Assembly: GCA_943356465.1 (NCBI GenBank)
Contig: CALREX010000003.1
Span: 46,450-110,449 of the forward strand
Origin: Candidatus Peribacteria bacterium
Lineage (GTDB): Bacteria > Patescibacteriota > Gracilibacteria > UBA1369 > LOWO2-01-FULL-3
DNA length: 64,000 nt
Direction of reading: 5' to 3'
Position numbers and translations under genes: made by a program. The notes beneath the pieces were generated by a model. The model ran no database searches, was not told where the DNA came from, and saw nothing but the letters and a program-made list of their open reading frames with translations. Positions 1 through 64,000 of the stretch are shown one piece after another. How positions within the stretch are numbered: position 1 is the stretch's first letter; each line of letters begins with the position of its first letter.

Positions 1-339
1 TATCGAAGCGTAGGAAAGAACTCTGAAAAATTCAATATCGTGTCCTACACCATGAAAGTATTTCCTAGCAACAAAACTGACTCCAAAAACCATTCCAACA
101 AAGCTAAAAACAGGAATCAAAAGCGGCCAAATAAGATATCTTGAAAAAATCGCCGAAAATCCTGAAGGAAAACTAAGCGCCCCAAAAATAATATTAAAAA
201 CAGCGGGAACAAGAAGAATAATAATACCATTTCTTGTAGACTCAATTTTTCCTCCAACATGAGCCATTTTCACTTTATCAAATTTCAAAACCGCCAAAGC
301 ATCTTTTGCTTCGGAAACAGCATAATTTTTTAGATCCAT
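1..339 (-). CDS. hypothetical multi-pass membrane protein, C-terminal part cut by the window edge
   Basis: ATG at 339 (cat 337-339 on +) opens a frame that runs to position 1 without a stop: MDLKNYAVSEAKDALAVLKFDKV... It has hydrophobic segments IIILLVPAVFNIIFGAL and LIWPLLIPVFSFVGMVFGV. It is absent from the ORF track because it is truncated. Confidence 0.6.
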   Translation of the reverse strand, partial: MDLKNYAVSEAKDALAVLKFDKVKMAHVGGKIESTRNGIIILLVPAVFNIIFGALSFPSGFSAIFSRYLIWPLLIPVFSFVGMVFGVSFVARKYFHGVGHDIEFFRVLSYASI

Positions 340-356
340 TTTGTTTTGATTAAATT

Positions 357-872
357 TTAATAAACATCCTGACTAAAAAGATTTGTAAGATCTACAAATA
401 AAGACTTAACAGCATCAAACTGTACATCATTTTGTATCATACTATAGTCATATTTTTGGCTTTTACCATTTTTGAAATTAAGAGTCACATCAAATTTTCC
501 GACACCGGTGGAAGGATCATAGGAATCAGCACTTTTCAATTTTCCATCAAGAACCAAAGCTGTTATTTCTTCAAAACGATCATAAAATTCTCCACCGACA
601 ACACCACTGTTTTTCGCATCCGGATTTTGGATTTTAGCGCTACCCGAAGCCTTTGGATAAGTACGACCATAATCGAGAGAAATAGTCCTTTCGTTCAAAC
701 TTGGCGTAAGCTTAAGGTTGGAAACAGAGAAATAATCGTCTGGAATTTTCCCATCATCGACATAAAATTCAATAGAAACTACATCTGAAGCTTTTGCAGT
801 AAAAATAGAGCAACCAGCATAAACAAGGCTGAAAATAGCCACCAATATCAATGAATAAATAATTTTTCTCAT
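357..872 (-). CDS. putative lipoprotein, unknown function
   Basis: ORF 357..893 starts at a TTG. The in-frame ATG at 872 gives MRKIIYSLILVAIFSLVYAGCS, a signal peptide plus lipobox. No recognisable domain. Confidence 0.7.
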   Translation of the reverse strand: MRKIIYSLILVAIFSLVYAGCSIFTAKASDVVSIEFYVDDGKIPDDYFSVSNLKLTPSLNERTISLDYGRTYPKASGSAKIQNPDAKNSGVVGGEFYDRFEEITALVLDGKLKSADSYDPSTGVGKFDVTLNFKNGKSQKYDYSMIQNDVQFDAVKSLFVDLTNLFSQDVY

Positions 873-953
873 AAGTACAACAAAATAACTCAATTAATAT
901 TATTACACTTTAAAAGCAAAATGCAATAAAAACATTAAAAGCACATATCAAAA

Positions 954-1625
954 TTATTTTCCATTCTGTTCACCTTCGGCAGGAGCGGCAGCACCTTCAG
1001 CTGCAGCAGCTTCACCTTCCGCAGGAGTAGCAGCTACAACAGGAGCCTCTTCTTCCTCAGCTCTTGGAGCAACAACAACAGCTACAACATCTTCAGGTTC
1101 ATTCAGAATAGTAATTCCAGCAGGTACATTCAAGTCTTTAACCCTGACATAACAGTGGAAATCTTCAAGAGAATCAACATTTACTTCAATATTGTGTACA
1201 AGCGCATTTGGCAAACATTTAACTTCAACATCATCCATCTTAGCCATGAAAATTCCGGCAAGATTTTTGACCGCAGGCGCAGTACCAACAAAAGTAAGAG
1301 GTATTTGAGTATGAATTTCCTGATCCATCTTCACATTTCTAAAATCTACATGAATCATATTTCCACTAATAGGATGATATTGAACATCCCCCACAAGGAC
1401 ATTTGGACCTTTTTTACCGTCAATCACAAGATTTATAATAGTATTTGTTCCAGCTTTATTGAAAACTCTTCTAAAAGTTTGATAATCCATTTTCAAAGAC
1501 ATATTTTCAACACCATTCCCGTAGAATTCCGCAGGAATAAAATTTTCAGCCAACAAATCTTTGGCTTTTTGTTCAGCATTTCTGCTCTGTACTTCCAATG
1601 TTATTGCATCCATAAATTTAACCAT
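954..1625 (-). CDS. rplY: 50S ribosomal protein L25 / general stress protein Ctc
   Basis: 223 aa. The family pattern is typical: LEVQSR...GK..AK.LR-like N-terminus, IPAEFYG, INLVIDGKK, VQYHPISGNMIHVDF, and an acidic/Ala-rich C-terminal tail. Confidence 0.9.
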   Translation of the reverse strand: MVKFMDAITLEVQSRNAEQKAKDLLAENFIPAEFYGNGVENMSLKMDYQTFRRVFNKAGTNTIINLVIDGKKGPNVLVGDVQYHPISGNMIHVDFRNVKMDQEIHTQIPLTFVGTAPAVKNLAGIFMAKMDDVEVKCLPNALVHNIEVNVDSLEDFHCYVRVKDLNVPAGITILNEPEDVVAVVVAPRAEEEEAPVVAATPAEGEAAAAEGAAAPAEGEQNGK

Positions 1626-1738
1626 TCAAGAATAAATTGCTGGCTCAGTCTAGCCGAATTTAGTTACCCATGCAATAGATTTTTTGAGGAAATCGGAATA
1701 TATGGTATAGTTGGCGAAAATCGCTTAAACCAACCCAT

Positions 1739-2029
1739 ATGTTCGACAAAGCAAAACAACTATATCAGCTGCAAAAGAAAGCCAGAGAAATAAAAAGTCA
1801 GCTAAAAAATACACACATCGAAGCCAAGGACGAAGGTGTAATAGTAGTAATAGACGGGGAACAAAACGTAGTAAAAGTCACACTTCCGGAGCTAGCAAAC
1901 GAGAAAAAAGAAGATTTGGAGAAAAAACTTGAAAAATGCTTCAACAAAGCAGTAAAAAAATCACAACAAATAGGGGCGGACTTAATGAAAAGCGTGATGG
2001 GTCCAGACTTCAATTTGCCTGGAATGTAA
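1739..2029 (+). CDS. ybaB: YbaB/EbfC family nucleoid-associated protein
   Basis: 96 aa. MFDKAKQLYQLQKKAREIKSQL...VIVVIDGEQNVVKVTL...LEKKLEKCFNKAVKKSQQ matches the size and pattern of YbaB/EbfC. Confidence 0.85.
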   Translation: MFDKAKQLYQLQKKAREIKSQLKNTHIEAKDEGVIVVIDGEQNVVKVTLPELANEKKEDLEKKLEKCFNKAVKKSQQIGADLMKSVMGPDFNLPGM

Positions 2030-2036
2030 TCCAAAA

Positions 2037-3053
2037 ATGATGCAAAAAAAAACTTTATTGGCAATTTTGGCAATACTACTAATAAATATTTTAGTCTTCA
2101 CTAAGGCATATTTCAGCAATATAAGCAGTAGTGTCGACAAAAATGACACCAAAGAAATTTCGTTCACAGTAAAAAAGAATTCGACTCTTCGTGAAGTGAG
2201 CAACGATCTTGAAGACAAAGGCCTGATCAAAAGCTCTTTCTCATTCTATATATATGGGAAGCTACACGATACATCTTCAAAATTAATCGCAGGCAGATTC
2301 AAATTGAAAAAATCCATGACAGCGGAAGAAATCGCAAATACGCTTACAGATGCATCAAAATCGGAATTCATCATCACGATTCAGGAAGGACTGACGGTAA
2401 AAGACATAGATAAAAAATTGGTGGAAATGGAGCTTATCAAGGAAGGCGAGTTTATTTCAGCTGTAAAAAGCTTCAACGGATGGGAATATTATCCATTTTT
2501 GGACAAAAATACACTCTCAAAATCACAGGTTCCACTCGAAGGATATCTTTATCCTGACACATACTATCTCGATCCTTCAGACTTTAAGCCAAATAAGCTC
2601 ATATACAAAGCACTCGATAATTTCGAAAAAAAATGGACAGCCACAATCAAAGTAAATCCTCTACAATTAAATAAAAACTCGATTCAGGAAATCATCACTA
2701 TGGCTTCAATTATAGAGAAAGAAGTACCGGAAAGCGGAAGAAAAAGAGTGGCAGGAATTTTATGGAAAAGACTTGCAAGTGGCTGGATGCTGGGCGTCGA
2801 TGCAACATTACTATACGAAAAAAATAACAATACAATCACAAAGCAAGATCTACAAAAAGATTCTCCATACAACACAAGAAAAGTAAAAGGCCTTCCGCCG
2901 ACACCGATCTGCAACCCAAGTATCGATGCAATTTCCGCAGCACTGAATCCGGAACAAACAGACTACTGGTTTTATCTATCGACAAAAGACGGAACAACAA
3001 TCTACTCAAGAACAAACGAGGAACACAACGCAAACAAGGCGAAATATCTTTAA
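2037..3053 (+). CDS. mltG: endolytic murein transglycosylase MltG (YceG-like)
   Basis: 338 aa with an N-terminal TM segment. YceG motifs are present: EGYLYPDTYYL, ASIIEKE, GVDATLLY, YNTRKVKGLPPTPICNPS. Confidence 0.9.
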   Translation: MMQKKTLLAILAILLINILVFTKAYFSNISSSVDKNDTKEISFTVKKNSTLREVSNDLEDKGLIKSSFSFYIYGKLHDTSSKLIAGRFKLKKSMTAEEIANTLTDASKSEFIITIQEGLTVKDIDKKLVEMELIKEGEFISAVKSFNGWEYYPFLDKNTLSKSQVPLEGYLYPDTYYLDPSDFKPNKLIYKALDNFEKKWTATIKVNPLQLNKNSIQEIITMASIIEKEVPESGRKRVAGILWKRLASGWMLGVDATLLYEKNNNTITKQDLQKDSPYNTRKVKGLPPTPICNPSIDAISAALNPEQTDYWFYLSTKDGTTIYSRTNEEHNANKAKYL

Positions 3054-3114
3054 AATTTGCATTAAACAATGAAACAGTTTTTGCATCAACTCTTATTAAG
3101 AGAAAATTCAGTTA

Positions 3115-4443
3115 CTATTGCTTAGGCGCAGATATAACACCAGTCGAACCTGAGACCGGAGCAACAGAGGCTTTCTTATAAAACACCTTTATTGTAGTAA
3201 TTGGCGTTTTATTCCCATCTTTATCGAGTCCATAAATCTCATAAATATTTTCACCTTCCTTCATGTAACCATAATCACTGTTTGCAAAATAAGACCACGT
3301 CTTATCCCCTGCCTTAAATTTCTTCAAAGTTAAGCCATTTACAACTATTGCAACAGCACCATTTGGATTTCCTAGAATAACGGCTGGATTCTCGGAAACT
3401 TGATAAACGCCTTTATCATCAGGTTTTGCACCGGCAACAGAAACTACAGTCGGCGCAGCCCCTACAGTTTTTGGAACTACAGCATCTTTTGGCTTATCAG
3501 TAGGAGTTTTACTTGCATCAGTTGTCGCAGTGGGATCAACTTTCGTACCATCAGGATTTGTAGCATCAACAGGCGCAGGAGCATCCGGCACACCGTCACC
3601 ATTAGTATCAATAGTAAGCACAGGCGTAGGAAGAACCTCAGGCTCAACTTTAACAAATTGTCCGTCACCTGTCGTAGATTTAACAAATTTAGTGGGATTT
3701 TTATCCTCACCTATATTCCAAAGATAAAATTCACCCGTTTTAAAAGCATCAGAAAGCGCAGAAAGAACACTAGGGCTCTTGAATTCATAGTAACTTTTAA
3801 GAACATCTTGTGTGAAAACAACCTCCTGCCCAACTCCGACATTTTCACTATCCACAACCTTATCACCAGCTTCATTTAATACATCTATGCCAACACTATC
3901 ACCAGCAATAACTCGCAATGCTTCATCAGTTTCATTTTCAAAATCAAAAATACTCTGCTTGTCGGACTTTACTACAACACTGTCCCCTCTCAACTCAACT
4001 TTTGTGCTGCCGGCAGTCGCTCCATAAACTTTATTTACCCAAACTTTTCCGTTCACAACAAGAAGGCTTATAGCAGGGCTTTTTGGGCTATCATCTATAA
4101 CACTCAAAATCACATCACTGCCTCCAGCAATTCTCATCACTGTTCCATCAAAAAATTCAGCAATTATTTTACTATCAGCCGAAGTCTTGAATTCATCCCC
4201 TTGAAGCACTAAAGCATCGGACGAAACACCAAAAAAATCTTGAGTATTCCAGGTTTTCATCTGAACACTTCCCTGTAAAATATGTAAATACGCTCCATTC
4301 ACAGATCTTCCTCCAAAAATAAAACTCCACAAATTAAAAACCAAAACTCCAATAATTCCAATACACACTATAACCAAAAACGGCATAATATAGCCTTTTC
4401 TTGATGGAGGCCTTCTCTGCGTTCGATAAGGAGAATAATACAT
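3115..4443 (-). CDS. membrane-anchored FecR-like domain protein with Pro/Thr-rich linker
   Basis: 442 aa. TM segment IMPFLVIVCIGIIGVLVFNLW; FecR-type pattern GSVQMKTWNTQ...LVLQGDEFKTSADSKIIAEFFDGTVMRIAGGSDVILS; PT-rich linker; beta-rich C-terminus. Confidence 0.7.
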   Translation of the reverse strand: MYYSPYRTQRRPPSRKGYIMPFLVIVCIGIIGVLVFNLWSFIFGGRSVNGAYLHILQGSVQMKTWNTQDFFGVSSDALVLQGDEFKTSADSKIIAEFFDGTVMRIAGGSDVILSVIDDSPKSPAISLLVVNGKVWVNKVYGATAGSTKVELRGDSVVVKSDKQSIFDFENETDEALRVIAGDSVGIDVLNEAGDKVVDSENVGVGQEVVFTQDVLKSYYEFKSPSVLSALSDAFKTGEFYLWNIGEDKNPTKFVKSTTGDGQFVKVEPEVLPTPVLTIDTNGDGVPDAPAPVDATNPDGTKVDPTATTDASKTPTDKPKDAVVPKTVGAAPTVVSVAGAKPDDKGVYQVSENPAVILGNPNGAVAIVVNGLTLKKFKAGDKTWSYFANSDYGYMKEGENIYEIYGLDKDGNKTPITTIKVFYKKASVAPVSGSTGVISAPKQ

Positions 4444-4527
4444 ATTTGAAGAATTTATTGATTTTTACCGCAAACATATTAGCGCAAAGTGCAGGAGAAT
4501 GGCAATAAAAATAGGGAAAATCGTTCA

Positions 4528-4557
4528 GTGTTGTTGAAGCCCCAACAACACTTTTTT
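4528..4557 (+). terminator. rho-independent terminator-like hairpin, plus-strand polarity
   Basis: The 9-bp stem gtgttgttg (4528-4536) pairs with caacaacac (4543-4551), followed by tttttt (4552-4557). There is no plus-strand gene upstream. Confidence 0.5.
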
Positions 4558-4569
4558 CACAATAAAATC

Positions 4570-4598
4570 TTGTCAAAAAAATCTAAATTTAATAGTAT
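4570..4598 (+). promoter_or_regulatory. sigma70-like promoter candidate (TTGTCA-17-TAGTAT)
   Basis: ttgtca at 4570-4575, a 17-nt spacer, then tagtat at 4593-4598. It sits upstream of the leader and tRNA-like gene. Confidence 0.35.
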
Positions 4599-4650
4599 AT
4601 AAGCGCAAACCAATGTGCCGTTGAATTACGGTCCTCATGGGTGACGCATA

Positions 4651-4676
4651 AGAATCCTTTGTAAAGAAGGATTTTT
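4651..4676 (+). terminator. hairpin plus T-run inside the leader (terminator/attenuator-like)
   Basis: agaatcctt (4651-4659) pairs with aaggatttt (4667-4675) across a 7-nt loop tgtaaag. The 3' arm runs into ttttt. Confidence 0.4.
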
Positions 4677-4706
4677 ATGTATGATTAAAGTACCTTGGTG
4701 GAACAT

Positions 4707-4782
4707 GGGGACAGAGTTTAATGGTAGAACACATTGGTTCGTCACCCATGAGATGCGGGTTCAAATCCCGTCAGCTCCACCA
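4707..4782 (+). tRNA. aberrant tRNA-like gene, anticodon CGU (Thr), defective acceptor stem; possible pseudo-tRNA or tRNA-like ncRNA
   Basis: Exactly 76 nt with encoded ACCA. D arm GTTT-AATGGTA-GAAC; anticodon arm ATTGG-TTCGTCA-CCCAT; T arm GCGGG-TTCAAAT-CCCGT. Acceptor 5' strand GGGGACA against 3' strand CAGCTCC pairs only at positions 1-4 (including G3:U70). Pairs 5:68, 6:67 and 7:66 are mismatches. Confidence 0.5.
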
Positions 4783-4796
4783 AGGCGTAAAAATAA

Positions 4797-4826
4797 TTGA
4801 CATAATGCGTTCAATACAGATATAAT
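4797..4826 (+). promoter_or_regulatory. consensus sigma70 promoter candidate (TTGACA-18-TATAAT)
   Basis: ttgaca at 4797-4802, an 18-nt spacer, then tataat at 4821-4826. About 75 nt downstream lies the 4881-4907 terminator. Confidence 0.4.
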
Positions 4827-4880
4827 GTAAACGTAGCCAGAGTGCTGTTACACAACAGTTTCTCTCGGGTGTCGCAAAAA

Positions 4881-4907
4881 GCTCTTCCTATCGGAAGAGT
4901 CTTTTTT
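4881..4907. terminator. bidirectional rho-independent terminator (ends dnaA; could also end a short plus-strand transcript)
   Basis: gctcttcc (4881-4888) pairs with ggaagagt (4893-4900) across loop tatc. It is flanked by aaaaa upstream and tttttt downstream. Confidence 0.7.
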
Positions 4908-4970
4908 GTTATTCGTAACAAAACAATAAATTCAACATTGATAAAAGACATAATATAACGAGCTTCCACC

Positions 4971-6410
4971 TTACATCCCCATTTCCCTCTTTATCGCATT
5001 GATATCGCGAACCAAACGCACGTCGTTTCGAAGCATTTTTTCAGTTTTTTTGCAGGCGTGCATCACGGTCGTGTGATTTCTGCCACCGAAGCCATCACCG
5101 ATTTTCTCATAAGATTCGCCAAGTTCGTGTTTGATCAAATACATACAAACCTGCCTTGGAAGCATAAACTGTTTGTGTCTGTCCTGCCCCATCAAATCAG
5201 TAAAAGTCATATTGTAATACTGCGCGACAATCTTCATTACATCCTCAGAAGTTTTCGCATAAACCCTCTCAGCCTTCGCATCTACATCATAACCGATAAT
5301 CTCCTGCGCTTTATTCAATCTCTTAATGATTTCTGCAACAGATCTGATCGTCGGAACACTATTTTTAAGCTGGCTTTCGGCAACAGCCTGGCGCAAAACA
5401 CCTTCAAGTTCACGAACAGAATGATGCACGTTATTCGCAATAAAACTCAAAACTTCAGGATCGATCAAAACCTCAAAATCTTTGCATTTTTCATTCAAGA
5501 TAGCGAGTCTTGTCTCAAAATCAGGGAAAAGAAGTTCTACAACCATTCCCATTCCAAAACGACTTTTTAGCCTTTCATCCAAATCATCGAGCTCACTTGG
5601 CGGTCGGTCAGAAGTCAAAACAATCTGCTTATTCCTATCATATAGTTCATTGAAAGTGTGAAAAAATTCCTGCTGTGAAGAATCTTTTCGAGCAAAAAAC
5701 TGCACGTCATCAATCAAAAACACATCCACATTTCTATATTGATCCTTAAACTTCTGCATATGCCTTTTACCGATCGCTTCAACAACTTCAGTCACAAATT
5801 TTTCGGCAGTAATATATTTTATTACCATATCAGGAAAATTTTTCAAAATCTGATTTCCAATCGCTTGAACCAAATGAGTCTTTCCAAGTCCGACACTTCC
5901 ATAGATATAAAGTGGATTGTACATTCCTCCCGGATTCTCTGAAACAGCAGTACAAACGGCATGTGGAAGCATGTTTTCACGTCCGACAACAAAGTTTGAA
6001 AGATCATATCTGTTATTAAGCATCTGGCTTGAAATATGTCCGCTGACATTTCCTTTTTTCACAGTAACCTCATTCATATTTTTCACCTTTCTGACTTTTT
6101 TCTCATCCTCTTCATTAAAAAAAGATTTTATTTCAGGGGCCTCAATGTTTTCAACTTCAGACAATCTCGCGCAAACTTCATATTCAATTGTTTCAATAGA
6201 AGCATCCAATTCCTGCATCGCTTGAAGAAGTTTGATATTGTATTTCGCTGAGATCCAACCCTTTGCAAACATCGTAGGCACTCCAACAGTAACTTTACCT
6301 GTTTCACTCTTCACGACAGCCGTATTTTGAAACCAAGTGATAAAATGAGCCTTCTGGATAGTAGGCTTGATTCTATTTAAGACATTAGTCCAAAGCTCAC
6401 GGTTTGTCAT
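4971..6410 (-). CDS. dnaA: chromosomal replication initiator protein DnaA
   Basis: 479 aa. N-terminus LWTNVLNRIKPTIQKAHFITWF; Walker A GSVGLGKTHL; Walker B LIDDVQFF; C-terminal DNA-binding domain ...GGRNHTTVMHA. Confidence 0.97.
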   Translation of the reverse strand: MTNRELWTNVLNRIKPTIQKAHFITWFQNTAVVKSETGKVTVGVPTMFAKGWISAKYNIKLLQAMQELDASIETIEYEVCARLSEVENIEAPEIKSFFNEEDEKKVRKVKNMNEVTVKKGNVSGHISSQMLNNRYDLSNFVVGRENMLPHAVCTAVSENPGGMYNPLYIYGSVGLGKTHLVQAIGNQILKNFPDMVIKYITAEKFVTEVVEAIGKRHMQKFKDQYRNVDVFLIDDVQFFARKDSSQQEFFHTFNELYDRNKQIVLTSDRPPSELDDLDERLKSRFGMGMVVELLFPDFETRLAILNEKCKDFEVLIDPEVLSFIANNVHHSVRELEGVLRQAVAESQLKNSVPTIRSVAEIIKRLNKAQEIIGYDVDAKAERVYAKTSEDVMKIVAQYYNMTFTDLMGQDRHKQFMLPRQVCMYLIKHELGESYEKIGDGFGGRNHTTVMHACKKTEKMLRNDVRLVRDINAIKREMGM

Positions 6411-6706
6411 GATAGGAAAGATTAAATAGTATGAAATGCCGAAAAAATTCTTGCACCACCAATACTATTTATTTTCCTCCTAAACCACAAGGGATTTCCC
6501 CATAAACAAGCCATATACTATAAGTAGACAATTCCTACATCAGACATACTATATTTAGAAAAAACACGAAATTAAACAACACATTGCATATCGCCGCAAT
6601 AATCTCACATCACATATTTGACAAGCACCGCAACCTCAAAAAACATACAAACAAAAATCACCGCATCCTTTAAAGGAAAACATGAGTCAGCATCTGTAGA
6701 AAAAAT

Positions 6707-8341
6707 CTACTGCACTCCATGTATCAATCGAACTATGTCGCTATAGGTAACGACAAAGATCAAAAGTAATATTAGAAAATATCCAAAAATATGTATTCTT
6801 GATTCGATTTTTCGACTTATTCTTCTACCTAAAACTACTTCAGCAATGATAAAGAAAATTCTTCCACCATCAAGTCCAGGCAAAGGAAGCACATTGATTA
6901 CCGCTAAACTAAGGGACAAAACAGCCACAAATCTTATCAAAGGAATAGCACCCTCTTGTACAAAAGTATGTGTCATCCTCGCAATACCTACGGGTCCGGA
7001 AACACCGTCCGGCACTTTACCTGTAGTAGCAAGTCCGCTGACAAAAGAACCAAAGGATGAAGCAGTGAGTTTTGATATTTTCACCATTTCAGTAAATGAC
7101 TTATAAAGAGCCTGCTTTATCGGATATTTTTCATCTTTTACCTCAGAAACAGATGAGACAACATTTACATTATAAAAACTCACATCCTGAAAACTCTTAT
7201 AATTCATTAATTCTGACAAAAGCACTCCAATTTTTTTATCTTCACCAGGTTTTATTTCAAAAAACAATTTAACCCCATCTCTTTCAATAGCATAAGCAAT
7301 ATTCTCAGTCGCATGCTCACTCACATATTTGATAAGAACAAGGCTATCTGTCACATTTGTGCCGTTTACAGACAAAATCACATCTCTAGGTTTAATACCA
7401 GCCTTAGAAGCAGGACTACCGGCCAAAACATCAGATACAATAACTTTCCTCGTCTGCGGAACCTCAACAATCACCTTTTGTCTCTCGCCATTTCTATAAA
7501 TTTCATACTCAAGCGGACTTACACCACGCACAAAAGATTCAAATTCATTGACGTAATAAACCTGTTTTCCATTTACACTTAAAATAATATCGCCATCACG
7601 AAGCCCATAAGAATAATGCGGACCGGTTTGATCCACTTTAAACACTTCAACTCTCGGAAACGCAGTAGTGTCACCCAAAACAATTCCAAGGGTATGAAGA
7701 CCGGTTTTTGAAACCATTTCATTTGTCACTTCATAAGACAAAACTTCATTTCCCCTCTTTACTTTATAAACACCAACGGGATCGGTATTCACTCTCATCA
7801 AGAATTCCTCACCGACATTTTTTCCATTCAATGAATAAAGCAAATCATCTTTCTTCATGCCGACATATTGGGCCAAACTATCCTGCACAATATCTTTGAT
7901 TTTTATACCTTCAACCAGCTGAACCTGGCCGGAACTCACGTAATCAAAAACTTCATCAGGTGCAATAAGCGGCTTCATTCCAACAGAAAAACCAATAGTA
8001 AGAAGCAACCATGCCAAAAAGAAATTCATGAAAACTCCGGCGAAAGCGACCTTAAATCTATTTCTAACACTTGCCGCAGCAAAACTTCTTTTCTTTTTTA
8101 TAACACCGGGATCATAACTATCCTCTCCAAAAAGCCTCACAAATCCTCCAAAAGGAATCCAATTCAAAGAATAAATAGTCTCACCAATTTTCTTTCCAAA
8201 AATTCTAGGAGGAAGACCGAGTCCAAATTCCTCAACCTTAATTCCAGATCTTTTTGCCGCCCAAAAATGCCCTAATTCATGAATCAGAATCAGAACCGAG
8301 AAAATAACAATGAACACAATAGCGGTAATGAGATATGACAT
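6707..8341 (-). CDS. rseP: RIP metalloprotease RseP (site-2 protease, M50) with PDZ domains
   Basis: 544 aa. HELGHFWAAK zinc motif near the N-terminus, PDZ-like repeats, and C-terminal NVLPLPGLDGG. Confidence 0.92.
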   Translation of the reverse strand: MSYLITAIVFIVIFSVLILIHELGHFWAAKRSGIKVEEFGLGLPPRIFGKKIGETIYSLNWIPFGGFVRLFGEDSYDPGVIKKKRSFAAASVRNRFKVAFAGVFMNFFLAWLLLTIGFSVGMKPLIAPDEVFDYVSSGQVQLVEGIKIKDIVQDSLAQYVGMKKDDLLYSLNGKNVGEEFLMRVNTDPVGVYKVKRGNEVLSYEVTNEMVSKTGLHTLGIVLGDTTAFPRVEVFKVDQTGPHYSYGLRDGDIILSVNGKQVYYVNEFESFVRGVSPLEYEIYRNGERQKVIVEVPQTRKVIVSDVLAGSPASKAGIKPRDVILSVNGTNVTDSLVLIKYVSEHATENIAYAIERDGVKLFFEIKPGEDKKIGVLLSELMNYKSFQDVSFYNVNVVSSVSEVKDEKYPIKQALYKSFTEMVKISKLTASSFGSFVSGLATTGKVPDGVSGPVGIARMTHTFVQEGAIPLIRFVAVLSLSLAVINVLPLPGLDGGRIFFIIAEVVLGRRISRKIESRIHIFGYFLILLLIFVVTYSDIVRLIHGVQ

Positions 8342-8482
8342 AGGAACAAGGTTAATTTATACAAGAAACTTTTCTAAATCATTCAGTACAAGGAAACAAG
8401 GAGTTCTTGACGAGCTGTACTCACGGTACAGCAAGGAAAAGAACGACGAAGTTGACGCAGTAATCAATGATTTACAAAAGTT

Positions 8483-9043
8483 TTACACTGTCATCACGTC
8501 TTTTTCTTTCGCCACAGTAACTTCGTCAATCTTTGAATTAAATTCATCGACCTTCACTTGCAAAGCTTTATCAGCGGAAAAAAGATCATCTTCAGTAATT
8601 TCCTCATCAGCTTTTAATTTTTTAAAAATACCAAGTACATCCTGTCTTGCAGTTCTTATCGAAATCCTTGCATCCTCGGCAAGACGCTTCACGTGCTTAG
8701 TCAAATCAGTTCTTCTCTCTTCTGTTAAAGGCGGGATTGGCACTCTTACACAAAGTCCATCGCTTACAGGGTTTAGTCCAGTCCCCATGGAAAGAATAGC
8801 TTTTTCAATATGCACAAGCGCACTTTTATCCCACGGCTGAATAAGAATACTTCTCGGGTCGGGAATAGAAATATTTGCAATATTTTTTAGTGGTTGAGTA
8901 ACTCCATACATTTCAACATTCGCGCCTTCTACAAGCCCTGGACTCGCACGTCCGATTTGAAGTCTTGAGAATTCTTCTTTCAAATGCGAAACAACTTTTT
9001 CAAACTCCCTTACCGCATTTGAAATTGCTTCGTTTGTCGTCAT
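8483..9043 (-). CDS. frr: ribosome recycling factor
   Basis: 186 aa with the typical RRF pattern (LQIGRASPGLVE, IQPWDKS, NPVSDG, PPLTEERR). Confidence 0.95.
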   Translation of the reverse strand: MTTNEAISNAVREFEKVVSHLKEEFSRLQIGRASPGLVEGANVEMYGVTQPLKNIANISIPDPRSILIQPWDKSALVHIEKAILSMGTGLNPVSDGLCVRVPIPPLTEERRTDLTKHVKRLAEDARISIRTARQDVLGIFKKLKADEEITEDDLFSADKALQVKVDEFNSKIDEVTVAKEKDVMTV

Positions 9044-9067
9044 ATAAATTTTGTTAAATTATTAATT

Positions 9068-9784
9068 TTAATTTGTAATAAGAGTTCCAATGCTATCACC
9101 CTTCACAGCTTTTTCAATATTTCCTTTTTTCTCAAGATTAAAAACAATCATCGGAAGATTCCCCTCCATACACATGCTTGCACAAGTAAGATCCATAACT
9201 CCAAGTTTCTGCTCAAGCACCTGCATAAAAGTCATCTTTGTAAACTTCTTTGCATTTTTAAATTTCATGGGATCTTTGTCGTAAACAAAATCAACTTTTG
9301 TAGCCTTAAGCAGGACATTACAGTCCATTTCAAGCCCCATAAGAGCAGCGGCAGAATCTGTCGTAAAAAATGGATGACCGGTACCTCCTGCAAAAATCAC
9401 AATCCGTCCTTTCTCAAGATGATGCTTTGCACGTTTTGGGACATAAGTTTCCATAGCTTTTTCACAAGGAAAATTTGTGACAGCACGAACATCAGCACCA
9501 ACGTATTTAAGCGCATCCTCAAGAGCTAAAGAGTTCATACACGTCGCCATCATGCCGATAGAATCAGATGTCACACGATCAAGTTTTAGATGTTGAAAAT
9601 CTCGAAATCTCCAAATATTTCCACCACCAATCACAATTCCGATTTCAACTCCAATATCCTGAAGTTTTTTTATATCTTTTGCAAAATTCATCAAAATTTC
9701 TCCATCAATTCCACTCGCAAGATCTCCTTTGAAAACCTCACCTGAAAGTTTCAACAAAATTCTTTTATATTTCAATTTTGGCAT
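9068..9784 (-). CDS. pyrH: UMP kinase
   Basis: 238 aa. KRILLKLSGE, VIGGGNIWR, FAGGTGHPFFTTDSAAAL. Confidence 0.95.
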   Translation of the reverse strand: MPKLKYKRILLKLSGEVFKGDLASGIDGEILMNFAKDIKKLQDIGVEIGIVIGGGNIWRFRDFQHLKLDRVTSDSIGMMATCMNSLALEDALKYVGADVRAVTNFPCEKAMETYVPKRAKHHLEKGRIVIFAGGTGHPFFTTDSAAALMGLEMDCNVLLKATKVDFVYDKDPMKFKNAKKFTKMTFMQVLEQKLGVMDLTCASMCMEGNLPMIVFNLEKKGNIEKAVKGDSIGTLITN

Positions 9785-9800
9785 GCAAATAAATTAAAAA

Positions 9801-10208
9801 TTACATCTTAAACAAAATATAAGTAAGCGCTATCCCAAGCGCAATTCCTATTACAAAAATAAGAGGGACTTTATGCCCGCTGTCGGTTTCTTCTTCATCA
9901 TGAGCATTCGCAATATCAGCAAGAAGATCAGTCGAAATTATCACATCATCATCCGAATGTTTTGCGACAATATCTTCATAAGCATGGCTCGCAATTAAAT
10001 TTACAAATTTATCAAATTTAATTTTAACTTTATCGTTAGGCCTTAAGCTTGATTCCTCCGCTACAGAAATAGACGAAGCCCCCATCGCAGTAACAGCTTT
10101 ATCAACAGGATCATCAACAATCGTAGTTCTCTGTCCTATGCGGAATTCTGCACCTTCATCATTTCTGCGTTTTCCCCTCAAATCAATGATATCATCATCG
10201 TTATACAT
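9801..10208 (-). CDS. hypothetical protein with C-terminal membrane anchor
   Basis: 135 aa and acidic, with a single C-terminal hydrophobic segment PLIFVIGIALGIALTYILF. It sits tightly between pyrH and the upstream surface-protein gene. Confidence 0.6.
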   Translation of the reverse strand: MYNDDDIIDLRGKRRNDEGAEFRIGQRTTIVDDPVDKAVTAMGASSISVAEESSLRPNDKVKIKFDKFVNLIASHAYEDIVAKHSDDDVIISTDLLADIANAHDEEETDSGHKVPLIFVIGIALGIALTYILFKM

Positions 10209-10224
10209 AAAAATACGTTAATCT

Positions 10225-11940
10225 TTATTTACTAAACAAGAATGATGCAATATTTCCTACAAAATTATTATTTGGATCATAAACAAACGCAAGAACTTCG
10301 TGATTTCCATCAGGAAGAACATCCGGAACTTCAGCTATAAATTTTTGATTGGCATCAGCGATTACAACAGCCGATCTAACTATACTTTTGAAAGTCACAT
10401 AAACTCTGGAACCGGCTTTTGCATGCCCCTCGATCACTTTAGGAACTTTGCCCTGTACTACAGGAATTCCGGCCGCCGCAACAACATCTTCATTACGAGG
10501 ATCAAGATAAGGAAAAACTCTATAAATATAAACTCTGACAAGATACTTCGTAACATCAAATGAATTTAAAGTACCGGAAGCATCGGCACCAAGAACAGAG
10601 GCCTGAACATAAGTCAAAGATGAAGTTTTACCATCACCAGAAGTCTGTTTGTCTTTTTTCTCCTGAAAACCCAAGGCCGGAGCCTTTGGAACTTTGTCAT
10701 TATCAACTTCAATATTTTTCTTATCAACAACATTTCCTTTTACATCAGAAACAACTACAGAATATTTACCTTTACTCAATTTATCAGATGGACTATAAGT
10801 CGCGACTCCATTTTCATCAGTTTCAATAGATTGAGAATCGACAGAAACTCCATCTTCAGAAATGAATTTCACAGTATATTTCTTTTGGGCAAGATTTTCT
10901 CCGGCCTTTCCAACCACTTTAATCTTAAATAATGGCTTCTCTCCAACAACCTGCTCACCTTCTCCTGGAGCGGACACTATGACAACTTTTCCAACATCTG
11001 CATCAGTCACACCATAATTAACCAAATCACTCGCTTTCTTTTTTGCAACTTCATCAAAAGCAAGTCCTCCAGTTTTTTTCACCTCAACAGAATCATCAAT
11101 ACCATTATTATTCAAATCACCAGAAAGCTTGCCTGACCCCGCATAAAGCCCTGCAATTTGAGAAAATTTCTGTACATCATTAGCAGCAACTTTGGCATAT
11201 TTACCATTTCCAAGATAAACATCAACACCCTCACCAGTTGCATTAATTGCATCAGCCAAAGCTTTATTCACTTCTTGTTTTACAACAGCTTTTTCCTCAA
11301 GAGTATAAGCACTTTGTGCTTCTTGCGCAGCTTTATCAAGAGCAGCTTGATCCTGAGCAGACTTCTCATCAGCTAGCTTTTCTTCTTGAGCAAGTTTTTC
11401 AGCCGCAGCCTTTGCCGCTGCATCAACAGCAACTTGATCAACATTTTCTTGTGTCCCTTTAGAGCCTTCAGCAACTTTTGCAGCTTCTTCTTGAGCAGCC
11501 TTATCTTTGTCAACTTTCAGAGCCTCATCTGCTGCTGTTTTTGCAACCTGTTCTTGTGCAGTTTTATCCGCCACCTCTTGTGCAGCTTTTTCCTCCGCAG
11601 CTTTTTGCGCTTCATATGCCGCTCTCTTTGCCGCAGCATTCGCCGCTTCCTGCGCTGCTATTTTGGCAGCTTCTTCTTGCGCAGCTTTATCAGCCGCCTC
11701 CTGAGCAGCAAGCTCCTCCGCTGCTTTTGCCGCTTCTTCTGCTGCTTTCGCATCAGCTGCAGCTTTCTCTTCTGAAGTTGGTCTTACATAACCTTGATTA
11801 GTATTTCGGATCTCTTCTTCATTACCAATCCAATCAGGCTGATCAGTCGTGGCACCAATCGCTGTATAAATAGAACTAAACATGAAAGTCGTCACCAAAA
11901 AAGTAGCAACAAACCTGAAAAAAGATTTTTTAATACTCAT
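10225..11940 (-). CDS. secreted Ala/Glu/Lys-rich coiled-coil repeat protein with beta-rich C-terminal half
   Basis: 571 aa. Signal peptide MSIKKSFFRFVATFLVTTFMFSSIYTAIGA. There are about 150 aa of AAQEEAAK/AAEEKAAQE-type repeats, which generate many shadow ORFs on the plus strand at 11158-11801. Confidence 0.8.
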   Translation of the reverse strand: MSIKKSFFRFVATFLVTTFMFSSIYTAIGATTDQPDWIGNEEEIRNTNQGYVRPTSEEKAAADAKAAEEAAKAAEELAAQEAADKAAQEEAAKIAAQEAANAAAKRAAYEAQKAAEEKAAQEVADKTAQEQVAKTAADEALKVDKDKAAQEEAAKVAEGSKGTQENVDQVAVDAAAKAAAEKLAQEEKLADEKSAQDQAALDKAAQEAQSAYTLEEKAVVKQEVNKALADAINATGEGVDVYLGNGKYAKVAANDVQKFSQIAGLYAGSGKLSGDLNNNGIDDSVEVKKTGGLAFDEVAKKKASDLVNYGVTDADVGKVVIVSAPGEGEQVVGEKPLFKIKVVGKAGENLAQKKYTVKFISEDGVSVDSQSIETDENGVATYSPSDKLSKGKYSVVVSDVKGNVVDKKNIEVDNDKVPKAPALGFQEKKDKQTSGDGKTSSLTYVQASVLGADASGTLNSFDVTKYLVRVYIYRVFPYLDPRNEDVVAAAGIPVVQGKVPKVIEGHAKAGSRVYVTFKSIVRSAVVIADANQKFIAEVPDVLPDGNHEVLAFVYDPNNNFVGNIASFLFSK

Positions 11941-12007
11941 TTTTTTATTTTAAATCTACACACAACAAAGAATACTATATGGAGCATCTTTTTGCAAAGA
12001 ATTTGAT

Positions 12008-13952
<1,945 letters not shown>

Positions 13953-13980
13953 AATTTATAGCAGTTATTTAAATTCAAAT

Positions 13981-14007
13981 TTAGCACCCCGTATTATAGA
14001 GTGCTAA
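13981..14007. promoter_or_regulatory. CIRCE operator (HrcA binding site) upstream of groES
   Basis: ttagcaccc-cgtattata-gagtgctaa corresponds to TTAGCACYC-N9-GAGTGCTAA. It lies 29 nt upstream of the groES start. Confidence 0.85.
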
Positions 14008-14106
14008 AAAATCAAGTCAAGGATAAAAAGAACAAAAAAGCTAAAAATTGATGTAATGCAAGAAATCATGAAGTTGACGCAGCAGTACACAATTTTTAGC
14101 TTTTTT

Positions 14107-15630
14107 TTACACGGCAAACTCCTCTGCTCTAGTTTCACGAACAACATGTACTTTCACAGGATTTGGACTGTGGAAATCTTTTTCGATTTTGCGTGCAATA
14201 TCATGAGACATTTTGATAGCCCCAAGATCATCTACTTCATCAGGTTTCACAAATATTCTAACCTCATTTCCAGCCTGTACCGCAAACACTTTCTTAACAC
14301 CCTCAAAAGTATTGCAAAGAGTTTCAAGCTCGGAAAGCCTTCTGATATATGTATCAAGATTGTCTTTGCTCGCACCTGTTCTCGCATTTGAAATAAGATT
14401 TGCCGCCTGCACAATCTGCGCTTCAAGACTCTTTGGCTCAGGATCTCCATGATGAGCCTCGATTGCATGAACAACTTCTTCAGGAAGTCCAAATTTTCTA
14501 GCGATATCAGCACCGATTTTTGAATGATGCCCTGCTATCTCATGGTCAACAGACTTTCCAATATCGTGCAAAAGTCCGGCTTTCTTACAAACAGAAATAT
14601 CAGCACCAAGCTCGGAAGCAATAGCCGCCGCCAAGAATGACACCTCCATCGAATGCTTCAAAGCATTTTGTCCATGAGTAACTCTAAATTTCAAACGACC
14701 CAAAATCTTTATCAAATTAACATGAAGTCCAGTAACTCCGGTCTCAAGCACAGCCTTTTCCCCAAGCTCTTTGATAAGCATATTTACATCTTCTTTCACC
14801 TTCTCCACAGTCTCCTCGATTCTCGCAGGATGAATACGTCCATCTTCGATAAGCCTCTCAAGAGCCACTTTCGCAATATATCTTCTGACTAAATCAAAAC
14901 CAGAAATAACAATAGATCCAGGCGTATCATCAACAATGACATCAACTCCGGTAATTTGTTCAAAAGTATTAATATTTCTGCCTTCACGACCGATGATACG
15001 TCCCTTCATTTCATCACTAGGCAAACTTACTATGGTGGAAGTAGATTCAGCTGTAGTTTCAGCGGCACATTTCACAATAGCCTCAGCTAAAATCCATTTT
15101 GCTTTCTCTTTCGCCTTATCATGAAGCTCTTTCTCAAATTTTGTAATTTGATTCACAATATCCTCCTTGGCATCTTCTTCAACTTTCTTTATAAGAAGCT
15201 CCTTAGCCTCCTCTTTACTCATATTCGCAACTTTTTCAAGCTGAGCCGCCTGAAGCTTATAAATATCCTCAACCTGATCTCTAAGCTGACGGATAGAGGT
15301 AATCTTTGAGTCCATTTCACCTTTAAGCTTATCCACTTCATCTTCTTTCTTATCAATAGTAGCCTCTTTCTTAAGCAGTCTTTCCTCAATTTCATTCAGT
15401 TGAGTCTGTCTTTTTCTCTCTTCCTTTTTTACTTCATCCTGAAGCTTGAAAGCCTCATTCTTAGCCTCATACAAAAGCTCCTTGGATTTGTTTTTGGCAT
15501 CATTCATTATCTGCTCAGCCTTCACAACAAGATCCTTGTTTTTCTCCTCAACAGTGTTCTTCCTGTACAGATAACCTCCGTACCCACCAATAGCAGCACC
15601 TATGATGGCAATTAAAAATGTTATACCCAT
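14107..15630 (-). CDS. rny: ribonuclease Y
   Basis: 507 aa. N-terminal TM segment, coiled-coil, KH domain (GRIIGREGRNI), HD domain (LLHDIGK). Confidence 0.95.
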   Translation of the reverse strand: MGITFLIAIIGAAIGGYGGYLYRKNTVEEKNKDLVVKAEQIMNDAKNKSKELLYEAKNEAFKLQDEVKKEERKRQTQLNEIEERLLKKEATIDKKEDEVDKLKGEMDSKITSIRQLRDQVEDIYKLQAAQLEKVANMSKEEAKELLIKKVEEDAKEDIVNQITKFEKELHDKAKEKAKWILAEAIVKCAAETTAESTSTIVSLPSDEMKGRIIGREGRNINTFEQITGVDVIVDDTPGSIVISGFDLVRRYIAKVALERLIEDGRIHPARIEETVEKVKEDVNMLIKELGEKAVLETGVTGLHVNLIKILGRLKFRVTHGQNALKHSMEVSFLAAAIASELGADISVCKKAGLLHDIGKSVDHEIAGHHSKIGADIARKFGLPEEVVHAIEAHHGDPEPKSLEAQIVQAANLISNARTGASKDNLDTYIRRLSELETLCNTFEGVKKVFAVQAGNEVRIFVKPDEVDDLGAIKMSHDIARKIEKDFHSPNPVKVHVVRETRAEEFAV

Positions 15631-16014
15631 ATCAATAAAAGTTAGATTATTTAATCCTTACTTTTAGTTTTTATGAGTTTAAAACACCTGGAATAGAAAC
15701 AACACCTAGATTATCTAGGATATTAATTTCAGTCTATTTTTGATCTTGGAAGTCAAGTTTGTCATTGTAATTTCTGCCTTACATAAGCCATCAAAGCGTA
15801 AACGTCAAAAATGTGATTCTAAACCCTATAAAATTTAAAGCTCGGACTTAATATTTAATAAATACTTACAGCAAAAGTGTACTTGATTAGTTAAAAATGT
15901 CAAACAGCTTTTATAAAAACTTGAAGAAAATTTTATAAAAATTTAACAAAATTTTAATCTCATAATGTTTAAATAAGCTAAATTATAAAATATTTACAAA
16001 TTTATCAAATCACA

Positions 16015-16437
16015 ATGAAAAATAAAACCACAAGAATAATAAAAATATTTTTACCCATAATAATACAGTTTTTAATTTGGCAAAGTCTGGAAGTTTCAGC
16101 AACATCAATCAGCACTTTTCAGCCAGCGTCAATCAACAAAAAAATAAGCACACAAAAAGAAAAAACACCGAATAATAAAATTATTCAAAAATCACAAACT
16201 TCAAAACCAAAATCAAAGAAAAAAACTATAAAGAAACCTAAAAAAGAATCAAGCAAGAAACAAACAAAGAAAAGCAAAACAACAAAACCAAAAATAGTAA
16301 ATACGACAAAGAACATCAATTTGAAAAACGTCAACTTGAATTCAAAAACAGACTTACCAAAAAATTGGGGGCGTTACATAACGCCCCCAATCATAATCAT
16401 AACTTTAATCCTCTTATCTATCTTTAAAAAATATTAA
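16015..16437 (+). CDS. small Lys-rich secreted/anchored protein, unknown function
   Basis: 140 aa. N-terminal signal-like IIKIFLPIIIQFLIWQSLEVSA, a KPK/KKK-rich middle, and a C-terminal LPKNWG...PPIIIITLILLSIFKKY (motif + TM + basic tail). Low-complexity sequence, so coding status is uncertain. Confidence 0.45.
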   Translation: MKNKTTRIIKIFLPIIIQFLIWQSLEVSATSISTFQPASINKKISTQKEKTPNNKIIQKSQTSKPKSKKKTIKKPKKESSKKQTKKSKTTKPKIVNTTKNINLKNVNLNSKTDLPKNWGRYITPPIIIITLILLSIFKKY

Positions 16438-17280
16438 CTAATTCAAGAGGTCAAGCTTAGCCATTGTGTTATAAATCAGCTGAGCTGTGTCCCCTCTCGT
16501 AACTTCGTAAAGTGGCATATACAAAGTTTTTCCTGAAACTATACTTCCTTCCTTAGCAGCACAGGCATAAGGCGCCATCCAGCTTGTAACTTCAACATCA
16601 GTATATGGCGCATCCTTAACATTTTCACAAAGAGGATACTGCATAGCTTCAAAAATTATCTTAACAGCCTCAGATTTTGAGACACTTTGAGCAGGCTTAA
16701 AAGTCCCATCCTCATATCCCTTCACCCATCCAGCCTCCTTTGCATAACAAGAAAATGCAGCGAACCATTCTGTTTTTACATCTTTAAAGCAATTTTCAAG
16801 CTTTTTCCCTGCAAAATTAGCATCGACAGCATTTGATAAAATAGCCAAAAATTCAGCACGATTGATAGTATTCTCAGGCTTAAAACTTCCATCGGTATAA
16901 CCGGTCAAAATTCCCAAATTATAAAGAGATACAATAGCAACTGCATTCTTATGATTAGACGGAACATCGATAAATACCTGCTTTTTCTGCTCCTCTTTAG
17001 AAACCTTATCCTCTGCGTCTTTCGTTTCACTCGATTCATCAGCTCCAATGACAGAAGAATAAGATTTATTCAAATAATCATTCGTAGAGCTGAAGAAAGA
17101 TCCCATAGCATAACCGGAAACTGCGACAAAAAGCAGAAGAAGAGCAAGAAAAGTCTTAGGAACACTCATTCCAGAGAAAGAATGTAAAAAAGAAACACGA
17201 TCCATCCTATTTTGTGAAACCTTCGGGTTCAATATCTTCCTCGGTGGAAAATTTTTATTTTTTTGGACTATTTTTGGCAT
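16438..17280 (-). CDS. S-layer homology (SLH) domain protein
   Basis: 280 aa. N-terminal TM/signal segment FLALLLLFVAVSGYA and three SLH-like repeats (FIDVPSNHKNAVAIVSLYNLGILTGYTDGSFKPENTINRAEFLAIL; FKDVKTEW...GYEDGTFKPAQSVSKSEAVKII; YTDVEVTSW...). Confidence 0.8.
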   Translation of the reverse strand: MPKIVQKNKNFPPRKILNPKVSQNRMDRVSFLHSFSGMSVPKTFLALLLLFVAVSGYAMGSFFSSTNDYLNKSYSSVIGADESSETKDAEDKVSKEEQKKQVFIDVPSNHKNAVAIVSLYNLGILTGYTDGSFKPENTINRAEFLAILSNAVDANFAGKKLENCFKDVKTEWFAAFSCYAKEAGWVKGYEDGTFKPAQSVSKSEAVKIIFEAMQYPLCENVKDAPYTDVEVTSWMAPYACAAKEGSIVSGKTLYMPLYEVTRGDTAQLIYNTMAKLDLLN

Positions 17281-17294
17281 AATAAATTATTAAA

Positions 17295-18422
17295 TTATTT
17301 TTTTAAAAGATTTTTATATTCAAATTCATAAATATGTACAAATGACATAAGCACAATAAGGACAAGAGGTCCTATCACAACTCCTTTAAGACCTAGAGTC
17401 ACAACTCCACCCATTACAACCAAGAACATCATAAGAGGATAAGTACGCGTATTTCCACGAATCAAATAAGGTCTGGCAAGATTATCCACAGTTCCGATAA
17501 CAAGGCTTCCCCAAATAAACAGGAACATCCCCGCATAATAATCGCCAAGAATAAATAAAATAATCGATGCGGGAATCCAAATAATAGCTGTTCCGACAAC
17601 AGGAACAAGTGAGAAAAAAGCTATAGCTGTAGCCCAAAAAACAGGATTTGAAATACCTGCGATCATAAAACCAACTCCTCCAACAACACCCTGAAGAATG
17701 GCAGTCAAAAATACACCAAAAACAACAGCTTTCACCATGTCTTTTATCTTATAAAAAAGCTGATCCTCGTAAGAAGAAGGTAGTGGACTTAACTGTCCAA
17801 ACCTCTTCACAAGAGCAGACCCATCTTTGAAAAAATAAAACAAACAGAACAATAAGACAACAAGATCAAGCATAATTTCAGAAATACTCTTTAAGAAAGA
17901 GGCAGTCTGAGAAACAAGGAAAGTACTCAAAGACTTTGCGATTTCAACTATATTTTGCTTTAAATCCATATGTTCAACATCAACAAGAGGCGATATCATA
18001 TTCTTCAAATCATAGAAAAATCCACCATCCTTCCATTGTAAATATCTGTCAAAAACACCAGAATTTATTTTCAATTGAATAACTTCATATGTAGAAAAAG
18101 CCTCACTCGTAAGGAAAACAATAAAAACAGCTATAGGAATAAGAATAATAAGAACAATCAAAATACAGGAAACTATGCTCGCAGTCCTTCCCCATCCTCT
18201 AAAAGCTCTTAATAAAAGATTATGCAAAGGATTGAAAGCTATAGCCAAAACAGCGGCAACAAAAATAACAGTAATAAAAGGCTCTAGAATATTCACTAGG
18301 TAATATAGCGCAAATAAAAGACAGACAAGCAAAAAATATCCAGGTAGTTTATCCAGTATAAGCGCACTATCAGATTTAAAGTGAAACGGCTTTCTTTTTA
18401 TCATACCAAAAATATATAACAC
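17295..18422 (-). CDS. AI-2E family transporter (PerM/UPF0118)
   Basis: 375 aa, polytopic, with typical AI-2E layout and a C-terminal ...GGVVTLGLKGVVIGPL segment. The 18422 start is GTG; an alternative ATG lies at 18404. Confidence 0.8.
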   Translation of the reverse strand: MLYIFGMIKRKPFHFKSDSALILDKLPGYFLLVCLLFALYYLVNILEPFITVIFVAAVLAIAFNPLHNLLLRAFRGWGRTASIVSCILIVLIILIPIAVFIVFLTSEAFSTYEVIQLKINSGVFDRYLQWKDGGFFYDLKNMISPLVDVEHMDLKQNIVEIAKSLSTFLVSQTASFLKSISEIMLDLVVLLFCLFYFFKDGSALVKRFGQLSPLPSSYEDQLFYKIKDMVKAVVFGVFLTAILQGVVGGVGFMIAGISNPVFWATAIAFFSLVPVVGTAIIWIPASIILFILGDYYAGMFLFIWGSLVIGTVDNLARPYLIRGNTRTYPLMMFLVVMGGVVTLGLKGVVIGPLVLIVLMSFVHIYEFEYKNLLKK

Positions 18423-18460
18423 ATCTTCCCTTAGTGCAAAGCAAAAACTCGTATAAAAAT

Positions 18461-20680
18461 CTAAATCAAAGGTTCTTCAAACACCGGAGCACCCTGAGGA
18501 CCAAGATTATCAAACTCACCGGCCTCATCCCACTTCGCCAACATTTTCTCTACATTCTCACGTTTTTCACAATACAAACTACGTGAATTTTCTATAATTT
18601 CTTTCGCATGAGAATCAGTTATTTTTGGAAGATTCAAAGTTTTTCCGGAGAAAGCTTCTCTGATTTCTCCATTTACAGACATTTTACAATAAAATTCACG
18701 AACACCGAGATTTATAATATCTCTTTCTTTGAAGATAGGATTATATTCAGCAGCAAGAGCGCCGGCATCATCAGCACCAACTCTGAAACTGATGATAGAA
18801 CCAACGTTACCAAAAACAGTTTTCTTAACAACATCAGATAATTGCCCCATATACTGATGGGCAAGAGTAAGGTTCAGCCTGTATTTTCTGGCTTCGGACA
18901 AAATTTCCGCAAAAGTATCTGTAGCGAAATTTTGGAACTCATCAACATACAAATAAAAATCCTTTCTATTTTCCTCTTTCATATCGGCACGACTCATCGC
19001 AGCCTGATACATTTTTGTAATAATCATCGCCCCCATAAGTCCGCTGTTTTCTTCACCAAGAAGACCTTTTGACACCTTCATAAGCAAAATCTTCTGCCCA
19101 TCCATCACCTCTCTGATATTAAATTTATTCACAGGCTGACCGACAATATTACGAATCATATTCGTCGCAACGAACTGTCCGACTTTATTCAAAAGCGGAG
19201 TAATAGCTTCAGCATCAAATTTTTCACTCCATCCGGCAAACTCTGAAACCCAGAAATTTTTAACAACATTATCTTTGATTCTAGAGACAATATTTTGTCT
19301 GTAATTTTTATCGGTAAGCATTTTCAAGATCGAAAGCACTGTCGTATTTGGACTATCCAAAAGGGCTAAAACGGTATACCTAAGCACATGTTCGAGCCTA
19401 TCGGTCCAGTTCGACCCAAAAAGTTTTTTGAAAATCTGGATAAAACCAATCGTCACCTGCATCTTATATGCCTCATCAACACTCTCCATCGGATTGAAAG
19501 CAATCGGGAAATTTGTATCGGCAGGGTCAAAATAAATCACATCCTTTATCCTGTTTTCAGGCACAAATTCCATCACATTATCAACAAGATCTCCATGCGG
19601 ATCAAGCACAGCAACACCCTTTCCATTTTCAATATCCTCTTTAATCAAAAGCTCAAGAAGCTTGGATTTTCCGGAACCGGATTTTCCAACGACATAAAGA
19701 TGTCTACGTCTATCATCACGTTTTATACCAAATTCATCGAAGTTATTGTGATAATTTGTTGTACCAAAAACACTGACTTCTCCACTTCCGGCTTTCGGTA
19801 AATCCTGTGGAGCTTCTGACTTTTTAGCAAGCACATGGACAATATGAGGAACAATATCGGCATTCGGCAGATGATAAATTGTCGCAAGTTCATCAGGCCC
19901 TACAATAAAATCATCAGCAAAACTTCTGGCTTTATATTCTTTCAAAAAAGCTTTTTCACTCAAAGGAATAGACTTGAAATATTGAATATCTGTCTCATTA
20001 AATTGAAAAAAACTGTTTACAATAGCATGCAGTTTTCTACTGGCTTCATCCTTAGTGGTACTCAAATAAGCCGCTCTCATAGTGATTTTAAATGGTTCCT
20101 CCTTTGATTTATGCACAGCTTGTTCAGCCCTTATATTTATGACACTATGTGCGTCTTTTACTCTCACACGATCTCTTATGCTAAAAAGTTTTTTGAAACC
20201 ATTCCATTTAAGAAGCCATCTGCGTTTTAGCAAATACCAAGCATTTTGTACAACAGGTTCGGTAACAACCTGAAACCAAACTTGCTCCTTTGTCGCAATC
20301 TTGGAAATAACTGAAAAAAGCCTGCTTAAACTATCTTCATCAAAATGTTTATAAGTTTTGATAGGATAAACATCTCCCATTTCAAAAGTGATTCTAGTTC
20401 CGGCAATAGCCATCTTTTCAGGATTGTAATTATCCACATAATCATTTACAGACTTGATTTCACAGTCCGGATAAGTCGAATAGAAGAAACCTTCCATAGT
20501 CTCATATAGATCATCTGCAACAGCACAGAAAAAGTAAGTATATTGCTCATATCCAAGCATTTCAAAAGATACACTGTGAGCATGTAAAGTTTTATGAAGA
20601 TTTATAAGAAATTCACAGAATATCGATTCCTTTTTTTTCTTGTCATCACCCTGTGGGACTACGACCTGAAAATATCTCAT
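18461..20680 (-). CDS. TraD/VirD4-like (type IV coupling protein family) P-loop NTPase, apparently soluble
   Basis: 739 aa. Walker A VVGKSGSGKSKLL then LDPHGDL; Walker B YLYVDEFQNFAT; TraG-D_C-like ARKYRLNLTLAHQYMGQL. I see no TM segments. Confidence 0.7.
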   Translation of the reverse strand: MRYFQVVVPQGDDKKKKESIFCEFLINLHKTLHAHSVSFEMLGYEQYTYFFCAVADDLYETMEGFFYSTYPDCEIKSVNDYVDNYNPEKMAIAGTRITFEMGDVYPIKTYKHFDEDSLSRLFSVISKIATKEQVWFQVVTEPVVQNAWYLLKRRWLLKWNGFKKLFSIRDRVRVKDAHSVINIRAEQAVHKSKEEPFKITMRAAYLSTTKDEASRKLHAIVNSFFQFNETDIQYFKSIPLSEKAFLKEYKARSFADDFIVGPDELATIYHLPNADIVPHIVHVLAKKSEAPQDLPKAGSGEVSVFGTTNYHNNFDEFGIKRDDRRRHLYVVGKSGSGKSKLLELLIKEDIENGKGVAVLDPHGDLVDNVMEFVPENRIKDVIYFDPADTNFPIAFNPMESVDEAYKMQVTIGFIQIFKKLFGSNWTDRLEHVLRYTVLALLDSPNTTVLSILKMLTDKNYRQNIVSRIKDNVVKNFWVSEFAGWSEKFDAEAITPLLNKVGQFVATNMIRNIVGQPVNKFNIREVMDGQKILLMKVSKGLLGEENSGLMGAMIITKMYQAAMSRADMKEENRKDFYLYVDEFQNFATDTFAEILSEARKYRLNLTLAHQYMGQLSDVVKKTVFGNVGSIISFRVGADDAGALAAEYNPIFKERDIINLGVREFYCKMSVNGEIREAFSGKTLNLPKITDSHAKEIIENSRSLYCEKRENVEKMLAKWDEAGEFDNLGPQGAPVFEEPLI

Positions 20681-20768
20681 GAAATACTATTAAACTAAGA
20701 GTAAATTATACCATTTTAAGGTAAAATCGTCAATCTAAGCCCGATAAAACCACCATTCAATATACAGT

Positions 20769-22469
20769 CTAATAAACTTCCTTCAAATAACATTTTTCAC
20801 AATAAACTTTTTCAATTTTGTCGGATGAATAGACAGACATGATTTTTCCGCCACAATTAGAGCAATTCCTATCAAAAAGCTTCTTTGGATTTTTAAATTT
20901 CATAAGGTCTTGCTGCCTGCAATCTGCACATTTTTTTGAAAGAGGAACTTTCATTTTCCTCGAAAGACTAAGCTCCAAAGAGACAATTTTATAATTTTTA
21001 TCACAATCGCTACATGAAAAAACTTGGCTAAGCACATCATCTTTCGTATCATCTATCCTATCCGGCAAAACATACGGAGACTTAGAAAACTCTTTCGGAT
21101 CAATATCTTTCCACTTCCATCCTTTACTTAAAACCTGCTCCTTCGTCATAGGGAAATAATCATGAGCAACAGTTTCATTGTATGCAAAAGGCGAAATTGA
21201 TATCGGAAAAAATTCTCCATATTCTATATTAGGCTCGATCTCGCTCGCGCCGTGCGCTCGCCCATCTTTAATCATTTGCTCAATAATTTTAGCTTTCAGA
21301 TCCTGATATTCCGCTTCAGAATATTGTTTATTTAAAATACAATTTTTCATTTTTGAATGAAGCCCATCACATCCAAAACATTCATTTACATAAAAACATC
21401 CAAAAAGATATTCACTTTCAGGGGATACACAGGTACAAAAACAAAATTTTGACATATAATTACTGTCCCCACCACAACTCATTTCGTAACAAAGCTGGAT
21501 ATTTTTATCATGCATATTTATGTCCATGGAATCTTTCACGTCTTCACATTCAACAATATATTTTGAATCCTGAACATTAAAACTATCGAAACACATTTCT
21601 GCATTTTTACAGTTTTGAATAAAATCACCGGAAGAATTTTCACAGTTTAATTGATTCTGATATTTTTTCGGAATAGTTTTATTAAACTCAATAAATTCAT
21701 TCATCAAATTTTCTGGATTTTCCTTAAGTTTCTCTTTCACCAAGTTTTCATATTCTTCTTTTGAATATTGCTTATTTTTCACACAATAATTTTTCTTATT
21801 AAGCCCGCTACACATAAAACAATTGCTGCATCCAATCAAGTCCGCGATATAAGAACAATCCGAACAATTCCTACAATTAAAAACAGATTTACAATTATAA
21901 CAATGGCTTGAGTTTGTGCTTCCCTCCGTAAGCTCACACTCATCCAAAAGCATAGAATTCAAACAATCTTTCAAATGCTGACTTTTGCGACAATAAACAC
22001 TGTCCTCAGAAAGATACGTTCCGGGACTCATGTAAACATTCTTACAGTAAGCAAGAAAACTGTTAAATTCAGAGTTCTCATTATTCAATTGATAGAGCCC
22101 CATCTTTGGTACGCTATTCATTAGCCCCTTAAACTGGTCAAAAAATGAACGCGAAAAATCATAATCTTTTCCAAAACTTAGTGGATCCCATTTGTCACTC
22201 CAAAAACAATCGACACAATAAACAGGAAATTTCACATCCTCAGGAAAAACAAAAATTCCACTTTTCCCGCAAAGATCACATTTTCTTTTATACAAATTTT
22301 TCTCATTACGAAAAGAAAGCCTTCGCATAAGCCTGCAATCAGGACAATGGGTCGGACTCGGTATCGGGTGTTTTTTCCCTTTAATTAGAGGAGAAACCTT
22401 ATCATAAAATTTCAAATCCTCATCAGTAATTTCAAATTCAATTCCACAATTTTTACAAGTTTTTTTCAT
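20769..22469 (-). CDS. cysteine-rich multi-zinc-ribbon protein, paralog A
   Basis: ORF 20769..22484 starts at a GTG; the ATG at 22469 gives MKKTCKNCGIEFEI. It has about 42 Cys by hand count, N- and C-terminal triple-CxxC modules, and two internal Cys-repeat blocks each ending in NKQYS.(E/A)EY. Confidence 0.85.
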   Translation of the reverse strand: MKKTCKNCGIEFEITDEDLKFYDKVSPLIKGKKHPIPSPTHCPDCRLMRRLSFRNEKNLYKRKCDLCGKSGIFVFPEDVKFPVYCVDCFWSDKWDPLSFGKDYDFSRSFFDQFKGLMNSVPKMGLYQLNNENSEFNSFLAYCKNVYMSPGTYLSEDSVYCRKSQHLKDCLNSMLLDECELTEGSTNSSHCYNCKSVFNCRNCSDCSYIADLIGCSNCFMCSGLNKKNYCVKNKQYSKEEYENLVKEKLKENPENLMNEFIEFNKTIPKKYQNQLNCENSSGDFIQNCKNAEMCFDSFNVQDSKYIVECEDVKDSMDINMHDKNIQLCYEMSCGGDSNYMSKFCFCTCVSPESEYLFGCFYVNECFGCDGLHSKMKNCILNKQYSEAEYQDLKAKIIEQMIKDGRAHGASEIEPNIEYGEFFPISISPFAYNETVAHDYFPMTKEQVLSKGWKWKDIDPKEFSKSPYVLPDRIDDTKDDVLSQVFSCSDCDKNYKIVSLELSLSRKMKVPLSKKCADCRQQDLMKFKNPKKLFDRNCSNCGGKIMSVYSSDKIEKVYCEKCYLKEVY

Positions 22470-22485
22470 AAAATTTATTAACACA

Positions 22486-24018
22486 TTAAGAAATGGCTAT
22501 CGATTTTCTAAATTTTACACGATTTTGAAAACGAGCCTCATGATGTTTCCGTGGCAATGGAACACCTATTTTTTTCAACAACAAAAACTCTTGTTTAATA
22601 ATTTTAAAAAGTTTAAATGTCTCTGGACACTCATAAACATTAGAAAGATTATTTTCTTCAAAATCATCAATAATATCAGGAATAAGATTTACAGATAATC
22701 CGTTAGTTTTTTTCAATTCTTCTACTTCTCCATATTTCCAACCTATCGCCAAAACCTGCTCTTTCGTCAAATCAGAATAATCCTTAAAAGCACTTTCTTG
22801 ATAAGTAAAAGGGGCTAGATTAAGGGGAAAAGGAGACCCCCATGATTCACCAAGTTCTTCAATAATATGACTTTTTATTTTTTCATATTCCTCTTTTGAA
22901 TACTGTTTATTAAACACACAATACTGTTTACGTCGCAGTGAAATACATCCAATACAATTTTTACATCCCTGCAAAAACTCACTGTATGAACATTCATTAC
23001 ATGTCCAGCAACCAATAACATTATGACAGTTGTAAGATTCAGTGGTGCTAACATTTCCAACAATTAGTTCAGAACCATCCACAATCGCGTGAGAATGATG
23101 CACATCTTTAAGCCTATTAACTCCGATTCTCAAATAAGAACAATCCTCAGCATTTTCAACATCAAAACAATGAAAACAATTTTTAGTATTAACTAAAAAA
23201 TTACCGGATGAGTTTTCCACATTTATCATCCTCTCGTATTTCGATTTTTCAACAATTTCTTTAATAAATTTAATTCTAAATTCATCAAAAACTTTATAAG
23301 ATTTAAGATTAATAAATTTCATTTTTTCCTCATATTCTTGACGTGAAAGTTGTTCATTAAAATAACAATATTTTTGATTTTTAAGCCCACTACAGAAAAA
23401 ACAATTTTGACATCCCCTCATGTCAAAACAGAAATTTAATTCCGAAGAATTATCACACAAAAAACACATTTTACAGTGATACAAATTTCTACAATCAGTA
23501 CATTCGTAACAAAGTTCACTATCACTCAAAAAAGCACAATCTATTGAGTCTTTAGATCCGAAAACACCATGCGTATACATACAGTCTTCATCTCTATCAC
23601 TCAAAATATGCATATAACAATTTTTATTTTTCTCAGCAGCACTCACATAATCACAATTCTCGTTATACGGGACAAAACCGTGTGCCCTTGGAGTTATCTT
23701 GGAAAGCTCTGCATATTGCTCAAAAAAAGGTTTATTAAAATCAAAATCCTTTTCCGGAACATTCCACTTATCGCTGACCCAATAATCATATTTATAAACC
23801 GGAAAGACTGAGTCAGCACCATAAATACTCAAAATATTTTCCCCAGTCGCATCACATTTTCGCATTTTCAAATTCCTCTCATTGCGAAAACAAAGCCTCA
23901 TAACTTCCCTGACCACAGGCGAAAACAAAGGATCCTTGAGCCCCATTTTTCGCAAAACATCTATTTCTCCATCTCTAACTTCAAACTCCTTTTTTGTAAT
24001 CAAACAAGTTTTTTTCAT
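22486..24018 (-). CDS. cysteine-rich protein, paralog B (terminal zinc ligands mostly lost)
   Basis: 510 aa, homologous to A, C and D throughout. The N-terminus is MKKTCLITKKEFEV and the C-terminus ...CPETFKLFKIIKQEF...RKHHEARFQNRVKFRKSIAIS. These lack most of the CxxC pairs. Confidence 0.85.
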   Translation of the reverse strand: MKKTCLITKKEFEVRDGEIDVLRKMGLKDPLFSPVVREVMRLCFRNERNLKMRKCDATGENILSIYGADSVFPVYKYDYWVSDKWNVPEKDFDFNKPFFEQYAELSKITPRAHGFVPYNENCDYVSAAEKNKNCYMHILSDRDEDCMYTHGVFGSKDSIDCAFLSDSELCYECTDCRNLYHCKMCFLCDNSSELNFCFDMRGCQNCFFCSGLKNQKYCYFNEQLSRQEYEEKMKFINLKSYKVFDEFRIKFIKEIVEKSKYERMINVENSSGNFLVNTKNCFHCFDVENAEDCSYLRIGVNRLKDVHHSHAIVDGSELIVGNVSTTESYNCHNVIGCWTCNECSYSEFLQGCKNCIGCISLRRKQYCVFNKQYSKEEYEKIKSHIIEELGESWGSPFPLNLAPFTYQESAFKDYSDLTKEQVLAIGWKYGEVEELKKTNGLSVNLIPDIIDDFEENNLSNVYECPETFKLFKIIKQEFLLLKKIGVPLPRKHHEARFQNRVKFRKSIAIS

Positions 24019-24092
24019 AATTCAAGTATCAACCAATGAATTATTTTTTTCAACACAAAACAAGCACAAAGCAAAACTCGAGACAGAATAAT

Positions 24093-24833
24093 CTACTTAT
24101 TTTTCCCATCCTTGAGGCTACATGCAGTCTTCAAAATTCCATTTTTCAAAGCCTCCAAAAAAGCACCGGCAATTCCAGCCGTCCAAGCACCCCAAAAAGC
24201 CCTTGCAAGAATTGGATATCGGGCAAAAGATGCCACATATTCTCGCACAGAATCGGGAGTATCAACTCCGTGACTCGAAAGAAAACCAAAAATATCAGAA
24301 GCAACCTTGTGATCTAAAAGAACACCAATTATTGCACCAGCAGTAGCAACTCTAATCATAGGAATATCTCGTTTTTTACTCTCGTCTTTTTTCTCGACAA
24401 AATCCTTATAAACATGCTCTTTATTATAATAAAGAATCATAAATCCATGCTGAATATTTTTTTCAATTTCAGCCCAACCATCATCGACATCAGCTTCAAT
24501 ATCAAGAGCCCCAAGACAAAGATAAATAGTTGAAAAATCTTGAGTGCTGATCAAAACAGATCTTCCATCAAAATTAATCCTTTTGAAATATCTATCCTGT
24601 CTCACAGCGTCATCAACAGGCAAACATATAGAAATAGAATTCATACCTCCAAAACAACTACAAATAATCTCCAAATCATCTTTCACCATTCCGCCGCCAA
24701 GCGATTCTCCGGATTTAAGCCCTCCAGCACCTCTAGGCTCAAAACCGGAATCTTGAAGCTTTTTATATACAATTTGTCTAAAAACCAGCTCATGAGTCAA
24801 TTCTATATGTGGCGCTTTAGAGACCTCAATCAT
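24093..24833 (-). CDS. hypothetical protein
   Basis: 246 aa with no recognisable motif. The C-terminal third is Gly/Ala-rich and amphipathic (ATAGAIIGVLL, AFWGAWTAGIAGAFLEAL). Confidence 0.6.
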   Translation of the reverse strand: MIEVSKAPHIELTHELVFRQIVYKKLQDSGFEPRGAGGLKSGESLGGGMVKDDLEIICSCFGGMNSISICLPVDDAVRQDRYFKRINFDGRSVLISTQDFSTIYLCLGALDIEADVDDGWAEIEKNIQHGFMILYYNKEHVYKDFVEKKDESKKRDIPMIRVATAGAIIGVLLDHKVASDIFGFLSSHGVDTPDSVREYVASFARYPILARAFWGAWTAGIAGAFLEALKNGILKTACSLKDGKNK

Positions 24834-25077
24834 AAATATTATAAAAAGTAGAGCCTACTTATATAACATTTAACAAAAAATGTCAATCAAGCACGAATTG
24901 ACCAAACAAAATCGCACCATCAACCGCCACCACTACTTCCGGACGGAGCTGAAACGGCAGAAGAAATACTGCTAGCCAAAGAAGTCATATTCACGAGCAC
25001 TTGCAGAAAATCCAAAAGCAAATTGTGCCAAAAGAGACAATAGAACGACACCAAGATTTTTTTTCATAAGTCCTTTC

Positions 25078-27183
25078 TTACTTATGCATAAGCAAGAAAA
25101 GCGGTGCAAGTACAAGTGTCAAAGTAGACAAAAGTTTTATCAAAACGTGTAGTGAAGGACCTGCTGTGTCCTTGAACGGATCACCAACAGTATCTCCAAC
25201 AACCGCAGCCTTATGCGCAAATGAACCTTTTCCACCGTGAGCGCCCATTTCAATATATTTCTTGGCATTGTCCCAAGCACCTCCTCCATTGTTTAGAGTA
25301 AGCGCCAAGATAACACCGGCAATAGTTCCAACCATAAGAGTCGCTCCAACAGACTCAACTCCAAGAGTAAATCCAACAATAGTAGGTACAATCACGGCTA
25401 TAAGACCAGGAAGCACCATTTCCTTAAGCGCACCTCTCGTGCAAATATCCACACTTCTAGCATAGTCAGGCTTATCAGTTCCTGCCATAATTCCAGGTTT
25501 TTCTTTAAATTGAGCACGAACATCATTGATAATATATCCAGCAGCACGACTCACAGCGCGAATTGCAAAGGAAGAGAAAACAAAAACAAGTCCTGCTCCA
25601 ATAAGTCCTCCGACAAAAACAACCGGCTTGGCAAGATCAACAGTCGTAAGCTTCGCAGCCTCCAAGAAAGCTGAGAAAAGCAAAAATGCCGCAAGAGCTG
25701 CAGAACCTACAGCGTAGCCCTTTGTAAGAGCTTTTGTTGTATTTCCAACAGCATCAAGACGATCTGTTCTTTTTCTGATTTCTTCAGGAGCTTTTGACAT
25801 TTCCACAATTCCACCGGCATTGTCTGTGATAGGTCCAAAATTGTCCATTGCAAGAATATAACCTGCAGTTGCAAGCATTCCCATAGTTGCAACAGCAGTC
25901 CCATAAATACCACCATGCATAATTCCGGTAGCATTACCAAGGAAGTAAGATCCGATCAATGCCGCAGAAATAACAAGAACAGGAAGCCCTGTGCTCTCAA
26001 GACCGACAGCAAAACCACTGATTATATTTGTAGCACCTCCTGTTTCTGAAGCCTTTGCGATTTCTTTCACAGGACGATATTTGTATTCAGTATAATATTG
26101 AGTAATATAAACAAAAGCAATGCTGGCAACGATACCGACAAGTCCAGCACCAAAAAACCACAACCATGCATTTGCCGACGAAGGATTTGCAGCAAGATAT
26201 TCAGCTGATGGCGTAAGGAAAGCATAGCTTAACACAGCAAATCCAATAACAGACAAAATTGTCGTAACAAAATACCCCTTATTCAAGCCTTTCATCGGAT
26301 CTTGAGATTCCTTGATTGAAACAGACATAACTCCGATAATAGAAGCTATAAGTCCACATGCACAAACTAAAAGAGGGAAAATAATTCCTTTGAATCCAAA
26401 AACAGGGAAAAGTGAAATTCCAATAATCATCGCTCCGATATTTTCAGCTGCAGTAGATTCAAAAAGATCAGCTCCACGACCCGCGCAATCTCCAACATTA
26501 TCACCAACTAGATCAGCAATAACAGCAGGGTTTCTAGGATCATCTTCAGGAATTCCAGCTTCAACTTTTCCAACCAAGTCAGCTCCGACATCAGCTGCTT
26601 TTGTATAGATTCCACCTCCAAGTTGTGCGAATAGGGCTACAAAAGAAGCTCCAAATCCAAAACCAACAAGTAAAAGAGGAATTTCTATAGGATTTGCAAC
26701 TCCACCATAAGTTACAAAAAGTCCACCAACTCCAAGAAGAGAAAGTGCAACTACAAGAATACCTGAGAAAGCCCCACCACGAATAGCCATTTGAAGAGCT
26801 TTATTTACACTGTGCTGAGCTGCAGCAGCAGTTCTAAGATTTGCTTTAACACTCATATACATGCCCAAAAATCCAGAAAGAGCAGAACAAGCAGCCCCAA
26901 GGACAAAAGCCAAAGCAGTGTGCCAACCATAGTTGAAATCACCACTTAAAGAATATGCGCCAAGAATCACAATAACCATAACAATCGACAGAGCACCAAT
27001 TGTTACATACTGTCTCTTCAAAAACGCCATCGCTCCCTGCCTAATAGCTTCGGCAATCTCCTGCATTTTTACAGTACCTGTCTCTTGTTTCAAAACATGG
27101 CGCGCAAGTAAAATCGCAATCACAAGAGAAACAAAACAAACTCCAAATATAGAAGCAAAAAGATATGTAGACATAGACATCAA
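25078..27183 (-). CDS. hppA: membrane-bound proton/sodium-translocating pyrophosphatase
   Basis: 701 aa, polytopic. GGIYTKAADVGADLVGK, DNVGDCAGRGADLFES, GGAWDNAKK, DTVGDPFKDTAGPS. Confidence 0.96.
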   Translation of the reverse strand: MMSMSTYLFASIFGVCFVSLVIAILLARHVLKQETGTVKMQEIAEAIRQGAMAFLKRQYVTIGALSIVMVIVILGAYSLSGDFNYGWHTALAFVLGAACSALSGFLGMYMSVKANLRTAAAAQHSVNKALQMAIRGGAFSGILVVALSLLGVGGLFVTYGGVANPIEIPLLLVGFGFGASFVALFAQLGGGIYTKAADVGADLVGKVEAGIPEDDPRNPAVIADLVGDNVGDCAGRGADLFESTAAENIGAMIIGISLFPVFGFKGIIFPLLVCACGLIASIIGVMSVSIKESQDPMKGLNKGYFVTTILSVIGFAVLSYAFLTPSAEYLAANPSSANAWLWFFGAGLVGIVASIAFVYITQYYTEYKYRPVKEIAKASETGGATNIISGFAVGLESTGLPVLVISAALIGSYFLGNATGIMHGGIYGTAVATMGMLATAGYILAMDNFGPITDNAGGIVEMSKAPEEIRKRTDRLDAVGNTTKALTKGYAVGSAALAAFLLFSAFLEAAKLTTVDLAKPVVFVGGLIGAGLVFVFSSFAIRAVSRAAGYIINDVRAQFKEKPGIMAGTDKPDYARSVDICTRGALKEMVLPGLIAVIVPTIVGFTLGVESVGATLMVGTIAGVILALTLNNGGGAWDNAKKYIEMGAHGGKGSFAHKAAVVGDTVGDPFKDTAGPSLHVLIKLLSTLTLVLAPLFLLMHK

Positions 27184-27269
27184 AAAAATATTAAAATATA
27201 TATAAAGTTCGCGGGGAATCTTATCAATTTACTAAGGCGAGTTCAAGTTGATTTTGAGCTTGAGGCCAA

Positions 27270-27415
27270 CGCCAAGAGGAGTATGTGCTAGAATTTTCAC
27301 TCAGACTAAACAGTTTGCTCGCCCTAACATGTACGGGCTCGCAAATTTTGAGTGTACATGTACACTCAAAAGGTTTAGTAATTCATAAAAATTCTAGCAC
27401 ATACTCCTCTTGGCG
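27270..27415. repeat. 146-bp element bounded by perfect 28-bp inverted repeats, enclosing a 26-bp perfect palindrome (MITE-like or structured leader)
   Basis: cgccaagaggagtatgtgctagaatttt (27270-27297) is the exact reverse complement of 27388-27415. The inner palindrome ttttgagtgtacatgtacactcaaaa lies at 27346-27371. Confidence 0.85.
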
Positions 27416-27433
27416 AACTTTCAAAGCAAAAAA

Positions 27434-28174
27434 TTACATAAACATCACCATGGAAATCGCAGAAATCGCTGCAGTTTCCATTCTTAGCACGTTCTCCCCA
27501 AGCAAAAAGATTTTCGCACCATTAGCTTTCGCATCGGAGATTTCCTCGTCTGTAAGCCCTCCTTCAGGTCCAATAACAACACTCACGCCGACAGAGTCGG
27601 CCATATCTTTTCCGTAACTCTCACCTATCTCATTTTTCCCGCATAAATATTCACCAAGTTTTACATCATGTTGCCTCGCGTCACCGACCAAAACCTCCCC
27701 CTTTGGAAAATTATTCAAAAAATCTTTAAACAAAATTACATTATGTAGAAGGGGCAAAACACATCTCTCACTTTGCTCGGCCGCCTCACTGATAATAGAA
27801 AGAAATCTTGGTACATTCCTCATTTCCTTTACCTGACATCTACTGGTCACAATCGGAAAAATATCAGTCACGCCAATCTCTGTAGCTTTTTGTACAATCA
27901 ACTCCAGCGTCGCAGGTTTCTTCGACAAGGCTATATAAAGACTCACTTTTCGTCCATTTACAGGACAATAAGTGACTTTCGATAAAACAATAATCGCCTC
28001 CTTTTTCGAAACGACATCAAACACTCCATTTGCCTTTGCACCTTTACCATCAAGAAAAACACACTTATCCCCCACCTCAAATCTCATCACAGTTTTCATC
28101 TGATGAAGAAGCTCAGGATCTGTTATCACGATCTTTCCTTCCTTAAGTTCCTGATTTATAAAAAAATGTTGCAT
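27434..28174 (-). CDS. rsmE: 16S rRNA (uracil1498-N3)-methyltransferase RsmE
   Basis: 246 aa. HFFINQEL N-terminus with a PUA-like domain, and a C-terminal SPOUT motif VVIGPEGGLTDEE...LGENVLRMETA. Confidence 0.9.
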   Translation of the reverse strand: MQHFFINQELKEGKIVITDPELLHQMKTVMRFEVGDKCVFLDGKGAKANGVFDVVSKKEAIIVLSKVTYCPVNGRKVSLYIALSKKPATLELIVQKATEIGVTDIFPIVTSRCQVKEMRNVPRFLSIISEAAEQSERCVLPLLHNVILFKDFLNNFPKGEVLVGDARQHDVKLGEYLCGKNEIGESYGKDMADSVGVSVVIGPEGGLTDEEISDAKANGAKIFLLGENVLRMETAAISAISMVMFM

Positions 28175-28192
28175 GAAAACAATAATACAAAA

Positions 28193-29863
28193 CTAATACA
28201 CCTCCTTCAAATAACACTCTTCGCAATATACGATTTCCGGCCTCTGCTCGGTATAAACGCTCTTCATGTCTTTTCCGCATTTCATACAATTTCTATCAAA
28301 AAGTTTTCTTTGTGGACGTAGCGCAAGTCTCGCAAAATACCTGCAATCAGGACATTTTTTTGGAGCAGGAACTTTCATTTTTCGATAAAAATCGAGTTCG
28401 TGCTTCAAAATTTTATATCGTTTAGAACACTTTTCACACGTCAAAACTTTATCGCAAATATCATCACCTGTGTCGTTGATATTCTCAGGCACTTCAACCA
28501 AATTACCTGTAGTTGGCGCAGTAATCGCTTCTATTTCCTTCCATTTAAATCCACGTCTTAAAACCTCTTCCTTCGACAAAGGATAATACTCATTTGCCAC
28601 AGTTTCGTTGTAAGCATGTGGAGAAATAGTATGGGGAAAAAATTCACCCCACTCACCAGTTTTCCTCATATGCTCAATGATTTTAGGCACCAATGCCTCG
28701 TATTCTTCCTGCGGATATTGTTTATTAAAAATACAATATTTCTTATTTCTTAAACCAACACATCCAAAACAATTCTGTGATCCAAAACAAGATTCACAAT
28801 ATAAAAGATTATTAGAATTAAATACGTACAAACAAAAATTCACATTATAAGTCGTAATCGTACCAAGAACTTCATATGACAATTCCGGCTTCACATACAT
28901 GTTTGAACAATCCATCAAATCCTTGGTCTGCACACCGACTTGAACATATTTAGCATCTTCACTGTCAGAGACATCATAGCAATCTTCACAATTTTTAGAG
29001 TTCAACAAAAAATCTCCAGTACAATTTTCACAGTTTAAAACATTCGCATATTTATAAATTCTTTTTTTGCGCATTTCATCAAAATCCGCTATCACTTTTC
29101 GAAATTTCTCCGGCGAATTCAAAATGTCAGCAACCTTGTTTTCGTAGTCTGCTTGCGGAAATTTTTGATTTTCGAAATGATATTCTTTACCGACCAAATT
29201 CGTACACAAAAAACAATTTCTGCAATTTTTCAAATTATCACAAAACCAAGAATCGCTTGTATTCTGGGAATTATAAACATATCTACAGTTGTAACATTTC
29301 TCAACATTAAAACATTCGTAAATCAATTCACAGTCATACGCATACGAACAATCAACTGCATTTTTACACCTCTGAAGCAATTTCCCATACCAACAATCCT
29401 CGCAATATTCAGAGGAATTGATCAAATAACAATTTCTGCAATATCCTGTACCAGTAGTATAATCAGAGTTTTCATTATCCATCGCCATCATGCAGGCATG
29501 CGGAACATCAAGCTGAAGCATATGAAATTGCTCAAAAAATGGCTTACTAAAATCAAAATCACGACCATAATCCGTAGCGCTCCAGTCATCAGAAAACCAT
29601 TCCGCGATAGAAAAAACCCTATAATTCGACTCCGGAGAATAAACAGAAACCAAAGGTTTATTTGAAAGCGCCGAAGTGCGCCTATACAAATTATACTCAT
29701 TCCTATGCATAGTTCTCCTCATACACCGACAATCAGGACAAATAGTAGGGGCAGGAATATCAAAACGTTTTCCGCCAAAAATCGGTGAAACTTTTTCTAA
29801 AAATTTCAAATCCTTGTCAGTTATCTCAAATTTCAGACCACACTGTTTACAATTTTTTTCCAT
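28193..29863 (-). CDS. cysteine-rich multi-zinc-ribbon protein, paralog C
   Basis: ORF 28193..29914. The ATG at 29863 gives MEKNCKQCGLKFEI. Same architecture as A, with C-terminus ...CPDCRYF...RNCMKCGKDMKSVY...VYCEECYLKEVY. Confidence 0.85.
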   Translation of the reverse strand: MEKNCKQCGLKFEITDKDLKFLEKVSPIFGGKRFDIPAPTICPDCRCMRRTMHRNEYNLYRRTSALSNKPLVSVYSPESNYRVFSIAEWFSDDWSATDYGRDFDFSKPFFEQFHMLQLDVPHACMMAMDNENSDYTTGTGYCRNCYLINSSEYCEDCWYGKLLQRCKNAVDCSYAYDCELIYECFNVEKCYNCRYVYNSQNTSDSWFCDNLKNCRNCFLCTNLVGKEYHFENQKFPQADYENKVADILNSPEKFRKVIADFDEMRKKRIYKYANVLNCENCTGDFLLNSKNCEDCYDVSDSEDAKYVQVGVQTKDLMDCSNMYVKPELSYEVLGTITTYNVNFCLYVFNSNNLLYCESCFGSQNCFGCVGLRNKKYCIFNKQYPQEEYEALVPKIIEHMRKTGEWGEFFPHTISPHAYNETVANEYYPLSKEEVLRRGFKWKEIEAITAPTTGNLVEVPENINDTGDDICDKVLTCEKCSKRYKILKHELDFYRKMKVPAPKKCPDCRYFARLALRPQRKLFDRNCMKCGKDMKSVYTEQRPEIVYCEECYLKEVY

Positions 29864-29880
29864 ATAAAAATCATAACAAA

Positions 29881-31632
29881 CTAATACACTTCTTTCAAAT
29901 AACAATCCTCGCAATACACAATTTCCGGCCTACCTGGGGCATAAACACTCTTCACATCCTTGCCGCATTTCGCACATTTCCTATCACAAAGCCTGTAATA
30001 ATTATGAAATTTCAACCTGTCAAAATGCCTTTGATCAGGACAAATTCGTGGAATCGGCAGTTTCATTTTCTTATAAAATTTTAATTCCGAAGGAATAACT
30101 TTATAAGCCTTACCTGTCACTTCGCATTTCAAAATTTTCTCACAAATATCATCACCGACCTCTCGAATATCCGCAGGCGGCACGAAATAATCCCCTTCAC
30201 TCGCCATCTCGATCTTCTCATCGCGCCATGCACAACCAAGCTTAAGTGCTTGATCTTTACTCAATGGATAATATTCATGCGCAATCGTTTCATTATACGC
30301 AAAAGCAGAAACATCATACGGAAAAAATTCACCCCATTCTCGATTTTTAGGCTCGGTCTCGCTCGAACTGGCAAAGCCAGATTCTGCTTTAACCTGCGCG
30401 CTCGCGCCGTGCGCTCGCCCAATCCCCCCCATATGTTGAATAATCTTCGACACTAAAACTTCGTATTCCTCTTTTGAATATTGCTTATTAAAGACACAAT
30501 ATTTTTTATTTCTAAGCCCGACACAACCAAAAATATTATGACAATGATGACACTCCATCGAATAATATACATTACTCCCGTACCACGCATAAAAAAGCAT
30601 CATAGACATCTCCAAACCGACAGTCGAACACATACTATAACAAGATCTCACGCCATCAGGAGAACAAAAAGTTATATCACGGGAACCAAAGGAATTTGGC
30701 GTAAAATAGACATGATCACAATCCTCGGAATTTTTCGAATCAAAAGAATTCGTACAATTTTTACAATTATAAACACTTTCACCCGTACAATTTTCACTGC
30801 CAAAAATATGCGACGAAACATGTGGCAAAGTTTTCTTCAGCTCTTCCAATTTTCCACGCAACACCTCTATCTTTTCATTGGTCAAATATTCGTATTCTTT
30901 TTTTATTTCCGCATATTCTTCTTGAGAATACTGCTTATTAAACACACAAAATTCCTTTGCTCTAAGCCCGAAACATCCTATGCAATTTCTACACGACTGA
31001 CAATCTTCAATCATTATTGAGTCGCTGCAATTTCTACAATTCACAAAAAATTTACACGCATAACACATATCACTCGCAATCCCCTGATAACAAAGTTCGC
31101 CAGCATACAGAGTCAAATTATCCACACAGTCCTTGCTGAAAGAAACAAATTTTCCATACATACAATCTTCATTTTTTGCCGCACCAAACATCAAATAACA
31201 ATTTTTCTGTTCCAAAGCATAGTTTGTATAATAACTGTTTTCGCAATTTGTTGTATAAAGCGACATATGCGGAACATCTCGGTACAAAGCCTTAAACTGC
31301 TCTGCAAAAGTTTTCGAAAAATCAAAATCTCGTCCATACTTCAATTCATCCCATTTGTCACTCCACCACGCTTCTTGATCATAAACCTTGAAAGCTTTAT
31401 CAGGAGAATATGTGGAAATAATTTGTTTATCAGTCAGATCACATTTTCTCGCATAAAGTTTACGTTCATTCCTAAAAGAAAGATGCCTCTGATGCTTACA
31501 ATCATGACAAAAATCTGAAACAGGAATAGAAAATTTCCTACCATCAAAAACAGGAGAAATTTTTTCCAAAAACTTCAAATCCTCATCTGTCACTTCAAAC
31601 TTTTCACCACACTGTTTACACATTTTTTCCAT
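29881..31632 (-). CDS. cysteine-rich multi-zinc-ribbon protein, paralog D
   Basis: ORF 29881..31638 starts at a TTG; the ATG at 31632 gives MEKMCKQCGEKFEV. Same architecture, and it carries the GC-rich GRAHGAS... insertion. Confidence 0.85.
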   Translation of the reverse strand: MEKMCKQCGEKFEVTDEDLKFLEKISPVFDGRKFSIPVSDFCHDCKHQRHLSFRNERKLYARKCDLTDKQIISTYSPDKAFKVYDQEAWWSDKWDELKYGRDFDFSKTFAEQFKALYRDVPHMSLYTTNCENSYYTNYALEQKNCYLMFGAAKNEDCMYGKFVSFSKDCVDNLTLYAGELCYQGIASDMCYACKFFVNCRNCSDSIMIEDCQSCRNCIGCFGLRAKEFCVFNKQYSQEEYAEIKKEYEYLTNEKIEVLRGKLEELKKTLPHVSSHIFGSENCTGESVYNCKNCTNSFDSKNSEDCDHVYFTPNSFGSRDITFCSPDGVRSCYSMCSTVGLEMSMMLFYAWYGSNVYYSMECHHCHNIFGCVGLRNKKYCVFNKQYSKEEYEVLVSKIIQHMGGIGRAHGASAQVKAESGFASSSETEPKNREWGEFFPYDVSAFAYNETIAHEYYPLSKDQALKLGCAWRDEKIEMASEGDYFVPPADIREVGDDICEKILKCEVTGKAYKVIPSELKFYKKMKLPIPRICPDQRHFDRLKFHNYYRLCDRKCAKCGKDVKSVYAPGRPEIVYCEDCYLKEVY

Positions 31633-31643
31633 AATCAATAAAA

Positions 31644-34193
31644 TTATTTCTTTAAACTAAACAAATCAAAAAATTTCCAAAACATTCCACCTGCAAAACC
31701 TAATGCCGCAACTATCAAAAAATGTGTGACGGAAATCATTTCAAATCTAAACATACTTCTTACAGAGGAAATATAAACAGAAGAAATCAATACAAAAATC
31801 ACACCAATAACAACATACCAAAGTGCAGTATTTTTATTTTTAAAAATTTTTAGAATTGAACGCCCAAAAGATCTATTTATAAAAATAAGCCCGATATTGG
31901 AGGAAATAAACGCAATATAGGTAAGAGTTCTGGAATAAGCATCAGAAAACCCGCTAGACAATGCTACATCAAAAATAATAGATATAACAACAAGAGAAAT
32001 AAGTCCTTGGAAAAAACTTCTTAGAAGTAAATGCCCGCTAAAAAGCGGCGCCAAAGGATTCCTCGGCATACGCAACATTATATCATCTTCTTCTTTCTCA
32101 GCTTCAAAAACAATCGAACAAACAGGATCAATAATAAGCTCAAGAAAAACAACATGCACCGGATAAAGAATAATAGGCCAATTCAAAAGGACAGGCAAAA
32201 GAGCAAGTCCAGCAATAGGCACATGAATACTGACAATATAGGCCATCGCCTTCTTAATATTATCAAAAATACGACGTCCCATTCTAACAGCGGCAACAAT
32301 TGAATTAAAATCATCTCGTAAAAGAACAAGATCAGAAGATTCTCTGGCAGTATCAGTTCCTCTTTCTCCCATGGCAATACCGATATGAGCAGCCTTAATA
32401 GCAGGAGCATCATTTACTCCATCACCAGTCATCGCTACAATTTCTCCATCTCTTTTAAGAGCCTGAACAATAAGAAGTTTTTGTTCAGGAACAACACGAG
32501 CAAAAACATTAACATTTTTGATCTTTTCAGCAAGTTCATCAGCAGACATTTTTTCAAGTTCGACACCTGTAATAATATTTTCTGGATTCTTTAGTCCAAT
32601 TTGTTCCGCAATATTTCTTGCAGTAATAGGATAGTCCCCTGTAATCATAATCACACGAATACCAGCTTTATAACATTCAACTATAGCTGGAGCAACAGCA
32701 CCACGTACAGGATCAACAAGTCCCACAAGTCCCAAAAATTCAAAATCAAAATCATGCTGAGATATAGGCAAATTATTATTTTTATAGACAGCTTTCGCAA
32801 CGCCTAAAACACGAAGTCCTTTTGCTGCCATGTCCTCTATCTTTCCCTTCAAAGCCTTTTGCTTTCTTTGTGATAAATGACAAAGATCAAAAATCGACTC
32901 TGGCGCACCCTTCGCCGCCACAAGATAAAACTTTTCACCGGCATCTTTATATACATGAGAAAGCGCAAGAAGCTCTCTAGACAAAGGATATTCTTTTAAC
33001 AAGCTCCATTCCTCATGTAAATGCTCAGTGTTTTTTAATTTTATATCTCCGAGTTCACGAAATGCCTTTTCCATAGGATCAAAAGGATCTTTCTTACTTG
33101 CCAAAATAGCATACTCAATAATTTCATGAAAATATTCAGGCAAAGATTTTTTTTTATTTTCAGCAACATCATAATTTCTTCCATCAACAAAAATCTCCTG
33201 AATAGACATTTTATTTTGAGTAAGCGTACCAGTTTTATCCACACAAAGAACAGTCGCAGCGCCTAAAATTTCAACAGCCGCAATCTTTCTTGTAAGAACA
33301 TGTTTTTTTGAAATTCTCCAAGCTCCAATAGCCAAAAACACAGTAAAAACAACAGAAAACTCTTCGGGCAAAAGAGAGATTGCAACTGTAATTCCATATA
33401 AAAATCCATTTAAAATTTGACCATTCCACAGAATAAAAGCCGATACAATAACAATAAGAATTACTACAGCAAAAATAAAAAACAAACGAACAAGTCTAAT
33501 TGTTTCTTTTTGCAAAACAGTTTTTTCTTGAACAATTGACAATATAGACTTCCCTATCTTCCCAATTTCAGTAGCAAGTCCAACCGAAAAAACCTTTGCA
33601 ACAGCTTGTCCACCAACAACCATACTTCCGGAAAAAACACATGGATGATCATTTCCACCAGGACGTTCACATCGAACATTTTCCTTTTCCATAGCCAATT
33701 TTCGAACAGGGACAGATTCTCCGGTCAAAAGAGATTCGTCAACCAAAAGATTCATCTCCCATATGACAGTAGCATCAGCAGGCACACGATCTCCTTCATT
33801 CAAAATAATAATATCATCAACAACAACTTCACGTCCCGCAATACGCATTCTTTCACCATCACGAATAACAAGCGCCCTTGGACTTGAAAGATCACGAAGA
33901 GAAGTAAGCGCCTTTTCAGTTTTGTTTTCTTGATAAATAGTAATTCCAACCACAACAAAAATACTGAAAGACAAAAATATTGCCTCTTTTATATTTCCAA
34001 GTAACAAATAAATAGCTCCACAAGCCACAAGGAGCGAAATCATAGGCTCCTTAATAATACCAAAAATAATCAAAAAAATACTTCTCTTCTTCGACGAAGG
34101 AAGCTCATTATAACCATGTTTTTTCAAGCTCTGCGCAACTTCACTAGCAGTAAGCCCCGTAAGTTTCTGAACTTGAGCTTCAGATAATTTCAT
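31644..34193 (-). CDS. cation-transporting P-type ATPase (P2-like, Ca2+/Mg2+-type)
   Basis: 849 aa. TGESVPV, phosphorylation motif CVDKTGTLTQN, hinge MTGDGVNDAPAIK, and about 10 TM segments. Confidence 0.93.
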   Translation of the reverse strand: MKLSEAQVQKLTGLTASEVAQSLKKHGYNELPSSKKRSIFLIIFGIIKEPMISLLVACGAIYLLLGNIKEAIFLSFSIFVVVGITIYQENKTEKALTSLRDLSSPRALVIRDGERMRIAGREVVVDDIIILNEGDRVPADATVIWEMNLLVDESLLTGESVPVRKLAMEKENVRCERPGGNDHPCVFSGSMVVGGQAVAKVFSVGLATEIGKIGKSILSIVQEKTVLQKETIRLVRLFFIFAVVILIVIVSAFILWNGQILNGFLYGITVAISLLPEEFSVVFTVFLAIGAWRISKKHVLTRKIAAVEILGAATVLCVDKTGTLTQNKMSIQEIFVDGRNYDVAENKKKSLPEYFHEIIEYAILASKKDPFDPMEKAFRELGDIKLKNTEHLHEEWSLLKEYPLSRELLALSHVYKDAGEKFYLVAAKGAPESIFDLCHLSQRKQKALKGKIEDMAAKGLRVLGVAKAVYKNNNLPISQHDFDFEFLGLVGLVDPVRGAVAPAIVECYKAGIRVIMITGDYPITARNIAEQIGLKNPENIITGVELEKMSADELAEKIKNVNVFARVVPEQKLLIVQALKRDGEIVAMTGDGVNDAPAIKAAHIGIAMGERGTDTARESSDLVLLRDDFNSIVAAVRMGRRIFDNIKKAMAYIVSIHVPIAGLALLPVLLNWPIILYPVHVVFLELIIDPVCSIVFEAEKEEDDIMLRMPRNPLAPLFSGHLLLRSFFQGLISLVVISIIFDVALSSGFSDAYSRTLTYIAFISSNIGLIFINRSFGRSILKIFKNKNTALWYVVIGVIFVLISSVYISSVRSMFRFEMISVTHFLIVAALGFAGGMFWKFFDLFSLKK

Positions 34194-34219
34194 AATAACA
34201 ATAGAATTAAATCACTATT

Positions 34220-34954
34220 TTAACGATTCTCATACTTCAGCGGCGCTTTAGAAACGACAAAAGAATAAGAAGCAATTTTCTTACCTTTTTCAAATAATTT
34301 ATCAAGATTATAGTCAAATTTTGCCTCGGAATTCTTCCAGATTTCCAAAGAATTAAATTTTAACAAATCATCGTAATTATTTGTTTTATAATCTGCGGTA
34401 ACATAATAAGTTTTTGCAATCCCACCGCCGCACTTATAAACATCTTCATAATAAACCCCAAAAGGATAAGCAATATGGTCATACCCACAATACCTGCCGC
34501 TTATCAAAGATCCTTTAACCTCAAGCCCATCAAGTCCAAGAATCTTTCCGGCAAAATCCCCATCTTTAGGCGGCAATTCTTCAACATAAATATTAAAAAT
34601 TACATCCAAATGCTTATCTCCATAGGACAGATAGTTAATTCCGGCTGTACCACGAATTTTTCCATCACCGGAAACATAACTTATATAAGTCTTGTCATAT
34701 TTTTTCAAAGGATCATCAGATGGGACAGCAACAACATTAGGCGAAACAATAGGCTTGGAATCATCAACCTTATTAACAGTGTCGCCGGCAGGAACAAAAT
34801 TATCTTTTACATTAATTTTATCAATTTCAGCTTCAGAAGACGGTGCCTCAACAGTTTTTCTGAAAAAGAAAAACACAGCTACAGCAATAAACAATAATAT
34901 AAAAATTAAAATAAAGATCTTAAAACCTTTATTTTCTGACTTTTGTTCAGCCAT
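34220..34954 (-). CDS. hypothetical membrane-anchored protein
   Basis: 244 aa with an N-terminal anchor FKIFILIFILLFIAVAVFFFF and no recognisable domain. Confidence 0.65.
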   Translation of the reverse strand: MAEQKSENKGFKIFILIFILLFIAVAVFFFFRKTVEAPSSEAEIDKINVKDNFVPAGDTVNKVDDSKPIVSPNVVAVPSDDPLKKYDKTYISYVSGDGKIRGTAGINYLSYGDKHLDVIFNIYVEELPPKDGDFAGKILGLDGLEVKGSLISGRYCGYDHIAYPFGVYYEDVYKCGGGIAKTYYVTADYKTNNYDDLLKFNSLEIWKNSEAKFDYNLDKLFEKGKKIASYSFVVSKAPLKYENR

Positions 34955-34995
34955 AATTAAAAAATTTAAAGATATAACAATAATATTTTACCAGC

Positions 34996-35030
34996 AAAAA
35001 AAAATAGAGCCAGCGTTTTACCGCAGGCTC
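34996..35030 (-). terminator. rho-independent terminator of the RRM protein gene
   Basis: On the minus strand, gagcc-tgcggtaaaacgct-ggctc (35030 down to 35007) is followed by a T-run, seen as the A-run 34996-35004 on +. Confidence 0.6.
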
Positions 35031-35060
35031 CATCCATATGATTCTTAAAAATCGATAACT

Positions 35061-35411
35061 TTAGAAACTATTTCTGTCTCCTGAGTCTCTCCTTCTAAAA
35101 CCTCCACCTCCGAATCCACCTCCTCCGAAACCTCCACCACCTGTTCTTCTTGGTGGTCGATCTTCCATTGGACGAGCTTCGTTAACAACGAGCTTTCTTC
35201 CTTCCATCTCATTGCCATTCCACATTTCGATAGCTTTTTGAGCTTCTTCTTCTGTGGACATTTCGACGAATCCAAAACCTTTGGATCTGCCTGAAAATTT
35301 GTCAGCGATTACAGCTGCTGATTCAACAGTTCCTGCCTGCGCAAATGCAGTGCGAAGAGATTCTTCTGTTGCTGTGTAAGGTAGATTCCCTACGTATAAT
35401 TTCTTTCCCAT
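35061..35411 (-). CDS. RRM-type RNA-binding protein with Gly-rich tail
   Basis: The ATG at 35411 gives MGKKLYVGNLPY (RNP-2) and KGFGFVEM (RNP-1), with a C-terminal GGGGFGGGGFGGGGFRRR. Confidence 0.9.
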   Translation of the reverse strand: MGKKLYVGNLPYTATEESLRTAFAQAGTVESAAVIADKFSGRSKGFGFVEMSTEEEAQKAIEMWNGNEMEGRKLVVNEARPMEDRPPRRTGGGGFGGGGFGGGGFRRRDSGDRNSF

Positions 35412-35521
35412 AACGGTGATTAAAAAATAACAAAAGGATTTTGCTCTCAACCAAAGCAGAAGTCAATAGAAGATTTGACAAACACGACAATTGTGAACGA
35501 AATAAATCCTCTAAGACTAGT

Positions 35522-35923
35522 TTATTTCTCAGTGGTTACGCCGTCAAAATGTTCATCATCACTTGTAGCTTCCTCCTTTGTCACATGAACAACTCCATCA
35601 CGATGATGAGCCGGAGAATATATAGTATAAAGCTTAAGAGGCTCGGAATCAGACATATTTATAACATTATGTTGAGATCTTGAAGGTACTATTATAGCAT
35701 CTCCATCTGACACATCGTATTCATTTCCATCAATAATCACCTTGCCGACACCTTTTTCAAAACGAAAAAATTGATCACTATTTTCATGCACCTCCATCCC
35801 AATTTCCTCAGCAGGCTTAAGACTCATAGCGACAATTTGGCTATGTTCTGCGGTATAAAGCACTTTTCTGAAATTCTCATTTTCAAGAGTGATTTTTTCT
35901 ATTGAACCTTTATATCCTTTCAT
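35522..35923 (-). CDS. cupin domain protein
   Basis: 133 aa. GMEVHENSDQFFRFEKGVGKVIIDGNEY...GDAIIVPSRSQHNVIN is a two-motif cupin signature. Confidence 0.8.
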   Translation of the reverse strand: MKGYKGSIEKITLENENFRKVLYTAEHSQIVAMSLKPAEEIGMEVHENSDQFFRFEKGVGKVIIDGNEYDVSDGDAIIVPSRSQHNVINMSDSEPLKLYTIYSPAHHRDGVVHVTKEEATSDDEHFDGVTTEK

Positions 35924-35937
35924 ATTTTTAAAATTAG

Positions 35938-36858
35938 TTATATTTTCTTCGGAAATATCACAGACAGAATAAGAGAAACAGATAATGCAAACAAGATTAC
36001 CAAAAGAGAAGTTACGGAAGAAATATGAATATCAATAATACCGGCAAGCATTTTAAGTCCTATAAAAATAAGAATAAAAGACAACCCTTTTTGCAAATGA
36101 TGAAATTTATGCAGAATATTTTCAATCAAGAAAAACATAGCCCTAAGCCCCATGACAGCAAAAATATTTGAAGTAAAAACAATAAAAGGGCTTTGAGAAA
36201 TAGAAAAAGTAGCCGGAATAGAATCAACAGCAAAAATTATATCGGTAGTTTCAACAAGAATCATAATCATAAAAAGAAGAGTGAAATACTTCTTACCATT
36301 TTCTTTCGCAATAAATTGTCCATTGTGAGGACTCGGAGTAAATCGCAAAAATCTTCTGGCAAGTCTAACAATTTTGCTGTTTTCAAAATCGGCATGTTCC
36401 TCCTTCTTATCGGCAAAAAGTTTAATTCCGGTATAAACAAGTAAAATTCCAAAAACATACAAAACCCAATAAAACTGATGAATTATTACAGAACCGGCAG
36501 TAATAAAAATTCCTCTAAAAACAACTGCGCCCAAAATCCCCCAAAACAAAACTTTATGATGATATTTTTCATCAAGACTGAAAAAACTGAATATCAACAT
36601 AATGACAAAAAGATTATCCATCGACAACATTTCTTCTGTTAAATAAGCACTCACAAATTGAGCAAACATTTCATGCCCTATAAAAATAAAAATCAAAGAC
36701 GAAAAACCAAGAGAAATCAAAACCCAAAAAACAGTTTGAACAAGAGCTGACTTAGGTCCTATCTTATGAGGATTTCTGTTGAAATATCCCAGGTCCACTA
36801 CCAAAAACACAACCATTATAGCGACAAAAACAATCCATAAATAATTTTGTGCAGTCAT
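35938..36858 (-). CDS. TerC family integral membrane protein
   Basis: 306 aa. SMDNLFVIMLIF and ETTDIIFAVDSIPA are TerC hallmarks. Confidence 0.88.
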   Translation of the reverse strand: MTAQNYLWIVFVAIMVVFLVVDLGYFNRNPHKIGPKSALVQTVFWVLISLGFSSLIFIFIGHEMFAQFVSAYLTEEMLSMDNLFVIMLIFSFFSLDEKYHHKVLFWGILGAVVFRGIFITAGSVIIHQFYWVLYVFGILLVYTGIKLFADKKEEHADFENSKIVRLARRFLRFTPSPHNGQFIAKENGKKYFTLLFMIMILVETTDIIFAVDSIPATFSISQSPFIVFTSNIFAVMGLRAMFFLIENILHKFHHLQKGLSFILIFIGLKMLAGIIDIHISSVTSLLVILFALSVSLILSVIFPKKI

Positions 36859-36991
36859 ATTATTTCGACTCTAAAGGAAAAAATTTTTTTCTGCAAATAA
36901 AACACAAAAATAAATTACATTTTTACTTAAAAAACTCTTGTATTTTTTTTAAATAAGACCTATGTTTTTCATAAATATATAACAACCACAA

Positions 36992-39394
36992 ATGCCACCA
37001 AACAAAGACTTACTTGGCAAAAATATTATCTTCATAAATTCAGGAGGAAAAAAGAAAAAATTCACACTTGAAAAAGCAAAAAGCCTAGGGTTAAACATCA
37101 TTTTGGTTAATCAAAAACTGGACACAAACAAAAAACTCATCGACCACTTCATCGAAGCAGACACTTACAACCATAAAGAAGTAATCGATAAATTAAAATT
37201 ATTTCAAAAAAACAATCCAGAAATAAAATTCGACGGAGCAATAACATTCTGGGAAGACGATATTCCACTTTTAGCAAGAGTATGTGAAGAATTTAAACTC
37301 TCCGGAAACAGCTACGAAACTTCAATAAGGACAAGAAATAAATACGAAATGAGAAAACGTCTTGCCGAAACAAACCTCGGAAATCCACTTTTTCATATGG
37401 TAAAAAATAAAAACGATTTAAAAAAAGCCATAGAGCAAATAGGATTTCCTGCAGTAATGAAGCCTGCATGGGGAGCAGACAGTGAATTTGTAATATTGGT
37501 AAAAAACGAAGAAGAGGCAAAAAGCACTTTGGATTATTTGCAAAAAAACTGTAATGAAAAATTCAATCCGATTTTCAAATATAACAATGGAACTTTTTTG
37601 TTTGAAGAATATATGGATGGAATGGAAATAAGTTTGGAATGTTTTTCTCAATATGGAATCCCGCATGTCATAGGAATAAATGAAAAACAACCTATAAAAC
37701 CTCCTTACTTTGTGGAATACGGAGATATCGCTCCGGCAAGGTTAGACGACGAAGTCGAAATGGAAGCAATAAAATTGGCGGAATCAGCTTTGATAGCTTT
37801 AGGAGTACAAAACAGCCTTGCACATATAGAAGTAAAAATAACTTCAACAGGTACAAAAATTGTAGAGGTCGGATCGAGAATGGGTGGAGATGATATATAC
37901 ACAAACGTGAAAAATGTTTGGGACACAGACATGGTGGAAATAGGAATAAGAATAGCCTGCGGCCTAAACACAAATTATAAAAACACTCCGTCAAAAGGAT
38001 GCGTAATATGCCGTTATTTCATTCCAAATCATTCAGGAATAATAACAAATATTGAAGGAGTAAAAGAAGCACAACAAATAAAAAATGTTCTTCAATTAAT
38101 CATAACAAAAGATGTTGGAGATGCAATTTTAGTACCACCTGAAGGATTCGAAAATGCAGGATGGGCTGTAGTAAAAGGGCGAACATATCAGGAAGCGGAA
38201 ACACTGATGAACAGAGTAACAAGCAAAATCGAGATAAATGTAACTCGTTTCCACAAAGATTCATCACTTGGAAAAACAATAAGACAATCCCCTCTTTCAT
38301 CAGCATCAATTGTCCGCGAACAAATCATAAAAGCTTCAAAAATAGAAAAACTCAGAATAGTGGATAAGAATAAAATCAAAAAATTACACATTGGAATCGT
38401 TGCAAATTCTCTGATTCCTATATACAGCGAAAATTCAAAGAAATTTTTCACAGGAGAAGATATTAAAAATATATTAGAAGCAAAAGGCTACAATGTAACT
38501 TTATTTGATGTAGGAGAATCAACATTGCCAATCGAAAAAATTCAAAGAGCAAATCTCGATTTCGTAATGAATCTCTGCGAAGCAATTTACGATTCACCAT
38601 TGCTAAAATCACACTCTGCAGCATTATTCGACATGCTACAATTGCCTTACACAGGGTCAAATCCTGGAACACTATCACTCTCTTTGGATAAAATAAAAGT
38701 AAAAAAAATCCTTGAATATCACGATATTCCGACACCGGCATGGGATTATGTTGAAAGTATGGACGACGAAATAAGCGACGAACTTGAGTATCCACTAATT
38801 GTAAAACCGGCAAACTCCGACAACTTTTTCGGAATAAACAATCAATCAGTTGTAACTAATGAAAAAGACCTAAAAAAACAACTACGCACAATAATAGAAG
38901 GATTCAAACGACCTGCACTGATAGAGGAATATATTGAAGGAACAGAAATAGATGTTTCGCTCATCGGAAATGAAGAAGAAGTGGAAGTTTTACCGCTTAT
39001 ACGTTCAACTTTTGATAAAACGCCAAGAGACCATTGGCATATATATTCATCAGACCTTTGGGATGACAAAAATAAACATATTTTAGACACAATAAAAGTC
39101 GAAAAACCTGCAAAAATAAACAAAAAACTTGAGACATTAATAAGCGAAATGGCACTGGACGTTTACAATATTTTCGACTGCCACGATTACGGAAAAATAG
39201 AGTTCAGAGTAGATAAAGAAGGGAATCCATACGTAATAGAATTAAATCCAAATCCACCGATAGAAAGAGATAATTTCATTGCCATATCGGCAAAACTCGC
39301 CGGATACAGCTATGAAGATTTGATAGAAAAAATACTTTGGCTCGCTATACAAAGATACAAAGACAAACCACCGTTCTATCATCTACAATTCTAA
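36992..39394 (+). CDS. fusion of two ATP-grasp ligase modules (L-amino-acid-ligase-like N-half, D-Ala-D-Ala-ligase-like C-half)
   Basis: 800 aa. N-half: FPAVMKPAWGADSEFVILV, FEEYMDGMEISLECF, KIVEVGSRMGGD. C-half: LHIGIVAN...ALFDMLQLPYTGSNP, YPLIVKPANSDNFFGI, LIEEYIEGTEIDVSLIG, PYVIELNPNP. Confidence 0.85.
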   Translation: MPPNKDLLGKNIIFINSGGKKKKFTLEKAKSLGLNIILVNQKLDTNKKLIDHFIEADTYNHKEVIDKLKLFQKNNPEIKFDGAITFWEDDIPLLARVCEEFKLSGNSYETSIRTRNKYEMRKRLAETNLGNPLFHMVKNKNDLKKAIEQIGFPAVMKPAWGADSEFVILVKNEEEAKSTLDYLQKNCNEKFNPIFKYNNGTFLFEEYMDGMEISLECFSQYGIPHVIGINEKQPIKPPYFVEYGDIAPARLDDEVEMEAIKLAESALIALGVQNSLAHIEVKITSTGTKIVEVGSRMGGDDIYTNVKNVWDTDMVEIGIRIACGLNTNYKNTPSKGCVICRYFIPNHSGIITNIEGVKEAQQIKNVLQLIITKDVGDAILVPPEGFENAGWAVVKGRTYQEAETLMNRVTSKIEINVTRFHKDSSLGKTIRQSPLSSASIVREQIIKASKIEKLRIVDKNKIKKLHIGIVANSLIPIYSENSKKFFTGEDIKNILEAKGYNVTLFDVGESTLPIEKIQRANLDFVMNLCEAIYDSPLLKSHSAALFDMLQLPYTGSNPGTLSLSLDKIKVKKILEYHDIPTPAWDYVESMDDEISDELEYPLIVKPANSDNFFGINNQSVVTNEKDLKKQLRTIIEGFKRPALIEEYIEGTEIDVSLIGNEEEVEVLPLIRSTFDKTPRDHWHIYSSDLWDDKNKHILDTIKVEKPAKINKKLETLISEMALDVYNIFDCHDYGKIEFRVDKEGNPYVIELNPNPPIERDNFIAISAKLAGYSYEDLIEKILWLAIQRYKDKPPFYHLQF

Positions 39395-40683
39395 TGGGGA
39401 AAAATATTCTGATAGTTACAGGCTCGGATTACAGCGATATAGTATATCAAGCCTTTTATGACACAAAAAAACTTGGACATAAACTATATCTTTTGAGCGA
39501 CGGATCTTTTGAACCACGACCTGAAGTTTTCGAAAAACATTTTATATACGACCTTAGAAAGACAAAAGAAAGCTTAGAGTACATGAAAAATCAAAATGAG
39601 AAATTTGACGCAGTAACAATAAAAACTTCAGAATGGCTCACTCCGTTAGTCGCACTTTTGGCTAAACAATACGGATGTATAGGCAATGAACCAATTGTGG
39701 CATTCAACTGTCGGAGTAAATATCACATGCGACAATGTTTGGAGCGCGGAGGTGTTCCGATACCAAAATTTAAACTTTGCAAAAATTACGAAGAACTGAT
39801 TAATGGCATAAGAGAGATAAAAACTCCATGTGTGGCAAAACCGGTTGGAGGAAATGCAAGCTATGGAACCTTCATGATAAGAGACGAAAAGGACATTGAG
39901 TCACTAAAAGAAAATTATGAAAACTCAATAAAATTCCTTAAAGAAAAAGCAATCGACAGTGATGTTTTTGCCTTTGATAAAGAGGAAATGGACCTCATCG
40001 GCGTAGACGGCCATGTCGACATGATAACAGATTATCTTGTCGAAGAATTTATGGATGGACATGAAATAAGCGTAGACGCATTAGTTCAAAATGGAGAAGT
40101 TAACATCATAGGAACAGAAGACCAAGTCAGGATGGAACCACCCTATTTCGTACAACTGGCAGCCAGATTACCATACGTATGTTCAGCAAACGAACAAGCC
40201 CAAATATCAGATTTGATAAAACTCACTATCAAGGCAATGAACATTAAAAATTCAGCAACACACACAGAAATAATGTTCACATCACAAGGGCCGAAAATAG
40301 TAGAAATAGGATGCCGTATCGGCGGCGACAATCTTCACGATGACATTCTAAACCTCACAGGATACAACCTAATGTTTGAATCAATAATGATAGCGCTAGG
40401 AGAAAAAAGGCATTACGAAGTCAAAAACAAAGGACACAAAGTTTTAAAATACATACTTCCTGAAAAGAAAGGAAGAATTAAAAAGATACACATTCCGGAT
40501 GAAATAAAGTACGATAGTAATAATTTCAATATTGAAATTTTATCAAGCGTTGATGACTTTGTCGCATTGCCTCCGGAAAAATTCGACTACATCGGATATA
40601 TTTCCGGCAGAGGAGAAACAGCGGAAGAAGCGGAAAAAAACACAAATGAAGCCTTAAAAAAAATAGAAATCATAATAGAATAA
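39394..40683 (+). CDS. ATP-grasp ligase (L-amino-acid-ligase-like)
   Basis: The ATG at 39394 overlaps the upstream TAA (TAATG). MGKNILIVTGS..., TPCVAKPVGGNASYGTFMI, LVEEFMDGHEISVDAL, KIVEIGCRIGGD. It is a paralog of the N-half of the 800-aa protein. Confidence 0.85.
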   Translation: MGKNILIVTGSDYSDIVYQAFYDTKKLGHKLYLLSDGSFEPRPEVFEKHFIYDLRKTKESLEYMKNQNEKFDAVTIKTSEWLTPLVALLAKQYGCIGNEPIVAFNCRSKYHMRQCLERGGVPIPKFKLCKNYEELINGIREIKTPCVAKPVGGNASYGTFMIRDEKDIESLKENYENSIKFLKEKAIDSDVFAFDKEEMDLIGVDGHVDMITDYLVEEFMDGHEISVDALVQNGEVNIIGTEDQVRMEPPYFVQLAARLPYVCSANEQAQISDLIKLTIKAMNIKNSATHTEIMFTSQGPKIVEIGCRIGGDNLHDDILNLTGYNLMFESIMIALGEKRHYEVKNKGHKVLKYILPEKKGRIKKIHIPDEIKYDSNNFNIEILSSVDDFVALPPEKFDYIGYISGRGETAEEAEKNTNEALKKIEIIIE

Positions 40684-40685
40684 AA

Positions 40686-41984
40686 ATGAATATAGTATCA
40701 ACCCAAAGCTATGAAATCTTATTCTCAAACAACAGAGATAAGTATTATTTCATAATACTAAAAAACAATCCTGGGCGAGATTTTTTTCTAGCAAATATTT
40801 CAAAAGATAAAATAATAGATATAGAAGCAAAAGAAAGTTCACTTTCGGAAACAGAACTGATAAAAAGATCTGGATTCTTAAAAAAATTAAAAGAAAAAAA
40901 GATAGAGGCATACTACCTAAACAGCCTTTCCTCAAGCCCTTTAGACAAATGGGCAAAGAAAAATAAAATAAAATTATTATCTCCCACTTGGGCTCTTCAA
41001 AAAAAACTCGAAGATAAAATATTTTTCGACAAACTTTTGAAAAAAAATAAAGTTTCGTCCCCATTTAGCGTAATTCCAAAAAAAGAAAAAGATATAGAAT
41101 CAATCACAAAATTCCCGGGAGTTGTACAAGTGCCATATAGCCATGGATCGCAAGGAACATTCTTGGTAAAAGATAAAAAAGAAATATTTGAATTATTGAA
41201 AAACAAGAAAATGAAATTTCCATTTTTATATCGCGAATTTATAAAAGGACTACCTGTTGGAGTCACTCTTCTTCTAAGCAAGAAAGAGATGATTTTCTCT
41301 AGCATAAGAGGACAAGCAATCATGCTGGACAGCAAAAACACAAACAAATATCTTGGAATTCAGTGGATGAAAACTTCAGAATTTAAAAAAGAAGGAATAA
41401 AAAATCTCAATAAAACACTTATATCAATGGGGAAAGTTTTACAAAAATTAAAACTTTACGGAACAGCTAGTATAGACCTAATAATAAGAGATAATGATGT
41501 TTTTGTAATCGAATGCAATCCAAGACTTTCACTATCAAGCATCCAAATGTCCCAGAGAAAAGAGCTAATACATGGATACGATTTTAATGAAGAGTTCATA
41601 AAAGGCCTGTTTGGACATAAACTTTCAGCAAATAAACCATTTGTTCCAAACACAACTTACGAAGGATGCACTTTGGATTTGGACTTTTTCGAAAACAAAT
41701 TAAGCGGTAAAAAAACAAAAAGAGTTCACAAAATAGGAATGTACAAAATAAAAAATGGAACTTTACAATATCTGTCCGACAAAATGAAAGATTTTAAAAA
41801 CAAAGATATAATTTTTGTAGACCACAAACTTGAAAAAAACGTAGTACTAAGCCCAAAAGACGACTACGGAATGGTGATTTCACACCACCCTGTCGTAAAG
41901 ATAGAACATGGAACTTTCTCTATCAAAGACAAGAATAAAATCTTGGCAGGAATAGAAAAATTACTTCTTTCAAACACTAAATAG
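40686..41984 (+). CDS. divergent ATP-grasp-like protein
   Basis: 432 aa, starting 2 nt after the preceding stop. FPGVVQVPYSHGSQGTFLVKDKKE, LYREFIKGLPVGVTLL, ASIDLIIRDNDVFVIECNPRLS. Confidence 0.65.
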   Translation: MNIVSTQSYEILFSNNRDKYYFIILKNNPGRDFFLANISKDKIIDIEAKESSLSETELIKRSGFLKKLKEKKIEAYYLNSLSSSPLDKWAKKNKIKLLSPTWALQKKLEDKIFFDKLLKKNKVSSPFSVIPKKEKDIESITKFPGVVQVPYSHGSQGTFLVKDKKEIFELLKNKKMKFPFLYREFIKGLPVGVTLLLSKKEMIFSSIRGQAIMLDSKNTNKYLGIQWMKTSEFKKEGIKNLNKTLISMGKVLQKLKLYGTASIDLIIRDNDVFVIECNPRLSLSSIQMSQRKELIHGYDFNEEFIKGLFGHKLSANKPFVPNTTYEGCTLDLDFFENKLSGKKTKRVHKIGMYKIKNGTLQYLSDKMKDFKNKDIIFVDHKLEKNVVLSPKDDYGMVISHHPVVKIEHGTFSIKDKNKILAGIEKLLLSNTK

Positions 41985-42888
41985 TAAGAACAAACTGCGG
42001 AATTGTTTTAAACAATTTTTCTTTATAGGACCCTTCTTCACTTTCTGCAAAATCAATCAATTTTAGACCTAAAGAAAGAGCATCTTGCATATCAAGCAAT
42101 GTAAGATAATGCCCTATTCCGGGACATTTGATCGTATCGTTTCCACACAACATAGTGTAATAAACATCTCCACAAATAAAATTCAGATCAACCCCAACGA
42201 TTTCACCATTAACCTTCACGGAAATCATTCTGCTTTTATATTTTCCACCATTTTTTCCATTTTCGATGATACGGTTAAAGGTCTTGATAATGCGCTCATC
42301 CTTGAACGGAGAATCAGAAAACTTATCTGAGTTAAATCTCATCAGTGCATTTAAATCTTCAAAATGATCGAAAAGAATTTCAGGATTTAATTCATCAACT
42401 CTTTTTTTATCTCTCCTCAAATTTTGTCGAAGTTTCGTGTTTATAGTCATAAAGAAATCATCAACAGAATTAATACCATCGAGATTTAAAACTTGTTTTG
42501 GATCAGACTTCAAAAGCCTATCATCCCCTACTAAAAAATCACACGCACTTTCCTTCAAACTATTTAAAACAGTCGATTTCGGACAAGCATCAATCAAAGA
42601 TTTTAAATATTTTTTGTCTTTTATCCAAAAAGAATTTTCTTCCTGCCAATTAAATCCGTCACCAATATCTCCAAACCAAAAATATTTATTTTTATCACTA
42701 ATATACCAAAGAGGCAGCAAACCAACATTTCGATTTTCGTCCTGCAGAAGAACAAAATGGAAGTCATACTTAAAAAATTCAAAAAAAGAAAAACGAAAAT
42801 CCCATTCATCAAAAATCGACAAATGTGGAGAAAATTCTTCCCATAATTTTTTACACTCATCTCTATTTTCAACAAAAATTGCATTCAT
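41977..42888 (-). CDS. FemAB-like / GNAT-fold (Acetyltransf_6, CelD/BioF2-like) transferase candidate
   Basis: 303 aa. Size and C-terminal pattern (...ISVKVNGEIVGVDLNF...GIGHYLTLLDMQDALSLGLKLIDFAESEEGSYKEKLF) resemble that family. The assignment is from memory only. Confidence 0.5.
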   Translation of the reverse strand: MNAIFVENRDECKKLWEEFSPHLSIFDEWDFRFSFFEFFKYDFHFVLLQDENRNVGLLPLWYISDKNKYFWFGDIGDGFNWQEENSFWIKDKKYLKSLIDACPKSTVLNSLKESACDFLVGDDRLLKSDPKQVLNLDGINSVDDFFMTINTKLRQNLRRDKKRVDELNPEILFDHFEDLNALMRFNSDKFSDSPFKDERIIKTFNRIIENGKNGGKYKSRMISVKVNGEIVGVDLNFICGDVYYTMLCGNDTIKCPGIGHYLTLLDMQDALSLGLKLIDFAESEEGSYKEKLFKTIPQFVLTI

Positions 42889-42934
42889 AATTCACATGCA
42901 TTATAGTATTGATATACCCCAATAGAAATCAAAA

Positions 42935-44239
42935 ATGAAAATATCACGTGGAAAAATCAACACAAAACCTTCAAAAAAAACTGACAATCAATTTCACTCA
43001 AGATTTCAAAAAGTTAAAATTTTACGTCCACGATTTCTCGAAATAGGAAAAAAGATAGGTACTCCACTTTATCTCTACGACAAAGAAGAAGTACAAAAAA
43101 ACGTACAAACTTTCAAAAACGCATTTAAAAAAGAAGGACTAAATATAAACATTTTTTTTGCAACAAAAAGCAACTACTATCCTGGAATCCTTAGAACAGT
43201 GGTACAAGAAAAAGAAGGGCTGGACGTCTCAAGTGAGCGAGAACTAAAACTCGCAATAGAAGCAAAAGCGGAAAAAATAGTCTATACAGGACCTGGAAAA
43301 ACAGAAAAAGATTTTGAGTTAATTTTAAAATATCACAAAAAAATCACAGTAAATTTAGAAAGCATACGTGAACTAAAATTACTTGCAGAAATGGCAGAAA
43401 ACAAAAAAGCAACCATGAGATGCGGAGTAAGAATATACACAAAAATGCAGACAGGATGGACAAAATTTGGCATTCCATTAGAAAACCTAAAAACATTTTT
43501 CCATGAAGCAAGAAAACACAAATCAATAAATTTTTGCGGAATTCATTTTCACATCAGTTACAACAAGAACCCTGAGAAATATGTAAAAACATTCAAAATA
43601 TTATCAGAATATTTGAAAGAAAATTTCACAGAAAACGAACGAAAACAATTTCAGTACATAGATATGGGAGGTGGCTTTTATCCGCAGCCATTTGAGGGAA
43701 CTCATCCATGGAATAGAGAGGAGGACAGCATGGAAGTTCCGGATGAAAAAACATTAATATCAACAAAACCGGGAAAAAGATATATACCGATAAAAGTGGA
43801 CCCGATAGAAAAATTCGCTAAAGAAATCTCAAAAATTTACAAAAAAGAAATTCTCCCAATTCTTCCAAATATTTCACTTTATGCAGAACCGGGCCGATAT
43901 ATTTGCCACAGCGCAATGCACATGATTTTCAAAATAATCGACATAAAAAATCCACACCTCGGCATAACAGATGGCAGCAACAACATGATTGGATGGGAAA
44001 GATATCAGTTTTTTCACTATGTTCCATTATTCAACCTCTCACAATTCGATCAAAAAAACGAAATTCCATTCATTACTTATGGCTCACTCTGCACACCTGA
44101 CGACGTTTGGGGATATTACATTTACACAAAAAAGACACCAAAAGAAGGAGATATCCTTGTAATGCCATTTCAAGGAGCATACACATACACATTCGCCCAA
44201 AACTTCATCAAAGAAATTCCACCTGTTTACGATTTATAA
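42935..44239 (+). CDS. fold-type-III PLP-dependent decarboxylase (Orn/DAP/Arg decarboxylase family)
   Basis: 434 aa. PLP-lysine motif FFATKSNYY, IDMGGGF, YAEPGRY, YGSLCTPDD. Confidence 0.85.
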   Translation: MKISRGKINTKPSKKTDNQFHSRFQKVKILRPRFLEIGKKIGTPLYLYDKEEVQKNVQTFKNAFKKEGLNINIFFATKSNYYPGILRTVVQEKEGLDVSSERELKLAIEAKAEKIVYTGPGKTEKDFELILKYHKKITVNLESIRELKLLAEMAENKKATMRCGVRIYTKMQTGWTKFGIPLENLKTFFHEARKHKSINFCGIHFHISYNKNPEKYVKTFKILSEYLKENFTENERKQFQYIDMGGGFYPQPFEGTHPWNREEDSMEVPDEKTLISTKPGKRYIPIKVDPIEKFAKEISKIYKKEILPILPNISLYAEPGRYICHSAMHMIFKIIDIKNPHLGITDGSNNMIGWERYQFFHYVPLFNLSQFDQKNEIPFITYGSLCTPDDVWGYYIYTKKTPKEGDILVMPFQGAYTYTFAQNFIKEIPPVYDL

Positions 44240-44248
44240 AAAAATCGA

Positions 44249-44908
44249 ATGCACACCTCAATCCGTAATTTCATACTCAGAATAACCAGATGCTTCACAA
44301 GCTATAATTTGCTCTATCACATAGCCGCAGCAATATTTACATACATCTGCGTAACATCAGGTTTTGACTGGTTCTACTTCAACGCAACACGATCACCAGA
44401 ATTACAATTTTTCATGTTTCCAGCAGTAATAATAGGCAGCATCGGAACATTGATGATCCTAGTAATTCTACTTCTTATCGGAATAATCAAAAAAAATCAT
44501 AAAATTCTTAAAACAGCTTTTGCGCTAATCGAAGCCGTTTTAATTTCAATAATAATTATAACAATCTATAAAGCCTTAACAGGAAGAGCACACCCCCCTT
44601 ATATATTGGATATGTTTATAAAAAGAACAGACATAAGCCATATTTTTAACTTCGGATTGATAAAAAATAGCGTATTCTATGGATGGCCATCAGGACACAC
44701 AGCCGCATCATTTGCATTTGCAACAACAATTTACAAACTCTACCCTAAGAACAAAATCAAATATCTAGCACTATTTTATGCCTTCTATGTAGGCATCGGA
44801 GTATCAACAAACATTCACTGGTTCTCAGATTTTCTAGCAGGTTCACTTGTAGGAACCGCAATAGGTACAACAGTAGCAAAAGATTTCACTAAACAAATAA
44901 AATCATAA
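44249..44908 (+). CDS. PAP2-family phosphatase (membrane)
   Basis: 219 aa, polytopic. [38 protein letters not shown]. Confidence 0.85.
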
Positions 44909-44912
44909 AATT

Positions 44913-45278
44913 ATGGAACTAAATAAACTCACACCGGAAGAAGAAAACGTAATCATAAGAAAAGGCACAGAAGCTCCATTTTCAGGCGAATACAATAGTT
45001 TTAGAGGAAAAGGCACATATGTTTGTAGGCAATGCAACACACCTCTCTACAGATCAGAAGATAAATTTGATTCGGGCTGCGGATGGCCAAGTTTTGATCA
45101 GGAAATAAAAGGAGCAGTAACAAAAATTCCCGACAGAGACGGCATGAGAACCGAAATCACATGTGCAAATTGCGGAGGACACTTAGGCCATGTATTTACA
45201 GGCGAACATCTGACACCAAAAGACACACGCTTCTGCGTAAATTCTATTTCACTAAAATTCATAAAAGATGACAAATAA
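44913..45278 (+). CDS. msrB: peptide-methionine (R)-S-oxide reductase MsrB
   Basis: 121 aa. [32 protein letters not shown]. Confidence 0.95.
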
Positions 45279-45753
45279 AGCGATTTTTGCCGCAGGATGT
45301 TTTTGGGGAGTCCAATTTTATTTCAGCAAAGAAAAAGGCGTTATTTCAAGCCAAGTTGGATACATCGGCGGACATACCGAAAATCCAACATATGAAGAAG
45401 TTTGCTCACATAAAACAGGCCACATAGAAGCTATAGAGGTAACATTTGATACAGAAAAAATAACTTATAAAGATTTAGTAAAACTATTTTTCGAAATACA
45501 TGATTTTACTCAAACAGACGGGCAAGGAAATGACATCGGCGAACAATATTTATCAAAAATTTTTTATTTAGACGAAGAACAAAAACAAACAGCAGAAAAA
45601 ATAATAAAAGAATTAGAATCAAAAGGTTACAAAGTAGCGACAACAATTGAAAAAGCAGACACATTCTATAAAGCAGAAGAATATCATCAAAATTACTACG
45701 ACAAAACAGGCGGCGAACCATATTGTCACATCAGAAAAAAAATCTTCGATTAA
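45268..45753 (+). CDS. msrA: peptide-methionine (S)-S-oxide reductase MsrA
   Basis: 161 aa. [36 protein letters not shown]. Confidence 0.95.
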
Positions 45754-47431
45754 TTTTCTATCACAGTTCTTACAAGCCTAGTGCCCTTTGTAGAACTTTC
45801 AATTCTAAATGGAGAAATACTTGAGTGAATCTTCAAAAATCCACTGACACTAGCACAATATGATCCTTCTGTAGAAAATTGTAATTGTATAACAGAACTT
45901 TCAGCAAAAATACTTTTTCTAGAAATTGATTTACCTTCATGACGAAGAAGATATTCAATAGTCGCACGCTGCCAAGGTTTTGCTTCAGAGAAATTTTCAT
46001 CAAGCCATTTTTGCGCAACTTCATCCAGTTTAGTCTCACCACTTGCATCATTCGCACCATCATGATCATTTGCACCACTCGCGACTTCTGCATCTTTATC
46101 CTTTGCATTGTCATTCGTGCCACTCGCGACTTCCCCACTTTTATCTACTACATGGTCACTCGTGTCAACTGCACTACCTAAATCAGCAACCACCTTATCA
46201 CCAATTTCATCATCATGAACTAAAGTGGTCAATCCTTCCTTCTCTAATTCTTTGGCAACGTTCCACTCAAGCACACTTATAATATGTCTGGTTATACCAA
46301 TTCGACTATCATTTGGATTAGTAGCTTCTTGAATCTTCAAAATTGCCCTACGATGTTCCAAAGCTTCAGCATATCTATGGATAAAATCAAAAAATTTAGA
46401 TATATCAATATGTAAACGTATTAATGCACCGGCTACATTTCTGGAAATATTATCAAGAGCAAGCAATCTACCACGAACAGCAATAAGATCATCAATAGAA
46501 CGTCTCTCCACAGCACTTCTTGCAGAATCAAAAACAGCACCAAAAGACGTACTGTCGTCTAAGACAGCTTTATCTTTAGGCTTAGAATCGTTTTTCTTAT
46601 CATCAGATGCAATCCTAGTTCTTATCCTTTGCAAAAAAGTTTCATGATCATGGATATGTGGACGACTATTTGCAGCAAATTCCATCTGTATCGATAAAGA
46701 TTTTTCAGCATGTTTCAGGGCAATTTCAGGCCTATTGTTGTGAAGAAGAATATTGGCAATTTTAGTATTTGCACGAATCAAATCAATCCAATTGCTACGA
46801 GCCGCCTCCGCAAGTAAAACATGTTGTCCAAAAGCCGTGATAGCTTCCTCATTTCTTTCAAAAAATGCCCTCTCCATAAGACTTGCAGCCATTTCGAAAC
46901 TCAAGTTTTCAACCTGTTCAATATAATGCTCAAGAGAATTCGGATTTGGAACAAATCTTCTAGAACTAGCTGGTGCTGGTGCTGGCACAGGTTCCGGTTC
47001 TCGATGAGAAAGCTCTATATCAGCATTCCCACCATCAACTGGCTCAACAACTCTCACAACAGGAGCTTGAGAAGGAAGAGCAACCTGAGAAATTACACCG
47101 GAATTTCGCATTGAAGCCGAAATAATCACTTCAACAGACGAACCAAGCCCCGCCCCAATCGCAGCAAAAGCATGAGCATCACCAGCCATCGCCACAGCTG
47201 TAGCAATACATTTTCGTCCAACAGCCTGACAAATTCTAAGCACATTCTCTTCATTAATTTCCAAAGAGTCCACTCCGGCCCGCGACATCAAATCAGAGAT
47301 AGCCTCTCTGACAAATTTACGCAAATCTTTCAAAAATCCATCATCAACCTCAAATGGAAGTCTCTCCATAACAACAGGCAAAAATTGATCAGTATGCGCC
47401 TCCACCACTTCAGCTAAATCAAATTGTGACA
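45750..47431 (-). CDS. large hypothetical protein (orphan)
   Basis: ORF 45750..47552 starts at a TTG and would overlap the divergent gene. The ATG at 47431 gives MSQFDLAEVVEAH... There is no signal peptide or TM segment. Composition is atypical (APAPAPASS; EVASG(T/A)ND repeats). Confidence 0.65.
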
Positions 47432-47534
47432 TCTCTATAAAATTAAATTTGGGAGGAACTTTACAGCACAAAAAACGACCAGTCAAATCAAGCAACATTG
47501 ACAAAATTACAAAATTGAGACAAAATAGCGTTCT

Positions 47535-48341
47535 ATGCAAAAATTTGATCAATATTCAGATTATATAGCCGAACAAACAAGTTCACTTTTCGGCGTACCT
47601 AAGACAGAAGCTGACAAACAAAAGTTGGCTGCATATTTAGATCACATGCCAAGAAACATGTTAAGAACAGCGTCAGACGCAGTCGATTTAGTCAAATTCA
47701 TTACAATAACAAGACAAGAACACTTATTGCCACGCAAAAAAAATGTAAACAACGCCAGAAAAAGAAGAATAATGGATCATGAGAATGCGTGGTACTACTT
47801 ATTAGACAAAGAAGATATCTCAAAAGACAATGATGACCTTCCAGGAATAATCAGAGATATTCGCGATGATGCAGAAAAAACAACTGAAAAAGATGAAAAA
47901 AGACAACTCGTCCGCCTCGCAAGAAGAATAGAAGAAACTATTGTCGAAGACGATTTCAGGGAGAGTTTTGAGCTCCTTCAAGCGGCAAAACAAATTGATG
48001 TAGAACGCGGAAAAGTAAATATACTGACACATCAAGATATTCAACGTATTTGCGAAATGATGGAAGAGGGAAATAATCTCGCAAAAACGATAAGCGACCA
48101 TGATCGCCAAATCATTCATTCACTTTTGATAGATCAGCGCCAACTCGCGATTTTAGCTTGTGTATATAGAAAATGGACTCCCGCACAACTTCACGAAAAA
48201 TTAAAAAAACTGGAAGTTAAATTAGTATCATGGGGAATAATAGGACAAACACACGCTAGAACAGAGGCTGTATTCGCTAATGGATTGATGAATCTCGATA
48301 AAAGAGGTAATATCCCATTCGACTTTAATAAGATACAATAA
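47535..48341 (+). CDS. hypothetical protein (orphan)
   Basis: 268 aa, charged and helical-looking, with no recognisable motif. It is divergent from the 560-aa orphan. Confidence 0.65.
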   Translation: MQKFDQYSDYIAEQTSSLFGVPKTEADKQKLAAYLDHMPRNMLRTASDAVDLVKFITITRQEHLLPRKKNVNNARKRRIMDHENAWYYLLDKEDISKDNDDLPGIIRDIRDDAEKTTEKDEKRQLVRLARRIEETIVEDDFRESFELLQAAKQIDVERGKVNILTHQDIQRICEMMEEGNNLAKTISDHDRQIIHSLLIDQRQLAILACVYRKWTPAQLHEKLKKLEVKLVSWGIIGQTHARTEAVFANGLMNLDKRGNIPFDFNKIQ

Positions 48342-48346
48342 AAAAT

Positions 48347-49834
48347 ATGGATCACGGAAATGTTGTTTTAAGATTTGACCAGGTAAGTTTTCACTACGAC
48401 CAAAATAAACCGATCTTGGATGAGGCCAGTTTTTCTATTCGTGAAAATGCAAAAATCACGATAATGGGACAAAACGGAGCTGGAAAAAGTACAATTTTTA
48501 AACTTATTCTAGGAGCCGCAGGTGCAAAAGAAGACATCACGGCAGACATGACTCTAAAACCAACATCGGGAAAAGTTCATATTTTAAACAAAGCCTCTGT
48601 TGGTATCGGTCTTCAAGTTATGCCAAAAAGATTTTTTGAACATAGCGTTTTGGAATATTTCGAAACTGCATTTACAGAAAAAACATACAACATCGAAAAA
48701 TTAATAAAAGACGTTTTTGAAGTAGTTCAATTCTCTACTCCACTCGACAAAAAAATCAAAGATTTTTCCGGAGGACAACTTGCAAGACTTTTACTTGCAT
48801 ATGCACTTATTCAAAAACCCGATATTTTACTTCTCGATGAGCCAACAAACAACTTAGATACAGAAGGCATAAATCACCTCACTGGATTTTTGATGGGATA
48901 CGATAAAACTGTAATAGTGATTTCACATGACGCAAATTTTTTGAATTGTTTCACCGATGGAGTTTTAAATCTGGATGTTTACACAAAAAAAGTTGAACAA
49001 TATGTCGGGGATTATTTTGACGTAATAGAACAAATCGCCGGACAGATAGAACGTGAACAAAGAAAAAACGCACAACTGGAAAAAAATATTCAGGACAGAA
49101 AAGATAAAGTAAATTTTTTCTCACACAAAGGAGGAAAAATGCGCAAACTGGCTAGCAAACTCCGCGATGAAGTAGCTGAAGATGAAGAAAATATGGTGGA
49201 CGTAAAACGCGACGATAAAACTATCAAAAATTTTATTATTCCCGCCCAATCATGGTCTGACGTTGTCGTAAGAATTTCTTCAGTCGGAGTAATTAAAGAA
49301 AACAAAAAAGTTCCAAAAAAAGTGGAAATGAAACTTTTCAATAGAAGCAAATTACGAATTATCGGACCAAATGGTATCGGTAAAAGCACACTTCTTAGAG
49401 AATTAGCGGAAGGAAAATCAGCAGGAACAGAAATAACAGAAGGAGTAAAAATAGGCTACTATCAACAAGATTTTGCAGGTTTGGATTTTGACAAAACAGT
49501 TTATGACTCACTTATGGAAGTCGCAGAAGATCCATCAAATGAAAAAATTTATGCAACAGGCGCACACTTTTTACTTACCTCAGAATTGATAAAAAACAAA
49601 GTGGGATCGCTTTCCGAAGGACAAAAAGGTCTACTTTGCTACGCACGTTTTGTTTTGCAAAAACCGGGATTATTGATTTTGGATGAACCGACAAACCACA
49701 TAAATTTTCGTCACTTACCAATCATCGCAAAAGCAATCGACGACTACGAAGGTGCAATAATTTTGGTCTCCCACATGCCGGAATTTGTAGAACAAGTCAC
49801 ATTAAATGAAACTTTGGATTTGGAAGAGTTATAA
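48347..49834 (+). CDS. ABC-F family ATPase (two ABC domains, no TM domain)
   Basis: 495 aa. Walker A GQNGAGKST and GPNGIGKST; signatures FSGGQLARL and LSEGQKGLL; LLLDEPTN and LILDEPTN. Confidence 0.93.
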   Translation: MDHGNVVLRFDQVSFHYDQNKPILDEASFSIRENAKITIMGQNGAGKSTIFKLILGAAGAKEDITADMTLKPTSGKVHILNKASVGIGLQVMPKRFFEHSVLEYFETAFTEKTYNIEKLIKDVFEVVQFSTPLDKKIKDFSGGQLARLLLAYALIQKPDILLLDEPTNNLDTEGINHLTGFLMGYDKTVIVISHDANFLNCFTDGVLNLDVYTKKVEQYVGDYFDVIEQIAGQIEREQRKNAQLEKNIQDRKDKVNFFSHKGGKMRKLASKLRDEVAEDEENMVDVKRDDKTIKNFIIPAQSWSDVVVRISSVGVIKENKKVPKKVEMKLFNRSKLRIIGPNGIGKSTLLRELAEGKSAGTEITEGVKIGYYQQDFAGLDFDKTVYDSLMEVAEDPSNEKIYATGAHFLLTSELIKNKVGSLSEGQKGLLCYARFVLQKPGLLILDEPTNHINFRHLPIIAKAIDDYEGAIILVSHMPEFVEQVTLNETLDLEEL

Positions 49835-49848
49835 GAAATCTCAATCAC

Positions 49849-51123
49849 TTAAATCTTTTTCACCAAAACTTTATCAATTCTCCTTCCATCCAAATCAACA
49901 ATTTCAAATTCAAAACCACTATGTACAAACTTTGCACCTTCTTTTGGAACTCTTTTCAAATGATGGATAATAAATCCCGCCAAAGTCACATAATCCTGGG
50001 ATTTTTCGCTGATAATTTTTGCACCAAGAGATTTATTTAATTGATGAATCTGTATTCCACCATCGACTAAAAATGAATAATCATCACGCACAACAATATC
50101 CGGATCAACCTCATCGTCAAATTCAGGAAGCTCCCCAACAATCGCCTCAGTCAAATCATGAAGAGTGATTATTCCCTCTACATCGCCAAATTCATCTACA
50201 ACGATTCCAATATATTGTTTGCGTTTTTTAAATAATTTCAAGATATCAAAAGCATTCATATTCTCAGGAATAAAAATCGGCTCGCTCATAATTCTTTTTA
50301 TCGAAAATCTTTTTTGTTTTCTTCTTTCAAAAAAATCTTCGGCGGTAATTATTCCTTTTATTTTATCCAAATCACCATCGCAGACAGGAAATTTGGAGTA
50401 AGGACTTTCTTTGATTTTTTTCTCGATATCTTCAAGTTTTTCATTTACATCAATCCACTCAATATCATTTGAATTTGTTTGTAAATTTTTTGCTTTTTGA
50501 TCGGAAAAGAAAAATATATTTTGATGCATTTGTGTTTCTTCTTTCTCCAAGACACCCTGTTTTCCAGCAGTCTTAAGCAAATATTTGATTTCATCCTCGG
50601 TAAGATCATCTCTGACTTTTTTATGAATTCTGAAAATTTTCAAAATTAATGTTGTAGAAAATGAAAAGATTTTTGCAAAAGGATAACTCAAATTTGAGAA
50701 AAATTTCACAAACGGCACCATGAAAAGCGCAATCTGTTCGGAATAATTCAAAGCAACAGTTTTTGGAATTAATTCTCCGAAAACAATTGAAAAATATGTT
50801 ATAAGTGCGACAATTATTATAAAAGATATTCCTGAGGCATATGCAGAAAAGAGCTCAATTCGTTGAACATAAGGGACAAGATCTTTCGTCAAAGTAGCTC
50901 CACCATACGCACCGGAGATTATACTTATCAAAGTTATTCCAACCTGAACAGAAGACAAAAAACCTTCAGGATGTTTCAAAAGATTTAAAACCATCTGTGC
51001 CCTCTTGCTCCCCTTCAATGCCATTTGCTCTATCCTATGCCTTTTTACAGATATAATAGCAATTTCAGACAACGAAAAAAGTCCGTTAAACAGAGTTAAT
51101 ATTATAAGAACAAGAATTCCCAT
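49849..51123 (-). CDS. CNNM/HlyC-CorC family transporter (DUF21-CBS-CorC_HlyC)
   Basis: 424 aa. N-terminal DUF21 TM block, CBS pair, C-terminal transporter-associated domain. Confidence 0.88.
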   Translation of the reverse strand: MGILVLIILTLFNGLFSLSEIAIISVKRHRIEQMALKGSKRAQMVLNLLKHPEGFLSSVQVGITLISIISGAYGGATLTKDLVPYVQRIELFSAYASGISFIIIVALITYFSIVFGELIPKTVALNYSEQIALFMVPFVKFFSNLSYPFAKIFSFSTTLILKIFRIHKKVRDDLTEDEIKYLLKTAGKQGVLEKEETQMHQNIFFFSDQKAKNLQTNSNDIEWIDVNEKLEDIEKKIKESPYSKFPVCDGDLDKIKGIITAEDFFERRKQKRFSIKRIMSEPIFIPENMNAFDILKLFKKRKQYIGIVVDEFGDVEGIITLHDLTEAIVGELPEFDDEVDPDIVVRDDYSFLVDGGIQIHQLNKSLGAKIISEKSQDYVTLAGFIIHHLKRVPKEGAKFVHSGFEFEIVDLDGRRIDKVLVKKI

Positions 51124-51169
51124 TTAGTTATTAAATTTTAATTCCAGTTTATTATACATAAAAAAAGTC

Positions 51170-52222
51170 TTACACACCAGAAATGTATTGCTCTCGCAAT
51201 TTCGGACGTAATCGACTTTTATATACGGAAATACAATCGGTTTTATTTTTGCCTTTACGAAGTTCGCGTTGTTCTTCTATCGAAAGACTCGAAATTTTCT
51301 GACAATTCAAAGTGCAACAACCGGCATATTTTTCACGACAACTTTCGCATTGTATAAACAAAAGATGACAATCATCATTTTTACAATTTGTATGAGTATC
51401 ACATTTTGCACCACATTGGTGACATTCACTGATTACATCATCTGTAATACGCTCCCCGACACGTTCATCAAAAACAAAATTTTTACCTTTAAATTTACAA
51501 TCCAGATCTTTTTCTTTTACCTCCTTCGCATACTGAATAATCCCGCCATGAAGCTGATAAGTATTTTTAAACCCTTCGTGTTTCAGATAAGCACTCGCTT
51601 TCTCACAACGAATTCCTCCTGTACAGTAAAGCAAAATTTGCCTTTCTTCCTTTCCCGCCAAAAGTTTTTTTACATACTGTAATTCTTCACGAAAAGTGTC
51701 TGCATCAGGACAAATAGCTTTTTCAAAATGACCGACTTCACTTTCATATTGATTACGCATATCGACAACAAGAGTATTTTCATCATCCATCAATTTATTA
51801 AAATTTTCCGCATCAAGATGTGTTCCGGTATTAGAGGAATCAAAAGTCGCATCATCAAGCCCATCCGCGACAATTTTTTCTTTTACTTTGATAGTCAGTT
51901 TATAAAAAGATTTGCCATTATCCTCCACAGCAATTTTAAATGGCACATCTTTAAAACGTACATCTGAATAAAGTTCCTTTTCAAATTTCTCCAAATTTTC
52001 TTCAGGCAAAGATAACTGCGCATTTATCCCTTCGTGTGCAAGATAAATACGCCCCATAACTCCCAAATCACTCCATTTCATAAAAAGCTGATCACGTAAC
52101 TCATGGGGATTTTCGATCTTAACATATCGGTAAAACGAGAGCGTACGGCGCTTCTCAGAGGCACCAGCCAGTTTAGCTTTTAGTTCATGTTTGTTTACAA
52201 GATTGCGTAGTTGCATATGCAT
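51170..52222 (-). CDS. trhO: rhodanese-domain tRNA uridine(34) hydroxylase TrhO (UPF0176/YceA)
   Basis: 350 aa. LSFYRY, rhodanese loop [15 protein letters not shown], Cys-rich C-terminus. Confidence 0.85.
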
Positions 52223-52231
52223 CTTTTACCA

Positions 52232-52774
52232 CTATTTTAGCCTGTTTGTCCAGACCACTAAAGCTTCAAGCAATTCTTTGATCTTATCAGAAGTCATTTT
52301 ATCCGTAAGATTTCCATCTTTATCGATTTTTTCATGCACCATCGGCACCATCACCTCCGGTCGATTTAGCGCATGCACATTCAGAAAAACAAATGTCTGG
52401 CGCAAATGATATTGTGCGCGCGCAGTTCCTGTCATACCCATCGAACCGCCCATGATCGCCGCAGGCTTATCGTCAAAACTATTATCACCGTAAGGCCTCG
52501 AACCCCAGTCCAAAGCATTTTTCAAAACACCAGGCATCGAATAGTTAAACTCGGGAGTCACAATCAAAATCGCATCAGCAGCTTTCACTTTTGCCTTAAA
52601 ATCAACCACAGTCTGAGGAAGACTAGCTTCAAGATCCTGATTAAACAGAGGCAAAACACCAATATCCAAAATCTCGATTTCCATACCGCTTGGCACAAAA
52701 TTCTGTGCCGCCCTCAAAAGAGCCGCATTAAAAGAACCTTTTCTCAAACTTCCGGTAAACGCCACAACTTTCAT
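52232..52774 (-). CDS. NADPH-dependent FMN reductase family protein
   Basis: The ATG at 52774 gives MKVVAFTGSLRKGSFNAALLRAA; also TPEFNYSMPGVLKNALDW. Confidence 0.88.
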   Translation of the reverse strand: MKVVAFTGSLRKGSFNAALLRAAQNFVPSGMEIEILDIGVLPLFNQDLEASLPQTVVDFKAKVKAADAILIVTPEFNYSMPGVLKNALDWGSRPYGDNSFDDKPAAIMGGSMGMTGTARAQYHLRQTFVFLNVHALNRPEVMVPMVHEKIDKDGNLTDKMTSDKIKELLEALVVWTNRLK

Positions 52775-52815
52775 AGTAAATGAGGTTAGAAATAACATAA
52801 GGATTATAGCACTTC

Positions 52816-52839
52816 ATAAAGATTTTAAGAAAATTTAAC
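52816..52839 (+). repeat. 24-bp direct repeat, copy 1 (flanks the NYN gene)
   Basis: ataaagattttaagaaaatttaac, identical to 53507-53530. Confidence 0.9.
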
Positions 52840-52897
52840 GAAAATTTAATTTCAATAATTTACACTCATTGAAATATAACATTAAAATCTTTCTTTT

Positions 52898-53395
52898 ATG
52901 AATAAACTACAACAAGGAAAAGAAGTGATTTACGCCTTTATAGACAGCCAAAATCTCAATCTTTCGATCCGCGATCAAGGCTGGAAACTGGATTTTGCAA
53001 AGTTCAGAAGATATCTTTCAGATAAATTTAAAGCAAAAAAAGCATTTTTATTTTTAGGATATGTCAGTTCAAATCAAAAACTATACCAATACTTAAAAGA
53101 AGCAGGTTATTCCATAATATTCAGACCAACAATAAATTTTAGAAATAACAAGATAAAAGGCAATATAGACGCAGAATTAGTACTTCATTCAATGATCCAA
53201 TACGAAAATTACAGTAAAGCCATAATTATAAGCAATGATGGAGATTTTTATTGTTTGATCAAACATCTAAGAAACAAAAACAAACTGCATAAAGTAATAA
53301 TTTCAAATAAAAATAATTTTTCTTCTCTACTAAAAAAATTTAGAAAACATATGTTCTACATGAACGATCTAAAACAAAAGCTAGAAATGAAATAA
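52898..53395 (+). CDS. NYN (LabA/DUF88-like) domain protein
   Basis: 165 aa. VIYAFIDSQNLNLSI...WKLDFAKFRRYL...KAFLFLGY...NIDAELVLHSM...IIISNDGDFYCLIKHL. Confidence 0.8.
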   Translation: MNKLQQGKEVIYAFIDSQNLNLSIRDQGWKLDFAKFRRYLSDKFKAKKAFLFLGYVSSNQKLYQYLKEAGYSIIFRPTINFRNNKIKGNIDAELVLHSMIQYENYSKAIIISNDGDFYCLIKHLRNKNKLHKVIISNKNNFSSLLKKFRKHMFYMNDLKQKLEMK

Positions 53396-53506
53396 TGAAA
53401 TAAAAAAGAGGGAGTAACCTTCGGACTATCCCTTAGGTGTGCCCTCTCATCGTGATTATCTACATAGTACAGATTCTAAAACAAAACTTCAACACAAATC
53501 TTTCTA

Positions 53507-53530
53507 TAAAGATTTTAAGAAAATTTAACA
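53507..53530 (+). repeat. 24-bp direct repeat, copy 2
   Basis: ataaagattttaagaaaatttaac, identical to 52816-52839. Confidence 0.9.
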
Positions 53531-53537
53531 TAAACAT

Positions 53538-53588
53538 GGGGATGAGGGATTTACCCCTCCGCTTCGCTCCGGGGCATAAACTTCGACT
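53538..53588 (-). repeat. tRNA-flank module: hairpin plus a 15-nt copy of the tRNA-Gln 3' end
   Basis: The minus strand reads tcgaagtttatgccccggagcgaagcggaggggtaaatccctcatcccca. Its last 15 nt (53538-53552 on +) are identical to 53648-53662 inside tRNA-Gln. Confidence 0.8.
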
Positions 53589-53604
53589 CTCTCTTCCCTC
53601 AAGA

Positions 53605-53644
53605 TTGAAAACCATCTCTGCCTTCGGCAGAGCCGATTTTCAAT
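53605..53644 (-). terminator. hairpin downstream of tRNA-Gln
   Basis: The core ctctgc (53617-53622) pairs with gcagag (53628-53633) across loop cttcg. The outer attgaaa (53605-53611) pairs with tttcaat (53638-53644). Confidence 0.5.
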
Positions 53645-53717
53645 GGCTGGGGATGAGGGATTCGAACCCCCGATGGTGGGACCAGAACCCACTGCCTTAC
53701 CACTTGGCCAATCCCCA
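53644..53717 (-). tRNA. tRNA-Gln (anticodon CUG)
   Basis: The reverse complement is TGGGGATTGGCCAAGTGGTAAGGCAGTGGGTTCTGGTCCCACCATCGGGGGTTCGAATCCCTCATCCCCAGCCA. It has a U1:A72 pair, anticodon loop TTCTGGT and an encoded CCA, and closely resembles E. coli tRNA-Gln. Confidence 0.93.
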
Positions 53718-53837
53718 ATAAGTAGCTAGATTTGCGATCCGAAGCCAAAGTCACGCAAAGCGCGATGTAGACACTGGCAAATTTCGACGGAAGTTTAGCA
53801 AATCCGCATTGAGAGATCAACAGCGAAAACCACCGCT

Positions 53838-54920
53838 CTACTCAGGTATTATTTCTTGTGGATAATAATAAACAGCGATTTCTTTTGAGCCTACAAGCTT
53901 TCCTTTGTTGTAAAATTTCACAAGATATTCTTGATCGTAATATCCGGTATAAACTTCGAAATTAGAATAAAGCCCACCATTACAAGCCTTCACAACAGGT
54001 TGACTCAAAGCAGAATCTGCTATATGCCATTGACCATCAAGAAAGCCCTTATAATAAAGCTCCATCTCAATAGAATCCGAAGTAGAACCAAATTCATTTA
54101 TATTTGCAGAAACATACAAAATTTTCCAACCAGGATATTGTTTTACACCATCTTTCTCAACTACAAGATCTGAAGCCTTCTCAGGATTTTGGCATGCACT
54201 TGTCGTCACATCTGAAACAGAGATATCGCCAACGATATCATAAGGCTTTAGCGCATCTTTCTTTTTATAATTTTCATAATACCCTTTCGCCGCAGCAGCA
54301 TCCTTATTTTTCACGTAATCACTCGTAAAATCCCATTCTGAAATACAAGTGTCATCATATTTGCTGCCAGAATAAACTTCCTGAACTTCTAAAGTGATTT
54401 TTTTGAAAGTTTTCTCTCCTCCGAAATCAACAAACTGCATTCCATATTTATCTTCCAAAGTTACAAGATTTCCCTTCACATCATCAAAATACATTTGCAT
54501 GCCATGAACTCTATTATTTTGTTTAAAAATCGCTTCATCACGAGCAAAACCGCCAACGATACCAAAACCGGAAGCTTTCACAGGAGTGCTGAAAACATAA
54601 CTTATCTTGCCATTAAGACCTTTTTCAGAACACCAAGCAGTCGAGAAGTCACGATCAGCAACCATTTCTCCTTCATAATTAAAACCAATTCCAGTGTTGT
54701 CCACCAAAACAGAACTCGTCTCCACTTGATAATTTTTAACCTCAGCAATAGGCTTTGGCGCCTCTTCTTTGGCCTCTGCACGTTTAGGAACTTCAGATTT
54801 TGAAACATTTTTCTCATCACCTTTTTTATCCTCAGAAGAATTCGTGGAAAAAGAAAAACTACAAGCACTCAAAAGCATCGGCACAATCAATGCTAAAACA
54901 AAGAATCTAAGTTTGAACAT
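53838..54920 (-). CDS. lipoprotein with discoidin-like (NADase-type glycan-binding-like) domain
   Basis: 360 aa. Signal and lipobox FVLALIVPMLLSACS. The DRDFSTAWCSE...ISYVF...ITLEVQEVYSGSKYDDTCISEW pattern is typical of that beta-sandwich family. Confidence 0.7.
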   Translation of the reverse strand: MFKLRFFVLALIVPMLLSACSFSFSTNSSEDKKGDEKNVSKSEVPKRAEAKEEAPKPIAEVKNYQVETSSVLVDNTGIGFNYEGEMVADRDFSTAWCSEKGLNGKISYVFSTPVKASGFGIVGGFARDEAIFKQNNRVHGMQMYFDDVKGNLVTLEDKYGMQFVDFGGEKTFKKITLEVQEVYSGSKYDDTCISEWDFTSDYVKNKDAAAAKGYYENYKKKDALKPYDIVGDISVSDVTTSACQNPEKASDLVVEKDGVKQYPGWKILYVSANINEFGSTSDSIEMELYYKGFLDGQWHIADSALSQPVVKACNGGLYSNFEVYTGYYDQEYLVKFYNKGKLVGSKEIAVYYYPQEIIPE

Positions 54921-54950
54921 AAAATGGAATTTAAAAGATATACTAAAACC

Positions 54951-55559
54951 TTAATACATTTTTTTTATCTCAGCAAGAATAATCTTCTCAACATTTGCAA
55001 CACAATCCCCGATCTCGCCCCATTTATTTTCCACCTGATAATTACATTCGCCGGATTGAGCAATCTCCTTTTTCGCACTATCAAGACGTTTTTCAAGCTC
55101 TTCCTCAGAAATTTGTCCACGTCTCAAAATCCTGCCTTTCAAATCTTCCAGATCACTGACCTTCATAAAAATAGAGATCAGGTTTTCTTTTGGAACAAGA
55201 TTTCGAATTGAATTAAATCCCTGAATATCAACTTCCCTGACGACAACCGCACCAGCCTTAAGCGGCTCCATTATGTCCTTTTTTGAAGTTCCATAGTAGT
55301 TGTCGGAATGGACTACAGCATATTCCAGAAAGTCACCATCCTTTATCATTCGTTCAAACTCTTCACGAGAGACATAATGATAGCTTCCACCATCTTTTTC
55401 CCCTTCACGAATTTCACGCGTCGTATAAGAAATAGGATAAGCAAAACCAGGATATTTACCTTTTATCTTCTCAATAACAGTCCCCTTTCCAGAGCCGGAT
55501 GGCCCTACAATAAGGAAAAGCTTTCCACTATACTCGGATTTTTGTTCTTCGTTTTCCAT
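54951..55559 (-). CDS. gmk: guanylate kinase
   Basis: ORF 54951..55634 starts at a TTG. The ATG at 55559 gives MENEEQKSEYSGKLFLIVGPSGSGKGT; also YTTREIREGEKDG.YHYVS and LEYAVV. Confidence 0.93.
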   Translation of the reverse strand: MENEEQKSEYSGKLFLIVGPSGSGKGTVIEKIKGKYPGFAYPISYTTREIREGEKDGGSYHYVSREEFERMIKDGDFLEYAVVHSDNYYGTSKKDIMEPLKAGAVVVREVDIQGFNSIRNLVPKENLISIFMKVSDLEDLKGRILRRGQISEEELEKRLDSAKKEIAQSGECNYQVENKWGEIGDCVANVEKIILAEIKKMY

Positions 55560-55708
55560 ATGATTTTTGTATGCAGAGGAAATATATATGCCTACCCCTT
55601 GAAAAACAATTGAAAATTTGGTATAATTAATCAATTTACATCAGTTATTTAAGCGCCCTTTAAAAACTTGTCACTACTTATCTTAGCGTTTACCCACTCG
55701 AAAAGCGG

Positions 55709-55777
55709 GGGAATGCAGAGCAGAAGCTTCCATCCTGGCTAACAAATTACAGCCGGTCCTTCTTCTCTGCATTTCCC
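55709..55777. ncRNA. GC-rich long imperfect hairpin, candidate structured RNA of unknown class
   Basis: 55709-55726 (gggaatgcagagcagaag) pairs with 55759-55777 (cttcttctctgcatttccc): 17 bp with one bulge and one mismatch. The apical stem ctggct/agccgg lies at 55735-55740 and 55751-55756. Local G+C is clearly above the surroundings. Confidence 0.4.
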
Positions 55778-55933
55778 TACTTTCCCCTCGTACCAAGCCA
55801 AAAAAATAAATTGGCCAAAGGACGGGAAACAAAAACAAAAACAAACTGAACAAAAACAAAAATCGTTCAATAGCTCCAAAATAAGAGCTAAAGAACAAAA
55901 AAACAAAAATAAAATAAAACAAAGTAGGGACAT

Positions 55934-55975
55934 AAAAGAGAGATCCGATACCTATAACGGTCGGATCTCTTTTTT
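55934..55975. terminator. bidirectional rho-independent terminator after ssb
   Basis: agagatccga (55939-55948) pairs with tcggatctct (55961-55970). It is flanked by aaaa and ttttt. Confidence 0.75.
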
Positions 55976-55997
55976 AATTTATTTTTCGAAATTTAGC

Positions 55998-56471
55998 TTA
56001 GAACGGCAAATCATCGATCTTTACCTCTTCTTCAGCTGAAGCAGATGCGAAATCTCCAACACTATCATCGGAACTAGGTGACATACCGGAAATTCCCGCA
56101 GCCTCTCTATCAGCACCATAAGCTGAGCTACCGTCCACTTTTCCGCTCAACATGATCATATTATCAGCAACGATTTCAGTTCTGTATCTCTTTACCCCAT
56201 CTTCACCTTGCCAATCACGAGTTTGAAGCTTGCCTTCAACAAAAACCTTCATTCCTTTTTTCAAATACTGTCCACAAATTTCCGCAAGCTTTCTCCAAGC
56301 CACTATATTGTGAAATTCTGTTTTGCTTTGGCGTGATCCGCTCGCATCATTCCATGAAAAACTCGTAGCAACACTAAAAGTGGCTACAGTCTGGCCACCG
56401 GGAATCTGTTTTACGTCAGGATCACGTGTAAGATTTCCGATCAGCTGGACTCTATTTAATGACATTGCCAT
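55998..56471 (-). CDS. ssb: single-stranded DNA-binding protein
   Basis: ORF 55998..56513 starts at a TTG. The ATG at 56471 gives MAMSLNRVQLIGNLTRDPD. It has an OB fold and the acidic tip IDDLPF. Confidence 0.93.
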   Translation of the reverse strand: MAMSLNRVQLIGNLTRDPDVKQIPGGQTVATFSVATSFSWNDASGSRQSKTEFHNIVAWRKLAEICGQYLKKGMKVFVEGKLQTRDWQGEDGVKRYRTEIVADNMIMLSGKVDGSSAYGADREAAGISGMSPSSDDSVGDFASASAEEEVKIDDLPF

Positions 56472-56602
56472 ATTTATAAAGTTAATTTTAATTCGCCGGC
56501 ACGATACATCCAAAACAAACCTCTTTCAAAACAAATCGCTTGCGCATATATACAAAAACTTAGACAATAGAAATGATTTAAGAAAAATTTTAAAAAAACT
56601 TT

Positions 56603-58294
56603 ATGAAAATTTCAAAACAACAAGTTCTACTCACGGCTTCTTTTCTTTTACTGTCAGCCATTTTAGCCGGATGTTCGCTAAACACGCCGACGAAGTCGGC
56701 CCTCCCGACACAAACCGAACAAACAGAGAAGCCTAAAGCTGAAGAACTACAAATAAATGGAGACATTTCATATTCAACTCCAAGCGAAAAAGACATATGG
56801 ACTCCGGAGTTTAAACAAAAATTCATGGAAGGATACAAAAAAATGTATCCGGATTCAGAAGTAAAAACATTCGAAGATACTCAAAAATATGGTTATTACA
56901 AATTTTTCGAAGTTGGAACAATAACAAAGACCCCATACAAAAACCAAAAACTTCTCGTCATAGCAATCCCCTGTGACGGCATGTGCTTCACAAAAGACAC
57001 ATACAGATTCGCATACGATGAAACCACAAAAACACTCACACTTCTAAAAAAACATTCAATAAATTCGGATTCTTATCTCCCAGTTCTACAAGCGATTTCC
57101 ACCAAAACAGATTCAGTTACAAATCTCGAAAATCTCGATGCACCTGACAAAATCCTGATCCCGGGAACAGACAAATACGCAGAATTAGAGACGAAAGACG
57201 CCTCCGACATGTTCGATTCAGCCACTTACAACCCTATCGAACAATATTCAGAAGAATACACGGACAAACCCACCGGCATGAAAATCTACTATAATTTAAA
57301 ATCAACAAAAGAATTTATTTCGGACGAATGCCTGAGGGTTCTGCTTCCAGACGGCACAATCTCGATATACGCATTCAAACCTGATTTCGGAAAAGCAATA
57401 ACGGACAAATATTCTATGACTGCAGGAGGATGCGGCATAACAGGCTCATGCTATTTAATAGCAGACGTACAAGATTCAGACTTAATACCGGCAAGAAACA
57501 AATCGGGTAACATAGATTTCTATGTTCCAAAAAATCCAAAAACAGACAAGATACTGTTAGATAACTACGATAGATACAAAATACTACAGGAATGGAAAGT
57601 AAAAGAAAATCCAAGCGTGAAAGTATTATCACTCGATGAATTTGTTACAGGAGAGCCACTTCTTTACTGGAAAGATCCACTTGGAAGATGGTCATCATTA
57701 ATAAACAATGACATAAAACCGATGGCGGAATGCGGCAAACCTGTAATCTATTTGTACCCGCAAAAAACTATGGATGTCTCCGTAGAAGTGGGAATAGATC
57801 GCCTTACAAAAACAATTCCGGAATATAAAACCGGATGGAAAGTTTCTGCACAACCAAATGGCACACTATACAATTATGACGACAAACAGGCATACCCATA
57901 TCTATTCTGGGAAGGTCAAAATAAAGGCATGCTGACGCCAACAAAAGGCTCATCAGTAAAACGCGCGGATCTTGAAAAATTCCTTACAGACAGCCTTGAT
58001 TCTTTGGGATTAAACAGGACAGAAAAGAAAGATTTCATGGAGTTCTGGCTTTCAAAAATGTTGGCAAATAACGAAGAATATTTCTTCGTTTCATTTGTTG
58101 GAACACGAGATTTCAACAAAGTCGCACCACTAAAAATCTCGCCTGCACCGGACACATTGATCAGAGTTTTCATGTACTACATGCCGCTCGATAAACCCAT
58201 GAGAACAGAAAAACAAGATCTAAAAGCGATCGACAGAAATGGATTTACAGTTGTTGAATGGGGAGGAACATCATCAGTGCCATGGTTGGAATAA
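56603..58294 (+). CDS. large lipoprotein, unknown function
   Basis: 563 aa. Signal and lipobox LLLSAILAGCS. No recognisable domain. Confidence 0.75.
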   Translation: MKISKQQVLLTASFLLLSAILAGCSLNTPTKSALPTQTEQTEKPKAEELQINGDISYSTPSEKDIWTPEFKQKFMEGYKKMYPDSEVKTFEDTQKYGYYKFFEVGTITKTPYKNQKLLVIAIPCDGMCFTKDTYRFAYDETTKTLTLLKKHSINSDSYLPVLQAISTKTDSVTNLENLDAPDKILIPGTDKYAELETKDASDMFDSATYNPIEQYSEEYTDKPTGMKIYYNLKSTKEFISDECLRVLLPDGTISIYAFKPDFGKAITDKYSMTAGGCGITGSCYLIADVQDSDLIPARNKSGNIDFYVPKNPKTDKILLDNYDRYKILQEWKVKENPSVKVLSLDEFVTGEPLLYWKDPLGRWSSLINNDIKPMAECGKPVIYLYPQKTMDVSVEVGIDRLTKTIPEYKTGWKVSAQPNGTLYNYDDKQAYPYLFWEGQNKGMLTPTKGSSVKRADLEKFLTDSLDSLGLNRTEKKDFMEFWLSKMLANNEEYFFVSFVGTRDFNKVAPLKISPAPDTLIRVFMYYMPLDKPMRTEKQDLKAIDRNGFTVVEWGGTSSVPWLE

Positions 58295-58359
58295 AGCAAA
58301 AAAACGACATCATAAAAGAATTCAGAAATACTGGATTCTTTTCCTCAAAGAAATTTTTT

Positions 58360-59178
58360 ATGATTTCTCTAGTTGCCTTAACATTAACTGCATGTGCAAC
58401 AAAAGCAGTCACAGAGCCTAAAACACCAATCATCACAAAAGCCATAATAGTCCCCCATCATCTTCTTGTCGAAAACTATCTCGATGATTTTTACAAAAAA
58501 ATTGCAGAAAAAAATCCTGATGTGGAAAAAATAATCCTCCTTAGCCCGAATCATTTTGATTATGGAAACCGCTATATACAGAGCACAACTGCACTAACAG
58601 ACAAAAACGGCATAAAAATAAATATAGACAAAAATGAAATCGCAAAACTTGCACAGATAGGCGCACTATATATCGAACCTATATATTTCGAAAAAGAACA
58701 CGGCATAATGAATGAATTTATTTTTACAAATAAATATTTTAAAGATGCCGAAATAATCCCCATAAGATTAAAGAACGGAACACCAAAAGATCTCTTGGAT
58801 ATACTCGCAAATGAACTTTCAAAAATCATCACACCAAACACTCTTATCATAGTAAGCGCAGATTTCACTCACTACACAAATGAGAAAATCACACTCGAAA
58901 ATGACAAAAAATTCATAGAATATTTCGAGAACATCCATACAAAAAAAGATGTAAATTTTGATGAAATAAAAAAATTAGCACAGTGTTCAAAAATAGATTC
59001 ACCTGATGCAGTTGCTGTAGATTCACCGGAATCCATATATACGGAACTAAAAATTTTACAAAAAGAAAACGCATTAAATTTCATATTTTTCAAACGCACA
59101 TCCTCAGCATCACTTCTCGGGCTGAAAAATCCACTCGACAACACAAGTCACATCTTCGGGGAATTCTTAACAAAATAA
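58360..59178 (+). CDS. MEMO1 / AmmeMemoRadiSam system protein B-like, with lipoprotein-type signal
   Basis: ORF 58258..59178; alternative ATGs lie at 58258 and 58282. The start at 58360 gives MISLVALTLTACAT. Family motifs are VPHHLL, LLSPNHF, EHGIMNE and SADFTHY. Confidence 0.7.
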   Translation: MISLVALTLTACATKAVTEPKTPIITKAIIVPHHLLVENYLDDFYKKIAEKNPDVEKIILLSPNHFDYGNRYIQSTTALTDKNGIKINIDKNEIAKLAQIGALYIEPIYFEKEHGIMNEFIFTNKYFKDAEIIPIRLKNGTPKDLLDILANELSKIITPNTLIIVSADFTHYTNEKITLENDKKFIEYFENIHTKKDVNFDEIKKLAQCSKIDSPDAVAVDSPESIYTELKILQKENALNFIFFKRTSSASLLGLKNPLDNTSHIFGEFLTK

Positions 59179-59219
59179 ACAAAATCTGATACTATCCACA
59201 AAGTGAATAAATTTTAAAC

Positions 59220-60395
59220 ATGAACTTATACGCATTTGAACTCGGTCGAAAAAAAGAGCTTTGTCTCGCAGAACTTTTGAGTGTTCTCGGAGAAAAAAAT
59301 CTCCTAGAGAAAAATATGGATACAGCAATTTTTAAACTAAAAGAATCTCAAGAAAAAAATATTCAATCTTTACAGGATTCACTTGGCGGAACAATAAAAA
59401 TTGTGAAAATTTTCAAAACCGCACAAAAAAATCAGATAAAAGACATAGTAAAAGAATATCTGGAAGAAAATTTCAAAGACAGGACAGGAAAAATAAATTT
59501 TTCGTTAACGATATTAAACCAAAAATTTCCTGACAAAATTCTTATAAAAAACCTACTGATATCTTCAAAGAAAATCCTGAAAGAACTGGGACTAAACAGC
59601 AGATTCGTAAATCAAAATTTCGGCAATACAAAGCCGTCAACAATCTACAAAGCACGTGTCATCGAAAAAGGTGTAGATATAAACATAATTTACAGCGACA
59701 AAACTATATACATCGGAAATACAGTAGCGATTCAAGACATAGACAGCTATTCACTTCGTGACTTCAATAGACCAAAACGAGACGCTTTAGTCGGAATGCT
59801 TCCTCCAAAACTCGCACAAGTCATGATAAATCTTGCCGTTCCGGAAGCCAAAGATAAAACCACGATCTATGATCCATTTTGTGGCACAGGAGTGATTCCA
59901 ATGGAAGGACTTTTGCTCGGATACGACGTCATAGGTTCAGACATAGATCAAAGAATGGTTGAGTACACGACAGAAAACTGCGATTGGTTAATCAAAAATT
60001 TCAGACCAAAAAATAGTCCATCTTTTCGCATTTTCAAAAACGATGCAAAGTTTCTGACAAAAAATTTACTTCCGGAAAACATAACAGCAATAGTAACAGA
60101 AGGATATCTTGGCCCTGCACTAACAAAATATCCTCTGGAAGAAGAACAAGAAAAGATATTCCGCGAACTTTCAAACTTGCATTTAAACTGGTTAAAACAA
60201 GTACACGAGCTTACTAACAAAAATTTGAGGATCGTAATGTGCCTTACAGGATTCAAAAAAAATACATCTATCACACATTTTCCACGCTTCAAAGAACTCG
60301 CAACTTTCGCCGGTTACAAAATCGAAGATACATATTCCTATGATCGTGAAGACCAAATCGTCATTCGCGACATAGTGATTTTAACAAAAATATAA
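59220..60395 (+). CDS. putative RNA (guanine-N2)-methyltransferase, UPF0020/Trm11-like class I SAM MTase
   Basis: 391 aa. SAM motif I IYDPFCGTGVIPMEG, then GSDID, and motif IV-like VTEGYLG. There is an N-terminal THUMP-like region. Confidence 0.7.
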   Translation: MNLYAFELGRKKELCLAELLSVLGEKNLLEKNMDTAIFKLKESQEKNIQSLQDSLGGTIKIVKIFKTAQKNQIKDIVKEYLEENFKDRTGKINFSLTILNQKFPDKILIKNLLISSKKILKELGLNSRFVNQNFGNTKPSTIYKARVIEKGVDINIIYSDKTIYIGNTVAIQDIDSYSLRDFNRPKRDALVGMLPPKLAQVMINLAVPEAKDKTTIYDPFCGTGVIPMEGLLLGYDVIGSDIDQRMVEYTTENCDWLIKNFRPKNSPSFRIFKNDAKFLTKNLLPENITAIVTEGYLGPALTKYPLEEEQEKIFRELSNLHLNWLKQVHELTNKNLRIVMCLTGFKKNTSITHFPRFKELATFAGYKIEDTYSYDREDQIVIRDIVILTKI

Positions 60396-61001
60396 ATGTT
60401 ACAATCTGCCGGCGGAGAAGTGATTCAACTTCTTACCACATATAGATATTTCATACTTCTGCCACTTTCAATCATTGAAGGCCCTATCATGACAGTCATT
60501 GGCGGATTTTTAGTTGTATCAGGCCTTTTCAATCCATTTGCAGTATATGGAATAATAATTTTGGGAGATATCCTCGGCGATACTATTGCATATTCAATAG
60601 GCAAATTCGGAGGAATACATTTGATGAAAACAAAATTCGGAAAGTTTCTGGGAGTAACGCAGGAAAAACTGGAAGAAGCAAAAAATAAATTTCAAAAACA
60701 TCACAAAAAAACTCTAATTTTCTCAAAGCTATTTCACGGCTTTGGACTCGCAGGCCTCATCACTGCGGGAATACTGAGAATAAATTATTGGAAATATCTT
60801 ATAACCTGCGTTTCAGTCACAATGATTCAGGCTATGATATTGTTGATTATTGGAATATTATTCGGTTCCGCATATCAAACTTTCGGCAGATACATCAGTT
60901 ATTTTGCGGAAACAACAATCGCTATAGGTATTTGCGTAATTATTTATTTGATAGCAAGAAACAGGATTAAATCAAAAAAACATGAAAATCTTAATAGTTA
61001 A
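60396..61001 (+). CDS. DedA/VTT (SNARE-associated) family membrane protein
   Basis: 201 aa. FILLPLSIIEGPIMTVIGGFLV...GDILGDTIAYSIGKFGG. Confidence 0.8.
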   Translation: MLQSAGGEVIQLLTTYRYFILLPLSIIEGPIMTVIGGFLVVSGLFNPFAVYGIIILGDILGDTIAYSIGKFGGIHLMKTKFGKFLGVTQEKLEEAKNKFQKHHKKTLIFSKLFHGFGLAGLITAGILRINYWKYLITCVSVTMIQAMILLIIGILFGSAYQTFGRYISYFAETTIAIGICVIIYLIARNRIKSKKHENLNS

Positions 61002-62151
61002 TGACACTTATCATCCACATGTAAACGGATGCTCGGTATTCACACAAAGATTTGTTCATTATCTGAAAGAAAGAGGGCATGAAATAAACGTAATCGGACC
61101 ATCATTGGACTTCAGCAATTCAAAAAGAGAAGTGGATGGCGTGACAGTTTATGGCATAAGAACTTCGACATTTGGATTCAAAAATAATTGGGAGTTCAGA
61201 TATGCAATTCCATGGTTTAACAAAAAATATATCAGACAAATTCTCGACGAGGTTAAGCCCGATTTAGTTCATGCACAAGGCCATTTCCCTATCTCAAGAA
61301 ACGTCATAGATGTGGCTATTGAAAAAAAAATTCCTGTAATGGGAACAAATCATTTTATGGCGGAAAATTTGGTTCATTATCTTCCGGGTCCGGAAATTTT
61401 CAGGACATGGCTTCATAAATGGCTATACAAAGACTTCGCAAAAGTATTCAATAAACTTAAAAAAATTACAACTCCGACAGCAACAGCGGCAAAATTCATT
61501 CAAAAATGGATATCACAACCGGTTATCGTGATATCAAATGGGATAGATTTAAAAATTTTCAATCATAATCTGGAAATAAAAGAAAATCTACGCGAGAAAT
61601 ACAAAATACCAAAGAATAAACCAAATCTGTATTACGTAGGACGTTTGGACAAAGAAAAAAATCTGGATATGGTGATAAAATCAGCAGCTATCGCTATGAA
61701 AAAAGCGCAATTTCACCTAACAATCACAGGAAATGGAAATGAAAAAGAAAACTTGAAAAAGCTCTCGGCGGAATTGGGAATTACTGACAACACAACTTTC
61801 ACAGGCTTTGTACCTGACGAAGAACTGCCTTATCTTTATAAATTTGCAGACTGTTTCATCATGGCAGGCACAGTCGAACTCCAAAGCCTAGTAACAATGG
61901 AAGCAATGGCTACAGGGCTCCCAGTTTTAGGTGTAAATGCCATGGCAATTCCTGAATTGGTACATGACGGAGAAAACGGATTTTTGTTTGAATTCGGAGA
62001 CATAGAGGGACTTTCTGACAAAATGGTAAGAATATTCAACGACGAAAAAACAAGAAAAGAAATGAGCCAAAAAAGCCTTGAAATAATAGCAAAACACGAC
62101 ATAAACAAGACTATGGATAGTTTTGAAGGTCTTTACAGAAAATTATGTTGA
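60982..62151 (+). CDS. glycosyltransferase family 4
   Basis: 389 aa. MKILIVNDTYHPHVNG; GRLDKEKN; C-terminal E..S.V.MEAMATGLPVLG...ELV.DGENG. Confidence 0.88.
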   Translation: MKILIVNDTYHPHVNGCSVFTQRFVHYLKERGHEINVIGPSLDFSNSKREVDGVTVYGIRTSTFGFKNNWEFRYAIPWFNKKYIRQILDEVKPDLVHAQGHFPISRNVIDVAIEKKIPVMGTNHFMAENLVHYLPGPEIFRTWLHKWLYKDFAKVFNKLKKITTPTATAAKFIQKWISQPVIVISNGIDLKIFNHNLEIKENLREKYKIPKNKPNLYYVGRLDKEKNLDMVIKSAAIAMKKAQFHLTITGNGNEKENLKKLSAELGITDNTTFTGFVPDEELPYLYKFADCFIMAGTVELQSLVTMEAMATGLPVLGVNAMAIPELVHDGENGFLFEFGDIEGLSDKMVRIFNDEKTRKEMSQKSLEIIAKHDINKTMDSFEGLYRKLC

Positions 62152-62212
62152 AAATCCACCCACACTTGCGTATATTAGGCCTGTTCGGTACTTTTTTGCT
62201 GAACAATAACGT

Positions 62213-62287
62213 TCCCGGGTGGCGCAGCGGTAGCGCAGCTCGCTGTTAACGAGTTGGTCGTCGGTTCGAATCCGACCCTGGGAGCCA
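62213..62287 (+). tRNA. tRNA-Asn (anticodon GUU)
   Basis: TCCCGGGTGGCGCAGCGGTAGCGCAGCTCGCTGTTAACGAGTTGGTCGTCGGTTCGAATCCGACCCTGGGAGCCA. It forms a clean cloverleaf with anticodon loop CTGTTAA and an encoded CCA. Confidence 0.93.
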
Positions 62288-62291
62288 TTTA

Positions 62292-62359
62292 AAAAACGAT
62301 GGACGCAAAGCGTTCAGCGGTTTTTAAAAACGATGGACGCAAAGCGTTCAGCGGTTTTT
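62292..62359. repeat. perfect tandem duplication of a 34-bp terminator-like hairpin
   Basis: aaaaacgatggacgcaaagcgttcagcggttttt occurs at 62292-62325 and again at 62326-62359. Each unit folds: A5C pairs with GT5, cgatgg/tcagcg pair, and acgc-aaa-gcgt forms the tip. Confidence 0.85.
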
Positions 62360-62373
62360 AAACATTGCTCGAC

Positions 62374-62458
62374 GAGGATTCGAAGTTTACACCCCGCATT
62401 GCGGGGTGAATCCGACATACATTATGCCCCGCAGCGAAGCGAAGGGGTGTATCCGACC
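62374..62458 (+). repeat. two tandem tRNA-flank modules (hairpin plus copy of the tRNA-Asn T-stem/acceptor junction)
   Basis: The first module is gaggattcgaagtttacaccccgcattgcggggtgaatccgaca. The second is atgccccgcagcgaagcgaaggggtgtatccgacc. gaatccgac and atccgacc repeat 62268-62277 of tRNA-Asn, and the second hairpin matches the tRNA-Gln flank module at 27 of 31 positions. Confidence 0.75.
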
Positions 62459-62461
62459 ACA

Positions 62462-63025
62462 CTACCTCCAACTCCAAGAGTTCATTGTATCGCTAAGAAA
62501 ATCTTTTGCTCGACCATTGCTACTAAGGATCAATTGAAGTTTATGATCCGGAGAAATAGTTATCAATTGTTCTGATTCATATGAAGGATCTTTTTGATTT
62601 ATTTCACGAACAATAATTCCAGGCTCACCATCAATAGTAATGTCATTTATAGTACTACCAGCGACCTTGTCAGGAAGCGCATCCTTATTGTTAGTAATTT
62701 CATAAGAACTAAAATCAGAAATTTCCAGACTGCCAACCGGTTCACCAGAGGCTTTATTGAAGTAAATTTCATTTTCAGATACCGTTTCAACAGTAATTTC
62801 AGGAGAGATGAAAAATGCAAATTGATATTTTGGATGTCGCCAAACCAAGCGCTCAGAATCAGATGGAGTCTCTGTTTGTTTCCCAGCCAACATTTCAGCG
62901 GCAATACGTGCCTTTTCGGCTTCGACTAAAGCAATATCAGATTTCGACACACATCCTGCAAAAAGCAAGATTACAAACAACACAATCCCCACACATAATT
63001 TATTTTTTGTATTATTCATATGCAT
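62462..63025 (-). CDS. putative lipoprotein, unknown function
   Basis: 187 aa. Signal and lipobox LCVGIVLFVILLFAGCVS. Confidence 0.7.
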   Translation of the reverse strand: MHMNNTKNKLCVGIVLFVILLFAGCVSKSDIALVEAEKARIAAEMLAGKQTETPSDSERLVWRHPKYQFAFFISPEITVETVSENEIYFNKASGEPVGSLEISDFSSYEITNNKDALPDKVAGSTINDITIDGEPGIIVREINQKDPSYESEQLITISPDHKLQLILSSNGRAKDFLSDTMNSWSWR

Positions 63026-63131
63026 AATTTATTCTTTTTGGTTAGAACTGCACTTATTGTATACAAGTTTTTTATTTAATCCAAGCTTAACAAAACTTTC
63101 AAAATTATAAAATTTTAAGTACAATTAAAAT

Positions 63132-63668
63132 ATGAAGTTATCACCGGAACAACATGAGAAACTACTCAAAACATTGAAAGTCCGTTTTGAGAAAAACATG
63201 AACCGCCATAAAGGTCTTAAGTGGGCTAAAGTAGAATCAAGACTCAAAGCCAATACTGAAAAACTTTGGTCACTCAACGAAATGGAAAGAACCGGCGGTG
63301 AACCTGATATTATTGGCAGTGAATATATTTTTTACGATTGCTCAGAAGAAAGCCCTAAAGACCGCAGGAGTGTTTGTTACGACCTTGAAGCACTGGAGTC
63401 AAGGAAAGAACATAAACCAAAAGATAGCGCTATTGATATGGCAGCGGCTATGGGTATCGAGCTTTTAACTGAAGAAGAATATCGAGAATTACAAAAATTT
63501 GGAAACTTCGATACGAAAACATCAAGCTGGATAAAAACACCTTCTGACATAAGAAAACTCGGCGGCGCCCTTTTTTGTGACCGCCGCTACGACACCGTCT
63601 TCGTATATCACAACGGCGCAGAATCCTACTACGCAGCTAGAGGATTCCGTGGATTGCTAAGAATATAA
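63132..63668 (+). CDS. DUF4256 domain protein
   Basis: 178 aa. ...RFEKNMNRHKGLKWAKVESRLKANTEKLWSLNEMERTGGEPD...FCDRRYDTVFVYHNGAESYYAARGFRG matches my recollection of DUF4256 closely. Confidence 0.75.
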   Translation: MKLSPEQHEKLLKTLKVRFEKNMNRHKGLKWAKVESRLKANTEKLWSLNEMERTGGEPDIIGSEYIFYDCSEESPKDRRSVCYDLEALESRKEHKPKDSAIDMAAAMGIELLTEEEYRELQKFGNFDTKTSSWIKTPSDIRKLGGALFCDRRYDTVFVYHNGAESYYAARGFRGLLRI

Positions 63669-63676
63669 ACAGACTT

Positions 63677-63955
63677 TTAATACCCTCGCCCCCTTCCTTC
63701 AGGTGGTCTAGAACTTGATCTTGATACACCAACTTTTGGAGGAACCGTTGCAAAAATTGCAACAGTTGCCCGTTGATCTAGCTCATTAGAATCAAAAATA
63801 TTTTTTATGTGACGAGATATACCTGACTTATCGGTATCGAAAAGACAAGCAATCTGTTGTAAAGTTGCCCATATTGTTTCAGCATGAATATCTTCGCGTA
63901 ATTCTATTGCACCAGTTTTTGCCTGATAAATGACGACTTTATTTTCTTTTTTCAT
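63677..63955 (-). pseudogene. N-terminal remnant of a RhuM-family protein
   Basis: The first ~66 aa (VVIYQAKTGAIELREDIHAETIWATLQQIACLFDTDKSGISRHIKNIFDSNELDQ) look like a RhuM N-terminus. The frame then runs into an unrelated GC-rich tail (PPKVGVSRSSSRPPEGRGRGY) and stops. Full-length members are about 330 aa. Confidence 0.55.
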
Positions 63956-64000
63956 ATGTTTTGTTGAAAAAATATATGAAAAAAGCCTAGACTAGGGAGA

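What the first reader, a model, noticed from the sequence alone, without database searches (positions are those of the whole stretch)
4707..4782. tRNA-like gene with a tmRNA/tRNA-Ala-type 3' end, a Thr (CGU) anticodon and a broken acceptor stem
Seen in sequence:
- This is a 76-nt cloverleaf with canonical D arm (GTTT-AATGGTA-GAAC), T arm (GCGGG-TTCAAAT-CCCGT) and encoded ACCA.
- Acceptor pairs 5:68, 6:67 and 7:66 are A/G, C/A and A/C mismatches.
- The anticodon stem carries a U/C mismatch.
- Position 37 is C.
- Pairs 1-4 are G:C, G:C, G:U, G:C, so a G3:U70 wobble is present.
- The last ~28 nt (GCGGGTTCAAATCCCGTCAGCTCCACCA) are nearly the E. coli ssrA 3' end as I remember it (GCGGGTTCAACTCCCGCCAGCTCCACCA).
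- No matching GGGGCTG 5' strand exists within 400 nt upstream or 200 nt downstream.

Established: G3:U70 is the major AlaRS identity element.

Inference: three readings are possible. It may be a decaying or chimeric tRNA whose 3' part was replaced by recombination. It may be a tRNA-like regulatory RNA. Least likely, it may be an Ala-identity tRNA reading ACG.
Basis: partly seen in the sequence, partly recalled or inferred. Interest (0 to 1): 0.6.

Follow-up and report, generated by a model that had tools for sequence, protein, structure and literature searches.

The report
Disabled alanine tRNA-like with antisense RNA
The odd 76-base "tRNA" is a recently broken copy of an apparently undescribed two-RNA module of ultra-small (CPR) bacteria, in which an alanine-type tRNA look-alike is encoded beside its own small RNA that matches its anticodon arm base for base; what the module is for is still unknown.

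Summary
Window 4707-4782 is a tRNA-shaped gene (Rfam tRNA 34.1 bits, no ARAGORN call) with G3:U70, A73, an encoded CCA, C37, a U/C mismatch in the anticodon stem and acceptor pairs 5-7 broken.

It is not a chimera with tmRNA. The genome has a normal tmRNA and a full set of tRNA-Thr genes elsewhere. The element belongs to a conserved family found in 25 of 205 genomes of its order and 37 of 401 sampled from its class. Intact members have a tRNA-Ala acceptor stem. Each lies next to a ~75-nt terminated small RNA ("leader") complementary to that copy's own anticodon loop and 3' strand (11 nt), its 5' strand (6-10 nt) and positions 4-8. A 5' flank pairs with the CCA end.

These pairings covary strongly: 93% of cells paired, 23 of 34 pairs changed on both sides. 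In nearly all multi-copy genomes each tRNA-like matches its own leader best.

In this copy, a 4-nt inversion (CTGT to ACAG) destroyed pairs 5-7 and U8, while its leader is intact.

Best reading: a dedicated antisense RNA masks an alanine-type tRNA-like. What the module does downstream is unknown. Expression could not be tested.

The parts
4527..4558 (+). Upstream terminator hairpin (GTGTTGTTG...CAACAACAC plus T-run). It marks the 5' edge of the cassette.
   Evidence: Terminator scan. It is conserved at the same position in the G000 paralog and in the G002_a, G004 and G030 copies. Similarity between the two G000 copies starts here.
4570..4598 (+). Promoter-like site TTGTCA-17-TAGTAT for the leader RNA.
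   Evidence: Promoter scan, 9 of 12 matches. Nearly identical in the paralog and in the G002 and G004 copies. The transcription start near 4603 is inferred.
4603..4681 (+). Leader small RNA A. Segments: S1 4610-4615 (extendable to 4608-4617), P2 hairpin 4617-4632, S2 4636-4646, and P3 terminator-type hairpin 4647-4679 with its T-run at 4672-4676.
   Evidence: Leader HMM 61.6 bits and leader model R2 77.9 bits. P2 is 99% paired and P3 95% paired, with changes on both sides in 12 of P3's 13 pairs. S1, P2-3' and S2 pair with the tRNA-like.
4693..4704 (+). P4 5' strand CCTTGGTGGAAC. It pairs with the 3' end plus trailer, GCTCCACCAAGG at 4774-4785.
   Evidence: P4's first seven pairs are 94.8% paired, and six of them change on both sides, including the trailer bases. 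The extended 12-pair version is 92% paired in its main nine-pair stretch. The pairing holds in distant members with different trailers. It appears in the minimum-free-energy fold of the unit.
4707..4782 (+). tRNA-like A, the finding itself. Alanine-type acceptor top (G1-G4, G3:U70, A73, CCA), normal D and T arms, 6-bp mismatched anticodon stem, loop TTCGTCA.
   Evidence: Rfam tRNA 34.1 bits. tRNA-like HMM 82.8 bits. Whole-unit model R1 207 bits.
4711..4714 (+). ACAG, a 4-nt inversion of the family's CTGT (tRNA positions 5-8). It breaks pairs 5:68, 6:67 and 7:66 and replaces U8 with G.
   Evidence: Alignment with the syntenic copy in G002 and with the G000 paralog. No other family member listed has all three of pairs 5-7 broken. 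The cloverleaf's share of the ensemble is 1.6e-7, against 0.13 when the four bases are re-inverted for analysis.
4732..4750 (+). Anticodon arm CATTGG-TTCGTCA-CCCATG, the target of leader segments S1 and S2.
   Evidence: S1 pairs at 6 of 6 positions and S2 at 11 of 11 in this copy. S2's only exact complement in the genome is this site, apart from the reverse strand of S2 itself.
4797..4826 (+). Consensus promoter TTGACA-18-TATAAT of the orphan leader B.
   Evidence: Promoter scan, 12 of 12 matches.
4834..4909 (+). Orphan leader small RNA B. It has the same build as leader A (S1 CCAGAG, a P2 hairpin, S2 CTCGGGTGTCG, terminator 4881-4900). No cognate tRNA-like exists in this genome.
   Evidence: Leader HMM 42.8 bits and R2 61.6 bits. 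An orthologous orphan lies at G002:C10:404-479. Its S2 has no target elsewhere in G000.

Best explanation
The element is a genuine but disabled member of a conserved two-RNA module of Peregrinibacteria-type CPR bacteria.

Partner 1 is a tRNA look-alike. It has the acceptor stem of tRNA-Ala (G1-G4, G3:U70, A73, encoded CCA), normal D and T arms, a 6-bp anticodon stem that nearly always carries a mismatch, and a loop of the form Y-U-N-R-N-C-A.

Partner 2 is a ~75-nt small RNA with its own promoter and terminator hairpin. It is usually encoded just upstream. In some genomes it lies downstream or on the opposite strand, so it must be able to act in trans.

Its segments are complementary to the partner's own loop positions 34-38 plus the stem 3' strand (11 nt), the stem 5' strand (6-10 nt), and positions 4-8 (in many members 4-14). 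A 5' flank of the tRNA-like pairs with the CCA end and the trailer.

Most likely mechanism (inferred):
1. The small RNA nucleates on the U-turn loop.
2. It then exchanges strands with the weakened anticodon stem.
3. This opens or masks the lower half of the tRNA-like and switches it off, copy by copy.

The kept alanine marks suggest that the free form is charged by AlaRS. Where the alanine goes is unknown.

In this copy, one 4-nt inversion (CTGT to ACAG) destroyed acceptor pairs 5-7 and U8. The tRNA-like is therefore probably dead, while its leader is still intact.
For: Shown:
- An intact paralog lies at C1 c130327-130402. It shares the upstream terminator, promoter, leader and P4 with the element.
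- Strong full-length units occur in 25 of 205 genomes of the order (six families) and in 37 of 401 genomes sampled from the class.
- The leader-to-tRNA-like pairings are 93.1% paired, and 23 of 34 pairs change on both sides. 0 of 500 shuffles reach this, and slid controls give 32-40%.
- The competing local hairpins are weaker. Leader P1 is 78% paired and the anticodon stem 82.6%, with its fourth pair unpaired in 14 of 24 sequences.
- Members outside the order, which were not used to build the model, obey the same rule.
- In multi-copy genomes each tRNA-like's own leader scores 10-11 of 11, against 6.5-9.5 for other units' leaders. G002 is the exception: a second leader ties at 10 for one unit.
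- Cofold gain is -7.0 and -10.2 kcal/mol for the two cognate pairs, against -3.4 to +0.1 for non-cognate pairs.
- Leaders are found downstream or on the opposite strand in G083, G159, G063, G065 and G066.
- G3:U70 is present in 22 of 25 aligned units, and G2:C71 and G4:C69 in 25 of 25.
- The inversion and its effect on folding.
- The genome has a separate tmRNA and canonical tRNA-Thr CGT, TGT and GGT.
Against: - There are no expression, processing or charging data.
- Pairing S1 and S2 to the same arm at once is a pseudoknot. Its geometry is my inference only.
- The sign of the effect is not shown. The leader-bound form could be the working molecule instead of the off state.
- An orphan leader is conserved in two species without any target. 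A pure off-switch model does not explain this.
- No protein partner or downstream pathway was found.
- The element's own leader is still perfectly complementary. So "dead copy" rests only on the acceptor lesion.
Confidence: 0.62

Rival explanations
1. An RNA-only poison-antidote or switchable-mistranslation module. The free tRNA-like is charged with alanine and reads Thr, Ser or Pro codons (here ACG), or otherwise poisons translation. The small RNA is its specific antidote. The layout promoter, antisense RNA, leaky terminator, effector keeps the antidote in excess.
For: - Distribution is patchy, and some genomes hold several orthogonal copies.
- The pairing segments are only about 50% identical between syntenic copies whose flanks are about 85-90% identical.
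- The cassette is present, absent or replaced at one hot-spot within a genus.
- The decay pattern fits. The tRNA-like is damaged or deleted while the leader is kept (this locus, and G004). Orphan leaders exist. Yet 49 of 50 tRNA-likes compared have a cognate leader nearby.
- Published hybrid-identity tRNAs are toxic in E. coli (PMC10404621).
- G3:U70 allo-tRNAs insert alanine once they are given a suppressor anticodon (PMC5389517).
Against: - Toxicity and decoding are untested.
- C37 instead of a purine, and a 6-bp mismatched stem, argue against efficient decoding.
- Loop bases 34 and 36 covary with the leader, so they behave as a pairing address and not as a chosen codon reader.
It also reports that many wider-family members lack a loop fit for decoding. 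I did not verify that note.
Confidence: 0.14
2. The leader-bound complex is the working molecule. It would be a two-piece RNA in which an AlaRS-charged acceptor/T minihelix is held on a junction built with the small RNA. It would serve as an alanine carrier or a tRNA mimic outside ordinary decoding.
For: - The heteroduplexes are better conserved than either hairpin.
- The acceptor top and T arm are almost invariant, including G49:U65 in 25 of 25.
- The P2 sequence and the GGGTG motif of the leader are conserved beyond what pairing needs.
- Partners are almost always adjacent.
Against: - The leader's P2 3' strand and the P4 flank are complementary to the two acceptor strands. That would undo the part that has to be charged.
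- No tRNA-dependent transferase co-occurs. The FemAB-like gene of this window is in only 6 of 205 genomes and does not track the module.
- Orphan leaders exist without a partner.
Confidence: 0.14
3. An unusual but functional decoding tRNA whose upstream sequence is only a cis-acting processing or attenuation leader, comparable to a T-box-like feedback on its own transcription.
For: - In most members the leader lies directly upstream, and its P3 hairpin with a T-run looks like an attenuator.
- The leader touches both the anticodon and the NCCA end, as a T-box does.
Against: - Leaders also lie downstream of the tRNA-like or on the opposite strand, and some stand alone.
- There is no Rfam T-box match even at E <= 10.
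- The CCA-pairing segment lies after the terminator, not in an antiterminator.
- The genome already has canonical tRNAs for all the Thr anticodons.
- The module is absent from most relatives.
Confidence: 0.06
4. One reading: a tRNA-Thr whose 3' part was replaced by recombination with ssrA or tRNA-Ala.
For: The 3' ~31 nt resemble the E. coli ssrA 3' end, and the 3' acceptor strand equals that of the genome's tRNA-Ala.
Against: - The same 3' part is present in every family member, together with a matching 5' strand.
- The lesion is a 5'-strand inversion.
- The body is unlike the genome's tRNA-Thr genes, and the genome's own tmRNA 3' end differs at 5 of 28 positions.
Confidence: 0.02

Closest known systems
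Natural hybrid-identity (mistranslating) tRNAs: the tRNA-ProX family of Streptomyces and Kitasatospora (PMC10404621), and allo-tRNAs with G3:U70 and GCG or UUA anticodons (PMC5389517)
   Same: The identity elements for one amino acid are combined with anticodons for others. Distribution is patchy and accessory. Gene finders mis-name them by anticodon: here ARAGORN calls family members tRNA-Thr, Asp, Ser or Arg.
   Different: Those tRNAs have no dedicated antisense RNA. ProX pairs with a special ProRS gene. Here the "anticodon" covaries with a partner RNA, position 37 is C, the stem has 6 pairs with a mismatch, and decoding is unproven.
T-box riboswitch (Rfam RF00230)
   Same: An RNA that contacts a tRNA-shaped molecule at two points: the anticodon, and the 3' NCCA end through a UGG-containing strand.
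   Different: There is no Rfam match. Pairing is 11 + 6-10 + 5 nt and would unfold the arm, whereas a T-box reads 3-4 bases. There is no Stem I platform and no antiterminator. The partner is a separate small RNA that can lie on either side or strand. The regulated product is the tRNA-like itself.
Cis-encoded antisense RNA pairs with U-turn loop nucleation and strand exchange: hok/sok and Ibs/Sib type I toxin-antitoxin pairs, and CopA/CopT of plasmid R1 (from my own knowledge)
   Same: There are short cognate RNA-RNA pairs, a Y-U-N-R loop as the likely nucleation site, stems weakened by mismatches that would allow progression to intermolecular helices, several orthogonal paralogs per genome, and fast co-evolution of the recognition segments.
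   Different: The target is not an mRNA and encodes no toxin peptide or replication protein. It is a tRNA-shaped RNA with alanine identity. The partners are not transcribed from opposite strands of the same DNA, except for a partial overlap in G066.
ToxIN-type (type III) and RNA-RNA (type VIII, e.g. CreTA) toxin-antitoxin layouts (from my own knowledge; reviews found)
   Same: The layout promoter, protective RNA, terminator, effector would give an excess of the protective RNA. Both partners can be RNA.
   Different: No toxic activity is shown here. No protein such as ToxN or Cascade is involved or conserved nearby.
tRNA-like domain of tmRNA (ssrA), and canonical tRNA-Ala
   Same: G3:U70, A73, ACCA, and a very similar T arm and 3' strand. 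tRNA-Ala is the closest canonical tRNA in the genome to the tRNA-like HMM (28.6 bits).
   Different: There is no tag reading frame, no pseudoknots and no ARAGORN tmRNA call. The D stem and an anticodon-type arm are complete. The real ssrA lies elsewhere in the genome. The anticodon is not NGC in all but one member.

Membership tests
Canonical bacterial tRNA (Rfam RF00005) | Score at or above the Rfam gathering threshold | tested here: met
   34.1 bits against 29. The two ordinary tRNAs in the window score 60.7 and 66.4.
Canonical bacterial tRNA (Rfam RF00005) | Seven-pair acceptor stem, U8, and a call by a tRNA gene finder | tested here: not met
   Pairs 5-7 are mismatched and position 8 is G. 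ARAGORN makes no call. The cloverleaf's share of the ensemble is 1.6e-7.
Canonical bacterial tRNA (Rfam RF00005) | Five-pair anticodon stem, 7-nt loop with U33 and a purine at position 37 | tested here: not met
   The stem has 6 pairs with a U/C mismatch. The loop has 7 nt with U33 but C37. The same holds across the family.
tRNA-Ala identity (AlaRS substrate) | G3:U70 wobble pair, A73, G2:C71 and G4:C69 | tested here: met
   All are present in the element. G3:U70 is in 22 of 25 aligned units and G2:C71 and G4:C69 in 25 of 25. In this copy the stem below pair 4 is broken.
tRNA-Ala identity (AlaRS substrate) | Actual charging with alanine | not testable with these tools
   Needs an aminoacylation assay or charged-tRNA sequencing.
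tmRNA (ssrA), standard or permuted | tRNA-like ends joined to a tag reading frame and pseudoknots; a call by ARAGORN or Rfam | tested here: not met
   ARAGORN finds the only tmRNA at C1 c112898-113296. At this locus tmRNA_permuted scores 12.4 bits against a gathering score of 47. No consistent reading frame exists in the leader (read from the sequences).
T-box riboswitch (RF00230) | Stem I with a specifier loop, a T-box antiterminator competing with a terminator, and an Rfam match | tested here: not met
   No T-box hit at E <= 10 in 4450-4960. The CCA-pairing strand lies after the terminator hairpin. Leaders also occur downstream, on the opposite strand, or alone.
Type I toxin-antitoxin pair | The antisense RNA targets an mRNA for a small toxic peptide | tested here: not met
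   The target is the tRNA-like. No conserved ORF exists: the ATG-GGG-CTG-TAG frame at the tRNA-like's start stops after 3 codons in intact members (read).
Alanine-type tRNA-like plus cognate antisense small RNA module (unnamed family defined here by models R1 and R2) | Whole-unit match, with a leader complementary to the unit's own anticodon arm and a P4 flank pairing with the CCA end | tested here: met
   R1 scores 207 bits. S1 pairs at 6 of 6, S2 at 11 of 11 and P4 at 11 of 12 in this copy. Its own leader is the best match among the three leaders in the genome.
Alanine-type tRNA-like plus cognate antisense small RNA module (unnamed family defined here by models R1 and R2) | Intact 7-pair tRNA-Ala-type acceptor stem (GGGGYYG / CRRCTCC) and U8 | tested here: not met
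   The element has GGGGACAG where the family has GGGGCTGT. It is a damaged member.

The most novel reading that the evidence does not exclude
CPR bacteria carry programmable, all-RNA poison-antidote switches. The effector would be an alanine-charged tRNA whose anticodon arm is free to evolve, because AlaRS ignores it. It would put alanine at Thr, Ser or Pro codons, or jam translation, whenever its short-lived cognate antisense RNA falls away. This locus would then be a module caught in decay: effector killed by an inversion, antidote kept, and a second orphan antidote beside it.
Probability: 0.12. Interest if true: 0.92.

Novelty: categorically new. Interest (0 to 1): 0.72.

Why it matters
If the module works as the sequence logic suggests, it is a kind of RNA regulation not described in Rfam or in the papers I could search. 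A small RNA's only conserved target would be a tRNA-shaped, alanine-type RNA, with a base-pairing "address" that evolves quickly and keeps paralogous pairs separate.

It bears on three questions:
- How cells could hold a hybrid-identity tRNA in check.
- What non-decoding jobs tRNA look-alikes have in ultra-small bacteria.
- How RNA-RNA specificity diversifies.

There is also a practical consequence. Gene finders call these genes tRNA-Thr, Ser, Asp or Arg. That inflates tRNA counts and could mislead genetic-code inference in CPR genomes.

This locus adds a dated decay event, a single inversion. It also adds a clean empty-site comparison showing that the module is accessory.

Tried and rejected
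1. **tmRNA or two-piece tmRNA.** Rejected. The real ssrA is elsewhere, the permuted-tmRNA model scores 12.4 bits, and there is no tag frame.
2. **Chimera with tRNA-Ala or ssrA.** Rejected by the intact paralog and by the orthologs.
3. **T-box or any known Rfam family for the leader.** Nothing at E <= 10 except noise.
4. **A conserved protein partner within 1.5 kb.** None. Only local synteny groups were found.
5. **A link to the FemAB-like, tRNA-dependent transferase at window 41977-42888.** Rejected. That protein is in 6 of 205 genomes and does not co-occur with the module.
6. **Other targets of the three leaders in the genome, such as canonical tRNAs or mRNAs.** None beyond chance.
7. **A separate sigma-70 promoter for this copy's tRNA-like between P3 and P4.** The scan found none. 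The TGTATNNT motif after P3 overlaps the P3 stem and does not have proper extended -10 spacing, so I left this open.
8. **P4 as a general terminator stem.** Only about 20 of 46 members have a run of four or more T after P4 (read from the listing), and none in this genus.
9. **Target-site duplications at the cassette edges.** None were seen at the empty site of G001.
11. **Literature searches for the module.** Nothing matching was found.
12. **A failed script.** The first attempt at the T-run tally used a faulty pattern, so I ignored its totals.
Full report
**What is at the coordinates.** Window 4707-4782 reads GGGGACAGAGTTTAATGGTAGAACACATTGGTTCGTCACCCATGAGATGCGGGTTCAAATCCCGTCAGCTCCACCA.
- D arm GTTT/GAAC and T arm GCGGG/CCCGT.
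- Encoded ACCA.
- Acceptor pairs 1-4 intact, with G3:U70. Pairs 5-7 are mismatched.
- A 6-pair anticodon stem, CATTGG/CCCATG, with a U/C mismatch.
- Loop TTCGTCA, giving anticodon CGT and C37.

Rfam's tRNA model scores it 34.1 bits. That is above the gathering score of 29, but far below the window's two ordinary tRNAs at 60.7 and 66.4 bits. ARAGORN does not call it.

The 3' ~31 nt match the E. coli ssrA 3' end at about 90% identity. GGGGCTG occurs only at 3456 and 26892, both on the minus strand, so no alternative 5' strand is nearby.

**It is not tmRNA, and it is not needed for decoding.** The window lies in a 1.08-Mb, 7-contig genome. Earlier notes of this scan identify the genome as a Peregrinibacteria-type CPR bacterium. 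ARAGORN on the whole genome finds 38 tRNAs and one normal tmRNA at C1 c112898-113296. It also finds canonical tRNA-Thr genes for CGT, TGT and GGT. The genome's own tmRNA 3' end differs from the element's at 5 of 28 positions. The ssrA resemblance is therefore the generic look of a T arm followed by an alanine-type acceptor strand.

**A paralog shows what the element used to be.** A second copy sits at C1 c130327-130402, and ARAGORN labels it tRNA-Thr(TGT). It has the same T arm, 3' end, C37 and mismatched 6-pair stem. Its acceptor stem is intact: GGGGCTG/CGGCTCC with G3:U70.

The two loci share about 230 nt upstream:
- a terminator hairpin;
- a promoter (TTGTCA-17-TAGTAT);
- a ~75-nt leader with two hairpins, the second ending in a T-run;
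- a strand (CCTTGGTGGAAC in the element) that pairs with the 3' end plus trailer.

A third, badly decayed 3' remnant lies at C2 c24518-24578.

**The lesion.** The syntenic copy in the sister species G002 shares the upstream gene and the whole cassette. It reads GGGGCTGTAG where the element reads GGGGACAGAG. ACAG is the reverse complement of CTGT, so a single 4-nt inversion removed pairs 5:68, 6:67 and 7:66 and the near-universal U8.

With the four bases re-inverted for analysis only, the cloverleaf holds 0.13 of the folding ensemble. As the sequence stands, it holds 1.6e-7. No other family member listed has all three of these pairs broken.

**The family.** I built a covariance model of the whole unit (R1, 188 positions).
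- It finds 35 strong full-length matches (57-216 bits) in 25 of 205 genomes of the order, across six families. Below that score there are only ordinary tRNAs.
- In a sample of the class, 37 of 401 genomes have a match at E <= 1e-14. Many families are represented, and some genomes have 3-4 copies.

So the family is widespread but patchy. Rfam has nothing for the leader even at E <= 10.

**The leader is antisense to its own tRNA-like.** In 25 units aligned to the model, I counted the pairs for a "cross" structure made of four parts:
- leader S1 with the anticodon-stem 5' strand;
- leader S2 with loop bases 34-38 plus the 3' strand;
- the 3' strand of leader hairpin P2 with tRNA positions 4-8;
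- the P4 flank with the CCA end and trailer.

The result: 93.1% of cells form standard pairs. 23 of 34 pairs, and 115 cells, show changes on both sides. 0 of 500 shuffles reach these values. Partners slid by 1-3 columns give only 32-40%.

The alignment was fitted to the rival local-hairpin structure, so this count is conservative. In that local structure P2, P3, the acceptor, the D arm and the T arm are 95-99% paired. The two helices that compete with the cross pairings are the weak ones. Leader P1 is 78.0% paired. The anticodon stem is 82.6% paired, and its fourth pair is unpaired in 14 of 24 sequences.

The mismatch in each hairpin (A/G in the leader, Y/C in the tRNA-like) becomes a Watson-Crick pair in the heteroduplex.

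Six members from other orders were not used to build the model. Five show 10-11 of 11 S2 pairs directly. The sixth, L083, has a 5-pair stem; read in the correct register it also fits, with one wobble. The P4 strands of these members match their own, different trailers.

In this element S1 pairs at 6 of 6 positions and S2 at 11 of 11.

**The pairs are specific, and the leader acts in trans.** In multi-copy genomes (G110, G196, G226, G269, G296, G065, G000) each tRNA-like's neighbouring leader scores 10-11 of 11. Leaders of other units in the same genome score 6.5-9.5. G002 is the one exception: a second leader ties at 10 for one of its units.

For G000, the predicted cofold gain is -7.0 and -10.2 kcal/mol for the two cognate pairs. 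It is -3.4 to +0.1 for the four non-cognate pairs.

Leaders are not always upstream:
- G083 and G159 have them downstream on the same strand.
- G063:C53, G065:C4 and G066 have them convergent on the opposite strand.
- In G196 and G197 the leader and the tRNA-like lie roughly 100-150 nt apart.

The leader must therefore work as a separate small RNA. Of about 50 tRNA-likes compared, all but one (G078:C14) have a cognate leader within a few hundred bases.

Leaders without a partner do exist. G004 keeps only the leader of the C1-type unit. G000 and G002 share an orthologous orphan leader, at window 4834-4909 in G000, with a perfect TTGACA-18-TATAAT promoter. Its S2 has no target in the genome.

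**The module is accessory and evolves fast.** Between G000 and G002, the flanks and the P3, P4, D and T parts of the cassette are nearly identical. S1, the P2 stem, S2 and the anticodon arm differ at about half their positions yet stay complementary.

The same intergenic spot varies within the genus:
- G001 has an empty site. The tail of the upstream gene runs almost directly into the end of dnaA.
- G003 has an unrelated gene there.
- G004 and G005 have other inserts.

No conserved protein gene accompanies the module. The FemAB-like, tRNA-dependent transferase elsewhere in the window is present in only 6 of 205 genomes and does not track it.

**How it most likely works.**

Shown:
- the anatomy;
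- the covariation;
- the specificity of the pairs;
- the variable gene order;
- the strict retention of tRNA-Ala acceptor features.

Inferred:
1. The loop Y32-U33-N34-R35 is a U-turn of the kind antisense RNAs use for fast nucleation.
2. The single-stranded TG-N-C-N of the leader pairs with loop bases 34-38.
3. Pairing spreads into the mismatch-weakened stem. The freed 5' strand can then pair with S1, which gives a junction of two intermolecular helices.
4. The further complementarity of P2 to positions 4-8 (4-14 in many members), and of the P4 flank to the CCA end, would undo the acceptor stem or hold the precursor closed.

The simplest reading is that the small RNA masks or unfolds its own tRNA-like, that is, acts as a dedicated off-switch. 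I put about 0.6 on that.

The kept G3:U70, A73 and G1-G4 suggest that the free form is an AlaRS substrate. Where the alanine would go is unknown.

The "anticodons" are mostly of the Thr type (NGU) and the Ser type (NGA), with a few Pro, Leu, Ala and Arg (read from the listings). Bases 34 and 36 covary with the leader, and position 37 is C. So they look more like an address than a codon reader.

**Rivals.**
- A poison-antidote or controlled-mistranslation module. It fits the patchiness, the orthogonality, the orphan leaders and the decay pattern at this locus. It has no direct support.
- A working two-piece complex. It fits the better-conserved heteroduplexes. It clashes with the leader's complementarity to the acceptor strands.
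- A cis-acting, T-box-like attenuator. The variable leader placement refutes it.
The intact relatives refute it.

**Comparison with what is known.** The nearest published objects are natural hybrid-identity tRNAs:
- tRNA-ProX of Streptomyces, which is toxic in E. coli and pairs with a special ProRS gene (PMC10404621).
- Allo-tRNAs with G3:U70 and GCG or UUA anticodons, which insert alanine in E. coli once given a suppressor anticodon (PMC5389517).
- A putative Ala-tRNA(CCG) in a Clostridia clade (bioRxiv 10.64898/2026.04.02.715157).

None of these has a partner RNA. T-box leaders share the two-point contact with anticodon and NCCA, but not the architecture. Type I and plasmid antisense systems share the likely binding logic, but not the target.

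Earlier agents of this scan noted what appear to be related alanine-type tRNA-like plus antisense-RNA units in other CPR genomes. Those notes agree with what I found independently here. They are not evidence, and a sequence look-up found no near-identical stretch among earlier windows.

**Limits.** The geometry of the complex and the sign of the regulation are inferred. The E-values from my models are rough, but the bit-score gap between family members and ordinary tRNAs is wide.

Noticed in passing
window 4797-4909: A free-standing leader-type small RNA gene with a perfect TTGACA-18-TATAAT promoter and its own terminator, directly after the broken tRNA-like. It is not cognate to that tRNA-like and has no target in the genome. 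An ortholog follows a different unit in G002 (C10:404-479).
   Followed up: yes
G000 C2:24518-24578 (minus strand; outside the window): A third, heavily decayed remnant of the tRNA-like: the 3' half only, with the T stem destroyed and CTTCACCA at the end. No leader is nearby.
   Followed up: partly
L057 (G023:C6 ~50196-50375) and L070 (G110:C8 ~10051-10200): Two family members carry a homologous insert of about 50 nt, containing a GC-rich hairpin (ACGACCATCCTTCG..ATGGTGCCCGTG), at the same point inside the acceptor 3' strand, between ..GTCAG/GTCGG and ..CCACCA. It could be a small intron-like or mobile insertion.
   Followed up: partly
window ~4500-4970, compared with L133-L136: The spacer between the 442-aa gene (3115-4443, minus strand, no Pfam match) and the 3' end of dnaA is a variable hot-spot within the genus. 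It is empty in G001. It holds an unrelated gene (possibly reductase-like, judged by eye from its N-terminal residues and not tested) in G003. It holds a long inverted repeat in G005, and the RNA cassette in G000 and G002.
   Followed up: partly
L135 (G004:C9, about 150-250 nt after the anchor at locus position 2322): At the same hot-spot G004 has a different tRNA- or tmRNA-like 3' fragment (..GGTCAGGGTTCGATTCCCTGTAGTTCCACC) followed by a terminator. It does not belong to this family.
   Followed up: no
loci (L004, L005, L006, L031, L032): ARAGORN names family members tRNA-Thr, tRNA-Asp, tRNA-Ser or tRNA-Arg according to how it reads the loop. Automatic annotation of CPR genomes will therefore miscount tRNAs.
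   Followed up: partly
tails of about 46 family members (listing): In about 20 of 46 members, a run of four or more T follows the P4 3' strand. There the long-range P4 helix may double as the terminator of the tRNA-like transcript. This is not so in this genus.
   Followed up: partly

Follow-up and report, generated by a model that had tools for sequence, protein, structure and literature searches.

Four paralogous genes next to a P-loop ATPase gene

The window, a 64,000-nucleotide stretch of a contig from Candidatus Peribacteria, carries on its minus strand four cysteine-rich genes, A to D, all of them present as the initial annotation had described. The features of the locus are as follows.

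18461..20680, minus strand: soluble P-loop ATPase, DUF8128 + VirB4/VirD4/HerA type, encoded 88 nt downstream of A
20705..20733, minus strand: TTGACG-17-TATAAT with TG, the best promoter-like site of the region, located between A and the ATPase gene; a match to the sigma-70-like consensus only
20769..22469, minus strand: paralogue A, 566 aa, 42 Cys; ligand sets intact in each of the four zinc fingers
20772..21023, minus strand: C-terminal module of A, residues 483-566; finger + CxxC-x17-CxxC ribbon, strongly basic
21318..21659, minus strand: second beta-solenoid of A, residues 271-384; homologous to the first
21762..22109, minus strand: first beta-solenoid of A, residues 121-236; ~9 coils of 12 residues, motif x-(E/K)-(N/D)-C-Y
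22185..22469, minus strand: N-terminal module of A, residues 1-95; treble-clef finger, Arg-rich helix and CxxC-x17-CxxC ribbon, basic
22486..24018, minus strand: paralogue B, 510 aa, 30 Cys; last finger deleted, all four zinc-ligand sets lost
28193..29863, minus strand: paralogue C, 556 aa, 40 Cys; 3 predicted zinc sites, with intact ligands in the first N-terminal finger and in the two C-terminal ones
29870..29898, minus strand: second-best promoter-like site, TTGAAA-17-TATGAT with TG, within the 3' end of D, shortly before the start codon of C; a consensus match only
29881..31632, minus strand: paralogue D, 583 aa, 39 Cys; 2 predicted zinc sites, with intact ligands in the first N-terminal and the second C-terminal finger

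The four proteins are real paralogues of 510 to 583 residues that share 35 to 44% identity (relative to A, 35% for B and 43% for both C and D), contain 30 to 42 cysteines (5.9 to 7.4% of residues, with CxxCxxC runs) and score 659 to 827 bits with the family HMM, far beyond chance, the highest score being that of D. The cysteine content counted by hand for A, about 42 in about 566 residues, proved exact (7.4%), and the proposed end-to-end homology holds over the full-length alignment, with the exception of B, which is missing ~46 residues at its C-terminal end. The maximal Kyte-Doolittle value over 19 residues ranges from 0.87 to 1.14, below the hydrophobicity needed for a TM segment or a signal peptide, in support of soluble, cytoplasmic proteins. 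The spacers of 16 nt from B to A and of 17 nt from D to C were confirmed, but such tight coupling is not special to the pairs, since the P-type ATPase gene and D are separated by 11 nt, and C and rsmE by 18 nt. The genes found between the pairs are, as expected, those of an RsmE-type methyltransferase, an H+-pyrophosphatase and an orphan, and the region is flanked by the VirD4/TraD-like ATPase and by a P-type ATPase. The latter is a Ca/Mg-type pump (Cation_ATPase_N/C domains), in which a domain search matched no heavy-metal-type domain. The promoter-like site located between A and the ATPase gene agrees with the sigma-70-like consensus at 11 of 12 hexamer positions (consensus match only).

Zinc-finger modules cap a double beta-solenoid

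From the N terminus, the family architecture comprises a treble-clef zinc finger, a CxxC-x17-CxxC zinc ribbon, a short linker and a first solenoid, followed by a helical hairpin, another solenoid homologous to the first, an acidic linker and a second two-finger module. The two terminal modules are homologous (hhalign probability 99.8%, E=2.7e-30). They had been called mirrored, and they are indeed repeated, yet as colinear direct repeats, with finger 1 preceding finger 2 at both ends, rather than as mirror images. Likewise, the three or four CxxC pairs attributed to each N terminus exist in A, whereas finger 1 is all that remains intact at the N terminus of C and D, and B keeps none; all four CxxC/CxxC sites are complete only in A, and B has zero. 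Within the family alignment, the ligands of each zinc finger are kept or lost all-or-none (r=0.85-0.99, and r=0.85-0.96 for ligands 536, 539, 557 and 560 of the C-terminal ribbon of A). This covariation, together with matches to PF23477 in 30 and to PF13451 in 14 of 88 family members (counted at E<=1e-3), establishes the zinc-ribbon and treble-clef modules as genuine, even though the matches of the N-terminal module of A to both models are sub-threshold. Zinc binding by a CxxC-x17-CxxC domain of this type has been demonstrated experimentally by ICP-MS (PMC12704099). We conclude from the ligand patterns that zinc is structural, with a predicted number of sites that varies from zero to four per paralogue (A, four; C, three; D, two; B, none). 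Both modules are basic, with a family median pI of 8.4 at the N terminus and a pI of 9.2 and a median net charge of +7 at the C terminus, whereas the core and the linkers are acidic (pI 4.4-5.3). Arg-rich basic helices follow the zinc knuckles at both ends, and R46, R50, R54, R62, R518 and R522 are at least 90% conserved.

The internal duplication of the Cys-repeat core was confirmed over 125 columns (hhalign probability 99.9%, E=2e-37), and every tag sequence quoted in the initial annotation was found. The N(C/V/S)EN(S/C)(S/T)G stretch, which had been taken for a separator of the two blocks, in fact opens the second solenoid as its first coil and is homologous to the 'NENS' of the first, which closes in A with the cap C-x-G-L-R-x-K-x-Y-C-x-x-N-K-Q-Y-S-K-E-E-Y. 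The AF2 model of A, a confident one (pLDDT 89.8, pTM 0.90), shows beta-bridges every 3 residues (DSSP), and the first solenoid comprises about nine 12-residue coils in which every third residue points inward and is mostly a cysteine, forming ladders that repeat every 12 residues. Single positions in these ladders are only 30 to 80% conserved, with frequent replacement by Ser, Leu, Val, Ile or Gly, and their covariation peaks at r=0.41, between ladder neighbors, as against 0.85-0.99 for the zinc-finger controls. Because the core cysteines are substituted by Ser, Leu or Val and do not covary as zinc ligands do, the alignment identifies them as packing ladders rather than as ligands of Fe-S clusters or of metal tetrads, contrary to the multi-metal core envisaged at first. 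In the solenoids, 21 to 22% of the columns are conserved inside each subfamily yet differ from one subfamily to the next, compared to 0 to 3% in the zinc modules and linkers.

A large and old family of the Patescibacteria

A to D are members of a very large family, as yet unnamed, of soluble proteins of ~550 residues from the ultra-small Patescibacteria (CPR). The family comprises 4,987 clusters at 50% identity, of which 2,211 at E<1e-30, and is encoded in at least 596 stretches of GTDB species representatives from several CPR classes, with a range that includes Peregrinibacteria, Gracilibacteria and Paceibacteria; it is thus not lineage-specific, as had been supposed. Nor is active diversification supported, given that the best match of a copy has a median identity of 43% within its locus but of 56% in other species. 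The closest relative of 90% of the family copies lies in another genome and is not an array neighbor; the paralogues are thus old and constitute conserved subfamilies. Orthologues are 50 to 63% identical across orders (mean column identity, 42%), those of D share 49 to 63% identity, the closest relatives of C are found in other genomes (50-54%), and B has its own conserved, zinc-less orthologue group (49-89% identity, 476-540 aa). Core-only forms of ~310 residues without any finger also occur (L049, L054, L084 and L104), as do rare N-terminal fusions to a GNAT acetyltransferase (P0234 and P0378).

The family could not be placed in any characterized one, in agreement with the initial annotation. 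Pfam, NCBIfam and PADLOC have no model for the core, those of Pfam reaching only the terminal fingers; no Pfam family other than PF23477 and PF13451 matched among the 88 members; and the model of A has no significant structural match in the PDB or in the viral BFVD.

Gene arrays and their recurrent neighbors

Family genes lie in arrays on a single strand, with up to 8-9 copies in ~21 kb, and 47 of the 131 pairs of neighboring copies have spacers shorter than 30 nt. Divergent regulators of the TrmB or ORF6N type often head or interrupt these arrays, and a TrmB-type regulator is present at 31 of 77 family loci. The view that the proteins work as hetero-pairs is not supported by this comparison, as arrays range from one to 8-9 genes and B-type orthologues are solitary or third in an 8-gene array, although the order B-like, A-like, ATPase recurs in a close relative (L165).

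The ATPase encoded downstream of A matches PF02534 (35.7 bits) and PF10412 (32.5 bits) above cut-off, possesses a Walker A motif at 332 and a Walker B motif at 576, and has no TM segment. Its Foldseek matches include TrwK/VirB4 (E=8e-15), TrwB (E=5e-10) and the DotL complex 6SZ9. The ATPase gene is a recurrent genomic partner of the arrays: it adjoins them in 21 of 77 family loci, in most cases immediately behind the final family gene, and it is adjacent in 11 of the 48 loci whose downstream side is visible. Conversely, a survey centered on the ATPase found family genes within 10 kb in ~18 of 80 metagenome loci, including lineages with split or duplicated ATPases. At one locus (L133), only 2 nt separate a DUF8128-only gene from the start of a family gene, which is followed by the P-loop gene, and at another (L142) two family genes are enclosed by two ATPase genes. 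Among four ATPase orthologues from long contigs, three have family genes upstream of them, numbering 1, 3 or 8. Most ATPase homologues of other CPR lineages have none within 10 kb. The block ATPase, AI-2E, SLH, RNase Y, GroEL is also syntenic. No fusion of a family protein to the ATPase or to a regulator was found, nor was any T4SS channel gene among the annotated genes of the window. In Patescibacteria, the ATPase is an orphan, with 148 of 5,713 homologues located near virB4, and the T4CP homologue of Ca. S. epibionticum is non-essential for epibiotic growth, whereas other T4SS genes are essential (PMC12102498).

DISCUSSION

Our current working hypothesis, tentatively held, is that the family proteins are rigid adaptors or clients of the ATPase, with constant zinc-finger ends and paralogue-specific solenoid surfaces. 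The basic ends, common to the whole family, would dock on a shared partner, namely the ATPase, which would be of the hexameric type, and/or nucleic acid, although nucleic-acid binding by the termini is inferred from charge alone. Since the solenoid surfaces vary between subfamilies and are conserved within them, we propose that each paralogue may have its own ligand specificity, and the neighboring regulators would decide which paralogues are expressed. Counting against the link to the ATPase are the partial adjacency and the absence of fusions among the proteins surveyed, the strong promoter-like site of its own in the window and the distance of 7.5 kb between the ATPase and the D-C pair; moreover, gene order in compact genomes may be kept for non-functional reasons, and the block from the ATPase to GroEL is syntenic too. 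The conserved polar residues of the family (N380, Y383, Y430, E499, D92, D104 and Q112) could equally constitute an active site instead.

The conserved arginines behind the zinc knuckles, the occurrence of related CxxC-x17-CxxC ribbons in transcription proteins (PMC12704099), GNAT fusions suggestive of a macromolecular substrate and the partial adjacency of the ATPase would also suit autonomous nucleic-acid binders (regulators, nucleoid-associated or RNA/tRNA-binding proteins), with the solenoid as a spacer or protein-binding rod and the ATPase as a syntenic bystander. We consider this unlikely: core-only forms exist and the B-type subfamily has lost all zinc sites, so the fingers are accessory and not central to function; known DNA- and RNA-binding families were unmatched in profile and structure searches; and 8-9 paralogues per 1.3-Mb genome are many for regulators so large. 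It is quite unlikely that the arrays are a repertoire of effectors, passed by the ATPase to a secretion channel and on to the host cell of the epibiont. The adjoining T4SS-type ATPase, the multigene arrays with separate regulators and the positively charged C-terminal module, similar in this to the charged signals at the C terminus of T4SS substrates, speak for such a role. Yet the tight, zinc-stabilized and highly conserved fold is unlike fast-evolving effectors, the ATPase is missing the membrane anchor of a coupling protein, channel genes are lacking among the annotated genes of the window, VirD4-like genes of Patescibacteria are rarely near virB4, and the T4CP homologue of Ca. S. epibionticum is dispensable for epibiotic growth.

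The initial proposal of lineage-specific, actively diversifying hetero-pairs with zinc and Fe-S sites is largely refuted and now very unlikely; the cysteine richness with its CxxCxxC runs, the 16-17 nt coupling in both pairs and the gene order repeated in L165 favored it, but the paralogues are old and CPR-wide, the core cysteines are freely replaced, B has no metal site, the partners of B orthologues are variable, and unrelated neighboring genes have equally short spacers. A high-capacity cytoplasmic sink for oxidants or soft metals, whose Cys ladders would be reversibly disulfide-bonded or metal-bound, would fit the ~40 cysteines per protein, 3 residues apart inside narrow coils, the numerous gene copies and the regulator genes beside the arrays. 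It is nonetheless highly unlikely, considering the incomplete conservation of cysteines that are often hydrophobic residues instead, the invariant polar and aromatic residues and subfamily-specific surfaces, needless for a bulk buffer, and a neighboring P-type ATPase of the Ca/Mg type. Finally, although every weak Foldseek match is a left-handed beta-helix protein and GNAT fusions occur, an acyltransferase-type enzyme similar to LpxD or GlmU is barely conceivable, with E values of at least 0.2, TM scores of at most 0.24, no hexapeptide motif and a Hexapep Pfam match in 0 of 88 members.

The family can be compared with several known systems. The two-finger modules share ligand patterns with zf_Tbcl (PF13451) and zf_Tbcl_2 (PF23477)/TIGR04272, down to the 17 residues that separate the CxxC pairs of A (C536/C539 and C557/C560), as in the CxxC-x17-CxxC of TIGR04272. 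However, the zf_Tbcl families are small stand-alone or repeated fingers, whereas here the fingers cap a double solenoid of ~290 residues, have lost their ligands in many members, B included, and, in A to D themselves, score below the gathering cut-offs. The Tenebrio molitor antifreeze protein TmAFP (PDB 1EZG), the only solenoid that the family profile matched among PDB sequences (E=7.8, not significant), likewise has 12-residue coils, inward cysteines and a very narrow solenoid; it is secreted and disulfide-bonded, whereas the family is cytoplasmic, has neither a signal peptide nor a Thr-x-Thr ice-binding face, and exchanges its cysteines for Ser, Leu or Val. Left-handed beta-helix proteins (LpxD, GlmU, gamma-carbonic anhydrase), which are the top yet weak Foldseek matches, share the general beta-solenoid shape but are built of 18-residue coils of hexapeptide repeats instead of 12-residue coils. 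Pentapeptide-repeat proteins are soluble beta-solenoids with many paralogues per genome, mostly without known function, and act by surface mimicry or binding and not by catalysis; they differ by their 5-residue units and 20-residue coils, have neither Cys ladders nor zinc-finger caps, and gave no match to the family in sequence or fold. No similarity to type IV coupling adaptors was detected in PDB sequence and Foldseek searches, and the ATPase of the window departs from DotL-type coupling complexes in being soluble and in its overall build, closest to VirB4/TrwK. As a lead, however, DotN and IcmSW on DotL of Legionella, small soluble and partly zinc-binding adaptors that set the substrate range of a VirD4-type ATPase, may provide a working analogy for the adaptor reading of the family.

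Results

The genes for the cysteine-rich proteins A to D and for the adjoining ATPase (a DUF8128 protein with a VirB4/VirD4-like P-loop domain) are arranged as follows.

Family genes and ATPase gene of the window
18461-20680, minus strand: soluble ATPase of ~740 aa, starting 88 nt after A
20769-22469, minus strand: A, ORF of 566 aa with 42 Cys
22486-24018, minus strand: B, ORF lacking the last ~46 residues relative to A
28193-29863, minus strand: C, ORF
29881-31632, minus strand: D, ORF

As proposed in the initial annotation, the four ORFs are homologous end to end, their coordinates are correct, and the alignment is full-length except for the missing end of B; over this alignment B, C, and D are 35%, 43%, and 43% identical to A, and each of the four proteins scores 659-827 bits with the family HMM. 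The hand count of about 42 Cys in about 566 residues for A is exact, and none of the four contains a stretch hydrophobic enough for a signal peptide or a transmembrane segment, in agreement with the suggested cytoplasmic location. Profile annotation recovered the three genes described between the pairs (an RsmE-type methyltransferase, an H+-pyrophosphatase, and an orphan) and, on the flanks, the VirD4/TraD-like ATPase and the P-type cation ATPase. The pairs are indeed tightly spaced (16 nt from B to A and 17 nt from D to C), but 11 nt separate the P-type ATPase gene from D and 18 nt separate C from rsmE, so that tight packing is a property of the genome and not of the pairs. The orphan (24093-24833, minus strand, 246 aa) has no match in Pfam, NCBIfam, PADLOC, or PHROG; its one relative among the fetched loci, at 35% identity, lies upstream of a TrmB gene and family genes (L048, 4535-5284).

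The duplicated Cys-repeat core noted earlier was recovered by profile-profile comparison of solenoid 1 (residues 120-250 of A) with solenoid 2 (residues 268-402), which gave a probability of 99.9% and an E value of 2e-37. Its register is a strict 12 residues, x-(E/K)-(N/D)-C-Y-x7, with the coil series ENS/KNC/EDC/KDC/ELC common to both halves and the cap C-x-G-L-R-x-K-x-Y-C-I-x-N-K-Q-Y-S-K-E-E-Y closing each of them; the segment NCENSSG, previously read as a separator between the blocks, is the first coil of the second half. A Cys ladder at positions 145, 157, 169, 181, 193, 205, 217, and 229 is accompanied by three parallel ladders, and an alignment of 148 sequences gave a confident AlphaFold2 model of A (pLDDT 89.8, pTM 0.90), in which beta-bridges recur at three-residue steps through both cores. 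The two terminal modules (residues 1-95 and 483-566) are homologous, as had been claimed (probability 99.8%, E=2.7e-30), but they are not mirrored: finger 1 and finger 2 of one module each pair with their counterpart in the other, in a colinear fashion, and the modules are therefore direct repeats. They are basic, with a family median pI of 8.4 for the N module and 9.2 for the C module, the latter with a net charge of +7, and the solenoids and linkers are acidic (pI 4.4-5.3). Columns that vary across the family but are conserved within subfamilies represent 21-22% of the solenoids versus 0-3% of the Zn modules and linkers; by this measure of conservation, the ends of the protein are constant and the rod is subfamily-specific.

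Core-only members of ~310 aa consist of the double solenoid (profile positions ~99-400) without a Zn-finger module, and some of them adjoin the ATPase.

Core-only members in the fetched loci
L049: 2892-3824 and 16022-16954
L054: 6673-7608
L084: 6427-8748
L104: 1303-4864

Other members are extended: P0234 (726 aa) and P0378 (731 aa) carry an N-terminal extension with a GNAT acetyltransferase domain (E about 1e-9), P0239 (675 aa) has a similar N-terminal extension with no Pfam match at E<=0.01, and P0246 (808 aa) is lengthened at its C terminus by 250 aa of no detectable family. A winged-helix reading of the P0246 extension was dropped because hhalign against the array-associated TrmB group gave a probability of 0.2%.

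The retention and loss of Cys by column was computed over 620 nonredundant family members. The sets 67/85/88 (r=0.97-0.99), 536/539/557/560 (r=0.85-0.96), 8/42/45 (r=0.69-0.88), and 489/514/517 (r=0.57-0.94) covary, and the four predicted Zn fingers are all-or-none ligand sets. In A, 17 residues lie between C536-x2-C539 and C557-x2-C560, and likewise between C64/C67 and C85/C88, the same arrangement of two CxxC pairs as in zf_Tbcl_2 (PF23477)/TIGR04272, although the window proteins remain below the curated cutoffs (15-16.2 bits versus 27 in Pfam, 13.7 versus 36 in NCBIfam). At E<=1e-3, PF23477 matched 30 of 88 diverse members and PF13451 14 of the 88, with no match to any other Pfam family; taken with the window scores, the 30 matches identify divergent relatives. 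With zf_Tbcl (PF13451, cutoff 24 bits), A scores 16.2, C 18.2, and the family protein P0243 23.8 bits, and a precomputed PF13451 label is carried by some family members. All subthreshold matches of A to D to these three models are at the termini. Covariation and profile matches both support the zinc ribbons of the initial annotation, and the CxxC-x17-CxxC domain type of Methanosarcina small proteins binds zinc by ICP-MS (PMC12704099). Four Zn sites are predicted in A, three in C, two in D, and none in B; N-terminal finger 2 is kept in only about 19% of the family, which makes A unusual.

Within the core, the highest correlation between Cys columns is 0.41, between ladder neighbors 12 residues apart, and the share of Cys per column ranges from 10 to 90%, with Ser, Leu, Val, Ile, Gly, or Ala in its place. 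Since they do not covary and are replaceable, the core cysteines have the appearance of packing residues that face into a narrow solenoid, and not of Fe-S or multimetal sites. No Fe-S family was matched in the Pfam and NCBIfam scans of A to D or in the Pfam scan of the 88 members, and the possible Fe-S sites put forward earlier were not upheld, as the core holds no Cys sets that are kept or lost together.

Family matches exceed 4,448 at 90% clustering, and clusters at 50% identity number 4,987 at E<=1e-3 and 2,211 at E<=1e-30. At least 596 stretches in GTDB species representatives carry the family, in Peribacteria, Peregrinibacteria, Gracilibacteria, Abawacabacteria, Paceibacterota, and Nomura-, Giovannoni-, and Gribaldobacteria, as well as in MAGs labeled Saccharibacteria. 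Across the 77 fetched loci, family genes are arrayed on one strand, with up to 8-9 copies in ~21 kb, and 47 of 131 adjacent pairs are less than 30 nt apart. The closed 1.31-Mb Peribacteria chromosome OZ246396.1 carries eight or more full-length copies within about 40 kb, or roughly 1% of its DNA. The nearest relative is in another genome for 90% of the copies, the median best identity being 43% within a locus versus 56% to a copy in another species, and B belongs to an orthologue group of its own (49-89% identity, all about 510 aa). Judging from these relationships the paralogues are old, so that neither "lineage-specific" nor "actively diversifying" is supported for a family spread over many CPR lineages. 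B-type orthologues occur alone after a TrmB gene or third in an eight-gene array, which argues against obligatory pairing in the hetero-pairs suggested before; the order B-like, A-like, ATPase does recur in a close relative (L165). A 5.1-kb contig of very low coverage, binned as a Woesearchaeota archaeon, carries two family genes (L076, JBAZVA010000083.1), which is explained either by an error in binning or by transfer to DPANN archaea.

A TrmB-type HTH regulator of ~256 aa (PF01978, E=5e-14) is encoded in 31 of the 77 loci, divergently transcribed and located upstream of array segments or between them; the window has no TrmB-like gene. In L161 and L166 its position is taken by ORF6N/KilA-N-type proteins.

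Small divergent ORF6N/KilA-N-type genes
L161: 6131-6667 and 16618-17154
L166: 7014-7555, 9263-9844, and 14023-14562

L166 also contains a ParE/Phd toxin-antitoxin pair inside the array and family genes on both sides of the ATPase. Fusions of the family with the ATPase or with a regulator were not found.

In 21 of the 77 loci, the ATPase gene immediately follows the last family gene. According to precomputed labels its N-domain is DUF8128; the protein has a Walker A motif GKSGSGKS and a Walker B motif YLYVDE and matches PF02534 (T4SS-DNA_transf; 35.7 bits, cutoff 20.1) and PF10412 (TrwB_AAD_bind; 32.5 bits, cutoff 20.5). All NCBIfam T4CP equivalogs score far below cutoff, and in PADLOC only generic HerA/mad8 ATPase models are matched. 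Foldseek with a moderate-confidence model (pLDDT 69.6) returned TrwK/VirB4 as the best full-length match (E=8e-15), followed by HerA, TrwB (E=5e-10), and DotL. Conversely, family genes are within 10 kb of the ATPase in about 18 of 80 ATPase-anchored metagenome loci, including lineages with a split or duplicated ATPase: in L133 a family gene begins 2 nt after a DUF8128-only gene, and L142 has the order ATPase-family-family-ATPase. Of four ATPase orthologues on long contigs, three have family genes upstream (1, 3, or 8 of them). In other CPR lineages no family gene is near the ATPase, whose neighbors there, in representative sequences, look like topA, a sigma-like HTH gene, ftsQ-murG-ftsW, or secDF. 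The ATPase also matches phrog_5156 (function not given; E=1.6e-64) and is 26% identical to gp156 of Bacillus phage G (L163, 6792-9269), near which there is no family gene; gp156 comes after a VirB-like-annotated gene, so that a related ATPase module of two genes is present in jumbo phages. The 88-nt spacer after A contains a candidate extended sigma-70 promoter (20705-20733, minus strand; TTGACG-17-TATAAT with an upstream TG), near-perfect to consensus and the top score in 16.6 kb by consensus match only; promoter-like sites in the region (61, versus 50.5 ± 6.7 in shuffled sequence) are not above expectation.

The core resembles no characterized family in the Pfam, NCBIfam, PADLOC, PDB, and BFVD searches, in line with the initial annotation. 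PADLOC models gave no match to A to D at E<=0.1, Foldseek of the A model none in PDB and BFVD at E<=0.001, and PDB sequence searches, whether started from A or from a profile of 148 sequences, only a LIM-like similarity of the last finger (E=0.007) and the nonsignificant TmAFP match considered below. The core weakly matches phrog_15341 (function not given; E 2.5e-6 to 5e-3), and tblastn found one finger-only match in the phage collection, none in the plasmid collection, and no core relative in either. In public sources the proteins are "hypothetical" or without a name, and literature searches on Cys-rich or zinc-ribbon proteins of Peregrinibacteria, Gracilibacteria, and CPR and on DUF8128 returned no description of the family; the Cys-rich proteins described in a paper on Peribacteria are large and secreted and so are distinct.

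The window is core chromosome and not a mobile element, with dnaA (4971-6410), an RseP-like protease, GroEL, and RNase Y. Beside dnaA, Rfam gives a weak tRNA match at 4707-4779 (plus strand; 34.1 bits against a gathering score of 29), which is missing from the ARAGORN output. The gene at 35061-35450 (minus strand) encodes a small RNA-binding protein of the RRM type, whose C-terminal tail is rich in Gly and Arg (GGGGFGGGGFGGGGFRRRD). At ~36860-36990 the unbroken minus-strand run (16.4-36.9 kb) gives way to the plus strand, and at about 36.9 kb the GC skew goes from about -0.25 to about 0. Consecutive ATP-grasp/L-amino-acid-ligase-like genes follow at 36992-41984 (plus strand), first an 800-aa double ATP-grasp with a D-Ala-D-Ala-ligase C-terminal domain and then a 448-aa ATP-grasp, with a further ORF of 432 aa after them; this may be a peptide-ligase cluster.

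Discussion

Patescibacteria account for a large part of the diversity of bacteria, with genomes of about 1 Mb that leave little space for spare genes. Our results define a real, widespread, undescribed, and very large CPR family with a defined architecture, made of building blocks that are already known, Zn ribbons and a beta-solenoid. It comprises thousands of sequence clusters, yet it has no name, no Pfam core model, and no structural relative; modeling the solenoid core as a domain would give a label to thousands of proteins now annotated as "hypothetical." The Zn sites are optional and structural and the core is devoid of a metal-cluster signature, the paralogy is ancient and the tandem arrays are regulated, and the genomic link to an orphan secretion-type ATPase is recurrent but partial. 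For structural biology, the family offers a cytoplasmic 12-residue Cys-ladder solenoid with optional Zn-finger caps, whose natural Zn-free (B-type) and core-only variants allow comparison. It also gives the "orphan" VirD4-like ATPases, which are widespread in Patescibacteria, their first concrete genomic partner, and so provides a testable hypothesis for both.

Our working hypothesis, which we favor only tentatively, is that the family proteins are rigid adaptors or clients of the ATPase: the constant, basic ends would serve to dock them on a shared partner, and the paralogue-specific faces of the solenoids would recognize different ligands. That they are autonomous nucleic-acid binders seems unlikely, and that they are translocated effectors more unlikely still. 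Hetero-pairs with possible Fe-S sites, as in the initial annotation, are improbable given the behavior of the core cysteines and of B-type genes, and a thiol or metal buffer is very improbable. A left-handed beta-helix (LbH)-type enzyme is scarcely credible: every weak PDB match of the A model in Foldseek is a protein of this fold (E at least 0.2, TM at most 0.24), but likeness to its acyltransferases is disfavored by these scores, by a coil period of 12 and not 18, and by the Hexapep count of 0 of 88.

Extending the adaptor or client hypothesis, the double-solenoid proteins and the chromosomal soluble ATPase could conceivably form an unrecognized CPR-specific machine, in which a hexameric secretion-type motor has been exapted for regulated, interchangeable rigid adaptors or clients; this proposal is more doubtful than the adaptor or client role itself. 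If true, such a machine would explain "orphan" coupling-protein genes far from any T4SS in thousands of Patescibacteria.

Two known systems deserve comparison. The TmAFP-type antifreeze beta-helix shares 12-residue coils with inward Cys, whereas the family has the coil motif x-(E/K)-(N/D)-C-Y in place of a T-C-T face, and A to D are without a hydrophobic N terminus or secretion signal; the TmAFP structure 1EZG was not a significant match in the PDB sequence search (E=7.8) and is absent among the best 50 Foldseek matches listed. With the type IV coupling proteins (VirD4/TraD/TrwB), the ATPase has in common a P-loop NTPase domain and profile matches above cutoff. In contrast to them it has no membrane anchor, its maximal Kyte-Doolittle 19-mer of 1.26 indicating no transmembrane segment, and its gene is not beside relaxase or T4SS channel genes but has as neighbors genes for an AI-2E transporter, an SLH protein, RNase Y, and GroEL. 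For VirD4-like ATPases of Patescibacteria, exaptation has been raised as a possibility (PMC12102498).

Follow-up and report, generated by a model that had tools for sequence, protein, structure and literature searches.

Organization of the gene cluster

A compact cluster of six genes, designated A to F, was found in the window, i.e. the whole 64-kb stretch of DNA that was analysed. Gene A (36992..39394, + strand) encodes a hub ligase of 800 aa, as judged from Pfam, NCBIfam and PDB matches. Its stop codon overlaps by the common A of TAATG with the start of gene B (39394..40683, + strand), which codes for a stand-alone ATP-grasp protein of the L-amino-acid-ligase (LAL) type (429 aa; Pfam, tblastn). 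Gene C (40686..41984, + strand) begins 2 nt past the end of B and encodes a three-domain ATP-grasp protein of 432 aa (ATP-grasp_3; Pfam, AF2/Foldseek). It converges, with an overlap of 8 nt, on gene D (41977..42888, - strand), the product of which is a 303-aa tandem-GNAT protein with a FemX-like fold (Pfam, AF2/Foldseek). The start of gene E (42935..44239, + strand), coding for a fold-type-III PLP decarboxylase of 434 aa (Pfam, NCBIfam, PDB), lies 46 nt from that of D, and gene F (44249..44908, + strand), encoding a PAP2 membrane phosphatase of 219 aa (Pfam PAP2, 2.1e-17), follows 9 nt past the end of E. Taken in order, the spacings from A to F are -1, 2, -8, 46 and 9 nt. The same six genes were present in independent public gene calls made on identical contigs. 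A sequence-only reading of this DNA had described the six open reading frames, their spacings and a set of motifs; all of these proved to be real, every quoted motif being found in the translations, and Pfam confirmed the domain calls for all six proteins. The host is a tiny-celled Candidatus Peregrinibacteria (CPR) bacterium from groundwater.

The cassette contains four ATP-grasp modules, namely two of LAL type, one BC/PurD-like and one remodelled Ddl-like module. Neither an exporter nor a carrier protein nor a resistance gene is present in the cassette of the window.

The hub ligase

The N-terminal half of A (approximately aa 1-450) is an ATP-grasp module of the LAL type (Pfam ATP-grasp_4 and LAL_C2), and aa 11-414 matched the LAL BL00235 in the PDB search (3VOT, 5e-35). 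The C-terminal half (approximately aa 470-800) is Ddl-like, with Dala_Dala_lig_C detected at residues 589-782 (2.7e-31) and a PDB match to Ddl over aa 477-789 (3R23, 1.4e-22); the NCBIfam Ddl score was 166 against a curated cut-off of 243. Conservation across 87 dereplicated homologues reaches at least 97% for K157, E280, R296, K605, E737 and E750; in an alignment of 37 sequences, E292 and N752 vary hardly or not at all.

The Ddl-like half of the window protein displays a Phe at the position of Ddl S150, has lost the K215/Y216 loop and carries K735 at the position of R255. Its sequence classes it as a derived 'K-type' module, in which the predicted D-Ala-binding residues are lost and Lys replaces the catalytic Arg. 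R-type relatives keep the equivalents of the Ddl E15-loop, S150, the 'EAKY/AKW' omega-loop and R255. The two types differ in their surroundings: of 16 K-type A genes, 13 accompany B/C/E cassettes, whereas 63 of 69 R-type genes are solitary or found with D/SET.

The gene-A family and its partners

Relatives of A were detected in at least 565 metagenomic loci of CPR bacteria and DPANN archaea, and no literature on the family was found. The block in the window is one variant of this much larger modular family anchored by A, of which the variable partners, counted over 87 dereplicated loci, are the FemX-like transferase, extra LAL ligases, the BC/PurD-like ATP-grasp protein, the DAP-decarboxylase-like enzyme and SET methyltransferases. 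The arrangements A-B-C-D-E or A-B-C-E are found again in relatives with A identities as low as 66%, and once more at 43-45%. The order A-B-C-<D-E (with D reversed) was found in L001-L003 and L028, A-B-C-E in L006, L007 and L008, A-B-B-C-E in L031, A-B-B-B-C-E in L026, A-B-<D-E in L064 (45% A identity), A-B-E in L022, a Nanoarchaeota contig, and A-C-E in L077, L088 and L095. The functional unit is made of the five genes A to E (36992-44239), which stay together in distant genomes of both prokaryotic domains. The sequence-only reading had treated the six genes as one block; conservation as a unit was seen for A to E, but not for the PAP2 gene. Apart from the window, only L002 and L028 have a homologue of it beside the cluster, and none occurs in L001, L003 or any more distant locus. 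F is most likely a lineage-specific neighbour outside the functional unit.

B consists of ATP-grasp_4 and LAL_C2 domains and is a paralogue of the N-terminal half of A (about 28-30% identity, tblastn). Its KP lysine, Mg-binding glutamates and R-x-G-x-D motif are kept in 18 homologues, and related cassettes contain one to three copies. C shows a biotin-carboxylase/PurD/PurK-like architecture; its AF2 model (pLDDT 91.3) had BC, PurK and PurD as best Foldseek matches (E ~1e-18), and weak similarity to the tyramine-Glu ligase MfnD and to PylC was noticed. D264, E276, N278 and R280 of C are invariant across homologues, and so is Gln148, located where ATP-grasp enzymes carry the canonical KP lysine. 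C occurs near A in 14/87 loci, mostly with E next.

D is the commonest partner of A (31/87 loci, in 24 immediately downstream). Its Pfam match is Acetyltransf_6 (2.8e-9). With the AF2 model (pLDDT 95.5), the top Foldseek match was Weissella FemX (E 4e-12, TM 0.64), followed by the aa-tRNA-dependent peptide synthases Sbb17/Sba18, MprF and FemA. On the strength of this model, D is a putative aminoacyl-tRNA-dependent aminoacyl transferase.

E contains Orn_Arg_deC_N and Orn_DAP_Arg_deC domains (Pfam) and has a complete PLP site; 16 homologues keep K78, H206, D243-GGG, E318-PGR, C386, D390 and Y416. The NCBIfam lysA score was 147 bits against a cut-off of 298. DAPDC structures matched E only at aa 38-248, whereas BtrK matched at aa 36-420. 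LysA enzymes carry the motif CESGD, where E has CTPDD. E is predicted to be an enzyme of the DAP-decarboxylase/BtrK/SbnH group and not a LysA. It is found near A in 13/87 loci, one of them archaeal, and always as the final gene of the cassette, beside C or B.

Sister cassettes of the family additionally encode a MurL-like protein (NF041275, 3e-10, over nearly the full length), an enolase resembling L-Ala-D/L-Glu epimerase (NF041118, 2e-55) and a DegT-like aminotransferase. In L004 (84% A identity), the MurL-like and enolase-type genes, and not B, directly follow A. SET-domain lysine methyltransferase genes are located after A or A-D in 16/87 loci of several lineages, and an HU gene follows A-D in 14 loci of one lineage with fully conserved synteny. 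In L021, Spermine_synth lies immediately upstream of A and AdoMet_dc within 3 kb; AdoMet_dc was also found in L010 and L011. In some loci, L088 and the L027 group among them, ABC or MacAB-like exporters are adjacent. The larger A-anchored family, the FemX-like gene as strongest partner of A and the peptide epimerases of the sister cassettes had all been overlooked in the first reading.

Proposed function

The conservation of the unit, the conserved catalytic residues and the difference from ordinary ddl and lysA leave a short non-ribosomal peptide or peptidyl-amine, as already suggested from the sequence, as the best reading of the product. On balance, A to E appear to form a cytoplasmic cassette for the assembly of such a compound, independent of the ribosome, NRPS and Mur ligases. 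The product possibly resembles a murein stem peptide. A lipid-linked envelope precursor had been considered as well, an idea that lost its only direct argument with the removal of the PAP2 gene from the unit.

In the proposed assembly, the LAL modules (N-terminal half of A, B) would condense free amino acids via acyl-phosphates. More amide bonds would come from C and the Ddl-derived module, including one to a residue that is either diamino or dicarboxylic. E would decarboxylate this residue in its conjugated state, in the manner of BtrK, SbnH and FslC, and leave or expose a primary amine. D could then aminoacylate the free amine from aminoacyl-tRNA, following the logic of FemX/Sbb17, and the PAP2 protein would take no part. 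The order of these steps is one that we purely infer. The ATP/Mg, PLP and other key residues, questioned at the outset, turned out to be conserved family-wide, except for the Gln in place of the KP lysine in C and the Lys in place of Ddl Arg255 in A; because of these two replacements, either module, or both, may have another way of working or may not be a ligase. Moreover, A is solitary in 29 of the 76 loci with enough downstream context, so that the pathway may in fact end with what A makes in its own two steps, the partners doing no more than tailor that product.

An unlikely alternative is that the amine comes first, E producing a diamine from a free basic or diamino acid and the ATP-grasp ligases and D acylating its amines, as in the logic of MfnA/MfnD, PylC or glutathionylspermidine. 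The weak similarities of C, the terminal position of E and the polyamine genes near A are in line with it. These polyamine genes, however, belong to a single lineage, in which D and SET accompany A and E is missing. E is also nearer to DAPDC, BtrK and SbnH, several of which act on conjugated substrates, than to ODC, ADC and NspC, and the peptide epimerases in sister cassettes imply C-terminal carboxylates. It is rather improbable that the product is a 'Trojan-horse' peptide, an antimetabolite like bacilysin, tabtoxin, dapdiamide or rhizocticin that the episymbiont secretes against its host or competitors: the N-terminal half of A and B do resemble the LALs of such pathways (BacD and DdaF matches), cassette content differs among close strains and exporters adjoin some loci, but that linkage is lineage-specific, enzymes that would form a warhead are missing from the window cassette, as are a resistance gene and an exporter, and the broad, often single conservation of A in two domains fits a physiological role better than an antibiotic one.

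The SET-domain and HU genes downstream of A-D hint that the substrates are proteins and not small molecules. Some enzymes with the FemX fold are protein aminoacyl transferases, and the ATP-grasp modules might attach amino acids to the terminus or a side chain of a protein, much as RimK, TTL and LysX do, with D resembling L/F-tRNA-protein transferase. Such tagging is nevertheless improbable, since to our knowledge all characterised LAL and Ddl-clade enzymes act on small substrates, the MurL-like, enolase-type and DegT-like genes and the DAPDC-like decarboxylase suggest small-molecule chemistry, the gaps of at most 46 nt in the window cassette offer no space for a carrier or substrate ORF, and the HU linkage reflects one lineage. 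Finally, ordinary peptidoglycan housekeeping, with the Ddl-like half as the Ddl of the cell, E as LysA and PAP2 as undecaprenyl-pyrophosphate phosphatase, can hardly be true. Ddl and lysA are indeed the best named NCBIfam matches, the organism makes murein (YceG/MltG at 2037-3053) and Peribacteria carry all peptidoglycan genes (PMC4736985). Against this, both scores lie far under the curated cut-offs, the residues corresponding to the D-Ala site (S150, K215, Y216, R255) and the LysA motif are altered, only the N-terminal domain of E aligns well to DAPDCs, the family extends to DPANN archaea, gene content varies among close relatives (L004), and no mur genes were found in the 64-kb window.

Comparison with known systems

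With the Ddl/VanA family, the C-terminal half of A shares the Ddl fold, Dala_Dala_lig_C and the Mg ligands E737, E750 and N752, but it differs by its K-type site, scores below every Ddl cut-off, fusion to a LAL and lack of mur linkage. D shares with FemX of Weissella viridescens and with Sbb17/Sba18 the tandem-GNAT fold (Foldseek E 4e-12 to 2e-8, TM 0.63-0.64) and the setting in a pathway able to present a free amine; the sequence identity is only about 11%, its Pfam match is not FemAB, and no UDP-MurNAc or lipid II machinery lies near it. BtrK (butirosin), SbnH (staphyloferrin B) and FslC (rhizoferrin) are, like E, fold-type-III PLP enzymes of the DAPDC-like group. They decarboxylate conjugated amino acids, and E is likewise set among amide-forming ligases. 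Among the PDB alignments shown, that of BtrK is the one covering almost all of E, although the similarity is low (~59 bits), and the Btr pathway requires the acyl carrier protein BtrI, while the cassette contains neither an acyl carrier protein nor NIS synthetases.

The alternative MurD2/MurL route to D-Glu and the L-Ala-D/L-Glu epimerases (PMC8788868, PMC5808125) recall the sister cassettes, where a MurL-like protein of 450 aa and a dipeptide-epimerase-like protein of the enolase superfamily directly follow A, suggesting that a ligase-made peptide is epimerised there. The similarity to MurL is distant (39 bits, with the cut-off at 700), both genes are absent in the window cassette, and the ligases are of ATP-grasp and not of Mur type. 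The pseudomurein peptide ligases and methanogen CPS-like ATP-grasp proteins share the concept of an envelope peptide built by ATP-grasp enzymes; A, B and C matched NF053643 and PRK12767 weakly (36-71 bits against a cut-off of 500), and pseudomurein Mur-type genes are missing and the organisms differ.

The N-terminal half of A and B have the ATP-grasp_4 and LAL_C2 architecture of the LALs BL00235, YwfE-BacD and RizA, with conserved ATP/Mg and Arg-Gly-Gly-Asp motifs. In contrast to LAL-based natural-product pathways, the LAL is here fused to a Ddl-like module and combined with up to three further LALs, a BC-like ATP-grasp protein, a FemX-like transferase and a decarboxylase. While those pathways are hosted by Bacillus, Pseudomonas and actinomycetes, the present cassettes belong to CPR bacteria and DPANN archaea.

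Gene layout and genomic setting

The sequence-only reading had described a compact block of six genes, and its positions, overlaps and gaps were all recovered, as were the peptide motifs it had quoted from the translations. Gene A (36992–39394, forward strand) encodes an 800-aa protein in which an L-amino-acid ligase (LAL)-type N-half is fused to a Ddl-like C-half. It shares the A of a TAATG with gene B (39394–40683, forward), which codes for a LAL-type paralogue of the N-half of A. Gene C (40686–41984, forward), encoding an ATP-grasp protein like BC/PurD, starts after a gap of 2 nt and has a convergent overlap of 8 nt with gene D (41977–42888, reverse), which codes for a FemX-like tandem GNAT protein. 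The starts of D and of the PLP decarboxylase gene E (42935–44239, forward) lie 46 nt apart on opposite strands, and E is followed after 9 nt by gene F (44249–44908, forward), coding for a PAP2 protein. The same six genes were predicted by gene callers in independent public assemblies of identical sequence, and all open reading frames of the window are intact under code 11. Pfam bore out every domain proposed earlier, with ATP-grasp_4 and LAL_C2 in the N-half of A and in B, Dala_Dala_lig_C in the C-half of A, ATP-grasp_3 in C, Acetyltransf_6 in D, Orn_Arg_deC_N and Orn_DAP_Arg_deC in E, and PAP2 in F. The cassette proteins are of ordinary size and predicted to be soluble. A promoter and terminator scan of the region 36700–45400 gave the same counts as shuffled sequence and was thus uninformative.

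The 64 kb of the window are ordinary chromosome and also encode DnaA, RseP, RRF, PyrH, GroEL, RNase Y, an H+-pyrophosphatase, an SLH-domain protein, a P-type ATPase, TerC, ABC-F and CNNM. A YceG/MltG gene at 2037–3053 indicates that the cell makes murein, and no mur, ddl or dap gene was found within the 64 kb. Complete Peribacteria genomes are reported to contain all peptidoglycan genes but very few genes for amino-acid biosynthesis (PMC4736985). An Rfam scan of the window detected three tRNAs and nothing else, one of them at 4707–4779 near dnaA (4971–6410, reverse). The presence of dnaA suggests that the replication origin may be close; the cumulative GC skew falls monotonically from one end of the window to the other and never turns.

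Several other regions of the window were recorded. Between the PAP2 and ABC-F genes, the segment 44913–48341 contains msrB, msrA, a 600-aa ORF that is richer in G+C and weakly matches TPR, and a 268-aa ORF. At two other loci, L002 and L028, almost nothing separates PAP2 from the ABC-F gene, and a 32-aa MsrB remnant is all that L002 retains; the segment is a variable insertion/deletion spot. A glycine-rich RRM-domain RNA-binding protein (35061–35450, reverse) is unusually conserved, with 94–98% identity among relatives and only 74–87% for the neighbouring genes. The regions 18461–24018 and 28193–31638 (reverse) encode a TraG/TrwB-like coupling ATPase and then large ORFs without Pfam match (571, 510, 246, 573 and 585 aa). 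A 360-aa protein with a NADase_transloc (F5/8 type C-like translocation) domain, encoded at 53838–54920 (reverse), may be a secreted effector-like protein.

The ATP-grasp ligases

Judged from their sequences, the N-half of A and B are bona fide LAL-type enzymes, for which formation of alpha-dipeptides is predicted. Residues 11–414 of A align to residues 7–412 of the solved L-amino-acid ligase BL00235 (3VOT) with an E-value of 5e-35; BacD and RizA gave weaker matches. Almost no variation, or none, is seen at the ATP lysine, the Mg glutamates and the R-x-G-G-D motif in the alignments of both proteins.

The C-half of A has a Ddl fold (PDB 3R23, about 1e-22), with PF07478 matching residues 589–782 (2.7e-31) and K605, E645/E646, E737, E750 and N752 conserved. 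The protein scores below the Ddl cut-offs of both NF002378 (166 vs 243 bits) and TIGR01205 (131 vs 246). Stand-alone relatives of the C-half were considered as a functional anchor and set aside, as they likewise fall below these cut-offs. The D-Ala site of E. coli DdlB is made up of the E15/S150/Y216 triad, K215 and R255. At the corresponding positions, A of the window displays SDNFFG (S150 replaced by F), an omega loop that reads SSDLWDDKN and lacks K-Y, and GKIE (R255 replaced by K). In an alignment of 87 A proteins, the family fell into two types. The R-type, from 69 loci, keeps the equivalents of the DdlB E15 loop (VExDL), S150 (NSIG) and R255, and its omega loop has (D/E)AK(Y/W/F) at K215/Y216, where DdlB has YEAKY. 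The K-type, from 16 loci including the window, has SDNFFG, lacks K-Y in the omega loop and carries Lys in place of R255. The proteins from L004 and L035 have Gln or Glu at this position and belong to neither type. Cassettes with B, C and E accompany A in 13 of the 16 K-type loci, and R-type A is solitary or associated with D or SET genes in 63 of 69. This correlation points to a remodelling of the Ddl-derived site in the lineage that gained the additional ligases and the decarboxylase.

A confident model of C (pLDDT 91.3) predicts a three-domain ATP-grasp protein like biotin carboxylase, PurK and PurD; Foldseek returned generic matches to these three and no clue to the substrate. D264, E276, N278 and R280 are invariant in the C family and the Mg ligands intact; the nucleotide-binding lysine of the 'KP' motif is replaced by an invariant Gln148. 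On alignment, the four ATP-grasp modules keep their catalytic residues, save for this Gln148 and the Lys at the R255 position of A.

The FemX-like protein and the PLP decarboxylase

The AlphaFold2 model of D (pLDDT 95.5) predicts a tandem GNAT protein, for which Foldseek gave Weissella FemX as best match (E 4e-12, TM 0.64), followed by Sbb17/Sba18, MprF and FemA; each of these top structural matches is an aminoacyl-tRNA-dependent transferase. In sequence, D shows PF13480 alone among Pfam domains, with no NCBIfam match and no significant match in PDB sequence and profile searches.

E displays a full fold-type-III PLP site, with K78, H206, D243-GGG (DxGGG), E318-PGR, C386 and Y416 conserved in 16 homologues. 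Its identification as LysA was ruled out by score, motif and alignment: it reaches 147 bits with TIGR01048 (cut-off 298), the match being split into two stretches, and carries CTPDD in place of CESGD, the LysA substrate motif. Structures of DAP decarboxylases align only to residues 38–248, the N-terminal barrel, and the alignment with BtrK covers almost all of the protein.

Distribution of A and its partner genes

A first set of 20 genome loci was analysed by tblastn with the window proteins and by public gene calls. A metagenome scan with an alignment of A then yielded at least 565 relatives confirmed by tblastn, from which 80 loci were fetched. ORFs were called and all proteins clustered in 107 fetched loci (L numbers) plus the window, leaving 87 loci after dereplication at 95% A identity. 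Among 1.84 billion representatives at 50% identity, about a dozen full-length fused clusters were found, with identity down to 33%, and, for either half of A, stand-alone relatives of a non-canonical type. Searches of the literature, including that on ATP-grasp enzymes in CPR bacteria and DPANN archaea, returned nothing on this LAL–Ddl fusion family.

The nearest loci (A identity 91–94%) belong to MAGs that bear the label Candidatus Peregrinibacteria or Gracilibacteria. Named members of the A family come from Peregrinibacteria, Peribacteraceae and other Patescibacteria, and archaeal members from Woese-, Nano- and Micrarchaeota and Diapherotrites (DPANN). A few A-carrying MAGs bear non-CPR labels (Elusimicrobia, Gammaproteobacteria or Nitrospirota), and binning errors may lie behind some of these. 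Such errors are probable for L006 (JBDRIE010000018.1, Nitrospirota; A 77% identical to that of the window) and for L012, L014 and L020 (Gammaproteobacteria), all with CPR-like A cassettes.

Conservation of the block as a unit, which the sequence-only reading had made a point to check, was confirmed by synteny, since genes A to E recur together. The order in L001–L003, the nearest relatives, is A-B-C-D-E with D on the opposite strand, and A-B-C-E in L006–L008 (A identity 66–77%). L026 combines A with three LAL paralogues, C and E; a Nanoarchaeota contig (L022) has A-B-E and a Micrarchaeota contig (L024) A without partners. D is found near A in 31 of the 87 loci (directly downstream in 24), C in 14, and B and E in 13 each. 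The PAP2 gene, initially taken as a cluster member, fared differently: besides the window, homologues occur only in L002 and L028 among the 87 dereplicated loci. The functional unit is therefore A–E, and PAP2 a local neighbour.

The genes upstream of A, for TerC, cupin, RRM and P-type ATPase proteins, were rejected as partners, as they are kept among close relatives only, which reflects synteny and not function; a TerC/'ATPgrasp_Ter' lead was judged coincidental. A Pfam search of the immediate neighbours of solitary A genes (ComEC, MscS, SIS, methyltransferase, ice-binding protein) revealed no recurrent partner. In the Elusimicrobia-labelled contig L017, an MscS mechanosensitive channel gene (4589–6130) overlaps the start of A, the sole hint of an osmolyte role. 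L010, L011 and L021 carry T4SS-like genes (PrgI, TraC-like, VirB4/DUF87) at a distance of a few kb on the upstream side of A. SET-domain genes come after A, or after A-D, in 16 of the 87 loci, in several lineages (L079, L092, L102, L103, L107, L010:13480–14223, L038, L040 and others); in one lineage a HU gene comes next (A-D-SET-HU).

Sister cassettes with putative epimerases

X35, a family of 450–470-aa proteins without Pfam match, is encoded near A in 8 of the 87 loci, all outside the window (L004:6174–7553, L021:13349–14701, L066:3400–4797 and others). In L004, where A is 84% identical to that of the window, A-X35-enolase replaces A-B. The other arrangements are A-X35-enolase-DegT-D-E (L066), A-FemX-like-X35-enolase-DegT-C-X35 (L091), and A-X35-DegT-C-E (L097), the DegT-family gene of the last encoding 394 aa without Pfam match. 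In X35 an FGKxS motif is invariant and cysteines are conserved; PDB sequence and profile searches gave no significant match. The match of X35 to the ATP-dependent peptide epimerase MurL (NF041275, 3e-10) is remote but nearly full-length, positions 135–450 aligning to 133–443. X35 may represent a new branch of MurL-like epimerases, partnered with ATP-grasp enzymes rather than Mur ligases. The enolase-superfamily protein is best matched by L-Ala-D/L-Glu epimerase (NF041118, 2e-55). The occurrence of these genes argues that the ligase products of the family are small peptides with free C-termini, which would subsequently be epimerised, and lends support to small-molecule peptide chemistry.

Proposed function

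With somewhat more confidence than doubt, A–E is read as a cytoplasmic cassette for the assembly of a short peptide or peptidyl-amine without ribosome, NRPS or Mur ligase. This was the first of two products suggested by the sequence-only reading, and it stays the best-supported one. The enzyme classes, the conservation of the active sites (two substitutions excepted) and the joint inheritance of the genes as one block are shown directly, and the steps of assembly are inferred. The LAL modules would begin the peptide from free amino acids, and C together with the remodelled Ddl-like module would form further amide bonds. By analogy with BtrK, SbnH and FslC, E could then remove the carboxyl group from a conjugated residue, and D may transfer an amino acid from aminoacyl-tRNA onto a free amine. 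The order of these steps is proposed with much less confidence than the general statement.

Other products were considered. An amine-first, polyamine-type conjugate would fit the Spermine_synth and AdoMet_dc genes that flank A in one lineage. Protein tagging would fit the SET and HU genes linked to A; SET might methylate either the pathway product or a protein. A secreted antimetabolite was also weighed. Housekeeping murein synthesis is largely excluded by the findings above; the presence of the family in DPANN archaea is indirect evidence against A serving as the only ddl of its genome. A bolder proposal is a Mur-ligase-independent ATP-grasp route to a murein-stem-like peptide with D-amino acids, common to CPR bacteria and DPANN archaea. 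It is made admissible by five components whose nearest characterised relatives act in the chemistry of the murein stem peptide (Ddl, DAP decarboxylase, FemX, MurL and L-Ala-D/L-Glu epimerase), and by the four ATP-grasp modules of the window, equal in number to the amide bonds of a stem pentapeptide, the FemX-type branch being extra. However, annotation is biased towards peptidoglycan enzymes and A is present in archaea that lack murein, and we consider this route improbable. If true, the route would have passed horizontally between CPR bacteria and DPANN archaea, and these ultra-small episymbionts could decorate their own envelope with the peptide, or use it to engage or imitate the cell walls of their hosts.

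Returning to the short peptide or peptidyl-amine, each molecule would cost up to four ATP, one aminoacyl-tRNA and one decarboxylation. What sets CPR bacteria and DPANN archaea apart is their inability to make many things; a cassette that is conserved and evidently mobile would be one of their rare positive traits in biosynthesis. The partner genes of A are exchanged in modular fashion, offering a natural experiment in the diversification of ATP-grasp assembly lines.

Comparison with known systems

The N-half of A shares with the LAL family both its domain architecture and full-length similarity to BL00235, and the architecture is also present in B. With Ddl, the C-half of A has in common the Mg- and ATP-ligand domain, but the D-Ala-site residues kept in R-type relatives are lost in the window. 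D has the tandem-GNAT fold of the FemXAB enzymes but lacks membership of the Pfam FemAB family. The butirosin BtrI/J/K pathway uses a dedicated acyl carrier protein, in contrast to the A–E cassette, in which gaps of at most 46 nt hold no small ORF for one. Peptide assembly by ATP-grasp enzymes is already known; the hub-and-cassette system around A adds a new form of it.
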